Assembly (NCBI GenBank): GCA_028284385.1
Contig: JANQRT010000005.1
Span: forward strand, 15,660-79,659
Direction of reading: 5' to 3'
Origin: Opitutaceae bacterium
GTDB taxonomy: Bacteria > Verrucomicrobiota > Verrucomicrobiia > Opitutales > Opitutaceae
DNA length: 64,000 nt
Shown here: positions 1 through 64,000 of the stretch, in pieces
Layout: every line of letters begins with the position of its first letter
How positions within the stretch are numbered: position 1 is the first letter of the stretch
The notes under the pieces: model-generated
What the model saw: only the letters and a program-made list of their open reading frames with translations
What the model was told of the DNA's origin: nothing
The model's database searches: none
Translations under genes and position numbers: made by a program

Positions 1-135
1 GGGCCGAACTCGGTTCCCTGCTCAGCGCTCATCAGAAGCATGTCATGACCCAACCTGCGTTGGTTATCTGGCCTGGTGTAGTCCTTAGCGGAATACTCTG
101 GCTGATTCGGCAGGCGCGTATCGAATAATGCTGGC

Positions 136-807
136 TCAACGAGAGGCTGGTTTCTTTGCCCCAATCCCGTAAGACAGGTCTGAAAAGCGCTTTACATCAA
201 CTGGGTCGAAGCCCGTTTTTTCCAGTTCCAATACCGAATCGTCCACTACCCAGAAGAATTCTTCCTCGATCGCGACGGCTGTCGTCTCTTCCCCTCTTTT
301 TCGATAGGAATCTATCTGCAATTTCCTCGAAGCTTCTGTCTCTAGCATTAGGTCGCCAAATACAGCTATGCCACCTGGCGATAATCGATTCCAAATTCTC
401 TTAAAGAAAACCTTCTTTTCCTCATCGATTAAATGATGAGCTGTGTAAGTACTGACGATCGTATCGAAAAAGCCGATATCCTTAATCAGAATTTCTAGGA
501 TATCATCCTCGATAAATGAACGGTTAGCGAGATGGCTTAACTTGGTTGCGCCTAACTTTTCCATCTTTGTAGAAATATCCACGCAGACGATCTCTCGACA
601 TGTCTTTATCTTTCTTGTCAAATTTCCTGTGCCGGATCCCAATTCAAGAACCCGCGACTTTTCGTTAACGTTTGCATAGTCTACGACCCATTGAAGTGTA
701 GCCTCGTAACCCGCTCGAATAGGATCGCTTAGCTCGTTCTTGACGTCCTCGTCGTATTCGTTCGCGCAGTCATCGTGATTGTACTCGTCTACGTGTAAGC
801 TTCTCAT
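136..807 (-). CDS. class I SAM-dependent methyltransferase
   Basis: 223-aa ORF with the SAM-binding motif I VLELGSGTGNLT and a Rossmann-like alternating pattern. It is the last gene of a same-strand cluster with two ABC genes. Confidence 0.8.
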   Translation of the reverse strand: MRSLHVDEYNHDDCANEYDEDVKNELSDPIRAGYEATLQWVVDYANVNEKSRVLELGSGTGNLTRKIKTCREIVCVDISTKMEKLGATKLSHLANRSFIEDDILEILIKDIGFFDTIVSTYTAHHLIDEEKKVFFKRIWNRLSPGGIAVFGDLMLETEASRKLQIDSYRKRGEETTAVAIEEEFFWVVDDSVLELEKTGFDPVDVKRFSDLSYGIGAKKPASR

Positions 808-822
808 GAAAAATCTGGTTCT

Positions 823-1161
823 TCAGGTGGCATCGTGATTGATTCGTCCCGTTCTTAGGTACCTGGCGTAAACCGCTTTCGCTTGGCGTGAGATTTTCGG
901 ATTCCGGTCCCACTGCATCTTGCGGATGGCCTCCGCAACATCGTCTTCACGTTGTTTGGGAGAGCCATCAATGAAAGTGTGTAGCGTAATTCTGCGGACA
1001 TCGTCATCCGAATCCTCTGCCAAAGCCAGTAGACGGTCCCACATTTCCGGTACATAGGCTTTGATCTCGCAAGGACAAAGCTCTCGGGTGGCAGCTTTGC
1101 GCTTATTGCTATTCGGATCGAAGGTGGCTTCTATGAGATCGTCAATAGCAGCTGTTTTCAT
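823..1161 (-). CDS. small HEAT-repeat-like helical protein (hypothetical)
   Basis: 112-aa ORF packed between the ABC gene and the methyltransferase. The composition is helical and acidic (LALAEDSDDDVRRITLHTF). No catalytic motif recognised. Confidence 0.5.
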   Translation of the reverse strand: MKTAAIDDLIEATFDPNSNKRKAATRELCPCEIKAYVPEMWDRLLALAEDSDDDVRRITLHTFIDGSPKQREDDVAEAIRKMQWDRNPKISRQAKAVYARYLRTGRINHDAT

Positions 1162-1184
1162 ATTCTAGAAATTAACACGATTTC

Positions 1185-3038
1185 CTAGCTCGCTTCCAGC
1201 TCCTGGCGAACGCGTTCGCGACGAAACTGATTTACGTACAATTCGTAGTAATGGCCACGATTCGCCAGAAGCTCTTCGTGAGTTCCTTGCTCTTCAATTT
1301 CGCCCTTTTGAATTACGAGAATTTGGTCGGCTGATCGGATTGTCGATAGTCGGTGCGCAATGACAAAGCTAATACGGCCTTCAAATACCTTGCTCATTCC
1401 CTCCTGAATGAGTTTTTCAGTTTCCGTATCAATGGATGAAGTAGCTTCGTCCATAATAAAGATCTGCGGATTGGCGATTAAGGCTCGGGCGAATGAAACC
1501 AACTGCTTCTCTCCAGTGGACAACAGTGCTCCTCCTTCTCCAATTTTGGTTTCATATCCATCGTCCAACTTCATGACGAATTCGTGGGCGTTTACGATTT
1601 TGGCAGCCTCGATGATTTCTTCATCCGTAGCATCTAGGCGTCCGTAGCGAATATTTTCACAGATGGAACCATTAAAGAGATGCGGTGTTTGCAGCACGAT
1701 GCCGAGCTGGCCTTGTAGCCAATCCAGACTTCGCTTACGATAATCGACATCGTTGAAAAGCAGTTGACCTTCGGTGGGCTCGTAGAAACGAGAGACCAGG
1801 CTTACGATGGTCGACTTGCCGCCTCCACTTGGTCCTACCAAAGCGATCGTTTGCCCACGTGTGACGGTCAAATTGAAATTCTTCAACACCGCCTCCTTAT
1901 CATTGTATGAAAAGCTCAGATTCTTGAATTCAATCTGGTTAATGATATGGGGATAGCCATCGCATGCTATGTTCGGATCCATTGAGGACGACTCCGCATA
2001 GGTGGCGATTCGATTTTTCACTTCTTCCGAGTCCTTGATTTTCGGATACGTCGCCAGAAGCCCCATGACGCGTTCGCCAGCAGCTTGGGCGCCTTGCATT
2101 TCCGCGAGGACCATGGCGATTTGGTTGATTGGGAAAAAGAAGCTACCAGCAAAGCTGATGAACATTACGAGCGTTCCCAAGCTTATGTATCCACTAAGGA
2201 CGCTGTGGCCGCCGTACCACAGAGCCAGCCCGGAGCCGATACTCCCAATGGTCATAACCAATGGGAGATAAACAGCTCCGAGCATAGCTCTGCGGACCGA
2301 TGCGCCATACATGTCTGTCGACATGCCTTCGAATTCACTCAAGGCTTGCTTCTCCCTCCCCAGGGTTTTGGTGGTCTTTACACCTGCTATGCCTTCATTA
2401 TATGACGCGGTGATTCTCGCATTGTGTTTCCTGATCTGGCGCGAGGCCAGCAACATGCGTTTTTGAAAGAATCTACTGATTACGATGAGCGGTGGAATCG
2501 TTGAAAGCACCACCAGGGCTAGCTTCCAATTAATGGCTAGCATGACCGCCGACATGGCGAGCACATAGAATACGCCCCAGACCAGGTCGAGGAATCCCCA
2601 AGCCAGAATTCGGGAGAGCCGATCGCAATCCGCGGTTAGTCGAGATATAAGCCAACCCGTGGGCTGCGCGTCGTAGAAAGCGAATTCCAGCTCTTGTAGA
2701 CGTTGGAAGCAATCTCGCTTGATATCATGACTTATGTGATGGGAAATTCCTCCTGCGCATCTTATGAATACAAGAACAAGAATGCTGAGTGTGACAGCTA
2801 GCGAAAAGTAGATCGCTCCTGGTTTCCATACTTCAATGACGGGTCGACCCTGCTCGACGATTTCTATGGCGACCTTTGTCGCGAAAGGAAAAAGGGCTTC
2901 CACGACGCTTAGCAGAAGCGCTGACGAGGTCAGCGGAATCAACAATCGTTTATGACCAAGGGCGAACTTGGAAATACGTTTCCACAGGTCGAGGTCTAGC
3001 TTGTTGCGAAATTCTTCTTCTATATATGGTTGGCTCAT
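1185..3038 (-). CDS. ABC transporter permease/ATP-binding protein (exporter half-transporter, MdlB-like)
   Basis: N-terminal 6-TM region, then Walker A GPSGGGKST, signature LSTGEKQ and Walker B IFIMDEATSSID. The ORF track extends to 3230, but that overlaps the upstream gene. The internal Met (MSQPYIEEEF...) at 3038 gives a typical N-terminus. Confidence 0.88.
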   Translation of the reverse strand: MSQPYIEEEFRNKLDLDLWKRISKFALGHKRLLIPLTSSALLLSVVEALFPFATKVAIEIVEQGRPVIEVWKPGAIYFSLAVTLSILVLVFIRCAGGISHHISHDIKRDCFQRLQELEFAFYDAQPTGWLISRLTADCDRLSRILAWGFLDLVWGVFYVLAMSAVMLAINWKLALVVLSTIPPLIVISRFFQKRMLLASRQIRKHNARITASYNEGIAGVKTTKTLGREKQALSEFEGMSTDMYGASVRRAMLGAVYLPLVMTIGSIGSGLALWYGGHSVLSGYISLGTLVMFISFAGSFFFPINQIAMVLAEMQGAQAAGERVMGLLATYPKIKDSEEVKNRIATYAESSSMDPNIACDGYPHIINQIEFKNLSFSYNDKEAVLKNFNLTVTRGQTIALVGPSGGGKSTIVSLVSRFYEPTEGQLLFNDVDYRKRSLDWLQGQLGIVLQTPHLFNGSICENIRYGRLDATDEEIIEAAKIVNAHEFVMKLDDGYETKIGEGGALLSTGEKQLVSFARALIANPQIFIMDEATSSIDTETEKLIQEGMSKVFEGRISFVIAHRLSTIRSADQILVIQKGEIEEQGTHEELLANRGHYYELYVNQFRRERVRQELEAS

Positions 3039-3169
3039 GGCTTCTAAAAAGTGGCCACGGAGAGCGCGGAGATGGCCCGCTCTTGATTCGTTTCCTGAGC
3101 GTTCCCGTTTGCTATGCTTTTCCCCTCCTGCATCCTTCCGCGTCTCCGTGGCTGAAATTGGCTTTCCTA

Positions 3170-5026
3170 TCAAGAGGCGGTCATGGCCTCTTTTTCGAAT
3201 GATTCTTCTAATCGGGTTTGAATGTCCCAAAGGCGTTTATACAGCCCTTCCTCTTTCGTTAAAATGTCGTGCGTACCCGTTTGAATGATACGGCCTTTTT
3301 CCATGACGATTATCTTATCGGCGTGGGCCAAGGTAGAAAGGCGGTGGGCGATGACTATGGTTGTGTGTTTTCCATGCCGATTCTTCAAGGCGTCGATAAT
3401 GGCCGATTCGGTTTCGTTGTCTACGGCGCTTAAGGCATCGTCTAGAAGTAGAATGGGCGTTTCGGCTAGCAGCGCTCTCGAAATGGCGACGCGTTGGCGT
3501 TGGCCGCCTGACAAAGTGATGCCTCTTTCTCCGATCTCGGTATCATATCCTTCCGAAAATTGCGTGATGGTCTCATGGATACTTGCCAGTCGGGCGACTT
3601 CATGAATCGCCTTTTCTTCAGCGGCTTGATTGCCAAAGCGAATGTTTTCCTTTATCGATCGCGAATAGAGAAAGGGTTCTTGCAGGACCACTCCAAACTG
3701 CTCGCGCACGTATTGGCGATCAAGTTCCTGAATATTGAAGCCGTCCAAAAGGATTTCCCCTTTTTCGCAGTCGTAGAATCGAAGCATTAGATGCATCAGC
3801 GTTGATTTGCCTGCTCCTGATGGACCAAGAATGGCCAACGTTTCGCCGGGCTCCACTTCGAAGCTAATATTCTCGACGGTCGGATCGCTATCAGAGTGGG
3901 AAAAGGTGACCCCTCTCATGACAATGCTGCCCGAAGTAGGAAGTTTCGGCCGAATCTTCACGACGTCGGTCTCCGTCTCAACCGGTTCTATCAGGATTTC
4001 ATTGATACGATTGATAGCGACGATCGTCTTTCCAAGATCCGTCAATATTCGACCCATCATGCGGACCGGCCAAAGTACCATATTCAGCAAGGCTAGGAAT
4101 CCGAAGAGGGTGCCGATGGTTGTCATGCCCTTTACTGCCATGTAAGTTCCGGCTACGAGAGCCAGGCAGATCTGAGTCAGATTCAGCATATCTGAAGGGG
4201 CCCAGAATAGGGACATCAATCGCGTCAGACGCAGGCTTGTGTCTCGATATTCCTGGTTGGGTTTGGAGAATTTATCGATTTCAAAATCGTGCTTGCCGAA
4301 GGCTCTAACTACTCGAATGCCGGTAATATTCTCCTGAACCACTGCTGTTAGCCGGCCTTCGGACTCGTCTACATCCTTGAAGATCCGCTTTACCCGTTTG
4401 AAGTAGATATAGCCAAATCCAACAATAATTGGTATCATAATTGTCGATACCAGAGTGAGCCAGACGTTCATGAGGAGCATGATGGGCAAAACGGTGACCA
4501 GCAATATAAGAGCCCTGCCGATTTCCACGACGTGGGCGGCGAGAAAAAGGCGAATGGTTTCAATATCGGATGTACATCGCTGTAGAAGATCGCCGGTCTG
4601 CGATTGATCCAGGTAGCGGTTGGCCATGCGCTGGATATGGTTGTAAAGCTTGTCCTTCAGACCTTTGCATATTCCATCGGAAGCGATTGACGCCTTTCTT
4701 TTCTGAATAAAGCTGAATAGACTACCGACGATGGCGAATCCAAGCATGGCGATGGCTGGAAGCCAGAGGTGTTCCTTCACCATTTCAGAGCCGCCAATCA
4801 TCCAGATCACTCTTTCGAGGAGCGGATTTGCTTCGCTAGTTCCCTCCACTAGCACGAAATCGATCGTAGCGCTCCCGATAAGCGGAACGAAAAACTGAAA
4901 GGCGGTTGAAAGAAAAAGCGCTAAGGCTGCAATGCCGTAGGGGAGGCGGTGGTTATCGATAAGATTCCAAATCAGTTTGTGAGCGGATGTAGCTCCGCCC
5001 TGGCTATTTGGTAGCTGATGGTTCAT
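3170..5026 (-). CDS. ABC transporter permease/ATP-binding protein (exporter half-transporter, MdlA-like)
   Basis: TM domain followed by Walker A GPSGAGKST, signature LSGGQRQR and Walker B LLLDDALSAVD. Paired with the downstream paralog, which suggests a heterodimeric exporter. Confidence 0.9.
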   Translation of the reverse strand: MNHQLPNSQGGATSAHKLIWNLIDNHRLPYGIAALALFLSTAFQFFVPLIGSATIDFVLVEGTSEANPLLERVIWMIGGSEMVKEHLWLPAIAMLGFAIVGSLFSFIQKRKASIASDGICKGLKDKLYNHIQRMANRYLDQSQTGDLLQRCTSDIETIRLFLAAHVVEIGRALILLVTVLPIMLLMNVWLTLVSTIMIPIIVGFGYIYFKRVKRIFKDVDESEGRLTAVVQENITGIRVVRAFGKHDFEIDKFSKPNQEYRDTSLRLTRLMSLFWAPSDMLNLTQICLALVAGTYMAVKGMTTIGTLFGFLALLNMVLWPVRMMGRILTDLGKTIVAINRINEILIEPVETETDVVKIRPKLPTSGSIVMRGVTFSHSDSDPTVENISFEVEPGETLAILGPSGAGKSTLMHLMLRFYDCEKGEILLDGFNIQELDRQYVREQFGVVLQEPFLYSRSIKENIRFGNQAAEEKAIHEVARLASIHETITQFSEGYDTEIGERGITLSGGQRQRVAISRALLAETPILLLDDALSAVDNETESAIIDALKNRHGKHTTIVIAHRLSTLAHADKIIVMEKGRIIQTGTHDILTKEEGLYKRLWDIQTRLEESFEKEAMTAS

Positions 5027-5087
5027 TCCCTCGGAGAAGATTGCTGGATTGGCTAGTTAGAGAAGAGTTTCCTATGGGTTTTCGGGC

Positions 5088-5120
5088 AAAAAAACGGCCC
5101 GCTTTTCGAGAAAGCGGGCC
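5088..5120 (-). terminator. rho-independent terminator (minus strand) upstream of the ABC operon
   Basis: Perfect 10-bp stem GGCCCGCTTT (5096-5105) / AAAGCGGGCC (5111-5120) with a 5-nt loop. On the minus strand it is followed by seven T (plus-strand A run 5088-5094). Confidence 0.65.
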
Positions 5121-5424
5121 ACATAGGGATGGGAGGGAAAGTCTAAAGCGACCCGCTGTTGCTTCTTTTGTGACGCGGGCGCTGGCTATCTGAGTTTTTA
5201 TTCAGTATCTATAAGCGCGCCCTACATTCGCCACATAGAGGCGTGTCATGTTAATATGGGAGAGCGATGTATTCATGTTTTAGATGCTGTTCAGTCCAGA
5301 TGCTATATTTAAGGTAATGACCAGAATTCAGCCTCACGCAAGCAAAACTTTCAGAAAGATTGGTCTAAAATAGGATGTGGGCTCGCCTTTACTCTTCTGC
5401 TAATCCTCCTATCAAAGTCATCTG

Positions 5425-6303
5425 ATGTCTTCTGGGCAGCTAAACGAATCCTATCGGGGGCGACTTGCCCCCACGCCCACGGGCTATTTGCACTTGGGTC
5501 ACGCTCGAACCTTCCTCGCTGCCCAAAAACGGTCTCTCGATGCGAAGGGACAACTCGTTTTGCGCGTCGAGGACCTGGATCAAGCTCGCTGCAAGTCTGA
5601 ATTCGTAGATTCGCTTGAAGCCGACCTCCATTGGGCAGGACTTCGTTGGACAGAGGGTCCTGATTCAGGCGGAACCTGCGGTCCATATGCCCAAAGTCAG
5701 CGTCGTGATCACTACATTCAGGCTCTTTCCCAGTTGAGGAACGGAGGATATATTTTCCCCTGTTCCTGCTCACGCAAGGATGTTCAATTGGCTGCCTTGG
5801 CTCCACATGACGAGGAAGGAGAAGTTATCTATCCAGGCACTTGTCGCGGGAAAACCGGCGCCTCAATCGATGATGATCAGGTTTTAGAAACGAATTGGCG
5901 ATTCAAAGTCCCCTACGAAAGGCAAGTTACCTTCAAGGACAATAATCTCGGTTCGCAAAGCTTTTGCGCGGGTAGGGATTTTGGCGATTTTCTTGTCTGG
6001 CGACGCGATGGCATTCCCTCCTACGAATTGGCCGTTGTGGTAGACGATGCTGCTATGACCATCACTGAGGTGGTTCGAGGCGAGGATTTGCTATTATCGA
6101 CGGCGAGGCAGCTTTTGCTTTATGAAGCCCTCGGTCTCGTTTCTCCCGAGTTTTATCATTGTCCACTGGTCTGCGACGAGTCAGGGCGTCGGTTAGCCAA
6201 GCGAAACAAGGCTCTTAGTCTTCGCGAGCTCCGTTTGAAAGGAATAGATCCCAATATCTTGATGACAGACGACTTTGATAGTGTTGTCAGAACACTCATG
6301 TAG
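5425..6303 (+). CDS. gluQ: tRNA glutamyl-Q(34) synthetase (GluQRS)
   Basis: 292-aa truncated GluRS-like protein. It has the HIGH-type motif TPTGYLHLGHA and the KMSKS-like RLAKR, and lacks an anticodon-binding domain. Confidence 0.85.
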   Translation: MSSGQLNESYRGRLAPTPTGYLHLGHARTFLAAQKRSLDAKGQLVLRVEDLDQARCKSEFVDSLEADLHWAGLRWTEGPDSGGTCGPYAQSQRRDHYIQALSQLRNGGYIFPCSCSRKDVQLAALAPHDEEGEVIYPGTCRGKTGASIDDDQVLETNWRFKVPYERQVTFKDNNLGSQSFCAGRDFGDFLVWRRDGIPSYELAVVVDDAAMTITEVVRGEDLLLSTARQLLLYEALGLVSPEFYHCPLVCDESGRRLAKRNKALSLRELRLKGIDPNILMTDDFDSVVRTLM

Positions 6304-6316
6304 CCTCTTGGCGCCT

Positions 6317-7897
6317 TCAATCATAGGAGACGATAAGTCTGAAATCGTATATAGCGAAGCTCAATGCCCTTGGATCTGGATTAATACGAGTGGCCATTTG
6401 AGGAGACTCGATTTTCAAACGATTCATTCCAGGAGCGAGCGTCATAGGTACGTTTAGTTGGCTGGAGTAACCACTGCTGCTGGTGTATTTCCAGATTTGG
6501 GCCTCATTTAATGAAAGCCCGATTTCTCGCGGATCCAAAGTTTTGGCAGTAAAACGAAACTCCGCGTCTATTGGCTGGCTGTTGGGATTGGTAATCTCTA
6601 TCCAAGCGCTCCCACTCGACCATCGCCAATAGCGTTCTCTATCCCCTTCCTCCTGATACCAACCTTGACCGAAAATAAGGTCCCGATAGGTCTTTCGTTC
6701 AAAGTCATATACGACGCCCGACGCTCCCTCCAAACGAGTGGTTTCCTGAATTCGAGTAAAATCAAACTGGCTGACTCCGAATACTGCGGAAAGATTAATC
6801 AGAACTAGGGCTGGAGCCAATCGGGCTTCTCGGGAAAAAAGGATGTTGAAGCTGACTAGGAGCGGCAACGCTAGTCGGTAAATCGCCCACTGATCGTCCA
6901 GCCAGACTTCCTTGCTGGCTAGTCCCAGCAAAATGCAAAAACCAATGCCTACACGTCTCCACGCGGAATTCCTGGGCGCGAAGAAGATCACGTAAACGCC
7001 CTGGAAAACGACTGATCCGATCAGAAGCAGTGTTACGAAAAAAGACATTCGAAATCCCGTTTCACCAGCATCTTTGAGATTTTCGAGCAGAGCTTTGGCC
7101 AACCCGAGCAGCGGGAAGTCGAGGAACGTGGATTGCGACCAGAAGGCTAGCGCGTTGCCGTAGGATAAAATAAGCCACGCTGTCCATCCAATGAGCGGGA
7201 CTAAGGTCAGAGCCATTAACGAAACCCCTCTGGCTTGTTTCTCCTCCTCAAAGAAAGAACCGCCTGCTAGCAAATTCGTCTCTTTACCCAAGCCGGCGAA
7301 TCCCAAAACGATGGCAGCTGGCCATAAATGAGAGCCTTCTAGCAATCGCATAGCCAATAAAATGAAAAAGAGGCTGGGGCCTTCGAGAAACGCGTACTGC
7401 AAGCTCGATAAGAGTCCCACCGAAAACAGAATGCCAGCATAGCGAATGACGTTTTGCCAATCGTTTGGAGGAAACCAGCGAAGCAGAAGCCAGGCGGATC
7501 CTAGCCAGAAAATGAAATTTTGAATACAGTAGGCTTGCAAAATCCAATTTGGTTTGCCGAATCCAAGGATATATGCCGTCCATGAGAAAAAGATGCGATG
7601 AGCTTGGAATGTGGATACGGATTCGGCATTGCCAATCGGATCCAAAGCGTTTTTCGCGTAATGCTGGCCTGAATATCCGTCGCTATGGGAGTGAATAAAG
7701 CGTTTGGCTTTCAGCAAAGCGTCGCTTTGGGCGCTTTTTTCGGAATCGCCGAAATGCGCCAACTGAGTGAGGCCGAAACGCGAATCATACTGCCCGATCA
7801 TGGAAACGACAACATACAACCCTATGATCATGTAGATCAGAAAATAAAGCTTGTGGGCATGCTTTGATGCCAAGTCTTTAATCAGATCGACGTTCAT
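6317..7897 (-). CDS. polytopic membrane protein, possible GT-C-type glycosyltransferase (hypothetical)
   Basis: 526-aa ORF with about 10 hydrophobic segments, then a soluble C-terminal region of about 150 aa (GWYQEEGDRERYWRWSSGSAWIEI...). The functional call is tentative. Confidence 0.55.
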   Translation of the reverse strand: MNVDLIKDLASKHAHKLYFLIYMIIGLYVVVSMIGQYDSRFGLTQLAHFGDSEKSAQSDALLKAKRFIHSHSDGYSGQHYAKNALDPIGNAESVSTFQAHRIFFSWTAYILGFGKPNWILQAYCIQNFIFWLGSAWLLLRWFPPNDWQNVIRYAGILFSVGLLSSLQYAFLEGPSLFFILLAMRLLEGSHLWPAAIVLGFAGLGKETNLLAGGSFFEEEKQARGVSLMALTLVPLIGWTAWLILSYGNALAFWSQSTFLDFPLLGLAKALLENLKDAGETGFRMSFFVTLLLIGSVVFQGVYVIFFAPRNSAWRRVGIGFCILLGLASKEVWLDDQWAIYRLALPLLVSFNILFSREARLAPALVLINLSAVFGVSQFDFTRIQETTRLEGASGVVYDFERKTYRDLIFGQGWYQEEGDRERYWRWSSGSAWIEITNPNSQPIDAEFRFTAKTLDPREIGLSLNEAQIWKYTSSSGYSSQLNVPMTLAPGMNRLKIESPQMATRINPDPRALSFAIYDFRLIVSYD

Positions 7898-7907
7898 CGA
7901 GCTCTTC

Positions 7908-8390
7908 TCAGGCCTCTCGCAGAGAGAAGGTAGGAAAGGCTCCCTCTTTTTCGATTAGTTCCAAGGCTTGATTTTCGGCGTTTCGCATTTCCATTTTATC
8001 ATCTTCATTTCGATCATCAAAACCGCACAAGTGAAGGTATCCATGAACAAGATACAGTGCTAATTCCTTCGCAAAATCTTTGCCATTGGCAGACGAATAC
8101 TCCTGGGCAACTTCGGGACACGTGCAGATTTCTCCTGCCAAGCCTGCGTCTATGTCCCCAGGGAAAGTGATTACATCGGTAGGGCTCGAATCCTCCATGA
8201 ACTGTTCGTGGAGCTGACAGATCTTTTCTCGGTCCACGAAGGCGATAGACAGTTCACCCGCAGGAGCGTCGAACGACCCCCTTTTGTCTAGCAGATCAAT
8301 GAGGCGGAATATTTCCTTTTCGTCGTAGTCGAGTCGCGAGCAGTGGCTACTGACGAGCGCTCGCTTCGATTCTTTCTGACTTTCGCTCAT
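7908..8390 (-). CDS. ybeY: rRNA maturation endoribonuclease YbeY
   Basis: 160 aa with the metal-binding motif HGYLHLCGFDD. Sits in the conserved phoH-HD hydrolase-ybeY context. Confidence 0.9.
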   Translation of the reverse strand: MSESQKESKRALVSSHCSRLDYDEKEIFRLIDLLDKRGSFDAPAGELSIAFVDREKICQLHEQFMEDSSPTDVITFPGDIDAGLAGEICTCPEVAQEYSSANGKDFAKELALYLVHGYLHLCGFDDRNEDDKMEMRNAENQALELIEKEGAFPTFSLREA

Positions 8391-10710
8391 TCGACTTCTT
8401 ACTTGGCGCTAGATCCTGTTGTGGCGCTGGGTATGCGATGCGCGAATGCAGCGAATTGAGCAAGGTGAATATGAAGCTCTCCTTAATCTTTGCCAGCTCT
8501 GCCATAGTCATGGGGCTGTCGTCCAGCTGGCCGTCTTCGATATTCACTTTAAAAATACGCTCCACGAGTTCCTCTACGTTTTGAGAGGTCACTTTAGACA
8601 AGGAGCGACTGGCTGCTTCGAGCGAGTCGGCCAGTAGAACAATGGCGCTTTCCTTGAATTGCGGTTTTGGTCCATCGTAGCGATAAGTTGATTCCTGGAC
8701 GTTCGCTCCATCCTGCTCTCCTCCCTCGGCCTGCTTCATGGCTTTGTGATAGAAAAAGCGGATGAGGTTGGTGCCATGGTGTTGGCGTATGATGTCGATT
8801 ATCGGACGCGGGAGTTTGTAGGTCAGACCAAGATCGACGCCCTCCTTTACGTGGCTCTTGATGATCAGAGCGCTGAACGACGGCGTTTTCTCATCGTGTG
8901 GATTATTCCCGTCTAACTGGTTTTCGGTAAAGTATTCCGGCTTCACCAATTTGCCAATGTCGTGGAACATGCAACTAACGCGAGCTAGCAAAGCGTTGCC
9001 GCCAACGACATTGCAGGCGTTTTCCGCTAGATTGGCTACCATGAGGCTGTGATGCCAGGTGCCGGGAGCTTCCAGCTGCATGCGGCGCAGGATCGGATGA
9101 TTGTAGTCGCTTAATTCGAGCAGAGTAATATCCGTCGTCCTCTTAAAAACGCCTTCCAGTATTGGAAGAATACCTACAATGACAACGCCTTCGACAATGC
9201 CCGTTAGCAAGCCTCCCGAAAGTTGCTTGAAAATGGTTTCGAATGGGAGCTGATCGACCCAATTGTACAGCAAAGTGAATACAGCGATACAGAGACCGGC
9301 AGCAAAGCCGCCCATCACAACGCGTCCACGCTTCCGTACGTTTCGACAGACGAAAATCGCCACGGTCGAGGCGAGGAACGACATGACCAGCAAGTCGTGG
9401 CGTTCGCCGAACATAACCGCCGTAAAGAGGCTGATCATCAGAGCCGTCAGCAGTCCCGGACGGGTTCCCATTAGAATGGCTACAATGATGGGAGCCAAGG
9501 CGGTTGGCGTGATGTAGGGAAGAATTGCGGACAGGCTGCTGTCGTAGAGAAAGAGTTCGAAGCTGCTCAATTGAAAGCAGATGCGGATGAGAAATAGGTT
9601 GATAATGACGACCGATGCCAGAAGGCCAAGACGTCCATTGCTCTTCAAGGTCTCCTTGTCTTCCAGGCGAATGTAGAAGGTTGCCGCCGTAAGCATGGCG
9701 AGCACTAGCAGCATGCGCCCAACGAGCTGAAGGTCGAATTGAGCGGAATTCTGACTTGCCGTATGTTGGCGATACGCAGTGAGCTGCTCGAACTGCTCCG
9801 CGCTTACTTCTGTATTGGGTTCAATGATACTGGCGCCTTTTTCGACTCGCACGATTACCGGCTTGAGCGAATCCTGCATTTGCCGACGAATCTGTTCCAT
9901 TTCCGTCTCGTCGCGGGCAAGATTCGGTCGAACGCCGTCTCGGAAAAGTCGATTGTAAGAGGCTGCTACATTTGGTGGAACGTTTGCCGCATTCAAGGCG
10001 ATGCGAAGCGAAGTAAGAGCGTCTTCGGTCGATTCCATTCGCTTTTGGCCAATGCCACCTTCTCGATGAATCAAAGCCACCGCTTCGGGGCCAAAGGCGA
10101 AGCTGTTGTCATTGCGATCGTAAATCCCGAGCTTATAGCTTTCGCGCAGGCTGATCAGACCTGTATCAATAAGTTCGTTACGCGTCTCGAGATCCGCGAA
10201 TTCGAGGATGTTCGTGAGGTCCGCTTCGGAAAGGCGGTAGTCACCTTTCGCATTGAAATCTTCGGCTATCTTGCGAACCAGGTCTTCAGCTGCCGCGGCC
10301 GAAAGATCTTCCTCGACGGCCGTAAATTTTTCCATGTCCACCAGCAATTGCCCGATATGGTCCTCGAAAGCCTCGTAAGGGGCCATGTCGATATCGAAGA
10401 CCTGTGGCACTTCGTTTAGCAATCGCGTCCGTTCTCGTTCGGTTAGAATGTCGCTTTGGTAGGAGAAGGTTTCGGCAGCGACGATTCGTATGGTCGAGTA
10501 TTGGTTCTCCAGAAGCTGATAGTTGGATGACCTTACTCCAACGAAGCTAATCACTACAATCAGAGCCACGGTCATTACGAATATCAGAACCGAAACCAAC
10601 TTGCTTTCTTCTAGGAAGGTCAGAAAGGAGGAAGAAGTCTCAGTCTTGCGCATCCGCTTTTTCGGAAAAAAGCGGGCGAATAACGCCTTGAACTGCTCTG
10701 AAAGAGGCAT
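8347..10710 (-). CDS. pgpH: 7TM-HD membrane phosphohydrolase (PgpH/YqfF family, putative cyclic-di-AMP phosphodiesterase)
   Basis: 787 aa: N-terminal extracytoplasmic region, 7 TM segments, and a C-terminal HD domain (MFHDIGK, IRQHHGT). Confidence 0.85.
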   Translation of the reverse strand: MPLSEQFKALFARFFPKKRMRKTETSSSFLTFLEESKLVSVLIFVMTVALIVVISFVGVRSSNYQLLENQYSTIRIVAAETFSYQSDILTERERTRLLNEVPQVFDIDMAPYEAFEDHIGQLLVDMEKFTAVEEDLSAAAAEDLVRKIAEDFNAKGDYRLSEADLTNILEFADLETRNELIDTGLISLRESYKLGIYDRNDNSFAFGPEAVALIHREGGIGQKRMESTEDALTSLRIALNAANVPPNVAASYNRLFRDGVRPNLARDETEMEQIRRQMQDSLKPVIVRVEKGASIIEPNTEVSAEQFEQLTAYRQHTASQNSAQFDLQLVGRMLLVLAMLTAATFYIRLEDKETLKSNGRLGLLASVVIINLFLIRICFQLSSFELFLYDSSLSAILPYITPTALAPIIVAILMGTRPGLLTALMISLFTAVMFGERHDLLVMSFLASTVAIFVCRNVRKRGRVVMGGFAAGLCIAVFTLLYNWVDQLPFETIFKQLSGGLLTGIVEGVVIVGILPILEGVFKRTTDITLLELSDYNHPILRRMQLEAPGTWHHSLMVANLAENACNVVGGNALLARVSCMFHDIGKLVKPEYFTENQLDGNNPHDEKTPSFSALIIKSHVKEGVDLGLTYKLPRPIIDIIRQHHGTNLIRFFYHKAMKQAEGGEQDGANVQESTYRYDGPKPQFKESAIVLLADSLEAASRSLSKVTSQNVEELVERIFKVNIEDGQLDDSPMTMAELAKIKESFIFTLLNSLHSRIAYPAPQQDLAPSKKSNERKSERIEASARQ

Positions 10711-10777
10711 GCGGGTTGGACGTTGTTTAGGTGAAAAGATTCAATTATAGGTCTCGCTCAAGGTCAATCAGCGAGCT

Positions 10778-11737
10778 CTATTTCTCAGTAGAGCGATAGG
10801 CGTCATAAGCCTCGATAATCTTTTGTACGAGGTGATGCCTAACTACATCCGTAGATTTGAAATAGTGGAAATTGATGCCTTTCAATGACTTAAGAATATC
10901 TTTGACTTCTAGAAGTCCCGATTGCCTCGACCTGGGTATGTCGATCTGCGTTAGATCCCCGGTGATGACCATTTTGCTGTCGTTGCCCAGTCTTGTCAAA
11001 AACATCATCATTTGTTCCGACGTTGTATTTTGAGCTTCGTCCAAAATGACGAAAGATTCACTCAAAGTTCGCCCGCGCATGTAGGCTAATGGAGCGATTT
11101 CAATGACCCCTTTATCGATCAGTTTCGCCACGTCTTCCCTATCTAGCATATCGTAAAGCGCGTCGTACAAAGGCCTTAGATAAGGAAGAATCTTTTCTTG
11201 AAGATCGCCCGGCAGAAATCCAAGGGTCTCGCCCGCTTCGACAGCCGGGCGGCTTAATATCAATCTTTTTATACTGCCATCGATGAGTTGAGACACGGCC
11301 GCGGCTACTGCCAGATAGGTCTTGCCTGTACCTGCAGGACCGATGCCAAATACCACATCGTTTGAGCGGATCGATTGAAGATATTGCTTCTGGCCTATAG
11401 TCTTGGGTACGATGCTCTTACGGCGAGTTTTGATGACGGTAGCCTCGTCGTAAAGGGAGCGAAGCTCATCTTCCTTTCCATTATTTACGCCGTCTACCAC
11501 CCCCTTGAAATCAGAGTCTTTGATGGCAAGGCCTTGATCTCGGGCTTCTTTCAGTAGCTCAAAGACCAAAGCCACTTTATCCAGTCGTTCTTCTCCGCCT
11601 TCAATCTGAACCCAGCCTTCTCGGGTGACCAATTTTACATCAAAATTAGATTCGATGGCCTGCAAGTTCTCCTCCTTGCCACAGTAGAGAAGTGATAGCT
11701 GCCTAGGGTTATCGAAATAGAGCTTTCGCGATGCCAT
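10778..11737 (-). CDS. phoH: PhoH family ATPase
   Basis: 319 aa with Walker A GPAGTGKTYLAV and DEAQN. First gene of the phoH-pgpH-ybeY string. Confidence 0.9.
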   Translation of the reverse strand: MASRKLYFDNPRQLSLLYCGKEENLQAIESNFDVKLVTREGWVQIEGGEERLDKVALVFELLKEARDQGLAIKDSDFKGVVDGVNNGKEDELRSLYDEATVIKTRRKSIVPKTIGQKQYLQSIRSNDVVFGIGPAGTGKTYLAVAAAVSQLIDGSIKRLILSRPAVEAGETLGFLPGDLQEKILPYLRPLYDALYDMLDREDVAKLIDKGVIEIAPLAYMRGRTLSESFVILDEAQNTTSEQMMMFLTRLGNDSKMVITGDLTQIDIPRSRQSGLLEVKDILKSLKGINFHYFKSTDVVRHHLVQKIIEAYDAYRSTEK

Positions 11738-11774
11738 ATGAAAAAAGCGGCCTATAAATGAGGGCCATTCGCGA

Positions 11775-12266
11775 TTAGTCCAGCTTTTCGCATTGAGAAT
11801 TGAGATGTTCCCACATGGCTTCGAGTGATTGCGACAGCACTCGCGTCGACCCTAGAACAGGCATGAAATTCGTATCCCCAGTCCAGCGGGGGACTACATG
11901 CATGTGCAAGTGCTTGGGCACTCCAGCTCCCGCCGCGCTACCAAGATTCAGACCAATATTGAATCCGGCTGGCTTGAGCGCTTCTTGTAGCAAACGCTTT
12001 GCCTTTATCGTAGCGCTTAAGAAACAGGACCTTTCCTCCTCTGTAAGATCTTCTAAGTCAGGAACTTCTCGGTAGGGAAGAATGAGAAGATGCCCCGGAT
12101 TGTAGGGATAGCGATTCATCAGGATAAAGCTATGCCTTTCCCGACTGACGATCAGGGTTGCCTTATCGTCTCCGACCTTTGGCAAATCGACGAATGGATG
12201 CCTTGCCTCAGGAGGCTTCTCCTGGGTGACATATTCCATTCTCCAATAGGCGTGTAGATGATCCAT
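11775..12266 (-). CDS. HIT family nucleotide hydrolase/transferase
   Basis: 163 aa with the histidine triad HLHMHVVPR. Confidence 0.85.
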   Translation of the reverse strand: MDHLHAYWRMEYVTQEKPPEARHPFVDLPKVGDDKATLIVSRERHSFILMNRYPYNPGHLLILPYREVPDLEDLTEEERSCFLSATIKAKRLLQEALKPAGFNIGLNLGSAAGAGVPKHLHMHVVPRWTGDTNFMPVLGSTRVLSQSLEAMWEHLNSQCEKLD

Positions 12267-12348
12267 TATCGCGGCAAATGATCGTCACCATAGAGACGCG
12301 GCAAGCGGTGTCAAAACTCCTGTCCTTCCCTTCGCGACGAGCAGTATC

Positions 12349-13698
12349 TTGAACAAAGACAGGCCTTGCCTTCTCCTGCCAAACCAGCTTCTAAGCTTTT
12401 CGGTGTTTATCTGGATTTACAGGGTAGTCTTCGCTCCCATAGCTCTGCTAGCGTCTCCATTCTACATCCTCAAGATGCGGCGGCGAGGCGGTTACGAGGA
12501 AGGTTTTCTGACACGCTTCGGCATAGGTTTAGACTTGCCGAGCAAACGAAAAAATGTCCTTAGAATTTGGATACATGCCGTTAGTCTAGGCGAAATGCTG
12601 GCCATTGAGCCTATGCTCATGGCTTTAGCCCGAGATCCGCGTAATGAAATTTTCCTTACGACTACGACGAGTACGGGCTTTGCCGAAGCCAAGAAAAGGT
12701 ATAGCGAGACGCTCATTGGGCTTGCCTATTTCCCTTTGGATTTCTGGCCGTTTAGCCGGATTGTCTGGAAAAAAGTAATGCCCGATTTGGCGATTTGCGC
12801 AGAGACCGAGATTTGGCCTGAACATCTAAGGCAAGCAGACCGTAGAGGAGTGCCGTTGATCCTAGTCAATGCCCGTCTTTCCGATCGCTCCTTCCGCTAT
12901 GCTGCCAAGTTTGCCCGATTCACTCAAAAAGAACTGGCCTGCATAACGGAAGTTCTGGCGGGTTCGCGACGTGACAAAGACCGTTTCCAAGCCCTGGGTG
13001 TGAAAGAAAATCGGATCCTAGTAACCGGTAATTTGAAAGTGGATATCGATATCCAACCGATTCTAGATAGCCACGCAAAGACCGCTCTCAAGAAGGAACT
13101 AGGTCTTGAAAATGGATTTATCCTTCTCGGTTCCGGCACTTGGCTGGCTGAAGAGCGCATGTTGCTGAAGGCCTTTAAGCGATTGAGATCGGATTTTCCG
13201 GATAGTCGACTCTTGATAGTGCCTCGTCACGTCGAGCGACGTGATGAGATTGCCAGGTTTCTGTCGACCGATGCTGAAGGCTTATCGATACACTTTAAAA
13301 AGAAGGGAGAACCTCCCAAACCCGTCGATATCCTGGTCGCCGATACCAATGGAGAATTGAGAATTCTGGCTCAATTGGCGGATGTCGCTTTCATCGGAAA
13401 AAGCCTGCCGCCCGAAGACGAAGGTCAGACCCCTATTGAAGCCTGCGTGCTTGGAATACCCACTCTCTTTGGACCAGGAATGAAGAATTTCCCGGGCATA
13501 ATAGATCAGTTGCTTCGTTATCGCGCGGCGATACAAGTTTCTGATGAAGAAGAGGCAATCACGGAAATCCTAAGACTGAGTCGAAATCCTGAGGTCCGAG
13601 AGGAAATGAGCAAAGCCGGCCTTCGCTGGCACAAAGCGAGCCGAGGAGCGGTTGAGGCTACTCTCGAACGAATCGAGCCCTATTTGCCTCGAATTTAG
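12349..13698 (+). CDS. waaA: 3-deoxy-D-manno-octulosonic acid (Kdo) transferase
   Basis: 449 aa with an N-terminal membrane anchor, the characteristic WIHAVSLGE motif and a GT-B C-terminal half. The start codon is uncertain because the ORF begins with TTG. Confidence 0.85.
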   Translation: MNKDRPCLLLPNQLLSFSVFIWIYRVVFAPIALLASPFYILKMRRRGGYEEGFLTRFGIGLDLPSKRKNVLRIWIHAVSLGEMLAIEPMLMALARDPRNEIFLTTTTSTGFAEAKKRYSETLIGLAYFPLDFWPFSRIVWKKVMPDLAICAETEIWPEHLRQADRRGVPLILVNARLSDRSFRYAAKFARFTQKELACITEVLAGSRRDKDRFQALGVKENRILVTGNLKVDIDIQPILDSHAKTALKKELGLENGFILLGSGTWLAEERMLLKAFKRLRSDFPDSRLLIVPRHVERRDEIARFLSTDAEGLSIHFKKKGEPPKPVDILVADTNGELRILAQLADVAFIGKSLPPEDEGQTPIEACVLGIPTLFGPGMKNFPGIIDQLLRYRAAIQVSDEEEAITEILRLSRNPEVREEMSKAGLRWHKASRGAVEATLERIEPYLPRI

Positions 13699-13768
13699 AA
13701 AGGATTTTCTGTCTTATTTAACCGGTACCGCTTGACAGTTGTTAATCTTGATCCGATATACGCCCATT

Positions 13769-14005
13769 ATGGCAGAGAAAGACGATAAGTGGCCAGATAA
13801 TGTAGCTGGAAAGTTTTATGTTGATGAGCAGTGCATCGATTGCGATCTCTGCCGTGAAACCGCGCCCGACTTTTTCAAACGCAATGACGACGAAGCTTTT
13901 TCTTTCGTTTACAATCAACCGGAATCTCAAGAAGACATCGATCTTTGCATGGAGGCCTTGGAAGGCTGCCCGGTAGAAGCTATCGGTGACGACGGTGACG
14001 ACTAG
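13769..14005 (+). CDS. small ferredoxin (single Fe-S cluster)
   Basis: Cys pattern CIDCDLC...CP (FYVDEQCIDCDLCRETAPDFF ... EGCPVEAI). Start set at MAEKDD, an internal Met of the 88-aa ORF. Confidence 0.75.
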   Translation: MAEKDDKWPDNVAGKFYVDEQCIDCDLCRETAPDFFKRNDDEAFSFVYNQPESQEDIDLCMEALEGCPVEAIGDDGDD

Positions 14006-14033
14006 ACAGCTCTAGCCAGTTTTGAATTTAATG

Positions 14034-14060
14034 ACGCGACCTATTCGGGTCGCGTTTTTT
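14034..14060 (+). terminator. rho-independent terminator after the ferredoxin gene
   Basis: Stem ACGCGACC (14034-14041) / GGTCGCGT (14048-14055), 6-nt loop, then TTTTT. Lies between convergent genes. Confidence 0.65.
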
Positions 14061-14077
14061 CGTTTCCAGATTCCACC

Positions 14078-15553
14078 TTAGTTGAATCGCTTCCAAAGCG
14101 ATGGGGAGAACAAAGCTAGAATCGCGTAGAATTCCAAACGACCCATAATCATTAGCAGTGATAGGAAGAATTTTGTATATGGGTGAAAAAAGGCGTAGTT
14201 GCTTGAAGGTCCCACCTCCGCCAAACCTGGTCCGATATTGAAAAGGCAGGCAATCACGGCGCTGATGTTGGTATCGATTTCCACGCTTGGCTCAAATATG
14301 GCCGTTACGGGCAAGCTTACTAGAAAAACCATCATGACCAGCAGCAGATAAGACATAATGTCCTGCGTAGACTGCTCGTCCAAGGTTCGATTGTTCATCT
14401 TGATCTGCCTTATTATTCTCGAACGAAAGGACTGTTCCACACTTAGAATACACATGCGGAAAGCCACGACCAGTCTGGCTACTTTGGCCCCTCCCGCCGT
14501 AGAACCTGTGCAGCCTCCGACGATCATCAATGAAAGCAACACCACCTGGGGTAGCGTACCCCATTGCACGTAATTTTCCGTCGAGTACCCAGTTGTGGTC
14601 ATGATCGCCGCGACTTGAAAAGCGCTGGGTCGAATCGATTCGAAAAACGAATCCTTCATTCCTTCGCTATGTATCATGATCGCAATGACGATCGTCGAGA
14701 CGTAGAGAAGTATTACATAGGAAATGAATTCCGTATTTGTCTTGAGGTGGTTGAAGCGGCGGCTAATCAGTCTTAGAATAAGTAGAAAGCTTATCCCTCC
14801 GAGAATCATGAATATGATGGCGATCCATTCGATCGTCGGACTGTTGAAGTGGGCGATGCTGTTGTCATGCGTGCTGAATCCCGCCGTCGATATGGTTGTG
14901 AAGGTATGGCATATCGAATCGAACCAGGTCATTCCAGCCAATCGGTAGGATAGGCAGCAGGCCGTAGAAAGGCCAAGGTAGATGTAAACCAGGCGTAGGA
15001 CCGTTGATTGCACGCGGCTTTCTTCAAAGTCGGCGACCGATCCCGAAGCTTCATTGGCATAGAGCATTTTAGCTCCGGCTCCCAGAAATCCAAGTATTGC
15101 CACGAAGAATACGACAACACCCATTCCGCCGATCCATTGGCTAAGAGCTCGCCAGAAAAGCAGGCTGGGAGGGAGCTGATCCAGATTGCTCAGCACGGTT
15201 GCTCCCGTGGTGGTTAGTCCCGAGGTGCTCTCGAAGATCGCGTTGGCAACCCCGATTTCCGGGGTAATCATCAGATAGGGGATACTGCCGATAACGCTTG
15301 AAAGGATCCAGCCGATCCCGATTACGCTAAGGGCCTCTTTGCGAAAGAATTTCCTGGGAGCTTTCCGTCCGATGTGGAAGAAAGCCCAAGCCGCAGCCAG
15401 CGAGACACCGATCGCCACGAGGAAGGCGTCGCGTGACAGCATGGCTTCAGAAGGATCGTCTATCAGCCTGGAGACGCCCAGACACAAAACGAAGGCGAGG
15501 CCAAGAATAAGCATCACCGTGCTCAACAATCTGGATACAAGGGCGAAATTCAC
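14078..15553 (-). CDS. trkH: TrkH family potassium uptake protein
   Basis: 491-aa polytopic membrane protein with repeated pore-loop-like segments (TTTGATV, STAGFST, TTTGYST, GSTAGGAKV). Lies directly downstream of trkA. Confidence 0.87.
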   Translation of the reverse strand: MNFALVSRLLSTVMLILGLAFVLCLGVSRLIDDPSEAMLSRDAFLVAIGVSLAAAWAFFHIGRKAPRKFFRKEALSVIGIGWILSSVIGSIPYLMITPEIGVANAIFESTSGLTTTGATVLSNLDQLPPSLLFWRALSQWIGGMGVVVFFVAILGFLGAGAKMLYANEASGSVADFEESRVQSTVLRLVYIYLGLSTACCLSYRLAGMTWFDSICHTFTTISTAGFSTHDNSIAHFNSPTIEWIAIIFMILGGISFLLILRLISRRFNHLKTNTEFISYVILLYVSTIVIAIMIHSEGMKDSFFESIRPSAFQVAAIMTTTGYSTENYVQWGTLPQVVLLSLMIVGGCTGSTAGGAKVARLVVAFRMCILSVEQSFRSRIIRQIKMNNRTLDEQSTQDIMSYLLLVMMVFLVSLPVTAIFEPSVEIDTNISAVIACLFNIGPGLAEVGPSSNYAFFHPYTKFFLSLLMIMGRLEFYAILALFSPSLWKRFN

Positions 15554-15564
15554 TTCATCGAAGG

Positions 15565-16914
15565 CTACTTGGTTAATTTAAGCAGCTCTTTAATTTTCGA
15601 TTTGCTGATAATCGCGATCACAAGATCGCCAGCTTGCAGAACATCTTCGCCGGTCGGCATCTGCGGTTCGTAGTTTCTCTCATGTCCAACCAGAACGCAT
15701 TCGTCCGGCAACGGAATGTCTCGTATCCGCTTTCCTGTTACTGATGAGCCTTCTTTTACAGTCAGCTCTATGATACAGTTCGAGCTGTTTCCGCTTTCGA
15801 TCTCCACGAACGGCTTGTCGCCCAGGTACCGGAGAACCTCCTTGGCTGCGGTTACCCTTGGAGAGACGGCGAAATGAACGCCCAGCGAATCCTGCACTTT
15901 TTCGAGCACCTCGATGTAGTCGGCTCGGTTGATGGCCAGCATTGTCTTTTTCGCCCCCAGCTTGTGGGCTTGGAGGCAAGTCATGATGTTGTCTTCGTCG
16001 TCCTTGGTGCAGGCTACGAAAAAGTCTGATCTTCCTACTTCCTCCTCCTCCAGGACTCTGAGGGATGTGCCGTCTCCGTGAATGATGTTCACATTGGGAA
16101 AGCGTTCGGCAAGCGTGCGACAGCGTTCCAAGTCCTTTTCGATGATGCGTAGCCGAAAGTGCGGGTGACTCAACAATCGCGAGAGGGCAATCGCGATTTC
16201 ACTGCCGCTTAGAAGCGTGACGCAGATTCGAGCGCCACCCTTGGAGTTGGGATCGAACATGGAAAACGATTCGAAAAGCGTCTGCGGATCTCCAAAAAGG
16301 GTTACATTGTCTCCCGGCTCGAGAACGGAGCTGGCGTTGGCCACAAAAGTTTCTTCGCCCCGGTTGATCATTCCCACCCGCACTTTGCTTGAAAGCTTCA
16401 AGCTGCTCAAGGGCTGGCCTATGACTTTCGCTTTTGGCTGAACTTCCAGGGAAAGCACTTCGATTTTACCGCGACCGAAGTCCTCGACGGCCACTCGTCC
16501 CGGGTTGCGGATTCTTGCTGCTAGTTCTACGGCTGCCAGCGCTTCAGGATTTACCAGGTGATCGATCCCGAAAAGGCTTTGGTGATTAATGATGGAACTG
16601 TCACGGTAGGTAGAGTCATGCACACGCGCGAACGTGATGTTGGCCCCAATAGCTTTTGCTAGCGATGCGGAGACGAGATTGGTTTCATCGCTGCTGGTAA
16701 CCGCTAGGAAAAAGTCGCATTTTCCGGTACCGGCCCTCTCCAAAACCGAAGCCGAGCTACCGTTGTCTTTAATAACGCGGGCGTCGATTCGCTCCTTCAA
16801 GGATTGGGCGGTCTGATCGTCTCGATCAATAATCGTCACGTCATGACCTTCCAGGCTTAGCGTCTCGCTCAAGTGAGCGCCCACTTCGCCAGCGCCGACA
16901 ATTACAACCTTCAT
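15565..16914 (-). CDS. trkA: Trk system potassium uptake protein TrkA
   Basis: 449 aa with duplicated RCK/NAD-binding architecture and the N-terminal motif KVVIVGAGEVG. Confidence 0.9.
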   Translation of the reverse strand: MKVVIVGAGEVGAHLSETLSLEGHDVTIIDRDDQTAQSLKERIDARVIKDNGSSASVLERAGTGKCDFFLAVTSSDETNLVSASLAKAIGANITFARVHDSTYRDSSIINHQSLFGIDHLVNPEALAAVELAARIRNPGRVAVEDFGRGKIEVLSLEVQPKAKVIGQPLSSLKLSSKVRVGMINRGEETFVANASSVLEPGDNVTLFGDPQTLFESFSMFDPNSKGGARICVTLLSGSEIAIALSRLLSHPHFRLRIIEKDLERCRTLAERFPNVNIIHGDGTSLRVLEEEEVGRSDFFVACTKDDEDNIMTCLQAHKLGAKKTMLAINRADYIEVLEKVQDSLGVHFAVSPRVTAAKEVLRYLGDKPFVEIESGNSSNCIIELTVKEGSSVTGKRIRDIPLPDECVLVGHERNYEPQMPTGEDVLQAGDLVIAIISKSKIKELLKLTK

Positions 16915-16991
16915 TCAACCAGCCTCTAGGGGAAACTGAAGAGCTGCGCAAGCGCGTTGTCTGCCGGAGGAAATCGCAGCCAGGCCGTTAT

Positions 16992-17783
16992 TCAGGAAAT
17001 GACGAGCCTCCAAATGATCGCTACTGTACCGGCGGCGAAGCAGTAGTAGGCGAAGTAGATCAGCTTGCCGCGAACTACGATGCTTATCATCCACTTGCAG
17101 GCCACAACGCCTGAAATGAAGGCAGCCAGGAAACCAATGACGAGTGGAAGAACGCCCACCGAACTTTCCGCCATCCCTCCATCGAGTATGTCTTTCGCAT
17201 TCGCTCCCAGAATGGGAATAAGGACCATGAGAAACGAGAATCGAGCAGCGCTCTGCTTATCGATTCCTGCCAGTAAACTTGTTGCGATAGTAGCTCCTGA
17301 TCGCGAGATTCCCGGCAGCACCGCGATTGCCTGAGAGACGCCAACCAGAAGGGCTTTAGCGTAGGTGATTTCTCCAGTTTTTTTCGGACTGTAGTAGGTG
17401 AAGCAAAGAAGAGTCCCTGTCACTAGCAGCATGCCGCCTACGAGAAGGACGTTGCTATTGAAAAGACTTTCGACCTGCTCCTTGAAAAACAGTCCCACGA
17501 ATACCACAGGCAATGCCGATACCATTAACTTGGCGATGTAGTCCGTCGAGGCGTTCCAGCGAAATTGAAAGGCTCCTTTAATCAGCTTAAGAATTTCGCT
17601 GTAGAAAACGACAATCGTGCTGAGGACGGTCGCGCCATGCGCTACCACGGTAAACGTTACGTCTTCCGTAGCCTCGATGCCCAGTAGCACTTTCCCCAAC
17701 TCGAGATGCCCACTGCTGCTCACAGGGAGAAATTCGGTTAGGCCCTGAATAATGCCTAAGATGATCGCTTCGAGGACGGACAT
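16992..17783 (-). CDS. uppP: undecaprenyl-diphosphate phosphatase
   Basis: 263-aa membrane protein with the BacA signature GIIQGLTEFLPVSSSGHL and PGISRSG. Confidence 0.92.
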   Translation of the reverse strand: MSVLEAIILGIIQGLTEFLPVSSSGHLELGKVLLGIEATEDVTFTVVAHGATVLSTIVVFYSEILKLIKGAFQFRWNASTDYIAKLMVSALPVVFVGLFFKEQVESLFNSNVLLVGGMLLVTGTLLCFTYYSPKKTGEITYAKALLVGVSQAIAVLPGISRSGATIATSLLAGIDKQSAARFSFLMVLIPILGANAKDILDGGMAESSVGVLPLVIGFLAAFISGVVACKWMISIVVRGKLIYFAYYCFAAGTVAIIWRLVIS

Positions 17784-17850
17784 GCGGGATGGACCTAAGT
17801 TGGGCCTGGATTAGATGGTTTCGACATAAGATGGCGAGAATGAAGTGGAG

Positions 17851-18729
17851 CTAGCGAATTTCCGAAAGGAGTTGGTTTACCATCGATTGGGCCTGTCTTC
17901 CGTAGCCTCCGCCAAAAATATAGAAGTGATTGAGGCAATGATACAGATTGTAGAGATCTTTTCGTAATCCGTATCCAGAATTTATGGGCATCGTTTCGTT
18001 ATAAGCCTGATAGAACCGAGAATCGAAGCCGCCGAAGAATTCAGTGAAAGCCAAATCCGTTTCACGGTCTCCATAATAGCTGCAAGGATCGAATACAAAG
18101 GGTTCTCCAGATTTATCAAAGGCCGCATTGCCTGACCATAAGTCTCCATGCAGGAGAGAGGGACTTGGCGAGTATCCCTCTAAGAAAGTCTCGATCGAAT
18201 CGAGCAGCTCGTCGCTTCCTGGGATTGCCAGTCCTTTGCTTCTGCAAAGCTTCAACTGGTACTCCAGCCTTTGTTCACGAAAGAAAATCGGCCAGTTTTC
18301 CCTTCGTTGGTTTGGCTGATAGGTCGATCCAATGGTGTTGTCTATTTCCCAGCCAAAATAGGGCTTTCTCTCCTTGTGGAGTGTTGCCAGAAGCCTGCCC
18401 ATCGATTCCCAGCTCCCTTCTCGAGGTCTTCCTGTTTCAATGTACTCGAGGACTAGGAAGGCTTCTCTCTTTGCCCTCCCAAAGCATATAGGTCGTGGAG
18501 CTCGTAAAGTATTCGTCTCCACGATTTCCTCCAGGGCTTGTTTTTCCTGTTTAAACTGATCTAGAAAAGAAACGGTATTTGTCTTTAGAAAATAACTACG
18601 AACCCCATTGGAAATGTATGAAGCGTTGCTGATGCAGCCGCCCTGCAAGGCTGTCGACTGCTTGATTTCAAATGACTCGCCAGTCGCTTCCGAGATTCTT
18701 GCAGCTATATCCGAGCCGGAAGAGAGCAT
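17851..18729 (-). CDS. fructosamine/ketosamine-3-kinase family protein
   Basis: 292 aa with a kinase-like fold and the motif LLHGDLWSGN. Its start lies 4 nt downstream of the end of the upstream phosphatase gene. Confidence 0.85.
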   Translation of the reverse strand: MLSSGSDIAARISEATGESFEIKQSTALQGGCISNASYISNGVRSYFLKTNTVSFLDQFKQEKQALEEIVETNTLRAPRPICFGRAKREAFLVLEYIETGRPREGSWESMGRLLATLHKERKPYFGWEIDNTIGSTYQPNQRRENWPIFFREQRLEYQLKLCRSKGLAIPGSDELLDSIETFLEGYSPSPSLLHGDLWSGNAAFDKSGEPFVFDPCSYYGDRETDLAFTEFFGGFDSRFYQAYNETMPINSGYGLRKDLYNLYHCLNHFYIFGGGYGRQAQSMVNQLLSEIR

Positions 18730-18732
18730 TGG

Positions 18733-19200
18733 TTATCCGTTTCTCTCCTCTTTTAGCTTTTCTAGAATCCGAGCGCAGCCATCCTCCAGCAGGTCTAGAA
18801 CGTATTCAAATCCCTGGGCTCCGCCATAGTAGGGGTCTGGCACTTCTTCGACGTCGTGTTTCGAACAATAGTCGCAAAACAGTTCGCAATTGCCGTCGGG
18901 ATTCATCCATTTCAGCTCTTGCATGTTATCCTTGTCCATGGCCAGGATGAGATCGAATTGCTCAAAATCGCTGGGAAGGACCTTTCGAGCGCTTCCTGTC
19001 ATGGGAAGTCCCCTACGGCGACCTGCCTGAGTCATGCGTGGATCAGGCGATTGACCATGATGCAATCCGAGGGTCCCTGCCGAGTCGCATCGGATCTGAT
19101 GGTCGAGCCCGGCCTCCTTCAGCATTTCCCGCATGACGTTTTCAGCCGCTGGCGAGCGGCAGATGTTCCCCATACAGACGAATAAAATCGATTCAGTCAT
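18733..19200 (-). CDS. low-molecular-weight protein-tyrosine phosphatase
   Basis: Active-site CX5R(S) motif CMGNICRSP near the N-terminus, with the DP loop later. Start set at the second Met (MTESILFV), which is preceded by GAAAGG. Confidence 0.85.
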   Translation of the reverse strand: MTESILFVCMGNICRSPAAENVMREMLKEAGLDHQIRCDSAGTLGLHHGQSPDPRMTQAGRRRGLPMTGSARKVLPSDFEQFDLILAMDKDNMQELKWMNPDGNCELFCDYCSKHDVEEVPDPYYGGAQGFEYVLDLLEDGCARILEKLKEERNG

Positions 19201-19334
19201 TGGCCTTTCACGTGGCATGCTTGCATTGCCTTAGACTAAAGCGCTTGCAGCTAAGGGCTTGGCAACAAGAAAGCGCAAGCTGTCGGTTTTTAACCATTGC
19301 CGTTTGGCGAAACTCCCGCTAGCGTTTCATTATA

Positions 19335-19667
19335 ATGATAGACACAATAAAGAAAGCTATACTAGCTGGCGTTGGAGCCGCTGCAGTGACTACCGAAAAG
19401 GCTGAAAAGGTGCTTAGCGAGCTGGTCGAGAAGGGAAAACTATCGGCTGGCGAAGCGAAGGAAGCTGCCAGGAAAATCGCCGACGAAGGAAAAGAGGAGT
19501 TCGAAGCCGCTTCCTCTTCGCTGCAGGCCAAATTCGACGAAGTTCTAGCGAAAATCGGGAAAGGACAGAAAGAACGTATCGACGCGTTGGAGACACAAGT
19601 CTCGGAACTTCAGGCTCGACTTGAAAAGATCGAAGAAGCCTCGGCCCAACCCAGCTCAACTGAATAA
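19335..19667 (+). CDS. phasin-like small coiled-coil protein
   Basis: 110-aa Ala/Glu/Lys-rich helical protein (MIDTIKKAILAGVGAAAVTTEKAEKV...) immediately upstream of an ABC1/UbiB kinase gene. Confidence 0.55.
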   Translation: MIDTIKKAILAGVGAAAVTTEKAEKVLSELVEKGKLSAGEAKEAARKIADEGKEEFEAASSSLQAKFDEVLAKIGKGQKERIDALETQVSELQARLEKIEEASAQPSSTE

Positions 19668-19765
19668 ATGCTGTTCTAGCGAGTCGCTAGATCGCATTGA
19701 AGAATCGGATACTTCCGTGATTCCGAAATCGTTGTCCGTATCCGTTTTCCTAATCTATTTTAACT

Positions 19766-21427
19766 ATGGCCATTAAACCGATCGAGTTCATATCCAACGC
19801 GGTCAGGGCGAAGGAAATCGTAGCGGTGCTAGCCCGCAACGGCTTCGCAGACCTGCTGCAGAAACTCGATCTACCTCCCCGGATTCTGAGCGCATTTGGA
19901 ACGAGCGCCATGGTCAAGCGAAGCCAGTGGGAGAGGGTGAGGCTTGTGCTCGAAGAGTTGGGACCCACCTTTATCAAGATTGGCCAATTGCTCAGCACTC
20001 GACCTGACGTTGTTCCCGAAGCGCTCATTGACGAGCTGCGGAAATTGCAGGAAACGGTTCCTCCAGTTCCTTTCTCCGAGGTGCAGTCGATTATCGAAGA
20101 AGGGCTCGAGCGGCCTGTTTCCGAAGTGTTTGCGTCATTCGAAGAAGAAGCTGCAGCTGGAGCTTCCATGGCCCAAGTGCATTTCGCTTCTTTGGTCGGA
20201 ACGGGCGAGCGGGTTGCCGTAAAGGTTCAACGGCCGGGTCTGGAAAAGACTATCGATGCCGACTTCGATATTCTTATATGGTTCGCTCGTCAGGCCCATG
20301 AGCGTTTGGAGAATTTAAGACCCTATGATTTGCCGGGAGTGGTTCAGACATTGCGCGAAGGGCTTGAAAGAGAGTTGGACTTCCGTCGCGAGGCGAGAAG
20401 CATCCAGTTCTTTTCTCTGCAGAATTCCTTCCCGGAGGACATCTGTGCCCCGAAAGTCTATGAAGACCTTTCTTCGCGTCGCGTTCTGGTGATGGAACGT
20501 ATTGATGGACATCGGTTGACCGAAATCGATCCCGGCTCTGAATTGGCCAAGCGAATCGCTCGCGTCGGTTCTCGTTCGCTTTTTCACCAGATTCTCATCA
20601 ATGGGTTCTTTCACGCTGATCCTCATGCAGGAAATCTGCGGTTGCTCGAAGGCAAAAAGCTCTGTCTGCTCGATTGGGGACTTACGGGACAGCTTACACG
20701 CCGCATGCGGTTCGGCATGGTTGACTTGTTCTTGTCATTCATTCGTGGAGACGCCGAGCAAGTTGCTCGCACGGCGATTGGGCTTGCGGATTCCGGGAAT
20801 GCGGTGGACCACCGAACGCTGGAGCGACAAATCATGTTTTCCATTCGAGAGCACTACGATCCAGCCACAGGACAGGGGGATGTTGGAAAGGCGGTTCTCC
20901 AGCTGCTCTACATTTTCGGGCGCAACGGCATTGATTTGGCTCGCGACTATTCTCTCGTAGCGAAATCGATTCTTTGCGTGGAGGAAACGAGCAAGGCATT
21001 GGATCCTGAATACAATTTGAAAAGCGAATTCGAGCCTGTCCTCTTGGATTTGATACGCGAGCGGCGTAGTCCCTGGCGGATGGTGCGAGATGCTCGCGAA
21101 CGTCTCATGCAGGGCCTGGATTACGTTCAAAATCTGCCCGACGAGCTGCACCGCATCCTTAAGAAAATCGAGAAAGACAGTCTAAAGCTGAATCTCCAGC
21201 ATCGAGGATTGGAGGACTTGGATCATACCATAAGCGAGGCGAGCAACAAGATCACCTTAGGCATCATCCTTGGCTGCCTGATTATGGGTTCCTCGCTGAT
21301 TATAACCACGAAGATCCCTCCCTTGCTGTTTGGCTACCCTATTTTCGGCCTGATCGGTTTCGTGCTATCGATGGCGCTTGGGGTGTGGGTAGCTATCGAT
21401 ATTCTTCGCGGCGGGAAAGGCCGCTAG
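19766..21427 (+). CDS. ABC1/UbiB family atypical kinase
   Basis: 553 aa with ABC1 motifs (ASMAQVH, KVQRPG, HADPHAGN) and two C-terminal TM segments. Confidence 0.85.
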   Translation: MAIKPIEFISNAVRAKEIVAVLARNGFADLLQKLDLPPRILSAFGTSAMVKRSQWERVRLVLEELGPTFIKIGQLLSTRPDVVPEALIDELRKLQETVPPVPFSEVQSIIEEGLERPVSEVFASFEEEAAAGASMAQVHFASLVGTGERVAVKVQRPGLEKTIDADFDILIWFARQAHERLENLRPYDLPGVVQTLREGLERELDFRREARSIQFFSLQNSFPEDICAPKVYEDLSSRRVLVMERIDGHRLTEIDPGSELAKRIARVGSRSLFHQILINGFFHADPHAGNLRLLEGKKLCLLDWGLTGQLTRRMRFGMVDLFLSFIRGDAEQVARTAIGLADSGNAVDHRTLERQIMFSIREHYDPATGQGDVGKAVLQLLYIFGRNGIDLARDYSLVAKSILCVEETSKALDPEYNLKSEFEPVLLDLIRERRSPWRMVRDARERLMQGLDYVQNLPDELHRILKKIEKDSLKLNLQHRGLEDLDHTISEASNKITLGIILGCLIMGSSLIITTKIPPLLFGYPIFGLIGFVLSMALGVWVAIDILRGGKGR

Positions 21428-21455
21428 TCATTCCCAGAACATCAAGATCACGAGC

Positions 21456-22151
21456 CTAGCGGCCGCCATTCATATAATAGTTCAACCTAGCTACTAGCGG
21501 GTTGGCTTCACGCGGCATCTCGAACCAGTCGCTTAGGATGATTTCAGGTGTACTATAATCCGTCTGGTAGAAAAACTTAGTCGATTTGTTGTCGGGCGAT
21601 ATCCAGCCAGCTTTCACAGCGACGCCGGCGTATAATCCTTTGGCTGTAGTGTAGACCAGTATGTTTGCTTTGTTGTAATCGCTTCCGCTCGCTTCCGAAA
21701 CTACCCCGGCAGGACCGGCTACTGCCGAGGCGTCAGCTCCCAGATCGAAGCGACCGGTGTAAGCTTTGCGTAGCGTACTGTCGTCCATGATGACGTAAAT
21801 CGTATCCAATTCCTTAACACCTGCCTGCAATCCGAAATTAGCTCCTCCGGTTTTCATGAAGGCGGGAACGGTCCATTGCCCTGTGATAGGATTTTTCGCG
21901 ATCAGCACTCCATTGCCACCGTGTCCCCCTACTAGAAAGCTTCCTCGATAACTCACGGTTAGGATGATTCCTTTCGCGTCTTGCAGGACTGTGGCGGGAA
22001 TCGCGGTGTCAGACCTGGCCATGATTTCTTCGAGAGCGTACTCTCCATGGACGATGCGGAGAGCCAGCTTTTCGCGCTTTGGTTTTGCTTCGAGGGCAAA
22101 GGTGAAAAGCAAGGCGAAGGCGAAAATGGAAAACCGAATGGCGCGAGTCAT
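21456..22151 (-). CDS. SYLF (Ysc84-like, DUF500) lipid-binding domain protein, secreted
   Basis: Contains GSFLVGGHGGNGVLIAK...GGANFGLQAG. Start set at MTRAIRFSIFAFALLF, which gives a signal peptide. The 70-aa extension in the ORF track looks non-coding. Confidence 0.7.
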   Translation of the reverse strand: MTRAIRFSIFAFALLFTFALEAKPKREKLALRIVHGEYALEEIMARSDTAIPATVLQDAKGIILTVSYRGSFLVGGHGGNGVLIAKNPITGQWTVPAFMKTGGANFGLQAGVKELDTIYVIMDDSTLRKAYTGRFDLGADASAVAGPAGVVSEASGSDYNKANILVYTTAKGLYAGVAVKAGWISPDNKSTKFFYQTDYSTPEIILSDWFEMPREANPLVARLNYYMNGGR

Positions 22152-22275
22152 AGTGCTATGGATAAATGAGCTGAGGTGAAGTTCCCTAATTACTTTCAAA
22201 CGGAAAAGCGGAATTATTGGCGAGGGAATATTGAATTTGCAACAGAAGAGCGCGTTTCTCCGATGAAAGCTGTTT

Positions 22276-24144
22276 GTGGCTAAGCTCTTGTGGCGGAGTA
22301 AAAAAGAACGTTGCTCTGACTTTGGTTTGCAAGCCACCATGCTTCGCATGCCCATCTCCAAAATGACTCGCTATAAAAACCTGCGTCGCGGGATGGCGTC
22401 GGTCATGGAGAAAATCGCTCTTAGCCGTCAAAGACGTTTTCATGTTTTGGCCGTTCTGATTGGGTTGTTGAGTGGACTAAGCGCGGTCGCGTTTCATCAA
22501 TCGATCCACTGGGCGGAGCATAACGGCATTCATAGAGTGGCTCAGCTTCCGGGTTGGATCGGTGTTGCCGGATTGATTCTTCTTCCCGCCATAGGGGGAC
22601 TGGTGGTCGGCTTTCTTCTCAAGCATTGGGCTCCGGAAGCGGCTGGTAGTGGTATTCCGCAAACCAAAGCAGCCTATTTTTTGAAGTTCGGTCGCATCCG
22701 TTTTCGGACAGCCCTCAGCAAGTTTATCCTTGGGACCATTTCCATCGGAAGCGGAGCGAGTTTAGGTCGAGAAGGTCCTACGGTTCAGATCTCGGCTGCC
22801 ATCGCTTCTTGGGTCGGCCGCTGGTTTGGCTTAACCTCGAGGCAGATTATGAGTCTGATTCCTCTTGGCTGCGCTGGTGGGATCGCGGCCGCCTTTAACA
22901 CGCCTCTGGCCGCTATCGTGTTCGCCATCGAGGAGATAATGGGCGACCTCAAGCGCAGCGCCTTTGCCGGTATTGTGGTCGTTGCCGTGATCGCGGCGGT
23001 TATCGAGCAATCTCTCCTTGGTTCTAGCGCCATGTTCACGGTTCCGCAGCATCCGGAGGTCCTATCCTTGTGGACGCTGCTCTGGGCTGGAGGGCTCGGA
23101 ATCGTGACTGGGTTTCTATCCCACTTTTTCGTGGAGTCTCTTTTGGTTTTGCGGGAGAGGATGAAATCGATCCGTGGCAGCTATACCTGGATGCTTCCTG
23201 GGTTGGGAGGATTAGGGACTGGCTGCATCGGAGCGTTCGTCTATCTGAGCGTGGGAAAAATTGGAATCTTTGGCATTGGTTATGCAGATCTTTCAGACGC
23301 TCTCTTTGGCAACCTAGGGGTATCCATTCTTCTGTTACTTTTCGTAGGCAAATTTTTGGCTACGACCTTGTCCTATTCGACGGGAGGTTGCGGAGGGATA
23401 TTCGCACCGACTTTATTTATGGGCGCCATGCTCGGTGGTGTTTTGGGCTCTTTGGCGGAAATGGTTAGCGGCAGCGAAGGGCAAATGGCCAGTGTGCTAG
23501 CTCTAGTTGGAATGGGGGCCATGTTTGCTGGAGTTATTCGAGCCCCCGTCACTTCGATACTCATCATTTTCGAGCTTACGCGTAGCTACAGCCTGATCCT
23601 TCCTATCATGCTAGCCAACCTCACTGCCTATGTCATTGCCGGAAAACTACGGCAAGTGCCCATCTACGAAGCTCTTTTACTGCAGGATGGAGTGAATCTT
23701 CGCAAATTTCCGATTCTGCGTCCCAGTATGGGTTGGCAGAATCTCCCTATCAGCTCCATCATGACCAGCGATGTTCGTGTGCTGCGCACCAATCAGCCGC
23801 TCTGGCAAGCCTATGATCAAATCAAAAACGACTCCCATACCATCTATCCGGTAGTTGATGCCAATGAAAAGTATGCAGGGCTCGTTCACCGAAAGGGGGT
23901 CACCGTTGTGAGTCGGAAAGAGCCCGATCGTCTGGTGAGCGAAATTTTCGTCACGACCAAATTTCCAAAAGTGTTTCCCGATATGAAAATCAAGGATGTT
24001 GCCGGACAGTTCGTTAAAACCGATTGGATGACGCTTCCTGTGATTAGTCGACTCGATAGTGACCGTATCCTAGGAGTGGTGACGCTACATGATATCACTC
24101 GTCAGCAGTTTCTGCAAGAGACGCGTGGCGACGAAGCGAGATAG
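22276..24144 (+). CDS. ClC family chloride channel/antiporter with C-terminal CBS pair
   Basis: Selectivity motifs GREGP and GGIFAP, more than 10 TM segments and two C-terminal CBS-like repeats. The true start is probably an internal Met between 22339 and 22393. Confidence 0.85.
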   Translation: MAKLLWRSKKERCSDFGLQATMLRMPISKMTRYKNLRRGMASVMEKIALSRQRRFHVLAVLIGLLSGLSAVAFHQSIHWAEHNGIHRVAQLPGWIGVAGLILLPAIGGLVVGFLLKHWAPEAAGSGIPQTKAAYFLKFGRIRFRTALSKFILGTISIGSGASLGREGPTVQISAAIASWVGRWFGLTSRQIMSLIPLGCAGGIAAAFNTPLAAIVFAIEEIMGDLKRSAFAGIVVVAVIAAVIEQSLLGSSAMFTVPQHPEVLSLWTLLWAGGLGIVTGFLSHFFVESLLVLRERMKSIRGSYTWMLPGLGGLGTGCIGAFVYLSVGKIGIFGIGYADLSDALFGNLGVSILLLLFVGKFLATTLSYSTGGCGGIFAPTLFMGAMLGGVLGSLAEMVSGSEGQMASVLALVGMGAMFAGVIRAPVTSILIIFELTRSYSLILPIMLANLTAYVIAGKLRQVPIYEALLLQDGVNLRKFPILRPSMGWQNLPISSIMTSDVRVLRTNQPLWQAYDQIKNDSHTIYPVVDANEKYAGLVHRKGVTVVSRKEPDRLVSEIFVTTKFPKVFPDMKIKDVAGQFVKTDWMTLPVISRLDSDRILGVVTLHDITRQQFLQETRGDEAR

Positions 24145-24212
24145 AAGCTCTATCAGTGGAGGGTGAGGAGTGATAGTGAAATATGGACTACGATAGTTTA
24201 ATTCACTTTTCA

Positions 24213-25493
24213 CTACTCCTTTATCTGTCCATCGCCTGTTATCTGAAACTTATAAGAACAGAGCTCTCGCAGACCCATAGGTCCACGAGCATGTAGTTTA
24301 TCTGTGGATATGCCGATTTCCGCTCCAAGGCCGAATTCAAACCCATCGGTAAACCGCGTGCTTACATTCCAGTAAACGGTAGCGGCGTCAACGCCGTTGA
24401 GAAACTGTTCCGCCTGCTCTTTGTCCGCGGTGACGATGGCGTCGCTATGGGAGCTGCCATAAGTATTGATGAAAGCCACCGCTTCCTCGAGAGATTCAAC
24501 TACTCGTATTGAAATAATGAGGTCAAGGTACTCTGTGCCCCAGTCCGCTTCAGTCGCTTCCGTGCAGGATATTCCATTCGTTTCCAGGATGGCCTTGCCC
24601 TTCGCGTCTGCTCTCAATTCAACACCTTCTTCGACGAGAGCCTTGGCGATGGCCGGTAGTTGCGTTTCGGCTACCGATTGATGAATGAGAAAATTCTCCG
24701 CCGCATTGCAGACAGCGGGATACTGGCACTTGGCATTGACTACGATGGTCTCTGCCATCTGGGCATCCGCAAACTGATCCACGTAAACCGAGCAGATCCC
24801 ATCGAAGTGCTTGATGACAGGGATCGTGCTGTTTTCGGCCACGAAGCGGATCAGTCCTTCTCCTCCGCGAGGAATGATGCACTGGACGTATTGATCCAGT
24901 TTGAGGAGCGCGTTGAGCGCGCTGCGATCTTTGGTCGGAATGAATTGGGCAGTTTTGGCGGGGAGTCCTGCATCTTCCAAGGCCTGGGTGACCAGCTTAG
25001 CCAAAGCCGTGTTCGTGTGAAAGGCTTCTTTCCCGCCTCGCAGGATGCTGGCGTTGCCAGACTTCAGGCAAAGGATGGCGCAGTCTACCGTCACGTTGGG
25101 GCGCGATTCGTAAATGATGCCAATTACGCCGATAGGTACCCGAACCTTTTCAATGAGAAATCCTTGCGGGTGATCGTAACTTTCGAGCTTTTCGCCGACG
25201 GGATCAGGAAGTTCCGCGACTTGTTTTGCTCCCTCGACCATGTCGGAAATCCTGCGATCGCTCAACTCGAGACGCTTAAGTAGGGCGAAACTAAGACCGC
25301 TTTCTCTTCCCGCCTCCAGATCTTTGGCATTTTCCTCGCGTAAGGATTCGACATTTTCCTCGATCAGCTCGGCCAGACGAAGAATCGCTTTATTCTTCTG
25401 CTCGATCGGGACATTGGCCAGCGTGAGGGACGCTTGTCGGGCGTCACGAGCCATGTCTTCTATGAGCGTGTCGATATCGATGGTTGCTGTCAT
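24213..25493 (-). CDS. proA: glutamate-5-semialdehyde dehydrogenase
   Basis: 426-aa aldehyde-dehydrogenase fold with the catalytic Cys region CNAAENFLIH and a typical ProA length. Confidence 0.92.
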   Translation of the reverse strand: MTATIDIDTLIEDMARDARQASLTLANVPIEQKNKAILRLAELIEENVESLREENAKDLEAGRESGLSFALLKRLELSDRRISDMVEGAKQVAELPDPVGEKLESYDHPQGFLIEKVRVPIGVIGIIYESRPNVTVDCAILCLKSGNASILRGGKEAFHTNTALAKLVTQALEDAGLPAKTAQFIPTKDRSALNALLKLDQYVQCIIPRGGEGLIRFVAENSTIPVIKHFDGICSVYVDQFADAQMAETIVVNAKCQYPAVCNAAENFLIHQSVAETQLPAIAKALVEEGVELRADAKGKAILETNGISCTEATEADWGTEYLDLIISIRVVESLEEAVAFINTYGSSHSDAIVTADKEQAEQFLNGVDAATVYWNVSTRFTDGFEFGLGAEIGISTDKLHARGPMGLRELCSYKFQITGDGQIKE

Positions 25494-25597
25494 TCGAGGT
25501 TTTGGTTGAGTTAGAAGTGTACGCTATACGTCAAGACCTGGCTAAACCAAGCCCCTTTTTCGGATCATGGCAACTTGAAGCCTCTGAGTTTACTCGT

Positions 25598-27088
25598 TCA
25601 GGTATATAGCGGCAAGTATCTATCTTTTAGATACTTGATCAATGCTTTTGACGAAAGCGGCTGCCCAGTGGCTTTCTCTGAAAGTTCCTTTAGATAATAG
25701 GTTTTCCCATGCTGGTGAACATTTTCTCGCAGCCAGTTGAGTAGACGAGAGAAATCTCCTTTTTCGAAGTCGAGTTCCAAGCCTGGAAGCGCATCAAGAG
25801 CCGCATACCAGAGCTGCGCGGCAAGCATGTTCCCCAAGCAGTAGCTTGGGAAATAACCAAAAGCTCCATACGACCAGTGAACGTCTTGCAGCACCCCCTC
25901 TGCGGCGTCTTTCGGTTCGACACCCAGAAGTTCATTGTATTGAGTATTCCAATACTCTGAAAGTTCCGATACCGATAGTTCGCCAGAGAAAAGCTTCTGC
26001 TCGATTTCGAATCGGATGATAATGTGTAAATTGTAGGTTACCTCGTCCGAATCGACGCGTATGGGGGTACGGTCGACTGAGTTTATGGCAAGGTAGAGAT
26101 CGTCCGATGAGACCTCCTTTAACTGGTCATGAAAGGTTTCTCGGAATTTCGGCTCGAAGAAGTTCCAGAAAGACTGGCTGCGTGAAACTTGATTTTCCCA
26201 AAGTCGACTTTGCGACTCGTGAACGCCCATGCCGGCTGCGGAGCCAAGCGCGGTATGAAGTTGGTCTTTGGGGAGGCCCTGTTCGTACATCCCGTGTCCA
26301 GATTCATGTATCGCTCCGAAAAGAGATTCCAGCGGTATGTCTTCTTTGAATCGCGTTGTCATTCGGATATCGGCGCCGTTGCCGCTGCAAAACGGATGAG
26401 GTGAAATATCAATTCTTCCACGGGAATAGTCGAATCCGAGAGCTCTCGTTACTTGCTCGAGAAACTCCTTTTGTTGGGGAATGGGAAAGCCCTTCAGAAT
26501 GTCCGCGTTCGCTTTGACATCCGAATCTAGGATTCTGGATACAAGAGGCGCTAGTTCCTTTTTCAGTTCCGTAAACAGGCAGTCGATCGTTTCGGCATCC
26601 ATTCCCGGATCGTGAAGGTCGATCATCAAGTCGTAGGGTCGGTCTCCCCAGCCGAAATACTCGGCCATTCGTTTCGAGAGTTCCACTTGTTTCGAAATGT
26701 GGGGAGCAAAAGCCTGGAAGTCGCTCGCTTTCCGAGCTGCTACCCAAGCGTGATAGGCTTCGGTCTGAGCTATTGTTTTCTCCTCGAGGAACTCCAAAGG
26801 CAATTTCGTCCTTCGATCGTAAGTGATTCTGAAATCCTTGACCACGACTTGCTGGGCCTCGTCTAGCGAGCTATCGTTTTCCAGATCTACTAGAAGGTCA
26901 TTCAACTCCGGCTCAGTAATAGCCTCCTGCATCAGCCTTGTCATTACGACCTTTTGCTCCTGGCGCTGGTCTACGCTTTTCTCCGGCAAGTTCACTTGTT
27001 CGTCCCAGCCAAGGATGTCGGCGATTGAGCAAACCGTTTGTATATGCTTCAATTTCTCGTCGAGAACAGAGTAAGATTTATTTGGCAT
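25598..27088 (-). CDS. M32 family carboxypeptidase (Taq-like)
   Basis: 496 aa with HESGHGMYEQG (HExxH), DIRMTTR and HPF motifs. Confidence 0.88.
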   Translation of the reverse strand: MPNKSYSVLDEKLKHIQTVCSIADILGWDEQVNLPEKSVDQRQEQKVVMTRLMQEAITEPELNDLLVDLENDSSLDEAQQVVVKDFRITYDRRTKLPLEFLEEKTIAQTEAYHAWVAARKASDFQAFAPHISKQVELSKRMAEYFGWGDRPYDLMIDLHDPGMDAETIDCLFTELKKELAPLVSRILDSDVKANADILKGFPIPQQKEFLEQVTRALGFDYSRGRIDISPHPFCSGNGADIRMTTRFKEDIPLESLFGAIHESGHGMYEQGLPKDQLHTALGSAAGMGVHESQSRLWENQVSRSQSFWNFFEPKFRETFHDQLKEVSSDDLYLAINSVDRTPIRVDSDEVTYNLHIIIRFEIEQKLFSGELSVSELSEYWNTQYNELLGVEPKDAAEGVLQDVHWSYGAFGYFPSYCLGNMLAAQLWYAALDALPGLELDFEKGDFSRLLNWLRENVHQHGKTYYLKELSEKATGQPLSSKALIKYLKDRYLPLYT

Positions 27089-27107
27089 GAAAACTTGCTA
27101 GTTTGAT

Positions 27108-27152
27108 GATTCTAAAAAAGCAACGGCCAGAACACCGCTTCGGCATTCTGGC
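27108..27152 (-). terminator. probable rho-independent terminator of the lipoprotein gene
   Basis: Hairpin GCCAGAA...TTCTGGC (27126-27152) with an inner CCG/CGG helix. On the minus strand it is followed by GTTGCTTTTTTAG. Confidence 0.5.
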
Positions 27153-27185
27153 TCGTTGGAAAAGGAATGTCGGCGGATTTGGGCT

Positions 27186-27710
27186 TTAGAAGCTGGGCAA
27201 CTTGATGTCCGCTTTTTGCACTAGACCCATTATCTCTTTAACCAGGTTTTGGGCCATTTGCAGCTCTTTGCCGTATTGCGTTTTAAAGGATTCGACTTGC
27301 TCAAGCGTTTGGGGGCTGAACTGGGCGACTAGCTTTTCCAGGTGCTTGATGCTTTCCTCAAGCTTGGGCAGCTTCTCTTCGATGACCTTGGCGATATCGC
27401 CCGGCAGCTTGTCTTTGAGTTCGCTCACTTTGGACTCCACTGATGCGAATTGAGTCTTAAGGTCTTCATTGCTTGAAGTGAATTGGGCGACCAGGGCTTT
27501 GGTTTGCTCTTGGAGCTGAGCGCTGAGTTCCTCCTTCACTTTGGACATGCCTTCGTCAACCGACTTATTAACGTCAGCCAGACCCTTGTTCAGGGCGTCT
27601 TGGGTTTCCTTAGCGGTTTCTTCGGCTGTAGGCTCGTTACTTGAAGAGCAGCCGACCGCGATCAGCATAGCCAAGGTTAAACATAGAATTTGAGCGAGTA
27701 ATGATTTCAT
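27186..27710 (-). CDS. helical-repeat lipoprotein (hypothetical)
   Basis: Signal peptide plus lipobox (LIAVGCSS) after MKSLLAQILCL. The rest is apolipoprotein-like amphipathic helices rich in E/K/Q. Confidence 0.6.
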   Translation of the reverse strand: MKSLLAQILCLTLAMLIAVGCSSSNEPTAEETAKETQDALNKGLADVNKSVDEGMSKVKEELSAQLQEQTKALVAQFTSSNEDLKTQFASVESKVSELKDKLPGDIAKVIEEKLPKLEESIKHLEKLVAQFSPQTLEQVESFKTQYGKELQMAQNLVKEIMGLVQKADIKLPSF

Positions 27711-27916
27711 AGATGTGTTCCGTTTATGGTGAATGGGGCAGCCTCGATCTCGGGTTCGATTCAAAAGTTCTCCAATGGAAGCATTCTCAGCCTTGGCTAA
27801 CAGTGTGATGATTCAAGAGAGATAAAGGACGTATCAACCTGGAGCATATTGAGTTGTGTGCAGAGCTTTGCAATACCCAATTCTATTTCAGAAAATAGGT
27901 GATTGCTTTATGGTAT

Positions 27917-29146
27917 TCATTTAATCGTTACAGATTTGCTACAAATCATCGCGGTAGTCCATGCGGACTGGAAATTGAATCCTCCGGTGACCCCGTCGAT
28001 GTCCAGGATCTCGCCGGCGAAATACAATCCAGGTGTAAGCTTGCTCTCCATAGTCTTGAAATTCACTTCCTCGAGAGCAACTCCTCCGCATGTGACGAAT
28101 TCCTCCTTATTCATGCTCTTTCCTGAAACTTGAAGTGTCTTCCTTGTGAGCATTTCACTCAAATCCTGTAGTTGCGCGTTTGTGACATGGGCCCATTGCG
28201 TTCGAAGTCCTATGCCAACTAAATCGATAGCCCTCTCCCATAGTCGCTTGGGCAGGCCAAACGGATTCTCGCTGGATAACAGGCGTTTAGAGGAAAGGCT
28301 TTTCATATTGCTCAGCTGTTCGAGCGATTGGTCTGAGGTTGTCCTTCCCAGCCAGTTAATCTCGATAGAAAATCGGTAGTCGCATTCGTAGAATGTCTTC
28401 GCTCCCCAGGCGGAAAGCTTTAGGATAGCGGGGCCGCTTAAACCGTTATGCGTAATGAGGATGGGCCCCGATTGCTCTTGCTTGGACGGACGATGAGCAG
28501 CTGTTACGGTTGAAACGGAAAGTCCTTGTAAGCCGGATACAAGTGGATCGTCGATGTGAAAAGAGAATAGCGACGGTTGAATAGCGGTTATGGCGTGGCC
28601 TAGGTCAGAAGCGATTTTATAGCCTCCCGACTGCCTCCCCCCTCCTGTTGCTAGAATCAGAAAATCCATTTCGTAACAGGAATTCGTGGATGTTCCTATC
28701 TCAAATTTTCCCGACGGCCCTCTGCTAGCAGATGCAACGCCTTCTTGTAGCTTAACCTGCACGCCTGCTTCGCTGGCGGATCGATTTAGGCAATCGATAA
28801 TGGAAGAAGACTTGTCGGAACAGGGGAAGACACGCCCGTCCTCCTCGATTTTCAAGGGCACTCCTCTCTCCTCGAACCACTCCATCGTGTCCGCTGGCTG
28901 CCAAACGTGGAAAGGGCCTAGCAGCTCTTTGGATCCCCTTGGATAATGATTTACCAGTTCCTTGGGATCGAAGCAGGCGTGTGTCACGTTGCACCTGCCT
29001 CCTCCTGAAATGGCGACTTTGCTCAGCGGCTTTCGCGATTGCTCGAAGAGAAAGACTTCCGCTTCCGGATCCATTTCCGCGCAATTGATGGCGGCGAAGT
29101 ATCCTGCCGCCCCGGCTCCAACAATGCCGATGCGTCTTTCACTCAT
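27917..29146 (-). CDS. HI0933/BaiN family FAD-dependent oxidoreductase
   Basis: 409 aa with the N-terminal dinucleotide motif GIVGAGAAGYFAA and the C-terminal GEILDIDGVTGGFNFQ typical of this family. Confidence 0.85.
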   Translation of the reverse strand: MSERRIGIVGAGAAGYFAAINCAEMDPEAEVFLFEQSRKPLSKVAISGGGRCNVTHACFDPKELVNHYPRGSKELLGPFHVWQPADTMEWFEERGVPLKIEEDGRVFPCSDKSSSIIDCLNRSASEAGVQVKLQEGVASASRGPSGKFEIGTSTNSCYEMDFLILATGGGRQSGGYKIASDLGHAITAIQPSLFSFHIDDPLVSGLQGLSVSTVTAAHRPSKQEQSGPILITHNGLSGPAILKLSAWGAKTFYECDYRFSIEINWLGRTTSDQSLEQLSNMKSLSSKRLLSSENPFGLPKRLWERAIDLVGIGLRTQWAHVTNAQLQDLSEMLTRKTLQVSGKSMNKEEFVTCGGVALEEVNFKTMESKLTPGLYFAGEILDIDGVTGGFNFQSAWTTAMICSKSVTIK

Positions 29147-29175
29147 TCATTGAAGGACTCGAAATAAGATCCTGA

Positions 29176-30171
29176 TTATCCGAACAACTCTTTGTGAATG
29201 GCTTGAGCTTGGTCGATTTCCAATCTCGGTCCGAATTGCGAAACCACTTTTGAAGAGGACTTGCTAGCCAGCTTTCCCGCATCGGCGTAAGACATGTCAT
29301 GAGTTATCCCATACAAAAAGGCTCCAGCGAAAAGGTCTCCAGCTCCATTCGTATCGACCGCTTTTGCTGGATACGGTTCGATGTTGATGAACTGCGCTCC
29401 GTCGAAAACGACGGCTCCCTTCTCGGCGAGGGTGATGGCGAAGCGCTTGGCTGACGATTTGAGTTCATCTTTTGCCGTCTCCAACGAGTTCGCGCCCGTA
29501 AAAAGCATAGCTTCCTCTTCGTTGCAGAAAAGAAGGTCGACTCCAGAGCCCACGACTTCCGACATCTGGTCCTTGAAATACTTCACCATGCTAGGATCGG
29601 AAAAGGTGAGGGCCGTTTGTACATCGTTGGCCTCTGCCAAACGCTTGGCTTCAATCATGGCCCGGCGAGCCGAGTCGCTCGTTACCAGATAGCCTTCGAT
29701 GTAAAGGTACTCTGAGTCAGCCAATGCGGCTTGGTCGATCTCGCTTGTTGAATAATCCGCCGTTATCCCCAAAAAGGTGTTCATCGTCCGTTCCGCGTCC
29801 GAAGTGGTCATGACCAGGCACTTTCCAGTGATGCCCTCCGCAAGATTTCCATTTGTAAGGACAGTCTCGATACCATTGGCCGTAAGGTCGCTAAGATAGA
29901 ACTTCCCCATGTCGTCGTTGGCCACTTTGCACGAATAAAAGCACGATGCCCCAAATTGGCTGGCTCCAATAACCGTGTTGGCTGCAGAGCCGCCGCATTT
30001 CATTGTGCTAGTCGATAAATCAATGGCATCCACCAGCGTTGCTTGTCGTTCCTCGTCGACCAACGTCATCAGTCCCTTCTCGATTTCGTGCTTCTGAAAG
30101 AAGGCGTCATCCACCTCGGTTACGATATCAACGAGGGCGTTGCCCATGCCGTAAACTTGATATTTCTTCAT
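29176..30171 (-). CDS. PfkB family kinase, adenosine-kinase-like
   Basis: 331 aa with the PfkB signature DTNGAGDLFAGAFLYG near the C-terminus and an N-terminal GG motif region. Confidence 0.8.
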   Translation of the reverse strand: MKKYQVYGMGNALVDIVTEVDDAFFQKHEIEKGLMTLVDEERQATLVDAIDLSTSTMKCGGSAANTVIGASQFGASCFYSCKVANDDMGKFYLSDLTANGIETVLTNGNLAEGITGKCLVMTTSDAERTMNTFLGITADYSTSEIDQAALADSEYLYIEGYLVTSDSARRAMIEAKRLAEANDVQTALTFSDPSMVKYFKDQMSEVVGSGVDLLFCNEEEAMLFTGANSLETAKDELKSSAKRFAITLAEKGAVVFDGAQFINIEPYPAKAVDTNGAGDLFAGAFLYGITHDMSYADAGKLASKSSSKVVSQFGPRLEIDQAQAIHKELFG

Positions 30172-30283
30172 AGAAAGGGATTTCGATTTTCGGAGTTCGG
30201 GAATAGCAAAGTTTCATGACGCCGTCTCGCAACATAAATTGATCGTTGATGATCAAAGCGGAGACTCTTTAGGATCCCTCTTC

Positions 30284-30481
30284 ATGACGGAAATTGTCGA
30301 CGAGATTAAACAGCTTTTCGAACTTTACCCGCCCTGGCTTGTTACGACCTGTCTTGTTATCGTCGGCGCCGGTTTGATCTACTTGATTTGGAGACTGGTG
30401 AAATTCGGCATGATCTTGGTTATCACCTTGCTGCTCATCGCTTTGGTTGGAGCAGCGGGCTGGTTTATCTTCGCTGGTTGA
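30284..30481 (+). CDS. small two-TM membrane protein (hypothetical)
   Basis: About 65 aa from the ATG (MTEIVDEIKQ...), with two hydrophobic helices. Only ORF and hydrophobicity evidence. Confidence 0.4.
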   Translation: MTEIVDEIKQLFELYPPWLVTTCLVIVGAGLIYLIWRLVKFGMILVITLLLIALVGAAGWFIFAG

Positions 30482-30523
30482 AGCTTGGATGATTATTTCA
30501 ATTTTGACCGCTTGATAGGTTGA

Positions 30524-32179
<1,656 letters not shown>

Positions 32180-32226
32180 ATTATCGTATCACCTTTTCTC
32201 CAATTTAATCCCAAATTCTCCGAGCG

Positions 32227-33825
32227 ATGGCCAAGCTTTTGATAGAGGTGCCTATCCCCTCCATGGGGGCGACGGTTAACGAAATGACTTTGATCGATTT
32301 GCTCTGCGAGGCAGGCAAGCGCATCACTAAGGGCGAGAAGCTGGCCGAGATGGAAAGCGACAAATCCATCTTCGATTTCGAAGCTCCCTGTGATGGCATC
32401 ATTCAGCGCATTTTTTGCAGGGCAGGCGACATCCTTCAGGTAGGTTCTCCTTTTTTGAGAATCGAGACTGAGGATCCTGCCATGAGCCATCTCGAGATTT
32501 CCGATGGAGATGATCAGCCCACTGATCTCTCTGCCGAAGCGGCTACTCCTTCCTCCAAAACCGCCGCTCCTCTTCCGGAAATCACAACCGTGAGCAGGGA
32601 GCCACTCGGATTGACCTCGACTCCTTCAAAACCTAAGGCGGCCGCTCCTAGATGGACCCCAAGGGCCAGAAAACTCGCTCTTGAAAAAGGCATCGATCCG
32701 GAAACGATTACGGATATCGTAGGGACGGGCCCTGGTGGCAGAGTTACGGGCGACGATCTCGATACTTACGTTGCTACGGTTCCAACTCACCAGAACGAAG
32801 GGCAGGTTGGGCAGGCTTCTGTTGTCGAAGATCCTCTGGAAGCTCAAACCGTTTGTTTGGCTGGTGTCGGCTACGCGGTTCCTAAAAGCGTTCGATCGAA
32901 TAACGAGATTCTTAAAGAGTTTCCCGGGAAGACGGAAGAAGAGATTCTCAAAGTGACGGGTATCGAGCAACGGTATGTGATTAGCGAAGGCGAATCGGCC
33001 ACTAGCCTTGCCACCGATGCGACACGAGGGGCGCTCAACATGGCGGGTCTGCAAGCCACCGATATCGACGCTGTCATTGTGGCGACACTACTTCCCGACC
33101 AGCCGGTGCCGGGAGCTGCCAGCGCTTTGGCAAAGGTTTTGGGGGTCGAGAAAGCCTTGGCTTTCGATTTGAATGCCGCTTGCTCAGGCTGGCTCTATGC
33201 TCTGGAAGTGGGACGTTCCTTCATTTGCGGTGGGACCGCTAAGAACGTTTTGGTGGTGACGGCTGAAATCCTTTCCAGCATCACCAATCCGAAAGATCAC
33301 TCGACGGCTTTTCTTTTTGGCGATGGAGCGGGCGCGGCGATTTTGACCCCTCAAGACGGTGGCCACCGGCTTTATCGTCATCACTTGAGTGGAGATGCTC
33401 AGTATAGCGATGCGATTTCACGAGCGGGCGGTGGTGCCATGAATCCCATCCCTAAGCCGGGACAGGATCTGGATCCTTTCTATTTGAAACTCGATGGGTC
33501 GGTTGTCTTCAAGCGAGGCGTGATCGCATTCGCGGAAATCATTGAACACCAGATGAAGCATCACAGCCTTAGCGCCGACGATGTCTCCTGGATTGTGCCT
33601 CACCAGGCCAATGCTCGAATTCTCAAAGCGGTTAGCAAGCGAGTCGGCATTCCTTACGAAAAGTTTGTGGTTACGATTGGCAAATATGGCAACACTTCGG
33701 CCGCTTCCGTATCCATGGCTTTGGGATGGGCCGCCGAAGAAGGCATCTTCGAAGAAGGCGACAAGATTATCTTTTGTTCCGTAGGAGCTGGCTTCACCTA
33801 CGCGGGTGGATTGCTCACCTGGTAG
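32227..33825 (+). CDS. fusion protein: lipoyl-attachment domain + peripheral-subunit (E3)-binding domain + beta-ketoacyl-ACP synthase III (FabH)
   Basis: Single 532-codon ORF. Lipoyl motif EMESDKSIFDFEAPCDG. PSBD sequence TPRARKLALEKGIDPETITDIVGTGPGGRVTGDDLDTY. KAS III triad: Cys in NAACSGWLYAL, His in PHQAN, Asn in GNTSAAS. Confidence 0.85.
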   Translation: MAKLLIEVPIPSMGATVNEMTLIDLLCEAGKRITKGEKLAEMESDKSIFDFEAPCDGIIQRIFCRAGDILQVGSPFLRIETEDPAMSHLEISDGDDQPTDLSAEAATPSSKTAAPLPEITTVSREPLGLTSTPSKPKAAAPRWTPRARKLALEKGIDPETITDIVGTGPGGRVTGDDLDTYVATVPTHQNEGQVGQASVVEDPLEAQTVCLAGVGYAVPKSVRSNNEILKEFPGKTEEEILKVTGIEQRYVISEGESATSLATDATRGALNMAGLQATDIDAVIVATLLPDQPVPGAASALAKVLGVEKALAFDLNAACSGWLYALEVGRSFICGGTAKNVLVVTAEILSSITNPKDHSTAFLFGDGAGAAILTPQDGGHRLYRHHLSGDAQYSDAISRAGGGAMNPIPKPGQDLDPFYLKLDGSVVFKRGVIAFAEIIEHQMKHHSLSADDVSWIVPHQANARILKAVSKRVGIPYEKFVVTIGKYGNTSAASVSMALGWAAEEGIFEEGDKIIFCSVGAGFTYAGGLLTW

Positions 33826-33829
33826 TCGT

Positions 33830-34579
33830 CTAGCCGTTTGATATTTCCTGTCGCACGATCGATAAAATCGATACCGCAGCTGTCTCGCATCGCTGTACGA
33901 ACGGTCCAATGGTTACGGGTTTAAAATCGTGTTTGGCGATGGCTTTGTACTCTTCTTCGCTGAAGTCTCCTTCTGGTCCTATTAGACAGGCCACGTTCTT
34001 TGGCTGGAATTGATGTTTGCCTCTGAATTCCGAGAAAACGTCCTTAACCATGCGCGTTTCGGGCTGTAGACTCGCTACGATGTTAAGATCGAAGAAGTCT
34101 CCCAAAGTGTACAGCAACGGTTGAAGGGCTCCGATCTTGGGGAGGAAAGGATTACCGCTTTGCTTGGCTCCCTCGATTGCCGCTGCCTTGAGCTTAGCCA
34201 TTTTATTGGCTTGCCGATCCGTAATGATCTTCAACTCGGTTCGCGAGGTGATTATCGGAAGAATCTGCCATACACCGAGCTCCGTCGCTCTTCGTACGAT
34301 GCTTTCCAAGCCTTTCCCTTTGGGAGCGGCCAGAATCAAGGTGATGTAGCGATCCGGCTTTTCATGAACCTTGTAGGTTTTTGGCGTAAGGACTGCTTGT
34401 TTTCCGTCAGCCACTTGGATTTCACACTGCCATTCCACCCCATCACCATTGAACGCGATTACTTCGTCTCCCTCTCGAGCTCGATTGGTGTTTATCAGGT
34501 GGTGCGACTCTTCGTTGGACAGCTCGATGCGGTCAGTTCTTAGAACGGTGGCGTCGCAGTAGCATCGAAAATCCGACAT
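33830..34579 (-). CDS. rsmE: 16S rRNA (uracil1498-N3)-methyltransferase
   Basis: 249 aa with an N-terminal PUA-like region and the C-terminal SPOUT motif LIGPEGDFSEEE. Confidence 0.85.
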   Translation of the reverse strand: MSDFRCYCDATVLRTDRIELSNEESHHLINTNRAREGDEVIAFNGDGVEWQCEIQVADGKQAVLTPKTYKVHEKPDRYITLILAAPKGKGLESIVRRATELGVWQILPIITSRTELKIITDRQANKMAKLKAAAIEGAKQSGNPFLPKIGALQPLLYTLGDFFDLNIVASLQPETRMVKDVFSEFRGKHQFQPKNVACLIGPEGDFSEEEYKAIAKHDFKPVTIGPFVQRCETAAVSILSIVRQEISNG

Positions 34580-34611
34580 GCCTGTTCCTATGGGGAGTTC
34601 TTCGAATTGAG

Positions 34612-34700
34612 CAAATGAAAAGGCGCCGCTAAGCGGCGCCCTTTCTTACTTATCAAACTACAAACCAGAATTAAGAAAAACTCTAACTCCCTTTTCATTG
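34612..34700 (-). ncRNA. candidate small RNA / leader module 1 (uncharacterised)
   Basis: On the minus strand, TTTGAACGT-N14-CGCCTATCA is followed by about 87 nt. That stretch ends in the conserved GTTTGTAGTTTGATAAGT, then the hairpin GGCGCCGC-TTA-GCGGCGCC, then TTTTCATTT. A paralogous copy lies 180 nt upstream. Confidence 0.35.
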
Positions 34701-34794
34701 TTGATAGGCGCTCTCCTGCCAAAAACGTTCAAAAAAAAGATGAGCCATTCATTTCAATCTCTCAAATCCCTCCGAAATAGGTTGTTCAGCAAAA

Positions 34795-34886
34795 CGAAAA
34801 AAGCGCCGCTAAGCGGCGCTTTTTCGACTTATCAAACTACAAACTAGATACGAAAAATGAACAAAACCCTATTAAATTCCTGTACT
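34795..34886 (-). ncRNA. candidate small RNA module 2 (paralog of module 1)
   Basis: On the minus strand, TTTGAACGT-N14-CGTCTATCA is followed by about 90 nt. That stretch ends in GTTTGTAGTTTGATAAGT, then the hairpin AGCGCCGC-TTA-GCGGCGCT (compensatory change relative to copy 1), then TTTTTCGTTTTG. It contains no ATG-initiated ORF. Confidence 0.35.
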
Positions 34887-35210
34887 GTGATAGACGTAGA
34901 AGGTCTTACCACGTTCAAAGAATTCTTTCTTTTCAGACAGAAAATTTCTCTGACTACCTAATTCGTTGATCACGAATAGATTAGAAATGGGCAGGCGTGA
35001 TTACGTCCTCTCTGCACTAGCTGAGGCGCCTTTTCCTAGAACAACGAAACGCGCCAAAGACATGAAAGAAAAAAATACCAGTCTGAGAGATTTCTATTCA
35101 TGAATCTCGCGTGTTTCGTTGTTTCCAAACAAGAGTCTTCAGCGACTTGAAATTGGCTTGCCAGTTATCACCGCCTTGGCGCATACACCTCTCTCCAAAT
35201 TTCGAAACAA

Positions 35211-35296
35211 GCCCAGGTGGCGGAATTGGTAGACGCGCCTGACTCAAAATCAGGTTTCCACCGGAAGTGAGGGTTCGAGTCCCTCCCTGGGCACCA
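35211..35296 (+). tRNA. tRNA-Leu (anticodon CAA)
   Basis: Hand-folded cloverleaf. Acceptor GCCCAGG/CCTGGGC, anticodon stem CCTGA/TCAGG with loop CTCAAAA, long variable arm, T arm GAGGG-TTCGAGT-CCCTC, and an encoded CCA. Confidence 0.95.
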
Positions 35297-35428
35297 CGCT
35301 TCGCTTTTACGAAGTTTGGCGAGGTGTACCCTGCGTAGCCTCAAAGCGATGCCTGGACAGCAACGTTTCAGTGTCGGCTACGCGCGGCTAGAGCCAGCCT
35401 TCGCCAAGGCTACGGCTGGCAGGCCAGC
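35297..35428 (+). repeat. structured tRNA-trailer repeat, copy 1 (132 nt)
   Basis: Starts at the first base after the CCA of tRNA-Leu. It matches copy 2 at 94 of the first 108 positions, and the final 23 nt are identical. Contains several internal helices. Confidence 0.65.
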
Positions 35429-35532
35429 TTTTCATGAGATTACATCAACTCTCTGAGGCGAACAATCCTCGCGACACTTTTCATTTGAAATCTTTGGGAC
35501 CCCTCGCCAACGTAGCGCCTCATTTTTGGTAT

Positions 35533-35610
35533 CGGGCCATGGCGCAGCCTGGTTAGCGCGCTTGTCTGGGGGACAAGAGGTCCCGAGTTCGAATCTCGGT
35601 GGCCCGACCA
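35533..35610 (+). tRNA. tRNA-Pro (anticodon GGG)
   Basis: Hand-folded cloverleaf. Acceptor CGGGCCA/TGGCCCG, D stem GCGC/GCGC, anticodon stem CTTGT/ACAAG with loop CTGGGGG, T arm CCGAG-TTCGAAT-CTCGG, and an encoded CCA. Confidence 0.95.
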
Positions 35611-35778
35611 CGCTTCGCCTTTACGAAGTTTGGCGAAGCGTGCTCTGCGTAGCCTCAAGGCGATGCATGGGCAATAACGCTTCAATGTCGGCTACGCGAG
35701 GCTAGCGCCAGCCTTCGCAGCAATGTTAATGAAGGCGGGCAAGAAGCGTTCATTGAAGGCTACGGCTGGCAGGCCAGC
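35611..35778 (+). repeat. structured tRNA-trailer repeat, copy 2 (168 nt, carries a 36-nt net hairpin insertion)
   Basis: Starts at the first base after the CCA of tRNA-Pro. Same sequence family as 35297-35428, with an extra 37-nt segment (AGCAATGTTAATGAAGGCGGGCAAGAAGCGTTCATTG) in place of a single C in copy 1. Confidence 0.65.
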
Positions 35779-35894
35779 TGATGCTCTACTCTGGATTAAG
35801 CTACTCAAATCGGCTTCTTGCAGCTGCGAATACGCCACTCAACTAATTCGCTGTTGTATTCACTTCTTCATTTCTGAATGCTTATCGACTGTCG

Positions 35895-36335
35895 ATGTCA
35901 GCCAAGACGGAAAAAATACAAGCGTTGAGTCTCGTTCGTGGTCTTATTCCTGTTTTGGCTGTCATGGCTACTCTGGTATACGCTTCGTCGCTTGCCAAAG
36001 CTAAGCCAGCGGGGCCGGATCTGTTTCAGTTCGACAAGATTGCCCACTTTTTCGTTTTCGGACTCCTAGGCACGCTTTGGTTTCGATGTCTGCGCATCCC
36101 ATTCTTGAATACAAGGCGATGGGTGGTCGCCTTTTTGCTGGTGATCGCATTCGGCATCGTGGATGAGATTTTGCAGTACTTTAATCCGAATCGATCATTT
36201 GACCCCTATGACTGGGTTGCCGACGCTGGCGGGGCGTTAGTGGGCATTTTCGTTTATCGCGACTGGTCGCTCTATCGGCGAGTTCTAGAGACGCCGATTA
36301 GCAAATTGGCGTCCTTGAAGATCGTTTCGGAATAG
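35895..36335 (+). CDS. VanZ family membrane protein
   Basis: 146 aa with 4 TM segments and VanZ-like motifs (DKIAHFFVFGLLG, DEILQYF, DWVADAGG). Confidence 0.7.
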   Translation: MSAKTEKIQALSLVRGLIPVLAVMATLVYASSLAKAKPAGPDLFQFDKIAHFFVFGLLGTLWFRCLRIPFLNTRRWVVAFLLVIAFGIVDEILQYFNPNRSFDPYDWVADAGGALVGIFVYRDWSLYRRVLETPISKLASLKIVSE

Positions 36336-36371
36336 CTTTTTGGAGAAATTGGAAACTTTTCCTTGTTAAAA

Positions 36372-36406
36372 ACCACAATTGTGGTAATTTTAACCACAAT
36401 TGTTGT
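36372..36406. promoter_or_regulatory. tandem palindromic operator upstream of the BlaI-family repressor gene
   Basis: Perfect 14-bp palindrome ACCACAATTGTGGT (36372-36385) and a one-mismatch copy ACCACAATTGTTGT (36393-36406). Their starts are 21 bp apart, and the second ends 6 nt before the ATG at 36413. Confidence 0.55.
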
Positions 36407-36412
36407 AAAACT

Positions 36413-36799
36413 ATGGCAGGTGACACGATAAAGCTTTCCAAGCTGGAAATGGATGTGATGGGTTCCTTTTGGAAATTGGGTAAAGCGACGGTGAGGGAGG
36501 CTCACGAGGCGATTCCGGATGGGGCAGGAAAGCCGGAATACACGACTGTTCAAACGATTATCAGTCGATTGGAGGCCAAGGGGGCGGTGCATCGCTTGAA
36601 AAAAGTGGGCAACGCCTGGATTTACGAACCGCTAGTATCCAGAAAATCGATCGTGGGAAAAATCGTCGATGATCTTTTAGGTCTTTTAGAGGGCGCGGCT
36701 AGTCCGATTGTTTCTCACCTGGCGGAGAGTGGGAAGCTCTCCGAGGAGGATGTGAAAGAAATCCAAGAGATCATCGCGAAATCGGAGAAGAAGAAATGA
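36413..36799 (+). CDS. BlaI/MecI/CopY family transcriptional repressor
   Basis: 128-aa winged-helix protein (LSKLEMDVMGSFWKLGKATVREA...YTTVQTIISRLEAKGAV). Its end overlaps the start of the M56 sensor gene by 4 nt. Confidence 0.85.
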   Translation: MAGDTIKLSKLEMDVMGSFWKLGKATVREAHEAIPDGAGKPEYTTVQTIISRLEAKGAVHRLKKVGNAWIYEPLVSRKSIVGKIVDDLLGLLEGAASPIVSHLAESGKLSEEDVKEIQEIIAKSEKKK

Positions 36800-38082
36800 A
36801 TGATATCGGCATTAAGTCTTTTGAGCTTTTCCTTCTGCATCTCGGCGAGTCGACGGTCTTTGCTCTTATAGCCGTTACCTTCGCCAGCGCTCTACGCCTG
36901 AAGAAAGCGAAGAACCGCTATCTGTTTTATCAATTGGCTCTTCTGAAATTCCTTCTGCCGATTGGCGTTATCGCGGCATTGGCATTCAGGTCGTTTGGAG
37001 CTTCCTCTGAAACGCTAAACGAGCTGGTTGTCACTACGGTATCCAAATCTTCTGACTACGTAGCGAATCAAGCTTCAGGGGGATGGATTGTATTTCTATT
37101 GGGAACATGGATTGGAGGCGTGCTGTGCATGACCATTGCCCATGGCATTGGCCTTTCTCGAGTTCGCAAGCTGGTTTCCGATTCGAGCGTTCCGGACGAC
37201 TCGGCGATGAAGCGTATCCATAAAATTCTGGCAAGAACGGGTTTCGCCAGTGCCGGCAAGTTGCCTTTTTTTATCAACAATCGATTCGCTTCTATAGGAA
37301 TAGCAGGATTTTTTAGACCCAGAATTATTATCAACGCGACGTTTCTTGACGCTTTGTCGGACGAGGAGTTGCTAGCCGCGTTTAAGCATGAGTTGGCTCA
37401 TGTGGATCGACGCGATAATCTTTGGCATATCGTTCATGCTTCGATTGTGACCCTTTTCTGGTTTCATCCGGTAGCGTGGATACTTCGCTATCAACTTCGG
37501 TTGGAAAGCGAGTTGGCTTGTGATGAAGCTGCCCTGCTGACGGGCGAATCTCCACGCGACTATGCCGAATGTTTGTTGAAAGCAGCTTCCTACCATCACC
37601 ACTACAAGAATAGCTGGGTGACGGCCTTTACCGCAAAATCGCTTAAGATGCGTATCCGCAAAATCGTTAACTTCGAAAAAGGAAAAGAATCCATTATGAA
37701 ACTGATAACAATGCATCTTGTTGCATTCTGCGTCGCGGGGCTGTTTCTCGGCGCCTCGACCCATCTCCATGCCATTGGCGATGCCGGACAGGAAACGACC
37801 TACGAACTTAAGGATCTCGATACCCATCCTAAACCGCTGCACCAGGTACAGCCGAAGTATCCTTATGAACTCAAGAAGCAGGGAATTGCGGGTTGGGTGA
37901 AGCTCGAGTGGGTCATCGACTCCCAAGGAAACGTCGTCCGTCCCAAAGTTTTGGAGTCATCGCTGAGGGATTTCGAGCAACCGGCAATCCAGTCCATTCT
38001 CGAGTCGAAGTGGCATCCTGGAACGAAAGCAGGCAAGGCCGTTTCCGTTCGCGTTAGGCAGAGGATGGATTTCCAGCCGTAA
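36796..38082 (+). CDS. BlaR1-like M56 peptidase sensor with C-terminal TonB-type domain
   Basis: 428 aa with N-terminal TM segments, the zinc motif HELAHVDRRDN, a further TM segment, and a TonB_C-like end (PKYPYELKKQGIAGWVKLEWVIDSQGNV). Confidence 0.8.
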   Translation: MNDIGIKSFELFLLHLGESTVFALIAVTFASALRLKKAKNRYLFYQLALLKFLLPIGVIAALAFRSFGASSETLNELVVTTVSKSSDYVANQASGGWIVFLLGTWIGGVLCMTIAHGIGLSRVRKLVSDSSVPDDSAMKRIHKILARTGFASAGKLPFFINNRFASIGIAGFFRPRIIINATFLDALSDEELLAAFKHELAHVDRRDNLWHIVHASIVTLFWFHPVAWILRYQLRLESELACDEAALLTGESPRDYAECLLKAASYHHHYKNSWVTAFTAKSLKMRIRKIVNFEKGKESIMKLITMHLVAFCVAGLFLGASTHLHAIGDAGQETTYELKDLDTHPKPLHQVQPKYPYELKKQGIAGWVKLEWVIDSQGNVVRPKVLESSLRDFEQPAIQSILESKWHPGTKAGKAVSVRVRQRMDFQP

Positions 38083-38138
38083 CGAGTTTCTGGGACTAAA
38101 AAGCAAGGATGTCGGGAGACCGTTATCCTCAGAAAAGT

Positions 38139-38170
38139 AGCGACTGGTCGTGTGGCCAGTCGCTTTTCGT
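38139..38170 (+). terminator. rho-independent terminator after the blaI-blaR1-like operon
   Basis: Stem AGCGACTGG (38139-38147) / CCAGTCGCT (38156-38164) followed by TTTCGTT. Confidence 0.55.
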
Positions 38171-38205
38171 TAGGAGATTGATTTGCCGGTCAGGATCGCT
38201 CTTAA

Positions 38206-40218
<2,013 letters not shown>

Positions 40219-40233
40219 GCAAACTCTGCATGA

Positions 40234-40701
40234 TCACATGCCAGGTCCTTGTAGTTGTTTTTGCAATTCAACTTGAAAAGTCTGCAAGTCGTCTTCCGAT
40301 GGCTGATAGCCCTCCTTGCTCGGATCAAGGGCAAGTCGGCCATAGGGATCCACCGTCCAGGTGGCTGTTACGCCATCGCTAAAGGTGACGCTTCCGCTCA
40401 GAGCGGCTCCTGGGCGTTTGATGCGGTCGACTTCAACGGATACGGCGCCGTCTCCTACTAATTCTGGACTGTCGTCTACCAGATCGGTGGTGGCGTTTGC
40501 TGCCATGTTTGAGTCCTCGCTTTCGGCGGGCTTTTCCTCGGGCTTCAGATCGAGATTCAAGTCGTCGAGCAGAAAGCGGGCTTCCATGTAAGTCATGGCG
40601 ATACCGAAGTCCTCATTTATCAGTTTCTGGATGTCGGCTATGGAGTCGCCTTCTTCGAGACGTCGGGCTACGGTTTGCTTCTGCTCGTCGCTAAGATTCA
40701 T
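40234..40701 (-). CDS. hypothetical protein
   Basis: About 155 aa from MNLSDEQKQ. Acidic, with no recognisable motif. Evidence is only ORF length and codon usage similar to its neighbours. Confidence 0.5.
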   Translation of the reverse strand: MNLSDEQKQTVARRLEEGDSIADIQKLINEDFGIAMTYMEARFLLDDLNLDLKPEEKPAESEDSNMAANATTDLVDDSPELVGDGAVSVEVDRIKRPGAALSGSVTFSDGVTATWTVDPYGRLALDPSKEGYQPSEDDLQTFQVELQKQLQGPGM

Positions 40702-40784
40702 ATTGGGAGTTTTTAGAATGCAATTTTGGTCAAGGCGCAACTGTCTTTGTCTGGCAAACCGGAAACTTTCTTCAAGCGGTTTTG

Positions 40785-40818
40785 GGAAATGGAAAACCCT
40801 CCGACCATTGGCGGAGGG
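40785..40818 (-). terminator. probable rho-independent terminator of dnaA
   Basis: Stem CCCTCCG (40797-40803) / CGGAGGG (40812-40818). On the minus strand it is followed by TTTTCCATTTCCC. It lies about 40 nt downstream of the dnaA stop. Confidence 0.5.
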
Positions 40819-40858
40819 CTTTGCAAGAAACAGATGATTACAGGGTTTTGAAAGGGAT

Positions 40859-42241
40859 CTATTTCGAAAGCTGGTTTTTCAAATACTCGAGACTATGACG
40901 CACGGTTTCGTCTTGGTCGATGAGGTTTTCGACCTGACGACAGGCGTGGATGACGGTACCGTGATCACGGCCGCCGAACGCTTCGCCAATTTCCTGCAGA
41001 GAATGTTTGGTGAGTTCCCGGCTCAGATGCATGGCAATCTGCCGAGGCACTGCAATGTGATTGGGACGTCGGCGACTTAGCATGTCGGAGTGACGGAGTT
41101 CAAAATATTCGGCTACCTTTTTCTGGATGGCCTCGATAGTCAGCTGCTGTTTAGCAGCCTCCATAAGCACGTCGCTGAGGAGCATTTCGCAGGTGGAAAT
41201 TTCGAGCGGCTTTCCTGTTAGCGAGGAATAGCTGCATACTTTGATAAGGGCGCCTTCAAGGCGTCGGATGTTCTTAACGATGTGTTGGGCGATGAAGTTG
41301 ATGACTTCGTCGCTTACGTTGAAATTGTGTTGTTCGGCTTTCTTACGAAGGATTGCGACACGCGTTTCGAGATCGGGTGCCTGAATATCCGTGACTAGCC
41401 CCCACTGAAAGCGGGATACTAGGCGACTTTCGAGCTTAGCGATTTCGTTGGCTGGCCTATCGCTGGAGAGAAAGATCTGCTTCTGCTGTTCGAAGAGGTC
41501 GTTGAAGGTATGAAAGAATTCCTCCTGTATTCGTTCTTTCCCGCTGAGAAACTGAACGTCGTCAAGCAGGAGTACGTCCACGCTGCGGTAACGCTGCCGG
41601 AAACGAGTGAGGGTGTTTTCCTGAATGGCGCTGATGAACTCGTTGGTAAACTTCTCGGAGGATAGATAAACGACCCGAGCGTCTTCCTTCGTCTCCAGAA
41701 TATGGTGACCGACGGCGTGCATCAAGTGCGTCTTTCCTAATCCAGTATCACCGTAGAGGAAGAGCGGATTGTAGGCCTCGGCTGGCGAATGAGCGACCGC
41801 GATGGCAGCGGCATGAGCCAGTTGGCTGTTGGAGCCGATGACGAAATTCTCGAAAGTGTTGCGACGATTGAGATTCGCTTCGTGCGGCTTTTGCCCGATC
41901 CGCATTCGAGCAGGCATTCGCTCTTTCCTGTTTTCGGCTTCTCCGCTTCGAGACTCGTTTTGCTCGACGGCAAGGTCGCCTTCGGCGCTCTGGTTCTGTA
42001 ATGAAACGGATACAGGAAATCCTAGAAAACGTTGAAAGGCTTTGGAGAGCAGATCGAGATAGTTATCATTAATCCAGATAGCGGAAAAGTCGTTCTGCAC
42101 GCCAAGGACAACGGTATTACCTTCGGCTTTCAGGCATGAAACAGTAGAGAACCAGCTATCGAAAATATCTTTCGGCAGGAGTTCGGAGAGTTCGGTTTGG
42201 ACTTTTTCCCAGATTTGGGCGGGCTCGGTGACCTGTGGCAT
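40859..42241 (-). CDS. dnaA: chromosomal replication initiator protein DnaA
   Basis: 460 aa with AAA+ Walker A GDTGLGKTHL, Walker B LLLDDVQF, and a C-terminal DNA-binding signature (GGRDHGTVIHACRQV). Confidence 0.96.
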   Translation of the reverse strand: MPQVTEPAQIWEKVQTELSELLPKDIFDSWFSTVSCLKAEGNTVVLGVQNDFSAIWINDNYLDLLSKAFQRFLGFPVSVSLQNQSAEGDLAVEQNESRSGEAENRKERMPARMRIGQKPHEANLNRRNTFENFVIGSNSQLAHAAAIAVAHSPAEAYNPLFLYGDTGLGKTHLMHAVGHHILETKEDARVVYLSSEKFTNEFISAIQENTLTRFRQRYRSVDVLLLDDVQFLSGKERIQEEFFHTFNDLFEQQKQIFLSSDRPANEIAKLESRLVSRFQWGLVTDIQAPDLETRVAILRKKAEQHNFNVSDEVINFIAQHIVKNIRRLEGALIKVCSYSSLTGKPLEISTCEMLLSDVLMEAAKQQLTIEAIQKKVAEYFELRHSDMLSRRRPNHIAVPRQIAMHLSRELTKHSLQEIGEAFGGRDHGTVIHACRQVENLIDQDETVRHSLEYLKNQLSK

Positions 42242-42760
42242 GTGGAGTGGTCGGATAGTTGGCTGTTATTCACATAGCGATTGCTGAGACGGGCCTACCA
42301 TCGATTCTAAGAAGGGACTTTGCGGGAAGATGCCAAGGGTTGAAAGCGAAATTCTGCATTTAAAACAACTTTGCTGAGCCGAAATTGGAAACGGTTGATT
42401 ATGAACAGGATAAATTCTTTGTTGAGGAGCTTGGCAATTTTCCCGGCAATGGGAAAGTCTTCGATTTTAGGAAGAATGATGATAGGTCGAAATCGTGTAA
42501 CAGTAACGTAAAGTGATTCGCTTTTCTCAAGCTATAGTTTTCGACAAGTTGTTAACATCAATCTGATCATAACTTTTTTTGCCGCCTCGCTGCTTTTGAA
42601 GCTCTTCAAACCACCATTGGAAACCGCTTGAAATAAGGTTTTTACGGCGGTCTTGTCTCTCAAGCTTTCTGCCCAGTCTCGCTCCTTAAAGTCGTGTAGT
42701 TAAAATTCTAGCGCAGTTGGCGCGAAACTTTTTTATCGCAAACGGCCTTTCCAATTTCAG

Positions 42761-43747
42761 CTACTGTTTCGTCTCTTCGGCCATCAGGGCGATAAGCCGA
42801 TCATTGAACTCCTTCGCTGGATCGTGGCCTATGCGTTTCAATGCCTGCACCATTGAGGCGACTTCTACTAGACGAGCCATATCTCGGCCTGGTCGAACGA
42901 ACAGTTCCACGTGGGGCACGTCCATGCCTAGAATGGTGTAGTAGTTCTGTTCGAGTCCGGTGCGGTCCTCGTCGGCATCCGGCGTGACGTTTTTTAGTGA
43001 AATGACAAGATCAATACGCTTGTCGGGTCGGACGCTGCGAACGCCAAACATTTCGCCGACATTTATGATGCCGATTCCTCGACATTCCATGTGCCCGAAA
43101 TTCAACTCCATGCTGGAAGCTAGCAATTCGCGTTCGTTGATGAGCTTAACGCACGTCAAGTCATCGGCCACGATACTGTGACCTCGCTCGATCAGAGCTA
43201 ATGCGCATTCGCTTTTGCCTATGCCGCTATCTCCTCTGATCAACACGCCTATCCCCTTTATGTCCATCATCGTTCCATGTTCTGTACTTGAGGGAGCGAA
43301 CTCGCTATCCAGCGCCAGTGTTGCCGCGTTGATATAGTCCATGGTGATCATCGACGTGCGAAAGATCGGTATGCTACGCGTTTCGGCGATGCTTTTCATC
43401 GTAGGCAAGGGATTATAATGGCGAGCAACTACAAAGCAGGGTACGGAACGGTCTACCAGAGCGCTGAGCCTTTCCCTTTGAACTTCCGTTGAAAGGCTTC
43501 GCAGATAGTTCATTTCCGCCGCGCCCAAAACTTGGAGACGCTTGTTGGCGAAGTATTTGAAAAACCCCGTTAGAGCTAGGGAAGGTCGATTGACACTCCC
43601 TTCTTTAATTACCCGCCGCAGGCCGCGTTCTCCGCAGGCAAGCTCCATTTTCAGATGATCCGCATGGGTCTCATAGAAATCCTTCACGGATAGACCGTCT
43701 ATTTTCTTGATCGACTTGGAGTATTGCATGGGGAAGGGAATGAACAA
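42761..43747 (-). CDS. hprK: HPr kinase/phosphorylase
   Basis: 328 aa with the P-loop GDSGIGKSE and the downstream signature region LELNFGHMECRGIGIINV. Confidence 0.9.
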   Translation of the reverse strand: MFIPFPMQYSKSIKKIDGLSVKDFYETHADHLKMELACGERGLRRVIKEGSVNRPSLALTGFFKYFANKRLQVLGAAEMNYLRSLSTEVQRERLSALVDRSVPCFVVARHYNPLPTMKSIAETRSIPIFRTSMITMDYINAATLALDSEFAPSSTEHGTMMDIKGIGVLIRGDSGIGKSECALALIERGHSIVADDLTCVKLINERELLASSMELNFGHMECRGIGIINVGEMFGVRSVRPDKRIDLVISLKNVTPDADEDRTGLEQNYYTILGMDVPHVELFVRPGRDMARLVEVASMVQALKRIGHDPAKEFNDRLIALMAEETKQ

Positions 43748-43824
43748 TGAGCGTCAAGCATGCAGGAAGTTGGCGAGAGTGGAAACCCAAAACCTGCCGT
43801 TGGCGAACGGGAAGCCAAGCCTCT

Positions 43825-44607
43825 TTACATGTTGAAGTTCTCTCCTAGATAGATTTGACGGCTTTGAGGATCGTTTATCAGGAAATCTCTGTCTCCGCTT
43901 GCCAGCACCTTGCCCTCATGAATCAAATAGGCCCTGTCAGTAATGGCAAGGGTGTCGCGAACATTATGGTCTGTAATAAGAATTCCAATACCTCGATTTT
44001 TCAGGGCGAGGACGATTTTCTGAACTTCAGCCACATTGATTGGATCGACTCCGGCAAATGGCTCGTCCATGAGGAGAAAGTCCGGTTGGGTTATGAGGCA
44101 GCGCGCGATTTCGAGGCGTCTTCTTTCGCCCCCGCTCAGCGTGTAAGCTTTCTGGCTGGCAAGCGAAGTAAGTCCCAGGTCCGCCAGCTGCTTCTCGATC
44201 ACGAGTTTTCGTTGGCGTCGATTTAACGGAAGGGTTTCGGCAATGGCTTGAATGTTCTGCCATACAGTCAGCTTCCGAAAAACGCTCGGCTCCTGAGCAA
44301 GGTAGCCGATTCCGAGACGCGCTCTTCTGTGAACCTTCAAATGAGTAATGGGTTTGCGATCGAGCAGAACGAATCCTCGTGTTGCCTCGATGAGTCCGGC
44401 GATCATGTAAAACGTAGTTGTTTTCCCAGCGCCATTAGGACCAAGTAGCCCCACCACTTCTCCCATACCGATATCTAGGCTCGCTCCGTTGACGACGGCT
44501 TTAGAGCCATATTGCTTCACGAGGCCCCTGGCCTCGATCATTTTCGGCTCCTGGTCGGGCGCTTCGGGGACTTCCTCTTCAGCCGTGCTTTCCGAGACTT
44601 CCGACAT
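43825..44607 (-). CDS. lptB: LPS export ABC transporter ATP-binding protein
   Basis: 260 aa: GPNGAGKTTTFYMI, LSGGERRRLEIARCL, LLMDEPFAGVDP. Follows lptC/lptA-like genes. Confidence 0.9.
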   Translation of the reverse strand: MSEVSESTAEEEVPEAPDQEPKMIEARGLVKQYGSKAVVNGASLDIGMGEVVGLLGPNGAGKTTTFYMIAGLIEATRGFVLLDRKPITHLKVHRRARLGIGYLAQEPSVFRKLTVWQNIQAIAETLPLNRRQRKLVIEKQLADLGLTSLASQKAYTLSGGERRRLEIARCLITQPDFLLMDEPFAGVDPINVAEVQKIVLALKNRGIGILITDHNVRDTLAITDRAYLIHEGKVLASGDRDFLINDPQSRQIYLGENFNM

Positions 44608-45254
44608 TATGCGTCAGGAGCTTCCACTCCGCCAGGCGTGTTTTCGTTAATCGGCTCTCCGAGATCACTATCTTCACCAGTTTGAACTGGGGGTTTTACC
44701 GCTTCCTCCATTTGTTCGGGATCGTCTTCGTCGAAACCGAAATCTCTTATCGGAGGACCAACAAATCGAATCAATTCGTTGCCGTTCCCAGGAATGAAGA
44801 TGCGTCCTTTGCCTCTTTCGATAATCAATTCCGGACCCGAAAACGTCACTCCTGCTTGAACCACGACCGGGTTATCATAAAGATGGATACTGTCTTCGTT
44901 GGGCTTCATTTCCAAGCGTCCTGCGGTTGCAGTGCGTTCTGCTTGGGTAATGCTCACGTCGCCTATCGCTACAATTCTCTGAATGGGACTGAAGTCGCCG
45001 ATAGGGGCGTCTTCAGGACCTCGCCTCAAGGTATAGGCCTCTAGCCTGTCGCAACGCATGTCGAGATTGGTTGCCGAGAGCTGTACGTTGTTGTTGAAAA
45101 TGAAGGAAGCGTTAGTCCCGTCATTTTCTACTAATACAGGACCGTTGCATTTGATTTCGGTCTGCCTCAGGGGCTTGTCGTTGGTTTGCGAATACGTCGA
45201 AATCCCAGAAAGGATGGCTGCCAGAACGAGAGCCGGGTAAGATAGAATTTTCAT
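44607..45254 (-). CDS. lptA: LptA/OstA-like periplasmic LPS transport protein
   Basis: 215 aa with a signal peptide and beta-rich OstA_N-like repeats. Its end overlaps the lptB start by 1 nt. The call rests mostly on context. Confidence 0.6.
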   Translation of the reverse strand: MKILSYPALVLAAILSGISTYSQTNDKPLRQTEIKCNGPVLVENDGTNASFIFNNNVQLSATNLDMRCDRLEAYTLRRGPEDAPIGDFSPIQRIVAIGDVSITQAERTATAGRLEMKPNEDSIHLYDNPVVVQAGVTFSGPELIIERGKGRIFIPGNGNELIRFVGPPIRDFGFDEDDPEQMEEAVKPPVQTGEDSDLGEPINENTPGGVEAPDA

Positions 45255-45721
45255 CGGATGATGTCGCCGATTTCCGCGTTTATGACGACTTTAATATTAT
45301 TGTTGATGATTAGACGTTTTTCGGATCCTTGCCAAATCCAATCCTCTCCGACGGCCTTAAACAAGTCGGACTCGATTTGAATTTCTCCAGGACCTGAGGC
45401 GACCAGTGGATTGAGACGCATGTTGGCCTCCGGGCTCTTCATAAGAGCGATCACCTGGTCTGCCTCGTTTCCGGAGTACTGCTGAAGATCCATTCCCACG
45501 ATTTTCACCTCCTTTTCGGCGGTGTAAATTCCCTGCTTGCCTCGCAAATACCAAGCCCTGAATCCCTGCTCGTTGAAAAGGGGCAGCTTGAAATTCTCCA
45601 CCGGAGCATTGAGAGCCTGGCCCAGCGCAAGACTGGCCAGGACGATCGCCAAGGCCAACACGAACGATCGCCTAGCGGTCGAGTTTTTCAGTTGTTCGCA
45701 TCTTCGAAGTTCGCTATTCAT
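45251..45721 (-). CDS. lptC: LptC-like membrane-anchored protein
   Basis: 156 aa with a single N-terminal anchor and a beta-rich body. It sits between kdsC and the lptA-like gene with 4-8 nt overlaps. The call rests on context. Confidence 0.45.
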   Translation of the reverse strand: MNSELRRCEQLKNSTARRSFVLALAIVLASLALGQALNAPVENFKLPLFNEQGFRAWYLRGKQGIYTAEKEVKIVGMDLQQYSGNEADQVIALMKSPEANMRLNPLVASGPGEIQIESDLFKAVGEDWIWQGSEKRLIINNNIKVVINAEIGDIIR

Positions 45722-46259
45722 TCGACGATTGATTTTCCTGGGAACGAGTAGTTAAAATTCTATTACACACTTCGCGTACGGCTCCATTTCCTCCTGATTT
45801 AGAGGTTATGTAGTCAGCGTTCTGCAAGGCAGGCTCTTGGGCCTCGGGAACAGCGATCCCTATTCCCGCTAGTCGAATGGCGTCGGCATCGATGTCGTCG
45901 TCGCCCATATAAGCCGCCTGTTCCATGGTTAGATCAAGTTTATCGAGAAGCTCCTGCAATGCGGCCGCTTTGTCTTTACGACCTTGAATGACGTGTGGAA
46001 TTTTAAGTTCCTTCGCTCGGATGTCGGTGGCTCCCGAGCCTCTTCCCGAAATCCACGCCACTTCCAGCCCTGCCTCGATCAGGCGGACAATTCCCAGCCC
46101 GTCTATGATGGAGAAGCGTTTCGCTTCCGATCCGTCGGAGGAAATAATGATGCTGCCATCCGTCAGTATCCCGTCTACGTCCATCGCGAAGAGCTGGATT
46201 TTGCTCCAGTCTACCTGGTCTGAGAGCTGAGCCATTTTCGTAGTCAATTCTCCATCCAC
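45714..46259 (-). CDS. kdsC: 3-deoxy-D-manno-octulosonate 8-phosphate phosphatase (HAD-IIIA)
   Basis: 181 aa with HAD motif I FAMDVDGILTDG and GDDDID near the C-terminus. Confidence 0.85.
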   Translation of the reverse strand: MDGELTTKMAQLSDQVDWSKIQLFAMDVDGILTDGSIIISSDGSEAKRFSIIDGLGIVRLIEAGLEVAWISGRGSGATDIRAKELKIPHVIQGRKDKAAALQELLDKLDLTMEQAAYMGDDDIDADAIRLAGIGIAVPEAQEPALQNADYITSKSGGNGAVREVCNRILTTRSQENQSSNE

Positions 46260-48298
46260 TCTATTATCGCCTCCAGGATACTGTCCTTGCTTGGTCGATA
46301 GGCGTTCTCAAGTTCCGGAGCAAACGGGACCGGCGTATCTAACGAGGCGATACGCAGTGGCGGAGCTTCCAGGTCGAAAAAACGTTCTTCGACTATTTGC
46401 GAGACCAGTTCGGCTCCAAAGCCCGAATTGCGGCGGCTTTCGGTGATGACGATCAGTCGTCCGGTACGAGAAAGGGATTGCTTGACGGTTTCTAGTTGTA
46501 GTGGAGCCAAGGCTCGCAGGTCGAATAAGTCGCAGGAACAATCGTATTCAAACTCCAAGTACTCAAGAGCGTCGTTGGCTTGGAGGGTCATTTCTCCATA
46601 GGTCACGACCGTGGCGTAGTTTCCGAATCTTCTCAATGCGGGCTTCCAAATCTCTTGATAGCTCGGATCGAATTTGACGGGAGCCTTCAGCGAATGAAAC
46701 AGTTTCTTGTGCTCGAAGACGAGAACCGGGTTGTCGTCTTCGTGGGCCGCGATCAAAGCATTATAAGCATCCTGAGGGGTGCTGGGGTAGAGAAGTTTCA
46801 GTCCTGGCTGATGTAGATAAAAGGCTTCTAAGTCTTCCGAATGGAAGGGACCGAAATTGATGCCTCCCCCGCATGGTAGCCTCAAGACTAATGGGACTTT
46901 GGCTCCCGAGCGGAAATGGTAAGTCGCCGTGTTTAGGGTGATCTGAGTGGTGGCGTCGGTGGCGAAATCGGCGAACTGGAATTCCACGATTGGACGATGT
47001 CCGGTTATAGCGAGGCCTGTGGCGTATCCGACCATTGAAGACTCGCAAATTGGCGTATTGATGACTCTACTACGTCCGAATTCTTTAAAAAGGTTTTCCG
47101 TAAGTTTGAAGGCTCCTCCGTATTCGGCGATGTCCTGCCCCATGACGAGCGACTCAGGAGAATCGGTCAAAATCTTGCGTTGAGCTTCATTAATGGCCTT
47201 TGAAAAAGTCAAGTTAGGGGCTTCTTGGTCCTCTTCCTTTTTCCATTCGATATCCGCTGTCGAGGGGGAGAACACGTCCTTCCGCATGCCGGCTGGTTGA
47301 GGTCCCGGATGCTTTACACACTGCACCAGCGTCGTATCCACAAATTCCTTAAGAATCGCGTCTTCCTTGTCTAGGATATCCTCAAAGCCTTTCTCAACCA
47401 ATCTTTGTCGGAAGTTCGGAAGGCAGTCTTCGCTTTTCCATTTTTCCGACAACTCGGGATCGATGTAATCGCAGGTATCATAGCCGGCATGGCCTCTCAA
47501 GCGAAGGGAATGAGTTTCAATCAGTATAGGCCGACATGTCTCGCGCGTCTCTTCGATCGCCTGCCAGAATCCTTCGAGATTTTTTTCCAAATGAGCGACA
47601 TCCAGTTCCAGTCCTTTCATACCGTAGCCGGCCGCTCTATCCACTAGCTTGCCTGCGTATTGCTCCTCCAGCGGCGTTGAATAGGCGTACTTGTTGTTTT
47701 CGATGACGAAAACGATGGGCAGGTTTAAGACGCTGGCGAAGTTCAAGGTTTCATGAATCTCTCCGGTGCTTGAGGCTCCATCGCCATAGAAAGTCAGACC
47801 AACCGCCTTCAGTCCTTTTCGACGCTGAGAATCCGTCCCGCCCATCACATTGGAAGACATTTTGCCCAGGTGGCTGATCATGGGAAAGCTGCGATTAAGT
47901 GGGTCGCCATGATGGGCGTTCCCTTCGCGTCCCCCGGTTGGGCTGCCCGCGTTTCCCAAGTACTGGCAGAGATGGTCTCCAACGTGCCCGCTCCAAACCA
48001 GATGGCCAGGCAGTCCCCGATGAGTCCAAGATACGCAATCGATTGCTTTATCCAGCATCAAAGCCAGGGGAGCCACGATGCCTTCATTTCCATCCGAGCA
48101 AGTTACGGTTCCCAACATCTTTCCTTGTCGGTAGAGCTCGAAGATTCGCTCGTCGGTGAAACGGCTGTAAGCCATCCATCGATAGACTTTGAGCAAGTCT
48201 TGATCCGAGGGCTTTCCTCCTTCGAGCCTTAAATCCCGATCCAGGAGGATACCTGGGGTCTCAGGATAAGCGATTTGGCTGGAAGCTTGGGTCGGCAT
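46244..48298 (-). CDS. fused 2-oxoacid dehydrogenase E1 component, alpha and beta subunits in one polypeptide
   Basis: 684 aa. The N-terminal half carries the TPP motif GDGASSTGEIHETLNFASVLNLPIVFVIENNKYA. The C-terminal half is E1-beta-like (GQDIAEYGGAFKLT...RVINTPICE...VEFQFADF). Confidence 0.85.
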   Translation of the reverse strand: MPTQASSQIAYPETPGILLDRDLRLEGGKPSDQDLLKVYRWMAYSRFTDERIFELYRQGKMLGTVTCSDGNEGIVAPLALMLDKAIDCVSWTHRGLPGHLVWSGHVGDHLCQYLGNAGSPTGGREGNAHHGDPLNRSFPMISHLGKMSSNVMGGTDSQRRKGLKAVGLTFYGDGASSTGEIHETLNFASVLNLPIVFVIENNKYAYSTPLEEQYAGKLVDRAAGYGMKGLELDVAHLEKNLEGFWQAIEETRETCRPILIETHSLRLRGHAGYDTCDYIDPELSEKWKSEDCLPNFRQRLVEKGFEDILDKEDAILKEFVDTTLVQCVKHPGPQPAGMRKDVFSPSTADIEWKKEEDQEAPNLTFSKAINEAQRKILTDSPESLVMGQDIAEYGGAFKLTENLFKEFGRSRVINTPICESSMVGYATGLAITGHRPIVEFQFADFATDATTQITLNTATYHFRSGAKVPLVLRLPCGGGINFGPFHSEDLEAFYLHQPGLKLLYPSTPQDAYNALIAAHEDDNPVLVFEHKKLFHSLKAPVKFDPSYQEIWKPALRRFGNYATVVTYGEMTLQANDALEYLEFEYDCSCDLFDLRALAPLQLETVKQSLSRTGRLIVITESRRNSGFGAELVSQIVEERFFDLEAPPLRIASLDTPVPFAPELENAYRPSKDSILEAIIEWMEN

Positions 48299-48316
48299 GT
48301 GAAGTTAGCAGAGAAT

Positions 48317-48712
48317 TCAAGGCTTTGGCTGGATTTCAATCGGATTCGCATTGGCGAGAAGAGGCGCGATATCTTCTGGGAAATCGATAAACGTTATCTC
48401 GGGATTCGAGTCCCAAGACCAGGTCTTGCCTAGGACGAATGGCTTCATTGGTTTACCGACTGCGGGAAGTTTTATACCAACTTGGACCTTTGAAATGACC
48501 TGGGCTGACATTCCTTTGGGAGGATCAAGTTGAAATAGACAAATGATCGCCTCTTTAGATTCGTAGGCTTGAATAGCTCTCAACCCCCATCCCGCCGATG
48601 GGGTGGTGATTTCGATGGAATGCTCTTCCATTTCCTCACTCGCTGATTGCGAGCGACAGGAGACTGTTAGGAGGACCAGAATCGGCAAATTGTATAAAAG
48701 AGAACGACTCAT
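48317..48712 (-). CDS. small lipoprotein (hypothetical)
   Basis: Start set at MSRSLLYNLPILVLLTVSC (lipobox LTVSC), which avoids overlap with the upstream gene. No motif recognised. Confidence 0.5.
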   Translation of the reverse strand: MSRSLLYNLPILVLLTVSCRSQSASEEMEEHSIEITTPSAGWGLRAIQAYESKEAIICLFQLDPPKGMSAQVISKVQVGIKLPAVGKPMKPFVLGKTWSWDSNPEITFIDFPEDIAPLLANANPIEIQPKP

Positions 48713-48734
48713 GCGTTTTGCTGGGATCGCTTTT

Positions 48735-49718
48735 CTAGTCGTTGAGTTCCACAAAGCGACTCAGCGCGATATCGATTTCTCCCATGATTTCCTCGTCCAA
48801 GCTTTCCAGTACGTCCAAGGCCTTCAAATTCTCGTCCAGTTGGTCTAATCGCGAAGCTCCGAGAATGACGGTGCTAACATTCTCGTTTTTCAAGCACCAG
48901 GCGATGGCGAGCTGAGGCACCTCGATTCCCAGCTTGTGAGCGATGCTTTTCAGTGTATCCAATACTTCGATAACGCCATGCTCTCGCATTCTTTCGAAAC
49001 GTCGTTTTATGAAATCGTAGGCTGGCATGCTCAATCGACTTCCTTCCGGTATGCTCTCGTTGTATTTTCCAGTCAGTATCCCTGAAGCCAGCGGAGACCA
49101 AACGGTTGTTCCCAAGCCGATCGTTTCATACAGTCTTTTAAACTCCTCCTCGACTTTATGGCGCTTCAGCATGTTGTATTGCGGTTGCTCCATAGTAGGC
49201 GGAGTGAGGTGACGTTCCCGGGCGATGCTATACGCTTCCATGATTTCCGCTGCGCTCCACTCGGACGTTCCCCAGTAGAGAATCTTTCCTTGCTGCACAA
49301 GCGTATCCATTGCTCGAACCGTCTCCTCGATTGGCGTGTTGGGATCGGGTCGATGACAGAAATAAAGATCAAGATAGTCCACCCGCAATCGTCTTAGGGC
49401 TGCATGACAGGCTTCGACGACGTGCTTTCGACTGAGCCCTTCCTGGTTTGGCTTGTCGCCTCCCCAGAAAACTTTACTCGATAGAACGAACGTGTCTCGA
49501 GGCCAGGCGAACTTGTCTAGGATCGAGCCCATTACTTCTTCCGACCTGCCGCCCGCATAGGACTCCGCGTTATCGAAAAAATTGATACCGGCATCGTAGG
49601 CCTTTTGCATGCAAGCTTCCGCTACCGAATTGCCTATCTGATCGCCAAAGGTCACCCACGAGCCGAATGACAATGCGCTCACTTGGAGACCGGATTTGCC
49701 TAAGCGTCTGTATAGCAT
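48735..49718 (-). CDS. aldo/keto reductase (Kv-beta/Tas-like)
   Basis: 327 aa: GINFFDNAESYAGGRSE, and a TIM-barrel AKR pattern along its whole length. Confidence 0.88.
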   Translation of the reverse strand: MLYRRLGKSGLQVSALSFGSWVTFGDQIGNSVAEACMQKAYDAGINFFDNAESYAGGRSEEVMGSILDKFAWPRDTFVLSSKVFWGGDKPNQEGLSRKHVVEACHAALRRLRVDYLDLYFCHRPDPNTPIEETVRAMDTLVQQGKILYWGTSEWSAAEIMEAYSIARERHLTPPTMEQPQYNMLKRHKVEEEFKRLYETIGLGTTVWSPLASGILTGKYNESIPEGSRLSMPAYDFIKRRFERMREHGVIEVLDTLKSIAHKLGIEVPQLAIAWCLKNENVSTVILGASRLDQLDENLKALDVLESLDEEIMGEIDIALSRFVELND

Positions 49719-49730
49719 TTTCTAATTTAG

Positions 49731-50180
49731 CTATGGATATCGTTTTGCATCGATTTTTTCAATACGCCTTATGTGTCGATCGCCTTCGAATGCCGTAGTC
49801 AGCCACACATCTACCACATGGAGCGCTTCTTCTTCGGAAATCGTCCTCTCGCCAATCGATAGCATATTCCCGTCGTTGTGAGAACGATTCCAAGCGGCGA
49901 CTTGTTCGTTCCAGCAAAGACCGCACCGAATGCCTGGCACTCTATTCGCGGTAATGGCTTCTCCATTACCCGATCCCCCCAGCACGATGCCACGATCGAA
50001 GCTTCCAGCAGCTACCGCTTCCGCTACGGGACGGATGAAGTCTGGATAATCGCAGGACTCGGTAGAGTGCGTCCCAAAATCCTCAACGCTGTATCCCTGG
50101 CTGTTCAGGTGGGCGATAATCGCTTGCTTGTAACGATAACCGGCGTGATCGGAACCAATCGCGATGCTGGGTTTACTCAT
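49731..50180 (-). CDS. rpiB: ribose-5-phosphate isomerase B
   Basis: 149 aa: IAIGSDHAGY, GGSGNGE, and a typical RpiB/LacAB length. Confidence 0.9.
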   Translation of the reverse strand: MSKPSIAIGSDHAGYRYKQAIIAHLNSQGYSVEDFGTHSTESCDYPDFIRPVAEAVAAGSFDRGIVLGGSGNGEAITANRVPGIRCGLCWNEQVAAWNRSHNDGNMLSIGERTISEEEALHVVDVWLTTAFEGDRHIRRIEKIDAKRYP

Positions 50181-50333
50181 AAATTGGGTCTAGGGACCCA
50201 TTTGTTTTGATTCAATGTAAATGTGACTTGGCTCGCGCCTTGTTGCCATGAAGGGCTTGCCTCGAATCGCTCGATTTATTTATTGGAAATGCAGCAGGTT
50301 CATTGAACTGCCCTTTGTATTTTTATTGCAGGA

Positions 50334-51572
50334 ATGAGGAAGTCAGCAGCACTGAAAATGGTGTTCTCGTTCGCCAAGATCGATCGCTTGTTGGTCGTGG
50401 CTTGCCTCACCTCGTCCCTAATGGCCAGAAGCATCGGCCAGACCCAAGTCTTCGTGTCTCATCAAGACAGGCCTTATCTTGTGGTAGCGATGGATGGCGA
50501 GTACCCAATCATCGATGGCGAAGGCGGGCGGGAGCGGATCTTCAGCACCAAAATGTCAATGCAACGAGCAAATCGCTTCACTGATGGCGGTATTCGGGTG
50601 CTGCAAAAAGATGCGGTTATGGGCCAGGATTACGGTTCGAACCAAGGCAACTTCTTCTTCAGGTTTCGGGTTGAGATTCAAGCGGATCGAGATTTCGAGG
50701 ACTGCTTTATTCTGATTGCCATCGCTCCAGAAGAAGGATCGGAGACTATTTTGATGAGGGAGGTCGAGGATATCGAGGCTGGGGCTACAGACGTTGTCGA
50801 TATCATTGTTCCTGTGAATCCTGGTTTTGGTGGAGGCGGTTATGGATATCACCTCTACTCTCAAGGCGAGGAAATCAAGGTGGATGATCCGCTGGCCAAG
50901 GCGGTTATCCGTCAGCAAGGACTAGAAACTTCGAACAGAGGCGCGCCTCAGAAGCAAGAGCGACCCAGAGAACCTCCTCAATTGGCCTTTCCGGCAAGAG
51001 CGACGAAGACGGTCATGCCTGATTTTCCATTAAACTTGGAAGGCAAAAACATATCGGGGCTGGCTCAGGTGACGTTCGCCATAGATTCGTCGGGAAAGGT
51101 CGTGGAAATCCTTGGCATGGCGGCGGATCATTCGGCATTTCTTATTGAGGCGCGCGAGTCGATATTGGCCAGCTCTTACGAACCGGCTACCTACAATAAC
51201 GAGTCGTTGTTTACTACGGTAACGCAGGTTTTCACCTTCAACGAGTTTGTAAGTTTTGCCGAAGCTTTGGAAATGATTCCGTATCCGAATCTCCCTGACT
51301 CTCAGCCGCGACTATTGCATTCCCCCATTGAGACGCTCAAAGCTTCGGGAATCGATTTTGCCGAAAGCAGTGTCGTTCTACATGGGGTGATCGATCCGCT
51401 TGGGCGTATCCAGCAAGCTAGGATTCGTGAAGCAAACGATCAGAGAGTGGCCGACATGATTTTAGACACAGCCTCCGAATGGGTTTTCATTCCGGCAATC
51501 CAAGACGGGCGACCTGTTGCTCGGCGTATCCAAATTCCCATTAACCAGGAAAGTACAAGTAGCGAAAATTAG
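50334..51572 (+). CDS. secreted protein with two TonB_C-like domains (hypothetical)
   Basis: 412 aa with an N-terminal hydrophobic signal and an unknown N-domain. Two segments resemble TonB C-terminal domains (VMPDFPLNLEGKNISGLAQVTFAIDSSGKV; HGVIDPLGRIQQARI...FIPAIQDGRPV). Confidence 0.5.
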   Translation: MRKSAALKMVFSFAKIDRLLVVACLTSSLMARSIGQTQVFVSHQDRPYLVVAMDGEYPIIDGEGGRERIFSTKMSMQRANRFTDGGIRVLQKDAVMGQDYGSNQGNFFFRFRVEIQADRDFEDCFILIAIAPEEGSETILMREVEDIEAGATDVVDIIVPVNPGFGGGGYGYHLYSQGEEIKVDDPLAKAVIRQQGLETSNRGAPQKQERPREPPQLAFPARATKTVMPDFPLNLEGKNISGLAQVTFAIDSSGKVVEILGMAADHSAFLIEARESILASSYEPATYNNESLFTTVTQVFTFNEFVSFAEALEMIPYPNLPDSQPRLLHSPIETLKASGIDFAESSVVLHGVIDPLGRIQQARIREANDQRVADMILDTASEWVFIPAIQDGRPVARRIQIPINQESTSSEN

Positions 51573-51756
51573 AAACTATCCCAAACCTAACGCCACTGCA
51601 GACGATTTCTCGGATAACCCATTGGGCTGAGTCTTTTTTGATCCAGAGTTGCATTCTCACTGAAAACAAATACCTCATGGTATTCGCTTTTCAGTGACGC
51701 CTTGCTCTGAGTCAAAGGAGATCTCAGCGGTGCCATGTTAGGTTTAGGGATAGGTT

Positions 51757-52575
51757 CTAGTTGCCTGCGTCTGCAGCTCGCTGTCGCGTGAGCTCCCTCA
51801 GAGGGTTGATCTTGAAGGAGGCCTTTCCTGTCGGAGCCCTAAATGACTGATCGCCGATGCGAATCCGAAGATTTTCGTTATCGCTGCAATTAATGCTTAT
51901 CACTCCCATGGCTTGGAGCTGCTGTTCCTCGTTCTTGGGAATCGAACCAGCGAAAAGGGTCAGTTCAGGATCAAGCTGTCTAACGTCCACCCGCAGGTCT
52001 TCATTCGCGATTAAAGTGAAGGGAACGATTTCCGCCCGGTTGATCTGGGGTTCTGGTATCAAATCAGATTCGCCACTGGAGTTGACGATAGCCGAGATGC
52101 CCCAAATCAGAGAGATGATGAGTATTAGGGAGAGGGTAGCGGCAATGCCTATTTTTATCCACAGTTCCTTTTCGATGCCTTGCAGATAGGTTATCGCCGA
52201 TTGGAAATAATTGGGCGGCTGATTTTCGCTGTGAGCGGTTTCCGGGTCCCCTGCATCTGAAGAAGCGTCTTCGATAATGGGCTGCTGGAGTTCGAGTCGG
52301 CCGAAAAACTCGCGATTCTCTCGCTTGGAGGATTTTCCCTCGCCGATTAGCAGAGCGCTGTAGTCCGTAACGATTTTCTCGGTATTGAGCTTCAAGTAGC
52401 CCGCATATGAGCGAAGAAACCCGCGAATGTAGATCTCAGGAATGTCGAAGGTGAAATGGTTCTTTTCGAAATTGTTCAGATAATCGCTGCGAATCTTCGT
52501 AGCCTCAGCCGCTTCGCGAATGGTGATACCCCTCCGCTTGCGGGCCTCTTCTAAACGATCTCCAATACTCTGCAT
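51757..52575 (-). CDS. rodZ: RodZ-like cytoskeleton/HTH membrane protein
   Basis: 272 aa with an N-terminal Xre-type HTH (IGDRLEEARKRRGITIREAAEATKIRSDYL), one TM segment and a C-terminal beta domain. Confidence 0.75.
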   Translation of the reverse strand: MQSIGDRLEEARKRRGITIREAAEATKIRSDYLNNFEKNHFTFDIPEIYIRGFLRSYAGYLKLNTEKIVTDYSALLIGEGKSSKRENREFFGRLELQQPIIEDASSDAGDPETAHSENQPPNYFQSAITYLQGIEKELWIKIGIAATLSLILIISLIWGISAIVNSSGESDLIPEPQINRAEIVPFTLIANEDLRVDVRQLDPELTLFAGSIPKNEEQQLQAMGVISINCSDNENLRIRIGDQSFRAPTGKASFKINPLRELTRQRAADAGN

Positions 52576-52657
52576 GTTAGGAAAATAAGAAGGTAAATTT
52601 CAGAAGTAAAAAGGAAATTCTATTTGTGAGGATAAAATCAAGTTCCGTTTTGCCGGA

Positions 52658-55048
52658 TCACACGCCATCCAGATCTACCAGGATCTCTCTTGGGCTGGAG
52701 CCGTTTTCCGGTCCGACGATGCCGCGGTCTTCTAGGATCTCCATGATTCGAGCAGCTCGATTGTATCCAATTCTTAAGCGCCTTTGCAGCATCGAAGTGG
52801 AAGCTCTTTTAGTGGATTTCAGAACTTGGATGGCCTGAGGCAGCATTTCGTCTCCATCTTCGTCTCCGCTGTCCAAAGTAAGTTCGTCCGGCGCGTCGAT
52901 TTGCCGTTGCACGTCTTCTGCGAAATCAGGTGGGCCATTGGCCTTGAGAAATTCCACGATTTCGCGTATTTCTTCGTCGGATACGAAAGCGCCTTGAGTT
53001 CGAATGGGTTTGGAGGAACCGGAAGACGAGAATAGCATATCGCCTCTACCGATGAGCTGTTCGGCTCCCATTCCGTCAAGAATGGTGCGGCTGTCGATTT
53101 TCGAGGCGACCTGGAAGGCGATTCGACTTGGCAGATTGGCTTTGATGATGCCAGTGATAACGTTGACCGATGGACGTTGCGTTGCAATGACAAGATGGAT
53201 ACCGGATGCTCTTGCGAGCTGAGCCAGGCGAGCGACGCCGGTTTCCACTTCCGCAGGGTTGACCATCATCAAATCGGCCAGCTCGTCGATGATGCAAACG
53301 ATGTAGGGAATCTTTTCCGGAATCTCGTCGAGCACCCCTTCGTCGCGAGGTACACTGATTTCCAATTCCGACTGATCTTCCTGTTTCTCGGCTTCCGTCT
53401 TTTCCTTCTCCTTTTTCTTTCTACCGTTAAAACCGGCGATATTGCGAACTCCCACTTTTGAAAACAGCTCGTAGCGGTGCTCCATTTCGTTGAGCAGCCA
53501 CTTGAGGGCGCCAGGCACTTTTTTGGGATCGGTAACCACTGGGATCAGCATGTGTGGCAGATCGTTGAAAATCTTCATTTCGACGATCTTTGGATCCACC
53601 ATGATAAAACGCAGCTTTTCGGGACTCGCGTGATACAAAAGTGATGTAATGATGCTGTTGATACAGACCGTTTTTCCAGATCCGGTGGCTCCCGCTATGA
53701 GCAGGTGGGGCATTTTGGTCAGGTCATCGATGATCGGCTTCCCACCAACGTCGCGACCCAAGGCGATGGGGATTTCGGCATTGGCGTTGGCCCAGTCTTC
53801 CGACTCAAGAATTTCGCGTATGCCGACCGGAGTGGCGTTCTGGTTCGGCACTTCGATACCGACGCAGCCTTTTCCGGGCACCGGAGCCAGAATACGCACG
53901 GAGTGAGCTCGCATGCCCAAAGCGATATTCTTATCGAGATTGGAAATCTTCTCAACGCGTACCCCCGGAGCCGGATACACCTCGTAGCGCGTTATCACTG
54001 GTCCGATGTGAATTTCGCCCATGGTTACTTCCACTCCGAACTCCTTTAAGGTCATCTGGAGGCGCTCGGCGTTTTTGGCGTGTTCTTCCTCTGAATTGGT
54101 CTGATGAGGAGTGGCCGGAACGGACAGCAAATCGAGGTTGGGGAAGGTGTAGTCTCCCTGAGACACCGGGAGTTTGGCTCGAGCCTTTTTCGTTTTTTCG
54201 GGAGCAATAAAGGTAAGGGCTTCTTTGAGGGTTGGCTTCGGTTCCTCTTCAACCAGCTCTTCCTCCTCATAAGCCTCGATTTCCTCGGGTTCTGGATCTA
54301 CTTCCGGCTCTAGCTTTTTCTTCGAACGCTTGGCGGCCTTCGCCTCCTTAGCTAGTTGCTTGGTCTGGGCTTTTTCCGCTTTAAGGCGCGCTTTCTCCTC
54401 CTCGGCTTCTAGTTTAGCCAAGCGCTTGGCTTCTTTCCTTTCGGCGGCTAAAGCTGCTCGCTGTTCACGCCAATCGTGGAATCGAGCCAGCCAGGTATTG
54501 TAGCCTTCCGGCGTTGCTGGAGAAAAAATGAGAAAGCAGGAGATGATTGTCGCGAAACCGAAAATCAACAGCGACCCTGTAAGGCCTAGGTATTCGTCGG
54601 TTAGACCCTCTATAATGTTGCCAATTCCTCCTCCTGGTCCCCCATGGTAGGAAAAAGGATCAGCAAAAATGAATTCCTGAGTGGCTAGCAAACCAGCTCC
54701 TGCAACAAGAGCCACGACCATTTCGGCAAATAAAAACCATTTGGACCTCAAATTCTTGCTGAAGTGGATCCAAGCGAACCATCCGAGAAAAACGGGAACC
54801 AGCCACGCCATCCCTCCTGCTGCGACTTTCAAGTAGAAGGCTGCATGGACTCCCAACTTCCCTGCTCGGTTTGTTTCGATTGGATCGGTCGTGTTGGCCG
54901 GATGCTGGTCTGGATGATAGCTGATCAAGGCGACTAGAATCCAGATAGCCAGCAGCAAGTAGACCGGACCCCAAAGCCAGCGACTCCTCAGGCTGGGCTT
55001 CTTAATGTCGGAATCCGCTTTTGAGCTGGATCTCTTTTTTCTAGCCAT
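52658..55048 (-). CDS. ftsK: DNA translocase FtsK
   Basis: 796 aa with N-terminal TM segments, a charged linker, the motor domain Walker A AGATGSGKT, and a C-terminal gamma winged helix (LQRRLRIGYNRAARIME). Confidence 0.94.
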   Translation of the reverse strand: MARKKRSSSKADSDIKKPSLRSRWLWGPVYLLLAIWILVALISYHPDQHPANTTDPIETNRAGKLGVHAAFYLKVAAGGMAWLVPVFLGWFAWIHFSKNLRSKWFLFAEMVVALVAGAGLLATQEFIFADPFSYHGGPGGGIGNIIEGLTDEYLGLTGSLLIFGFATIISCFLIFSPATPEGYNTWLARFHDWREQRAALAAERKEAKRLAKLEAEEEKARLKAEKAQTKQLAKEAKAAKRSKKKLEPEVDPEPEEIEAYEEEELVEEEPKPTLKEALTFIAPEKTKKARAKLPVSQGDYTFPNLDLLSVPATPHQTNSEEEHAKNAERLQMTLKEFGVEVTMGEIHIGPVITRYEVYPAPGVRVEKISNLDKNIALGMRAHSVRILAPVPGKGCVGIEVPNQNATPVGIREILESEDWANANAEIPIALGRDVGGKPIIDDLTKMPHLLIAGATGSGKTVCINSIITSLLYHASPEKLRFIMVDPKIVEMKIFNDLPHMLIPVVTDPKKVPGALKWLLNEMEHRYELFSKVGVRNIAGFNGRKKKEKEKTEAEKQEDQSELEISVPRDEGVLDEIPEKIPYIVCIIDELADLMMVNPAEVETGVARLAQLARASGIHLVIATQRPSVNVITGIIKANLPSRIAFQVASKIDSRTILDGMGAEQLIGRGDMLFSSSGSSKPIRTQGAFVSDEEIREIVEFLKANGPPDFAEDVQRQIDAPDELTLDSGDEDGDEMLPQAIQVLKSTKRASTSMLQRRLRIGYNRAARIMEILEDRGIVGPENGSSPREILVDLDGV

Positions 55049-55127
55049 TTGTGTTGGTGAGAGTTGTTAGACGCTATCTGTCATGGCAAGCCGGATCAGC
55101 AACGGAATGCGACAACCTCCAAGCGAT

Positions 55128-56081
55128 ATGAATTTTCCAATTTCTTTTACACCATTATATCAGGAACGGGTCTGGGGAGGACGCAACCTAGCGGATGCCT
55201 TGGCTCGTCAGCTTCCAGAAGGGAAGGTAATCGGGGAGAGCTGGGAGATCGTGGATAGACCTGAAGCCCAGTCGGTTATACATGGAGGAGAGCATGATGG
55301 AGCGACACTTCGGGGATTGATTGAGAAACATACGACAGCGATCATGGGCGAAGGTTACGATCCTAATCGACCTTTTCCTATCCTTGTAAAATGGCTGGAT
55401 TGCCAAGATCGCCTGAGCTTGCAAGTGCATCCTCCTGAATCGGTGGCGAGCGTTTTGAATGGCGAGCCAAAAACTGAGAATTGGTATATCGCCGACACGC
55501 AGACTGGGGCGAATTTAATTGTCGGTCTAAAGAAGGGTGTGACGCGGCAGGAATTCGAAAGTCGGCTGGAGGAGGGGACGCTAGAGTCTTGTATCCATCG
55601 TTTCGATGTTAGTCCGGGAGATTCGATTCTTGTCGAGAGCGGTCGCTTGCATGCGATTGATGCAGGCAATCTTATTTTGGAGATTCAGCAAAATTCGGAT
55701 ACAACCTATCGCGTCTATGATTGGGGACGTGTGGGGCTTGACGGGGATCCTCGTCAGCTACATATCGAGGAGTCCTTGCAGTGTATTGACTGGCAGGATT
55801 TCGAACCCCAATCTATGGATACGAATGGGAATCGTGTCACGCTTGCGGATTGCAAGGAATTTCGCCTGATCAAGCATCGTCTCGAAGGAGGCTCTCCTTC
55901 CATCGAACTAGATTCGGGCGAGCCGAGAATCCTCAGCGTTGTTGAAGGCGAAGTGATTCTGGATGGCGAAGACAGTCATTCTCTGAGTTACGGGGCCAAT
56001 GTCTTGCTGCCGGCAAGCGGGACCTTTTCGCTTTCCTGCCATGGAAACGCTGCCGTTCTGATCACGGATCGGTTTGTTTAA
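55128..56081 (+). CDS. manA: type I phosphomannose isomerase
   Basis: Cupin protein with ERVWGG and LSLQVHP motifs. Start set at MNFPISFTPLYQ, while the ORF track begins 45 nt upstream. Confidence 0.8.
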   Translation: MNFPISFTPLYQERVWGGRNLADALARQLPEGKVIGESWEIVDRPEAQSVIHGGEHDGATLRGLIEKHTTAIMGEGYDPNRPFPILVKWLDCQDRLSLQVHPPESVASVLNGEPKTENWYIADTQTGANLIVGLKKGVTRQEFESRLEEGTLESCIHRFDVSPGDSILVESGRLHAIDAGNLILEIQQNSDTTYRVYDWGRVGLDGDPRQLHIEESLQCIDWQDFEPQSMDTNGNRVTLADCKEFRLIKHRLEGGSPSIELDSGEPRILSVVEGEVILDGEDSHSLSYGANVLLPASGTFSLSCHGNAAVLITDRFV

Positions 56082-56086
56082 CGATT

Positions 56087-56710
56087 ATGACCTTCGTTTC
56101 CAAGGCAAGTCGACGTTCTGGTCGCATTCTGAAAACGGTTCTGTTTTTAGGAGCCTTTATCTGTTCGGCGCTCACGCTGTTCTGGATGCTTTTGCTGCCC
56201 TCTTATGTGAAGCTTGATATCGAATCGCGTACTGGATTCTCGGTCCAAATCGATTCGCTGGCTGCGAATCCGTTTACGATGAAAGTTCAGGCTCGAGGCG
56301 TTTCTCTGTTGAATCCCGTTCAATTCGAGACCGGTCGATTCTTGGAAATCGTATCCACAAGCCTGATATTGGATTATCCAGGCAGCACCGATTCCGGCTG
56401 GAAAATTATCGATGCCGATATTGAAGCGAAAAGTCTCACCATAATCGTTAATGAAAATGGCAGCTCAAACGTGGGGCTCTTCGAAAAAGGACTCTTCCCA
56501 ATCGAGCAATCAGATGCGAAATCGCCGAGATTCGATCGCCTGTCCATCGAGGTTGGCGTTCTTGAAGTCATCGATTACTCGAAGCCGTATCCAATCACGG
56601 AACGGGTGAAACTTGGCAAACGATTCCAGTTTGAGTATCTTCCTTCTTTTTCGCACGCTTTGCCCGAGATTTTCTATGAAGCCAGACTTCGCGGCTACTC
56701 GCTTCCTTAA
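56087..56710 (+). CDS. membrane-anchored hypothetical protein
   Basis: 207 aa with a single N-terminal TM segment (VLFLGAFICSALTLFWMLLL) and a beta-rich remainder. No motif recognised. Confidence 0.5.
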   Translation: MTFVSKASRRSGRILKTVLFLGAFICSALTLFWMLLLPSYVKLDIESRTGFSVQIDSLAANPFTMKVQARGVSLLNPVQFETGRFLEIVSTSLILDYPGSTDSGWKIIDADIEAKSLTIIVNENGSSNVGLFEKGLFPIEQSDAKSPRFDRLSIEVGVLEVIDYSKPYPITERVKLGKRFQFEYLPSFSHALPEIFYEARLRGYSLP

Positions 56711-56961
56711 ACGGCGATCGATCGTATAGTTCCCTAGTCTAAGGTATGAAGGAGGCTACTTATCCTCCGCTGTAATAGCGCTACTCTTACTCTGGCTGGT
56801 AAAAAGCTTCACTTTTTCGCCGATTTCTAAGCGATCTACGAAAACGGGCTGGACCTATCGACATTTCTGGCACTCATAGCGAGTGAATGAAATTGAGGCT
56901 CAGCCTCCCTAAATTCTCTTTGATTCGAAAAATATTTGATCTATCTAGTGTTAGCTTGGCC

Positions 56962-57648
56962 ATGAATGATCCAAAAGAACCAGATGCTTCCAAGGAAGAA
57001 CTGATTGAGGAAATCGACCCCGTTGCTGACGTTGAAGAAAGCGATGAGGATGCAGTCGACGAGGAAAGCGAAGGGCAAGCCCAGGAGTCCGTTGAGTCAG
57101 AAGAAGTAGCAGAGGACTCGGAATCGGAAGAGCCACTGTCTGTCGAAGAACAGCTCGAACGGGCCAAGGCCGAAGCTCAGGAGAATTATAGCAACTACCT
57201 GAGGGCAGTAGCGGATTTGGATACCTACCGGCGCAGGGTGAATCGGGAAAAGGAGGACTTAAGGCATCATGCGATTTCCGGAATTCTCGAGTCGATACTT
57301 CCGGTATATGACAACCTTGGTTTTGGCTTAGCTTCGGCTGAGCAGGCCCCCAATCTCGGTGTCGTTGTCCAAGGCCTCGAAATGGTGCTTTCTCAATTCA
57401 AGACGATGCTCCAGGAAAACGGCATCGAGGAAATCGCTCCTGAAAGAGGCGACGACTTTGATCATAATAAGCACGAGGCGATGCAGACCCAGCCGAGCGA
57501 CGAGGTCGAGGAAGGCAAGGTTTTGCAGGTCATCCGCAAAGGCTTTGCTTTGAATGGCAAGCTGGTCAGAGCCGCTTCGGTTATCGTTTCAGGCACCGAA
57601 GAACCCGTGGCTGAAAAAAGCGAGAAGCGACTGGATACGGAAGCCTGA
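56962..57648 (+). CDS. grpE: nucleotide exchange factor GrpE
   Basis: Acidic N-terminus, then a GrpE core (YLRAVADLDTYRRRVNREKE ... FDHNKHEAM ... GFALNGKLVRAA). Start set at MNDPKE, while the ORF track begins at 56887. Confidence 0.88.
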   Translation: MNDPKEPDASKEELIEEIDPVADVEESDEDAVDEESEGQAQESVESEEVAEDSESEEPLSVEEQLERAKAEAQENYSNYLRAVADLDTYRRRVNREKEDLRHHAISGILESILPVYDNLGFGLASAEQAPNLGVVVQGLEMVLSQFKTMLQENGIEEIAPERGDDFDHNKHEAMQTQPSDEVEEGKVLQVIRKGFALNGKLVRAASVIVSGTEEPVAEKSEKRLDTEA

Positions 57649-57680
57649 TTTTTTAAGCGACGACTCATCTCATATTTGAA

Positions 57681-58829
57681 GTGAAAGAGGACTATTACGA
57701 ATTGCTCGGAGTAAATCGCCAGGCGACGGCTGATGAAATCAAGAAAGCCTATCGCAAAATGGCGGTGAAGTACCACCCCGACAAAAATCCCGGCAACAAG
57801 GAAGCCGAGGAGAATTTCAAGAAAGTGTCCGAAGCCTACGAGGTTTTGAAAGATGATCAGAAGCGAGCTGCCTATGATCGCTATGGACATGCCGCCTTTG
57901 GCTCTGGAGGAGCAGGAAGTGGAGGAGGGGCTGGTGGACCGTTCCACGATCCTTTCGATATTTTCAGCGAAGTTTTTGGTGGAAGTGGTGGAGGAAGTAT
58001 CTTCGAGGAGTTCTTCGGAGGCGGCAGCGGATCGCGTCAGGGCGGAGGTGGCGCTCAGCGCGGATCCGATTTGCGATACGATTTAGAGATCGAGCTAGAA
58101 GAGGCCGCTCGTGGGCTGGAAAAGGAGATTTCCTTCCGCAAACCGGTCCTTTGCGATCGTTGTAGCGGTTCTGGAGCGGAGCCTGGCAGTAGTGTGGTCA
58201 CTTGCTCGACTTGTGGCGGTAAAGGGCAGGTAACTGCTTCAAAAGGTTTCTTTTCCATCCGTCAAACTTGTCCGACCTGCCATGGCTCTGGCCAGAAGAT
58301 CGAGAAGGTCTGTACTAAGTGCGGCGGCGAAGGACGCGTTAACGAGACTACCAAGATAAAGGTAAAGATTCCTCCCGGAGTGGATACGGGCTCCAAGCTG
58401 CGTTCCGCGAACAACGGAGAAGCCGGGACGCATGGAGGCCCTGCTGGCGATCTCTACATCGTCATCCACGTCAAGGATCATGATATTTTCGAACGTCAGG
58501 AGGAGAACCTCTACTGCGATATTCCCATCAAGTTTACCTTGGCTACCCTTGGAGGTACGATTGAGGTGCCTACGCTCTCAGGGAAAGCGAGCTTGAAGAT
58601 CCCGCCAGCCACTCAAACGGGAACCACCTTCCGATTGAAGGGAAAAGGTTTGCCGAGTCTTAGAGGCGGCTATTTTGGAGATCAAATGGTGCGCGTGCAC
58701 GTCGAAGTTCCCCGCTCGCTCAATGCCGAGCAAAGGCAGAAGCTGGAGGAATTCGCTCTAGCTTGCGGTGATGCGGACGAGCCAGTCGGCAAAGGCTTCT
58801 TTGAGAAGGCTAAACGATTTTTCGATTAA
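57681..58829 (+). CDS. dnaJ: molecular chaperone DnaJ
   Basis: J domain ([17 protein letters not shown]), a G/F-rich region and four CxxCxGxG zinc motifs. GTG start. Confidence 0.96.
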
Positions 58830-58848
58830 CCGGAATCGATCAGGCCGC

Positions 58849-59700
58849 TTATAGACCTCCCGACAGGTAAATATCGCCCTCAGGAGCGGGAACGCCACCT
58901 TTCTTTTCCAAGCTGATAGCGAAAGCGACTACGTTGTCGATGGGCTGTCCCGGAGCGAATCGGTATTCGGCGCTGCCAGTCTCATTAACGGAGAAAACGC
59001 CGCCATTGATCGGGTTTGGCGATTGGTCGGATATTACCCACATCTGGTAGTTCTGTGTCATCGAGTCGATCTCTGGCAAATTATAGACACGCACCACACC
59101 CTCGTCTTTCGAGGCATCCCAGATGGCAAATCCGTGATAAAGTTGATCCAGTTCCGAATTCAGAGCGGCTATCTGGATCTGATCCAGCGTTCGTTGACTC
59201 CGAAGATTGGATACAAGTTCTTGAAGTTGACTCCTCTCCAAGCCCAGGTCGGCTAGTTGCTTGGATAGCGTTTCGATCTCCCCGCTTAGTTCCAGACTGG
59301 CCAGATTGACTTCCTCGAGCTGACGGTCGAGGGTCTGGTTTTCTCTCCACTGGACTATAAACAGAATTAGAAAGCAGGCCGCTGCCGCCCATCCCAGAAC
59401 CGATATCATAGGGAAAGAAGCGATTTTTTCGGAGTTCTTTTCTTTGGCTGGGGCGGCTTGTTGTTTCTTTGCTGGTTTGTCAGGCAACGACCTTACTATT
59501 CGGTCTGCCAGTTCATTGTTTGGCTCCTTGATCTCGCTTTGAGACAGAGCCAGATCGCCTAGGGATTCCTCCAGTTCGCCCACTAAGCTAGACAACGCCT
59601 TATCGTTCGCCATCCGCTTCTCGAATGCGGCTGTCTGGCGCTCGTCCAATTCGCCCAGCAAGTAGGCGATCGCTTCTTGTTCGGTTTCGCTATGCGACAT
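58849..59700 (-). CDS. anti-sigma factor (RskA-like, single-pass)
   Basis: Start at MSHSETEQEAIAYLLGELDE overlaps the sigma gene stop by 11 nt (ATGTCGCATAG). It has an N-terminal anti-sigma helix region, one TM segment and a C-terminal RskA-like domain. Confidence 0.7.
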   Translation of the reverse strand: MSHSETEQEAIAYLLGELDERQTAAFEKRMANDKALSSLVGELEESLGDLALSQSEIKEPNNELADRIVRSLPDKPAKKQQAAPAKEKNSEKIASFPMISVLGWAAAACFLILFIVQWRENQTLDRQLEEVNLASLELSGEIETLSKQLADLGLERSQLQELVSNLRSQRTLDQIQIAALNSELDQLYHGFAIWDASKDEGVVRVYNLPEIDSMTQNYQMWVISDQSPNPINGGVFSVNETGSAEYRFAPGQPIDNVVAFAISLEKKGGVPAPEGDIYLSGGL

Positions 59701-60274
59701 GGCTTTTCTCCAATTCCTTTCTAAGACGTGTGATGGCGTAGCGGATACGCGATTTAATGGTGCCAAGAGACTCGCCTAGGTCTTGCGCAATCTGGCTTTG
59801 TGTAAAGCCTTTGAAGTAGGCGAGCTGAATAGCGATTTTCTGATCTTCGGGCAGACTCTCTATGGCCTGCTTTACGGCTTCAGCCCTTTCCTTCGTGACC
59901 AGTTCGTCCAGAGCGGTTTCCTTTTCGGCTGGCTCTAATGAAGGTTTCTCAACTGCGTCGTCCAGAATCGCATTAGCCGATGGCAGACGACGATTGGTTT
60001 TCCGAAGTCTATCTATTGATCGATTTCGAACGATTCGCAGAAGCCATGGGAGCAATTTGGCAGAGTTCTGGCCTAAAGTCTCGACCTTCTCCCACAGGAT
60101 CAAAAAGGCGTCCTGCGTCGCTTCCTCCGCTTCTTCCACATTCTGAAGGAGCTTCATTGCCACGGAGTACACGAATTTTCCGTAGCGGCGATAGACTTCC
60201 TGCAAAGCTTGCTTGTCGCCGTCTCCAATCCGGTCGATCAAGGTGCTGTCAGGCAGTTCATTCGGGTCACTCAT
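59690..60274 (-). CDS. ECF-type RNA polymerase sigma-70 family factor
   Basis: Region 2 (YRRYGKFVYSVAMKLL...EATQDAFLILWEK) and region 4 (AYFKGFTQSQIAQDLGESLGTIKSRI). Start set at MSDPNELPD, an internal Met of the 238-aa ORF. Confidence 0.85.
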   Translation of the reverse strand: MSDPNELPDSTLIDRIGDGDKQALQEVYRRYGKFVYSVAMKLLQNVEEAEEATQDAFLILWEKVETLGQNSAKLLPWLLRIVRNRSIDRLRKTNRRLPSANAILDDAVEKPSLEPAEKETALDELVTKERAEAVKQAIESLPEDQKIAIQLAYFKGFTQSQIAQDLGESLGTIKSRIRYAITRLRKELEKSHVA

Positions 60275-60584
60275 CGAATAAGACTTAAGGAAGTCTACTA
60301 TCTCGGAGGTGTTTCCAAGCGTCAATGACTGAAACCTGTCCTCAAATGGTAATCGGGAAGGTCCTGTCGAGGCCATTAGCAATGGGCTGTTCCAGCAGCT
60401 AACCATATTGTCACCACGTATCGAGACCGCCTATGGATTCGAAATACGAGCGAGTTAAGATTATTTTAACTCCGAATAGATCCAAACTCTAGAATAGGAC
60501 GTGTAGTTGGTTAACGCCGATTTCGACAACTGAATGCCAAGCACAGCTGTAGTTGTCGAACGGATATAGATAACCACTAAAAAA

Positions 60585-61967
60585 ATGCCTTATAAGCCTA
60601 GCTTCCTACTCTCGCGATGTCTGTTCATGATTGCATTCGCCCTGGGGTGCTCGCTTCAAGTCCATTTATGCGAAGCCCATCCGGAGCATTCGCATGAGGA
60701 TGAGAAGATGGATCTGGAAGGTCGCGTTCTAGAGAGCTTGAAGAATTCTATTCTTAAGTCTCTTCCCACTAAAGATCGCTCTTCTCGGATTACAGTTTTG
60801 CAAGAGGCTTTAAGAAAAAGCGGTTTTGAAGAACGCAGGCTAAATGAGCTCGGATGGGCTTTCGTGGAACTCGCCCGCAGGACTCAAAACGAAAGCTACT
60901 ATGGCTTAGTCCAATCCACTACAGAAATTAGCAAGCGATTGTATGGAGAGTCCGATGACGTTTTGCTTCTAAGAGGGCATACGCTTCTTCAGCAGCATCG
61001 ATTCAAGGAGGTGGAATCATTGGCTCATAAACTCGCCAAGAAACGCGGTCTTCCTAGCGACTTAATTCTTCTTGGCGATGCCCTCATGGAGCAAGGACGG
61101 CTTCTCGAAGCGGCATCCGCCTATCAGGCAGCTGTTAATCAGAGGCCTGATCTATCGGCTTTAGCTAGGGTTGCTCGTTTGCGATGGTTGACGGGAGATG
61201 CCGAGGGGTCGATCGATGCCTGGCATAAGGCCCTGCGAGTGGGGTTCAAAGGAGATGAGGAAGCCTTTGCTTGGTGCGCTTCCCAACTGGGGGAAACCTA
61301 TCTAGCAACAGGGGATCTTGCGCTGGCTGAATCATGGGCCGATGCAGCTTTAAGGCGAGTCAATGATTACGGACATGCGACCTTTCTAAAAGGCAAAGCG
61401 CGTTGGTTTTCTGGCCAAGAAAATGATAGTGAAATTTGGATACGAAAAGCCATCGAAATCGATCCTTTGCCTGAGCGTCAATGGTGGTTGGAAGACGTTT
61501 TGCAGCGGCAGGGGCGAAGAGTCGAAGCAGAGGCGATCAGCGATTCGTTAATGCTAGATGGATCGAATCACGATGCTAGGGGATTGGCTCTTTATTTGGC
61601 TTCTCGCGGTGTAGACATGGATCGAGCGATGAAGCTGGCTGAGGAGGAAATCGAAATGCGGTCCGATAGCGCGACGCTCGACGTTCTAGGTCTGGTTCAA
61701 ATGGAATCAGGCCATATGGAGGTAGCTCAAGAAAGCTTTATCCGAGCTTTGGATACGGGAATTCAGGATGGGCGACTTTTGCTGCATGTCGGAACTCTTG
61801 AATTTGCTAAAGGAAACCACGCCGAAGCTCTCCAGTTTTTTGAAGACTCTAATTGTATGAAATTTCAAATGACACCATCTGAAATTGAAGTTCTGAATGA
61901 ACTAATGGCCGAGGCGAAGGCTTCACTTTCAGCTAACCGTTCAACACTTTCGCATAAGGCCTATTAA
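60585..61967 (+). CDS. secreted tetratricopeptide-repeat protein
   Basis: 460 aa with a signal peptide and multiple TPR-like helical pairs (AASAYQAAVNQRPD, GDLALAESWADAALR, etc.). Confidence 0.75.
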   Translation: MPYKPSFLLSRCLFMIAFALGCSLQVHLCEAHPEHSHEDEKMDLEGRVLESLKNSILKSLPTKDRSSRITVLQEALRKSGFEERRLNELGWAFVELARRTQNESYYGLVQSTTEISKRLYGESDDVLLLRGHTLLQQHRFKEVESLAHKLAKKRGLPSDLILLGDALMEQGRLLEAASAYQAAVNQRPDLSALARVARLRWLTGDAEGSIDAWHKALRVGFKGDEEAFAWCASQLGETYLATGDLALAESWADAALRRVNDYGHATFLKGKARWFSGQENDSEIWIRKAIEIDPLPERQWWLEDVLQRQGRRVEAEAISDSLMLDGSNHDARGLALYLASRGVDMDRAMKLAEEEIEMRSDSATLDVLGLVQMESGHMEVAQESFIRALDTGIQDGRLLLHVGTLEFAKGNHAEALQFFEDSNCMKFQMTPSEIEVLNELMAEAKASLSANRSTLSHKAY

Positions 61968-61968
61968 G

Positions 61969-63852
61969 ATGATGAAATCAAGAATGACGAAATACAGTTG
62001 CCAGTTTTTTGGATACGCTACTGCAGTCGCTTTGGTGTTCGGTAGCTGGCAGATGATGCAGGCGTCCAGCCATATGGATGCTCCGTTGATTACTTACGAC
62101 GATCCAGCCAACTTGGCCGATGTCTACGCCTTCCTGACTGAGCGGGATGGCGAGAAACGACTGGTTGTTGGTCTATCAACCTATCCTTTTGAAGAGCCTG
62201 GCATAGGGCCCAACAAATATAATTTCGATCCCGACGTCCTGTATCAGATTCATCTGTCTTTGGGCGATAACGTGGCCAGTGGTGGCGATTCGATTTCCTA
62301 TCAATTCCAGTTCGATACCAGCTACGCCACAGAGCAGACGATCCTCCAGTCCTACCTCGGAGTGATTGATACGATTGGCGACGCCAGTCAGAATCTACTG
62401 CAGGCCTACACGATTACGAAAGTCGATCATGATGCGAACACGACGGTTGCATTGGGATCGGGTTTCGTGCCGCCAAACAACCAGGGTATCGCTACGCCAC
62501 TTTACAACATCGGAAACGATGGCTCCCAGCCAGCTCGACCTGGGGTCAGCAGCGAGTTAGCCCTGGATAGCTATACGCAACAAGCCATTACATCATTAGA
62601 AGATGGATACCGCGTCTTTGCTGGGCAACGTGAAGATGGATTCTATGCCGATATTCAAGCCATTTTCGATCTGCTCAGTCTTCGCTCAGGTTCTGAGTCG
62701 TTTGATAGCCAGTCTGGATACAACACTCATGTTATCATGCTCGAAATTCCGGTGAGCGAATTGGGTGGCGATATGCAAGTCGTCGGCGTGCATGCTACGA
62801 CTAGCCGGAAAGCGATGCGCGTTCTCAACGATGGCGAAGGATCAGCCGATCCCAGTAACGATGGTGATTGGATACAAGTGGGTCGTCTGGGAAATCCTCT
62901 TTTCTGCGAGGCTCTTGTGGCTATTGAGGACAAGAATCTCTACAATCGGACAAAGCCTACCTCCGACGCTACGATTTTCGCGAAATACGCCGAAACTCCG
63001 GAACTAGCAGGCTTGATAAACGCCCTTGTATTTGGCGGCGACGCCGTTGCTCCTGCTAATGAAAGAGCCGATCTTGTAGGTATTTTTATTCCTGATACGA
63101 TTAAAGTAGACCTGTCGACAGAACCTGCTCGACTGGCTGGTGGAGGATCTAATTCAAGTTTACCTGATCAAGACGGGTTTTCGCGGTTGGGCATTTTCGG
63201 AGGAGATACTTTGCTTAGCCAAGTTTCCGCCGGTTTTGGTGATGGGCTAGTATCAGGCGGCTGGCCTAATGGTCGACGCTTTGGAGACGACGTAATCGAC
63301 ATCGCGGTCACAGCTGTAATCAGTGACCTTCGCACTGATCCGCTTACGATTCGCTCGGCCGATGGTATTGACAATGTGAGTACGAACGACTCTGTTTACA
63401 ATCAAGTCTTCCCTTATGCTGCCACGCCTCATAATGGTCGGAACAGCAAGCACAATGCAAGCCTAGTAGTCCAAACGTCGCCACGCCTTTTCAACATCTC
63501 TTCACGTGGTGCGGTTGGAACTGGCGACGATGTGTTGATCGGTGGATTTATAGTTACCGGCGATGGCCCTGTTAAAGTTCTCATTCGAGCTATGGGTCCC
63601 TCATTGCCTGGACTTGCGAATCCGCTTCTGGATCCCGTCATTGAAGTTTATGACAGTGGAACCAAAATCCTCGAAAATGACGATTGGATTTCCGACAATC
63701 GCGAAGCGATCGAGGCGACGCCTTTCACTCCCGGAGACGATCGGGAAGCGGCAATCCTTGTCGAACTCGAGCCCGGAGCTTATGGCACTATTGTGAGTGG
63801 CAAGAATGGGAGCACGGGTGTTGGACTGTTCGATGCTCACTTGATCGAATAG
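61969..63852 (+). CDS. DUF4331 family secreted protein with extra C-terminal beta domain
   Basis: 627 aa. After the signal peptide comes the DUF4331-type start SSHMDAPLITYDDPANLADVYAF. The last 121 aa (from LFNISSRGAVGTGDDVLIGGFIV) form a separate module. The gene starts 2 nt after the TPR gene. Confidence 0.72.
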   Translation: MMKSRMTKYSCQFFGYATAVALVFGSWQMMQASSHMDAPLITYDDPANLADVYAFLTERDGEKRLVVGLSTYPFEEPGIGPNKYNFDPDVLYQIHLSLGDNVASGGDSISYQFQFDTSYATEQTILQSYLGVIDTIGDASQNLLQAYTITKVDHDANTTVALGSGFVPPNNQGIATPLYNIGNDGSQPARPGVSSELALDSYTQQAITSLEDGYRVFAGQREDGFYADIQAIFDLLSLRSGSESFDSQSGYNTHVIMLEIPVSELGGDMQVVGVHATTSRKAMRVLNDGEGSADPSNDGDWIQVGRLGNPLFCEALVAIEDKNLYNRTKPTSDATIFAKYAETPELAGLINALVFGGDAVAPANERADLVGIFIPDTIKVDLSTEPARLAGGGSNSSLPDQDGFSRLGIFGGDTLLSQVSAGFGDGLVSGGWPNGRRFGDDVIDIAVTAVISDLRTDPLTIRSADGIDNVSTNDSVYNQVFPYAATPHNGRNSKHNASLVVQTSPRLFNISSRGAVGTGDDVLIGGFIVTGDGPVKVLIRAMGPSLPGLANPLLDPVIEVYDSGTKILENDDWISDNREAIEATPFTPGDDREAAILVELEPGAYGTIVSGKNGSTGVGLFDAHLIE

Positions 63853-64000
63853 TCGAAAGAATTCCACACACACGCCATTGCGTGTCGATTTCACGCAAAT
63901 AATGGGAGGTCGGTCGAGGAGCCGGCCTCTCTTTGACTTACCAGATAGAAGCTCGACATGAGGTGATACATGGCTTGAGTCTCCCGCTGTCCATGTACGA

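Follow-up and report, generated by a model that had tools for sequence, protein, structure and literature searches.

A lipoyl-KAS III fusion and its pairing with a fused E1 alpha-beta across four bacterial phyla suggest an undescribed, CoA-free start of (branched-chain) fatty acid synthesis

The canonical priming of branched-chain fatty acids, as found in Bacillus, Listeria and Staphylococcus, relies on the Bkd E1-E2-E3 complex to make branched acyl-CoA, which is then used by FabH. FabH enzymes also have an intrinsic acyl-CoA:ACP transacylase activity. The contacts of FabH with CoA (E. coli numbering throughout) have been described: Arg36 hydrogen-bonds the pantetheine and Thr28 the adenine, on which Trp32 and Arg151 stack (PMC4606726). 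On the dehydrogenase side, an active-site His of E1 alpha drives acyl transfer to the lipoyl domain (PMC2663715). In the actinobacterial OdhA/KGD, E1o is reported to be joined to an E2o catalytic domain that relies on the lipoyl domains of E2p (PMC8740704).

The gene considered here lies in a window of 64,000 nucleotides, the whole stretch of DNA that was analysed, from an Opitutaceae bacterium (assembly GCA_028284385.1, contig JANQRT010000005.1). It is laid out as follows, the two flanking genes being given for context only:

30548..32179, plus strand: pyrG, CTP synthase (NCBIfam PRK05380, 835 bits), 47 nt upstream of the fusion and on the same strand
32227..33825, plus strand: lipoyl-KAS III fusion gene, ATG start, uninterrupted, 532 codons plus stop (ORF call, translation)
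32245..32463, plus strand: lipoyl domain, residues 7-79 (Pfam Biotin_lipoyl PF00364, E 2.4e-12)
32362-32364, plus strand: putative lipoyl-attachment Lys46, within the motif E-S-D-K-S
32464..32655, plus strand: linker 1, flexible, Ala/Pro/Ser-rich, residues 80-143 (pLDDT <50 at 97-137)
32656..32760, plus strand: E3/E1-binding domain (PSBD), residues 144-178 (Pfam E3_binding PF02817, E 3.6e-11)
32761..32847, plus strand: linker 2, residues 179-207 (pLDDT <50 at 186-201)
32848..33822, plus strand: KAS III (FabH-like) domain, residues 208-532 (NCBIfam PRK09352, PDB, Foldseek)
33181-33183, plus strand: codon of Cys319
33601-33603, plus strand: codon of His459
33691-33693, plus strand: codon of Asn489
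33830..34579, minus strand: rsmE, 16S rRNA methyltransferase (NCBIfam TIGR00046), convergent and downstream of the fusion

A preliminary description of this DNA had proposed a single 532-codon reading frame made of a lipoyl domain, a linker, a PSBD, a second linker and a full KAS III, in that order, and this is borne out by the ORF call, the translation, Pfam and NCBIfam. The sequence strings on which that proposal rested could all be located: LAEMESDKSIFDFEAPCDG spans residues 39-57, with K46 as the lipoyl Lys, TPRARKLALEKGIDPETITDIVGTGPGGRVTGDDLDTY spans residues 144-181, and the KAS III strings AACSGW, PHQAN and GNTSAAS occupy residues 317-322, 458-462 and 488-494. The last three carry Cys319, His459 and Asn489, which align with C112, H244 and N274 of E. 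coli FabH, so that the claimed catalytic triad is indeed intact. The domain assignment by HMM that had been suggested as a check found all four Pfam domains above their curated cut-offs, the PSBD at 43.5 bits against 23.7, ACP_syn_III at residues 313-388 (E 1.1e-25) and ACP_syn_III_C at residues 444-532 (E 3.9e-29). The FabH subfamily model PRK09352 covers residues 208-532 with 315.6 bits (cut-off 249), and the TIGR00747 fabH model, at 280.4 bits, stays under its cut-off of 292.1 (NCBIfam). The E2 models of NCBIfam match only residues 6-197; neither a PF00198 match (Pfam) nor the DHRxxDG motif of a C-terminal E2 core was found in the fusion protein. Structure prediction, the other suggested check on the full protein, agrees with this picture. 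The AlphaFold2 monomer model (mean pLDDT 79, pTM 0.74) has three folded domains, with pLDDT 80-97 for the lipoyl domain, and disordered linkers at residues 97-137 and 186-201. When its KAS part is compared with solved FabH structures, the best 50 Foldseek matches have target-normalised TM-scores of 0.80-0.93 and the top 20 of 0.89-0.93; in the PDB search, solved FabH structures match the domain at E 1e-57.

The architecture is not peculiar to one assembly. All of the at least 120 listed 90%-identity clusters of full-length orthologs belong to Opitutales (Verrucomicrobiota), at 59-100% identity, and include isolate genomes such as those of Pelagicoccus spp. and strain DG1235; in the databases they are annotated only as "beta-ketoacyl-ACP synthase 3". 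An assembly or frameshift artefact, which the preliminary description had named as a reason to give up the fusion, is ruled out by these independent full-length orthologs. Among 51 aligned orthologs, E43, S44, D45, K46 and S47 of the lipoyl motif are invariant, as are W143, T144, P145, A147, K149, G155, T167, G168, P169 and R172 of the PSBD. Both linkers are variable in the same alignment, the first in length as well as in sequence. Since the lipoyl Lys motif and the PSBD core stay invariant while the linkers drift, both arm domains are under selection.

The proposed partner of the fusion is encoded further along the window:

46244..48298, minus strand: fused 2-oxoacid dehydrogenase E1 alpha-beta, the proposed acyl loader, 684 aa (Pfam E1_dh, Transket_pyr and Transketolase_C)

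Its reading as a fused E1 holds, given the three E1 Pfam domains and matches to the E1 alpha and beta subunits of both PDH and BCKDH in the PDB. The enzyme looks competent, as far as motifs can tell: the ThDP motif GDG...NN is intact (YGDGASSTGE...ENN), and the acyl-transfer His is conserved, with His270 aligned to His271 of the G. stearothermophilus E1 alpha. Sequence similarity does not tell pyruvate from branched-chain 2-oxo acids as the substrate, since the PDH and BCKDH chains score nearly alike (beta 221.7 vs 212.1 bits, alpha 94.3 vs 91.2 bits). All scores of the NCBIfam equivalog models for this protein are below their cut-offs.

The case for E1 alpha-beta as the partner, so far only a candidate, is strengthened by gene order and by co-occurrence. 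Diverged lipoyl-KAS III fusions are also present in Spirochaetota, Planctomycetota, Fibrobacterota and two unassigned lineages, and in 17 of 17 distinct loci outside Opitutales the gene directly upstream, read from the same strand, is a fused E1 alpha-beta that is 39-42% identical to that of the window. Counting only loci with gene calls or an unambiguous start, there is either a 4-nt overlap or a gap of 12-231 nt between the two genes. No E1 alpha-beta was found within 8 kb of any of 44 standalone FabH loci. In Opitutales the two genes are unlinked; they are 12.4 kb apart in the window, and none of about 20 Opitutales loci has an E1 alpha-beta within 8 kb of the fusion. They nevertheless co-occur in every named Opitutales genome and diverge in parallel, with identities to the window (fusion / E1) of 72% / 72% in Pelagicoccus sp. 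SDUM812003, 71% / 70% in P. albus, 71% / 71% in DG1235 and 67% / 72% in Puniceicoccaceae K14. For two further ortholog pairs, the longest contigs reported for fusion and E1 agree in length (48,202 and 71,144 bp, the latter being the record behind locus L014), which suggests a shared contig.

The arm itself varies in its make-up. The PSBD is absent from the Planctomycetota and Fibrobacterota forms, as judged by Pfam and tblastn coverage, and tethering of E3 or E1 is therefore not essential to the role of the module. One Opitutales lineage has a split form, which counts as Rosetta-stone evidence. In L003, a gene for a 156-aa lipoyl+PSBD protein is followed after 26 nt by one for a 333-aa KAS III that is 63% identical to the KAS domain of the window, and the rsmE neighbour is the same. 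The arrangement is a genuine two-gene form: it is seen in two independent contigs (L003 and L004), its KAS cluster has 20 members, and it is nested inside the Opitutales fusions in a neighbour-joining (NJ) tree. In the same tree, 28 of 30 bootstraps group the 38 lipoyl-linked KAS domains as one clade to the exclusion of 51 standalone FabH. As far as a Kimura-distance NJ tree with 30 bootstraps and no ML counterpart can show, the lipoyl-linked KAS III clade is of a single origin.

What would such a pair of proteins do? We consider it reasonably probable that the lipoyl arm receives from the E1 alpha-beta an acyl group derived from a 2-oxo acid, passes it directly to the KAS III cysteine for condensation with malonyl-ACP and is then reoxidised by E3. 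No biochemistry stands behind the individual steps. The fused E1 would decarboxylate the 2-oxo acid and reductively acylate lipoyl-Lys46, whose lipoylation is inferred; so is the identity of the 2-oxo acid, the likeliest substrates being the branched-chain ones derived from Val, Leu and Ile, and possibly pyruvate too. The acyl-dihydrolipoyl arm would then swing round to enter a KAS III tunnel within its own dimer, where thioester exchange, again an inference, would move the acyl group to Cys319, the arm taking the role that acyl-CoA has in ordinary FabH. Malonyl-ACP would dock at Arg464, His459 and Asn489 would decarboxylate it, and the condensation would yield a 3-ketoacyl-ACP primer. Finally, dihydrolipoamide dehydrogenase (E3), whose involvement is likewise inferred, would reoxidise the arm with NAD+; the PSBD, where present, would recruit it. 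The fusion would thus supply the half that accepts the acyl group in an "E2-less" 2-oxoacid dehydrogenase system feeding type II fatty acid synthesis directly, a reading that we favour without regarding it as settled. The physiology fits the proposed branched-chain priming: the fatty acids of cultured Opitutae include large amounts of iso-C15:0 (up to 48.6%), iso-C14:0 and anteiso-C15:0. We know of no precedent for an acyl-lipoyl domain donating to a ketosynthase.

The residues of the KAS III domain bear on the second half of this scheme. Cys112, His244, Asn274 and Arg249 show no variation in the 120 Opitutales clusters, the 8 divergent ones or any of the 38 sequences taken from loci. Arg249, established in the literature as the ACP-docking residue, corresponds to Arg464 in the window. 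The acyl-CoA site has a very different fate; its Thr28, Trp32, Arg36 and Arg151 are Lys235, Glu239, Val243 and His358 in the window, and across the larger sample they compare as follows:

Trp32: Trp in 127/131 standalone FabH; never Trp in the lipoyl-linked clade, with Glu/Asp in Opitutales and Tyr elsewhere
Arg36: Arg or His in 125/131 standalone FabH; Val/Leu/Ile in 38/38 lipoyl-linked loci
Thr28: Thr in 107/131 standalone FabH; Thr in 0/38 lipoyl-linked loci and 1/120 Opitutales fusion clusters
Arg151: Arg in 117/131 standalone FabH; absent from 120/120 Opitutales fusion clusters

Trp32, Arg36 and Arg151 are found in 0/120 Opitutales orthologs and are kept in 86-97% of the 131 standalone FabH. 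Further clade markers are Trp322 and Val519 in the positions of Phe115 and Phe304, and Val, Leu or Met in that of Phe87. The replacement of the CoA-site residues, with the triad and the ACP-docking Arg kept, lends indirect support, at the level of alignments, to a bypass of free acyl-CoA; CoA independence itself is inferred. Outside Opitutales, a Tyr keeps position 32 aromatic, and about 12 of 17 sequences still have Arg151. Going by these residues, the full dismantling of the CoA pocket is limited to Opitutales, and CoA binding in the other three phyla cannot be excluded.

The same residues help to weigh a different use of the active site, in which KAS III would replace the E2 core merely as a transacylase, taking the acyl group from the arm to Cys319 and then to holo-ACP or CoA, with another synthase carrying out the elongation. 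KAS III does sit exactly where the E2 acyltransferase core would, the ACP-docking Arg is retained, and the transacylase activity intrinsic to FabH is established knowledge. Yet His244 and Asn274, which are needed for malonyl decarboxylation and condensation and not for transacylation, are invariant in every sequence of the sets above (38 locus sequences, 120 + 8 clusters), the loss of CoA-binding residues argues against CoA as the acceptor, and the domain exceeds the cut-off of a genuine FabH subfamily model (PRK09352). We find this account distinctly unlikely.

Direct hand-off from arm to KAS III would also be called into question by a cognate E2 core, since the lipoyl domain and PSBD might then only dock FabH onto a conventional complex encoded elsewhere, where the arm would discharge to acyl-CoA for KAS III to use in the normal way. 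No E2 core (PF00198), E3 or lipoylation gene was found in the window by Pfam among ORFs of at least 150 aa. The Pfam run covered 41 of the 55 listed ORFs of that size; the remainder either had precomputed Pfam annotation on contig L002 or overlap a larger assigned gene, apparently as shadows in antisense or in another frame. All annotated ORFs of the window are housekeeping or unrelated genes. There is no 2-oxoacid_dh (PF00198) in the Pfam-annotated flanks of L003, L005, L007, L009 and L092, and a scan of 92 loci for DHRxxDG, a crude regular expression and no proof, gave only two spurious matches (157-aa ORF in L021; 372-aa ORF on the minus strand of L064). E3 and lipoate metabolism do exist in Opitutales: a Lacunisphaera MAG (L091) has sucA-sucB-lpd 5-8 kb from its E1 alpha-beta ortholog. 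In favour of such docking, a PSBD by definition binds the E1 or E3 of these complexes, Opitutaceae encode a canonical E2 and E3 (sucB-lpd in L091 is an example), some CoA affinity may persist where Tyr32 and Arg151 are retained outside Opitutales, and the evidence on E2 covers loci only, so that these genomes may hold a dedicated BCKDH-type E2 core, or else a second canonical FabH, outside the loci. It fits poorly, however, with the clade-wide loss of Arg36 and Thr28 (but for the single cluster above) and the further loss of Trp32 and Arg151 in Opitutales, and with the Planctomycetota and Fibrobacterota versions, in which the lipoyl domain and the operon with E1 alpha-beta persist without a PSBD. 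The conserved unit consists of two genes, no lineage showing an E2 core within 8-10 kb of it, and the sole E2 seen nearby, that of L091, belongs to the sucA operon. Docking alone is therefore an unlikely explanation, though one to be kept in mind.

The flanks speak to a last possibility, that the priming serves a secondary lipid or polyketide pathway, or that an ordinary acyl-CoA-dependent FabH carries the lipoyl domain as a regulatory appendage without a catalytic role (redox-sensing or biotinyl-like). KAS III-like enzymes often prime secondary pathways, the PDB neighbours of the domain include PqsD, BioZ and CorB, and PF00364 spans biotinyl as well as lipoyl domains. The order pyrG ... fusion - rsmE is conserved in the Opitutaceae locus L092, and the rsmE neighbour is found in L003, L004 and L092; the flanks of lipoyl-KAS III loci are housekeeping genes that vary by lineage, with no conserved PKS or tailoring genes. 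The biotinyl Met-Lys-Met motif is not present, the Lys motif in all lineages being (E/D)(S/T)xK(S/A), which is typical of lipoyl domains. Very high conservation across the entire order, and the obligate E1 alpha-beta partner and PSBD, which indicate lipoyl chemistry, make a specialised or regulatory role very improbable in our view.

We return to direct priming from the lipoyl arm. Whether CoA-independent initiation by E1 alpha-beta and lipoyl-[PSBD]-KAS III, of one origin, is active throughout Opitutales, Spirochaetota, Planctomycetota and Fibrobacterota, and is perhaps the main or only FabH in some of them, is an even call at present. The earlier remark that no characterised system of this kind is known still stands, in that the literature searched, from which most subscription journals were missing, yielded no description of the lipoyl-KAS III architecture or of such a system. 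If the scheme is true, it would be a new entry to type II fatty acid synthesis beside acyl-CoA-dependent FabH, malonyl-ACP decarboxylase and FabB/FabY initiation, and the first lipoyl swinging arm to deliver an acyl group to an acceptor other than an E2 acyltransferase core and CoA. It would explain the iso/anteiso lipids of abundant aquatic and soil clades (Opitutales, Thermoguttaceae, Chitinivibrionia-like Fibrobacterota and some spirochaetes), and a compact two-protein device that turns 2-oxo acids into branched or unusual primers while sparing the CoA pool would be attractive for engineering. Even without direct hand-off, hundreds of database entries ("beta-ketoacyl-ACP synthase 3" on one side, "thiamine pyrophosphate-dependent enzyme" or "transketolase" on the other) belong to a coupled, mis-described module.

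It is useful to set the fusion against its closest relatives. With the E2 of PDH, BCKDH and OGDH (G. stearothermophilus E2p, for example) it shares the order of its parts, a lipoyl domain at the N-terminus whose Lys lies at a beta-turn, then a flexible Ala/Pro linker, the PSBD and another linker; solved E2 chains, like the E2 models, match its residues 6-197, and its partner is an alpha/beta-type ThDP-dependent E1. Unlike E2, it has a thiolase-fold KAS III in place of the missing CoA-acyltransferase core (PF00198, DHRxxDG), and the acyl group is proposed to go to an enzyme cysteine and from there to malonyl-ACP instead of to CoA. By analogy with FabH enzymes, which are dimers, a 24- or 60-mer core is not expected. 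The KAS domain resembles FabH in its triad, its Arg249 equivalent and its fold (target-normalised TM-scores against E. coli FabH, S. aureus FabH and B. subtilis FabHA are 0.91-0.92), with 33-42% identity to the closest standalone representatives and 31-36% to most solved structures. It departs from FabH, both that of E. coli and the branched-chain-preferring enzymes of S. aureus and B. subtilis, in about 207 extra N-terminal residues, in the replaced CoA contacts Thr28, Trp32 and Arg36 (and Arg151), and in the exchange of Phe115 for Trp, Phe304 for Val and Phe87 for Val/Leu/Met. Like the Bkd and FabH route, the proposed pathway would take in a branched 2-oxo acid and give out a branched 3-ketoacyl-ACP, in an iso/anteiso-rich host clade; it would do so with no E2 core and no free acyl-CoA intermediate, and with the lipoyl arm and the condensing enzyme on one polypeptide, or in adjacent genes in L003. 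OdhA/KGD is a precedent for the dismantling and re-fusion of 2-oxoacid dehydrogenase modules; it keeps the E2 acyltransferase core and CoA as acceptor, whereas in the fusion the core is swapped for a different enzyme superfamily. Finally, the 156-aa lipoyl+PSBD protein of L003 recalls the glycine-cleavage H protein and other free lipoyl carriers as a free-standing carrier that would shuttle between enzymes. The H protein has no PSBD, and the lipoyl domain of the fusion is of the E2 type, matching GCV_H only below threshold (E 0.008, 16.5 bits, cut-off 22.2).

The gene that carries the argument is a single unbroken reading frame of 532 codons with an ATG start:

32227-33825, + strand: lipoyl domain-linker-PSBD-linker-KAS III fusion (PSBD, peripheral-subunit-binding domain)

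The sequence strings quoted for it in the preliminary description were all found in the translated frame, and the domain reading given there was borne out by an HMM search, which placed four Pfam domains on the protein, all well over their curated cut-offs:

Pfam domains on the fusion
Residues 7-79: Biotin_lipoyl, E 2.4e-12
Residues 144-178: E3_binding, E 3.6e-11
Residues 313-388: ACP_syn_III, E 1.1e-25
Residues 444-532: ACP_syn_III_C, E 3.9e-29

With the NCBIfam models, residues 208-532 fall into the FabH subfamily PRK09352 (315.6 bits against a cut-off of 249), the PDH and OGDH E2 models are restricted to residues 6-197, and no model of the E2 catalytic core matched anywhere on the fusion. 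Among solved structures, FabH chains align to residues 204-532 (E ~1e-57) and E2 chains to residues 6-197. An AlphaFold2 model of the full protein, built on 51 orthologs (mean pLDDT 79, pTM 0.74), consists of three folded domains with disordered linkers at residues 97-137 and 186-201; its KAS part matches solved FabH with target-normalised TM-scores of 0.80-0.93 over the 50 best matches and 0.89-0.93 over the top 20. The occurrence of lipoyl domain, PSBD and KAS III in one reading frame is confirmed.

The window comes from an uncultured member of the Opitutales (Verrucomicrobiota). At least 120 ortholog clusters of the fusion (90%-identity clusters, those listed) were found at 59-100% identity, all full length, including isolate genomes (Pelagicoccus spp., strain DG1235 and Puniceicoccaceae K14) and many Opitutaceae MAGs; the database name of every listed cluster is solely "beta-ketoacyl-ACP synthase 3". 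An assembly or frameshift artefact can be ruled out, since the domain set is identical in all 120 full-length clusters listed. When 51 orthologs are aligned, neither the lipoyl motif E43-S44-D45-K46-S47 nor the PSBD core (W143-T144-P145 ... T167-G168-P169 ... R172) shows any change, while both linkers drift freely, in length and sequence alike, which argues that both domains of the arm, lipoyl and PSBD, are kept by selection.

To find more distant relatives, 1.84 billion representatives clustered at 50% identity were searched exhaustively and without a profile. Outside the Opitutales cluster this yielded full-length fusions at 35-41% identity (representatives P0123, 511 aa; P0127, 442 aa; P0137, 510 aa), and also P0122, a standalone KAS III of 333 aa, 63% identical to the KAS domain of the window. 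A scan of 185,579 species genomes assigned the fetched loci to lineages, with many further loci in the Opitutales:

Lipoyl-KAS III loci outside the Opitutales
Spirochaetota: L011, L012
Planctomycetota (Thermoguttaceae, Planctomycetaceae): L020-L022, L034, L042, L046, L048
Fibrobacterota (Chitinispirillaceae, Chitinivibrionales): L025, L026, L028, L030, L033

The module also exists in a split form, in which lipoyl domain and PSBD alone are encoded by a 156-aa gene, 26 nt ahead of the gene for a standalone KAS III of 333 aa (L003:9504-11002, L004:194-1692), with a convergent rsmE downstream, the same neighbour as that of the window fusion; its KAS III cluster has 20 members spread over many contigs. 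Lacunisphaera sp. SMAG_U4954 has a lipoyl-linked-type KAS III in solo form (L038:7824-8972), with the Trp115 equivalent but no Trp32 (E. coli FabH numbering). No lipoyl/PSBD gene lies upstream, where the ORFs look unrelated, and the arm may have been lost or may have its gene elsewhere. The fusion of Opitutales bacterium UBA7389 (L023:7995-9909) is about 100 aa longer between lipoyl domain and PSBD, and its tblastn match to the arm is interrupted, with about 300 nt between the two pieces. Of the lipoyl-KAS III proteins, P0137 diverges furthest; it has a large insertion in the KAS domain and a longer partner E1 alpha-beta of 720 aa (L009:7607-11533 and L010); a Ser/Thr kinase adjoins it, and [FeFe]-hydrogenase-like genes close by suggest an anaerobic host. 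Two lake MAGs, L017 and L065, are titled 'Akkermansia muciniphila isolate ME-09jul19-75' and 'MoH-23oct19-121'; since L017 carries an Opitutales-type fusion (KAS domain 68% identical to that of the window), its Akkermansia muciniphila label looks wrong. Another large FabH fusion, P0183 of Anthocerotibacter panamensis (WP_218080544.1, 1124 aa, annotated beta-ketoacyl-ACP synthase 3), is unrelated to lipoyl-KAS III: its FabH domain covers only residues 805-1119, behind an N-terminal 800 residues.

The KAS domains of the module have a single origin. A neighbour-joining tree separates the 38 lipoyl-linked domains, as one group, from 51 standalone FabH, with the support of 28 out of 30 bootstraps. 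One branch, with PSBD, holds Opitutales and Spirochaetota, and the other, without it, Planctomycetota, Fibrobacterota and unassigned lineages. The split form (L003) and the solo form (L038) are nested among Opitutales fusions and are therefore secondary fissions.

A residue census aligned to E. coli FabH covered 120 full-length Opitutales fusion clusters (119 of the 120 listed ortholog clusters plus P0121), 8 divergent relatives and 131 standalone FabH. At the catalytic residues Cys112, His244 and Asn274, and at Arg249, which docks ACP, none of the three groups shows variation; the acyl-CoA site is remodelled in the lipoyl-linked enzymes:

Primer-site residues (E. coli FabH numbering), standalone against lipoyl-linked
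Trp32: Trp in 127/131 standalone; never Trp in lipoyl-linked, Glu/Asp in Opitutales and Tyr elsewhere
Arg36: Arg or His in 125/131; Val/Leu/Ile in 38/38 lipoyl-linked loci
Thr28: Thr in 107/131; Thr in 0/38 lipoyl-linked loci and 1/120 Opitutales fusion clusters
Arg151: Arg in 117/131; 0/120 Opitutales clusters, kept in about 12/17 others

In the E. coli and Yersinia FabH structures, Trp32 and Arg151 stack on the CoA adenine, Arg36 hydrogen-bonds pantetheine and Thr28 hydrogen-bonds adenine (PMC4606726). Two changes mark the whole clade, Phe115 to Trp (38/38) and Phe304 to Val (37/37 lipoyl-linked sequences). In the window fusion, the equivalents of Thr28, Trp32, Arg36, Arg151, Phe115 and Phe304 are Lys235, Glu239, Val243, His358, Trp322 and Val519. 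It could be argued that acyl-CoA is still made by a conventional complex, to which the arm merely tethers FabH, and the persistence of Tyr32 and Arg151 outside the Opitutales would agree with this. We consider it unlikely, given that Arg36 and Thr28 are lost and that versions without PSBD exist. That the KAS domain passes acyl groups to ACP or CoA in the manner of an E2 appears improbable in the face of the invariant His and Asn.

The preliminary description had named as candidate partner a gene elsewhere in the window:

46244-48298, - strand: fused E1 alpha-beta (E1_dh, Transket_pyr and Transketolase_C domains)

Its comparative record upholds that choice. Where the module forms an operon (L005/L006, L007/L008, L009/L010), lipoyl-KAS III is directly preceded, on the same strand, by a gene for E1 alpha-beta of 657-720 aa, at a spacing from a 4-nt overlap up to 231 nt. 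The window E1 alpha-beta was then used as tblastn query against every fetched locus:

Linkage of E1 alpha-beta (tblastn)
Non-Opitutales lipoyl-KAS III loci: directly upstream in 17/17 distinct loci
Opitutales fusion loci: within 8 kb in 0/~20
Standalone FabH loci: 0/44

The upstream copies are 39-42% identical to the E1 of the window (37% for the end-truncated copy of L033). In the Opitutales the two genes are unlinked, yet the same named genomes carry both, diverged to matching degrees:

Identity to the window proteins
Pelagicoccus sp. SDUM812003: fusion 72%, E1 72%
P. albus: fusion 71%, E1 70%
DG1235: fusion 71%, E1 71%
Puniceicoccaceae K14: fusion 67%, E1 72%

Two more ortholog pairs report an equal longest contig (48,202 and 71,144 bp, the latter being the record behind L014), which suggests that each pair lies on one common contig. 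No E2-catalytic-core gene was found in the 64-kb window or in the Pfam-annotated flanks of the lipoyl-KAS III loci of other lineages, and a crude motif scan of all loci pointed to no such gene. The conserved unit is a two-gene operon without an E2 core, which again speaks against a tether to a conventional complex; as the search took in the window and loci and not whole genomes, such a complex remains possible. We regard a role in secondary metabolism or in regulation, or a biotinyl domain, as very unlikely: the flanking genes are housekeeping ones and vary, the motif around the Lys is of the lipoyl type, and E1 is an obligate partner.

The E1 looks able to acylate a lipoyl arm, judging from its sequence, because its alpha part retains the ThDP motif YGDGASSTGE...ENN and its His270 aligns with His271 of G. 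stearothermophilus E1 alpha, a residue that helps to pass the acyl group from ThDP on to the lipoyl domain (PMC2663715). The window E1 is almost as similar to PDH E1 structures as to those of BCKDH, so its sequence alone does not identify the 2-oxo acid. Branched-chain fatty acids are abundant in cultured Opitutae: iso-C15:0 reaches 48.6% in Lacunisphaera, iso-C14:0 stands at 23% in Coraliomargarita parva, and anteiso-C15:0 makes up 10.6-12.1% in two Lacunisphaera species and as much as 11.1% in Coraliomargarita. Such a profile is consistent with branched 2-oxo acids being the substrates. A Lacunisphaera MAG has a sucA-sucB-lpd operon (2-oxoglutarate dehydrogenase E1-E2-E3, L091:1-3015) 5-8 kb upstream of an orphan E1 alpha-beta; E3 and lipoate metabolism therefore exist in the order. 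This ortholog stands in a kdsC-lptC-lptA-lptB-hprK context matching the window. Other features of the window were as follows:

6317-7897, - strand: 526-aa ORF, no Pfam match
27186-27764, - strand: 192-aa ORF, no Pfam match
35211-35296, + strand: tRNA-Leu(CAA)
35533-35610, + strand: tRNA-Pro(GGG); these two are the sole RNA genes found
36413-38082, + strand: 128-aa ORF, possibly a BlaI-type repressor, overlapping by 4 nt a BlaR1/M56 peptidase with C-terminal TonB_C
40234-40740, - strand: 168-aa ORF, no Pfam match
40859-42241, - strand: dnaA; with about 520 nt non-coding before hprK (42761-43747), the window probably adjoins the replication origin
45251-45721, - strand: 156-aa ORF, no Pfam match, in the lptC position between kdsC and lptA
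50334-51572, + strand: second TonB_C protein

We lean towards a mechanism in which the E1 loads the arm and the arm acylates the KAS III cysteine. E1 alpha-beta would decarboxylate a 2-oxo acid, whose identity is inferred, and reductively acylate lipoyl-Lys46, itself an inferred modification. The acyl-dihydrolipoyl arm would then enter the KAS III tunnel and acylate Cys319, taking the donor role from acyl-CoA; both this transfer and the independence of CoA are inferences. Malonyl-ACP would be decarboxylated and condensed to 3-ketoacyl-ACP, and the arm reoxidised by E3, which the PSBD, where existing, may recruit, a role likewise inferred. This interpretation, an E1-loaded arm feeding the FabH cysteine, had been put forward in the preliminary description and now has the support of independent comparative evidence, with no biochemistry.

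In the literature searched, which left most subscription journals outside its scope, no published description of a lipoyl-KAS III system was found, and public annotations of the module proteins are generic. The nearest evolutionary analogy is the module reshuffling of actinobacterial OdhA. Over its first 200 residues the fusion resembles an E2, but the core that defines an E2 is missing. Its fold, triad and ACP site are FabH-like, its score falls just under the TIGR00747 cut-off, and it differs from FabH at the acyl-CoA site, where it fails the test. The fusion is best described as a bridge between two known kinds of system, E2 and FabH.

Follow-up and report, generated by a model that had tools for sequence, protein, structure and literature searches.

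The 631-bp gap between rsmE and a tRNA-Leu gene in the genome of an Opitutaceae bacterium (GCA_028284385.1) raises the question of what is encoded in DNA that lacks an open reading frame of at least 60 amino acids and repeats the same short pattern on one strand. We analyzed this gap within a window of 64,000 nucleotides (JANQRT010000005.1:15660-79659), in which positions are counted from the first letter. An initial annotation, made from the sequence of the window, had described the gap as free of such open reading frames and as holding, on the minus strand, two copies of a module composed of an ECF-sigma-type promoter, a conserved core, and a terminator. Our analysis confirmed both descriptions. 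The composite patterns that define the module each occurred exactly twice in the window, with 0.00 occurrences expected from 100 shuffles. The 18-nt core had exact matches at these two sites only in the whole 5.39-Mb genome.

The two modules, which we refer to as A and B (Table 1), have in common TTTGAACGT-N14-CGYCTATCA, followed by the core TCTRGTTTGTAGTTTGATAAGT and then by a GC hairpin with a T run behind it, and the spacer between the two promoter boxes is 14 nt in both. As had been claimed, the hairpins differ by a compensatory change, with the outer pair being A-U in module A and G-C in module B. The terminator that had been placed about 35 nt ahead of the rsmE ATG was found at that distance and is terminator B. 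One measurement required correction: the divergent sequence that separates CGYCTATCA from the core, which had been given as 55 to 60 nt, is actually 39 nt in module A and 32 nt in module B; with these lengths, the predicted RNAs are still ~89 nt (A) and ~87 nt (B).

Table 1. Features of the rsmE-tRNA-Leu gap and of the predicted target site. Coordinates refer to the window unless a contig is named.
Feature	Position	Strand	Remarks
Module A	34919-34797	minus	Read from sequence
Module B	34733-34613	minus	Read from sequence
Module A upstream promoter box TTTGAACGT	34911..34919	-	GAAC is the ECF-type -35 core
Module A downstream promoter box CGTCTATCA	34888..34896	-	CGTC 16 nt past GAAC
Module A seed/core TCTAGTTTGTAGTTTGATAAGT	34827..34848	-	Predicted single-stranded; complements porin mRNA leader
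Module A intrinsic terminator AAAAAGCGCCGC-TTA-GCGGCGCTTTTT	34797..34825	-	13-bp stem, TTA loop, six T
Predicted sRNA-A, ~89 nt	34797..34885	-	5' end from promoter, 3' end from terminator
Module B upstream promoter box TTTGAACGT	34725..34733	-	Same box as in A
Module B downstream promoter box CGCCTATCA	34702..34710	-	CGCC variant
Module B seed/core TCTGGTTTGTAGTTTGATAAGT	34648..34669	-	Sequence and family alignment
Module B hairpin GGCGCCGC-TTA-GCGGCGCC	34640-34622	-	Followed by U tract TTTTCATTT
Terminator B, whole, with interrupted U tract TTTTCATTT	34613..34645	-	Likely site of partial read-through toward rsmE
Predicted sRNA-B, ~87 nt	34613..34699	-	5' hairpin, then seed, then terminator
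rsmE (16S rRNA m3U1498 methyltransferase)	33830..34579	-	Pfam PF04452 and PF20260; TIGR00046 140.8 bits, cut-off 41
tRNA-Leu(CAA)	35211-35296	+	Other flank of the gap
Complementary site in porin mRNA leader	contig C63:30747-30764		Complements seed/core A

The module is not confined to this genome. BLAST searches of relatives returned full-length homologues, including one with 85% identity in the same genus, one relative with both modules at 68%, and another with three tandem copies. We aligned 13 modules from 8 genomes and used them to build a covariance model, which matched 36 of the 40 nearest relatives, and 35 of 36 when only high-quality genomes were counted. Across the Opitutales, matches were found in 125 of 201 genomes and 75 of 104 genera, including genomes of 0.8-1.0 Mb, at one to four copies per genome that were often in tandem; some genomes carried a second module locus unlinked to the first. 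In a phylum-wide sample, 53 of 301 genomes had a match, 49 of which lie inside the order, and the four matches outside the order kept the promoter boxes and had other G/U-rich bodies. A scan for the exact pattern in one genome per species (185,579 species) found 114 stretches. Among the 80 matches listed of these 114, all had Opitutales or Verrucomicrobia labels (Opitutales, Opitutaceae, Puniceicoccaceae, Pelagicoccus, Cerasicoccus, Oceanipulchritudo, Ruficoccus, and Verrucomicrobia), from which we named the carrier clade, except for one Thermodesulfobacteriota metagenome-assembled genome. The family is nearly absent from the rest of the phylum.

Searching the window with Rfam 15 at gathering thresholds yielded two tRNAs and no sRNA family. 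In E-value mode, the best scores were 30.7 for RNAI (gathering score, 47) and 23.4 for GcvB (gathering score, 42), with other families lower, so that no family reached its gathering score. In the literature that we searched, we found no sRNA family described for the Opitutales or for Verrucomicrobia, nothing relevant on Verrucomicrobia or Opitutales sRNAs or on rsmE-linked sRNAs, and no Opitutales transcriptome paper. Judged by these comparisons, both modules belong to a family of predicted small RNAs of ~90 nt that had not been described before and that extends across the order Opitutales.

Alignments revealed which parts of the module are maintained. TTGAACG and GTTTGTAGTTTG were invariant in the 13-module alignment, in which the terminator was the sole consensus structure identified by RNAalifold. 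In a larger alignment of 120 modules, 113 of them distinct, TTGAACG was conserved at ~100% and conservation peaked in three blocks, TTTGAACG, CGTCT(A)TC, and T(C)TAGTTTGTAGTTTG-TAAG. The core GUUUGUAGUUUG was almost invariant, with a divergent body and spacer, and many family members had an extra upstream GTTCAT(A)GTTT block. The invariant block reads as a tandem UAGUUUG UAGUUUG that abuts the terminator, and such G/U-rich units occur two to three times per RNA. Although copies may be single or in tandem sets of 2-4, each has its own promoter and terminator. For the terminator, 98.9% of cells were paired in the 113 distinct sequences, compared to 46-67% in slid controls, and both sides had changed in 10 of 11 pairs; a consensus scan also found terminator A, on the minus strand, as a GC hairpin with a U tract. 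Promoter boxes, seed, and a covarying terminator kept across an order support the earlier suggestion that the conserved parts reflect selection on function.

The centroid structure of sRNA-A contained only the terminator, leaving the seed predicted to be unpaired. For sRNA-B, the minimum free energy was -31.4 kcal/mol (z, -4.8), and a 5' hairpin pairs the first half of the seed. The body of the RNA would be largely unstructured and would present a near-invariant G/U-rich seed, UAGUUUGUAGUUUG(A/U)UAAG, just 5' of the terminator.

The promoter boxes have the ECF form, GAAC-N16-CGTC in copy A and GAAC-N16-CGCC in copy B, and AAC-N16-CGT spacing is typical of ECF promoters (SigW, SigM, and RpoE-type consensus). 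Across the family, TTGAACG was separated from CGTC by 15 nt in 127 of 171 modules and by 16 nt in 38, and two related genomes (G001 and G021) also keep the CGCC variant of the downstream box in the copy nearest rsmE. We infer that TTGAACG-N15-CG(T/C)CTATC would serve each copy as its own promoter for minus-strand transcription, which would end at the copy's own intrinsic terminator. Position-weight-matrix and regular-expression scans of the genome for the strict motif returned the two modules only, and in 12 reduced genomes the strict motif was unique to the sRNA genes and revealed no regulon. The only recurrent extra match in the reduced genomes proved to be coding sequence (LNEALQKLS) within an ECF gene, which we consider a coincidence. 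We also looked for an autoregulated sigma gene, and the motif was upstream of none of 53 sigma-70-family open reading frames and was not upstream of the conserved ECF ortholog; for the strict motif, neither an ECF regulon nor a cognate sigma operon was found. A looser form, GGAAC-N16-CGTC, was represented by GGAAC-N16-CGTCTATC located 30 nt before the ATG of a gene for a GldA/DrrA-type ABC ATPase. The boxes of this promoter were kept in a sister genome with a diverged spacer, and similar boxes were observed in three further genera.

To search for a candidate sigma factor, we used the ECF sigma encoded at window positions 59690-60274, which the initial annotation had named, as the seed. Among the 12 reduced genomes with the sRNA, ten encoded RpoD and one ECF sigma, and two had one further sigma-70-family match. 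The sigma singled out in place of the seed was the ortholog of that one ECF sigma in the genome under study, a 209-amino-acid protein encoded outside the window, on contig C27, with its best scores to the RpoE and SigW models, below their equivalog cut-offs. Over 70 genomes, presence of the sRNA was associated with presence of the sigma ortholog (38/4 versus 15/13; odds ratio, 8.2; Fisher p = 6e-4, uncorrected for phylogeny), and both were jointly absent from whole genera and families. Four sRNA-positive genomes had no sigma ortholog at E <= 1e-40, one of which is a single-contig assembly. The sigma repertoire of the reduced genomes, the model scores of the ortholog, the association across genomes, and the looser promoter before the ABC ATPase gene lend indirect support to an ECF sigma. 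The likeliest sigma factor would be the single RpoE/SigW-like ECF sigma that is kept even in Opitutales genomes of 0.8-1 Mb. Of the ECF-sigma-type promoter originally proposed, the conserved GAAC-N16-CGYC form stood, and a regulon or an autoregulated sigma gene with the motif was not found. We place the chance that the promoter depends on an ECF sigma at a little over one half.

Target prediction with the conserved core as the seed pointed to an outer-membrane protein. In the genome outside the two modules, near matches to the core were antisense to 5' leaders. When the 22-nt seed was compared by RNAduplex with 7,358 start regions, it paired most strongly with the gene at contig C63:30782 (-24.5 kcal/mol), and the best duplexes of seven shuffled seeds ranged from -20.1 to -22.6 kcal/mol. 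The product of this gene is a 231-amino-acid secreted protein that ends in ...SITYGF and matches Pfam Gcw_chp, a TorF-family putative porin. Full-length sRNA-A was predicted to pair with the porin mRNA from -36 to +15, spanning the start codon, at -39.6 kcal/mol (z = -6.0). Other high-ranking candidates were envelope proteins, namely, a PDZ lipoprotein, a TonB-dependent receptor, and a glycine-zipper outer-membrane lipoprotein. The number of strong seed-mRNA duplexes genome-wide was no higher than with shuffled seeds, and we rejected a large regulon defined by duplex energy. Since AACTACA was not enriched before start codons relative to its permutations, we also rejected the seed complement as a general signal of 5' untranslated regions; longer words before start codons showed only a small excess (CAAACTACA, 6 of 39).

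The porin leader site is conserved across genera. AACTACA occurred in the leaders of 9 of 30 porin homologues, from nine genomes and eight genera, with 0.3 of 30 expected and a maximum of 3 in 2,000 shuffles. The leaders of porin homologues in other genera are otherwise unrelated, and the nine share (C)AAACTACA(G/A)AC at about -14 to -29. An A-to-G variant in the leader site retains pairing through a G-U wobble. When each sRNA was paired with the leader from its own genome, 10 sRNA-leader pairs from 9 of 19 genomes reached p <= 0.03, and in one of these genomes both sides had diverged, with a seed of GGUUUGCUGGUUG and a CAACCAACAAACC repeat in the leader. No significant pairing was detected between the sRNA and the nearest porin homologue in 10 of the 19 genomes. 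By these comparisons, the porin is the sole well-supported predicted target of the seed.

In silico, and across species, the conserved seed complements the region of an outer-membrane protein mRNA where translation begins, as is the case for the functional class of MicA and RybB. In E. coli and Salmonella, MicA and RybB are sigma-E-dependent RNAs that repress outer-membrane protein synthesis, as does VrrA of Vibrio. Because an invariant G/U-rich stretch of the RNA is complementary to a porin mRNA leader, the family probably functions in the manner of the sRNAs that E. coli deploys under envelope stress. This analogy had been drawn in the initial annotation; in its favor, the target predicted best encodes a porin of the outer membrane and has a complementary site conserved across genera, and its other element, ECF sigma dependence, is only slightly more likely than not. 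The route of action would be independent of Hfq. A tblastn search of the genome with the Hfq proteins of E. coli and B. subtilis found nothing, and Hfq (PF17209) was absent from all 26 Opitutales genomes searched, with controls including E. coli and B. subtilis detected; the family does not fall within the Hfq-dependent sRNAs. In the proposed mechanism, the RNA would act in trans without Hfq on C/A-rich translation-initiation regions, and its prime target would be an mRNA that encodes a beta-barrel porin of the outer membrane (TorF/Gcw_chp type). Once paired, this mRNA would be shielded from ribosomes and less porin would be made, which is the same logic as that of sigma-E-dependent MicA and RybB.

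The other constant of the family is its position. Considering the 150 modules with enough flanking sequence, 129 (86%) had rsmE downstream in the same orientation at a distance of no more than 900 nt, which corresponds to 98 of 117 loci, and 21 (14%) did not adjoin rsmE. In reduced genomes, the gene downstream of the module differs. Counted from the T run of the copy nearest rsmE, the rsmE start lay a median of 61 nt and often 38-45 nt away, compared with ~35 nt here, and proximal terminators typically had interrupted U tracts, such as CUUUUCUGUUU and CCCUUACUGUUU. Since a further promoter would usually not fit between the terminator and rsmE, rsmE is probably transcribed by partial read-through, which is the simplest reading. 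In this genome, the U tract of the proximal terminator is weak and interrupted and the rsmE ATG follows after ~35 nt, which makes read-through likely, and rsmE would be transcribed from the same promoters as the sRNAs. The initial annotation had offered rsmE read-through or independent sRNAs as a choice. Each of these alternatives is probably true, and it is the either/or that does not hold; independent sRNA-type genes gained comparative support, with some copies unlinked to rsmE.

A purely trans-acting role does not explain the very strong synteny with rsmE. We considered a double role in which the RNA would be both a trans-acting porin repressor and an obligatory rsmE leader, with a stress promoter and regulated read-through gating U1498 methylation; a factor on the invariant UAGUUUG-UAGUUUG repeat might control the read-through. 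We regard this combination as improbable, if worth stating. Mimicry of rRNA was set aside, as a by-eye comparison, the only one made, of the core with 16S rRNA around U1498 revealed no convincing similarity.

The explanation that we favor, with slightly more confidence than doubt, is that the locus holds two tandem paralogous genes for trans-acting sRNAs, which would have ECF-form promoters, repress a porin, and supply rsmE by read-through. The main alternative to an ECF promoter is that the same trans-acting sRNA is transcribed by RpoD from a TTGAAC -35 element and a TCTATC -10 element at 18-nt spacing, with nothing specific to envelope stress or to ECF sigma factors and with the extra conserved G after TTGAAC and the CG before TCTATC being a regulator site or a discriminator. 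The tRNA promoters of the same genome differ from the module motif in having TTGAC or TTGCC at -35, a weak -10 element, and a GC-rich discriminator; counting TTGAA as a further -35 form, their -10 elements can be very weak, such as TCTATG, TTCTAC, and CGTCTTAG. With housekeeping -10 elements so weak, TTGAAC-N18-TCTATC could be an RpoD promoter, and the lack of another motif instance or an autoregulated ECF gene, along with sRNA-positive genomes that lack the ECF ortholog, is consistent with this reading. Against it, AAC-N16-CGT spacing is near-invariant over an order and is generally known as typical of ECF promoters, a sigma-70 consensus scan found no promoter in this region, and the sRNA and the ECF ortholog share their absences from whole genera and families. 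Furthermore, canonical TTGTCA-N17-TATTAT promoters in reduced relatives indicate that RpoD there is of ordinary specificity. We consider transcription by RpoD possible, with doubt prevailing.

A different kind of explanation is that the modules form a cis-acting rsmE leader or attenuator, in which a factor on the UAG-N4-UAG-N4 repeat sets read-through in the manner of HutP or TRAP and the short RNA is a by-product. Such a leader would fit the fact that most modules directly precede rsmE in the same orientation, often with too little space left for another promoter, the interrupted U tracts of proximal terminators, and the invariant tandem repeat that abuts the terminator. In a read-through RNA, AACUCCC immediately ahead of the rsmE ribosome-binding site can also form pairs with the 5' GGGAGUU of copy B. 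However, tandem sets in which every copy has its own promoter and terminator, the modules unlinked to rsmE, and the other downstream gene in reduced genomes count against a leader of rsmE. RNAalifold gave only the terminator and no conserved alternative pairing, and since the terminator stems vary freely around an invariant core, the core is unable to form a conserved antiterminator with them. The complementarity to porin leaders would also not be predicted. Due to these own promoters, unlinked copies, unpairable core, and unpredicted complementarity, a purely cis-acting attenuator is less likely than read-through from the sRNA promoters, and we consider it unlikely. A protein sponge, whose repeated GUUUG and UAG units would titrate an RNA-binding protein without pairing to mRNA, could draw on the G/U-rich units in each RNA, the multiple tandem copies, the lack of a general excess of mRNA targets, and a CsrA homologue encoded in the genome. 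Two or three short units without the GGA-loop array of CsrA sponges, and complementarity to the porin leader that is specific, conserved, and partly covarying, argue instead for base pairing, which makes a sponge very unlikely. We give almost no credence to an element acting at the DNA level, such as duplicated protein-binding sites or a mobile-element remnant, as compensatory changes keep an RNA hairpin and a T run on one strand only and the order of promoter, body, and terminator is fixed. A single-locus, syntenic element inherited vertically across an order also does not have the pattern of a mobile element. Together, these analyses support the view that the predicted RNAs form a real sRNA family under selection, of a well-known kind and not described before.

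The resemblance of the family to MicA and RybB is functional and not homologous. Like MicA, RybB, and VrrA, a family member would be a short RNA with an alternative (ECF-type) promoter and an intrinsic terminator, which are predicted here, and as with MicA and RybB, a conserved single-stranded seed complements an outer-membrane protein initiation region in a proposed feedback that lowers porin. There is no homology of sequence or structure with MicA or RybB, neither of which was listed among the Rfam matches at E <= 10. Unlike MicA and RybB, the seed adjoins the terminator instead of the 5' end, the clade is without Hfq, copies are tandem and linked to rsmE, and sigma dependence is putative. 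In gene arrangement, the family is like OmrA/OmrB and PrrF1/PrrF2, which are neighboring paralogues with their own promoters and terminators, conserved ends, and a divergent center. OmrA/B depend on OmpR and Hfq and repress outer-membrane proteins and TonB-dependent receptors; the leader of a TonB-dependent receptor is likewise among the top predicted targets of the family. The family has no homology to OmrA/B, its promoter is ECF-like, and Hfq is absent. GcvB has a G/U-rich single-stranded seed that pairs with C/A-rich elements before start codons. Among the sub-threshold Rfam matches, GcvB (RF00022) was one of the best (second-lowest E-value and fifth by bit score), with its match driven by the terminator and base composition, whereas size, architecture, promoter, and target class all differ between GcvB and the family. 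FoxI and FoxJ of Fusobacterium nucleatum, reported to be sigma-E-dependent sRNAs, are a precedent for the independent origin of sigma-E-type sRNAs far from proteobacteria (PMC11005410). They are of unrelated sequence and belong to another phylum, and they were verified experimentally as opposed to only predicted here.

These findings define an RNA conserved across an order, whose promoter, seed, and first target (the TorF-type porin) are three predictions open to test. Several cultured strains carry the family, among them Pelagicoccus mobilis KCTC 13126, Pelagicoccus sp. SDUM812002, Verrucomicrobiae bacterium DG1235, Cerasicoccus frondis NBRC 105381, and C. maritimus NBRC 105382, and the covariance model could be deposited in Rfam. 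If confirmed, the family would add to the evidence that sRNAs that repress outer-membrane proteins under an alternative sigma factor evolved independently in distant phyla. It would also provide a way into Hfq-independent riboregulation and into the unexplained coupling to rsmE, an rRNA methyltransferase gene. If the double role were true, envelope stress would have a direct connection to the ribosome, through a change in its decoding center.

Elsewhere in the 5.39-Mb assembly, GGAAC-N16-CGTCTATC lies ahead of a gene for a GldA/DrrA-type ABC transporter ATPase, 30 nt upstream of its ATG. Orthologous loci in other genera (L321, L323, L327, and L332) keep the two promoter boxes with a diverged spacer between them, and we regard this element as a candidate ECF-dependent promoter. 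Upstream of about 30 tRNA genes of this genome, a T-rich stretch leads into a clear -35 element (TTGACA or TTGCC); these promoters also contain a GC-rich discriminator but a scarcely recognizable TATAAT-like -10 element, whereas AT-rich reduced relatives contain canonical TTGTCA-N17-TATTAT promoters.

Coordinates of sequence features in the window and on other contigs (C7, C54) of the same genome
Feature	Location	Strand	Context
Example tRNA promoter region	window 35150-35210		
GGAAC-N16-CGTCTATC	C54:16731-16762	minus	ahead of ABC transporter ATPase gene
Core-like sequence TTGTGTAGTTTGATAAGT	C7:8133-8185		intergenic, outside window
Possible sRNA-B/leader pairing	window 34580-34699	minus	rsmE read-through transcript
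Inverted repeat	window 35040-35123		between module A and tRNA-Leu

A 7-bp hairpin (AGAAGCC...GGCTTCT) follows TTGTGTAGTTTGATAAGT, a third core-like sequence that matches the sRNA core at 16 of 18 positions. The promoter boxes are absent at this locus. Directly downstream on the opposite strand is GGGAGG-N6-ATG, after which we found no convincing open reading frame. This element is either a decayed third copy of the module or a target site.

Near the modules themselves, the 5' GGGAGUU of sRNA-B, one of the two predicted tandem RNAs, could pair, in a predicted read-through transcript, with an AACUCCC that precedes the rsmE start codon by about 15 nt. A pairing of the same type, of 6 bp, is possible in the sister genome, and such predicted pairing might affect rsmE translation. 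The inverted repeat has 27-nt arms with 81% complementarity and a 30-nt spacer; the sister genome has both arms too, slightly changed.

In one family of reduced, ~0.9-Mb genomes (loci L267, L269, and L277), the sRNA promoter and terminator are kept around a shorter and different body, AAAUGUAUUCCUUUUAUAACCUU. A homologue of the TorF-type porin, the predicted sRNA target, was not detectable in G027, the sole genome of this family searched. The promoter boxes are also shared by other orders of the same class, at L285 and L286 (both in G354), L287 (G410), and L288 (G348), as TTTGAACG-N15-GTATCTATC or with GCATCTATC or GTGTCTACC as the downstream box. The short terminated RNAs that these boxes are predicted to drive at the four loci have G/U-rich bodies lacking the Opitutales core. 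The promoter type seems to be older than the Opitutales sRNA seed.
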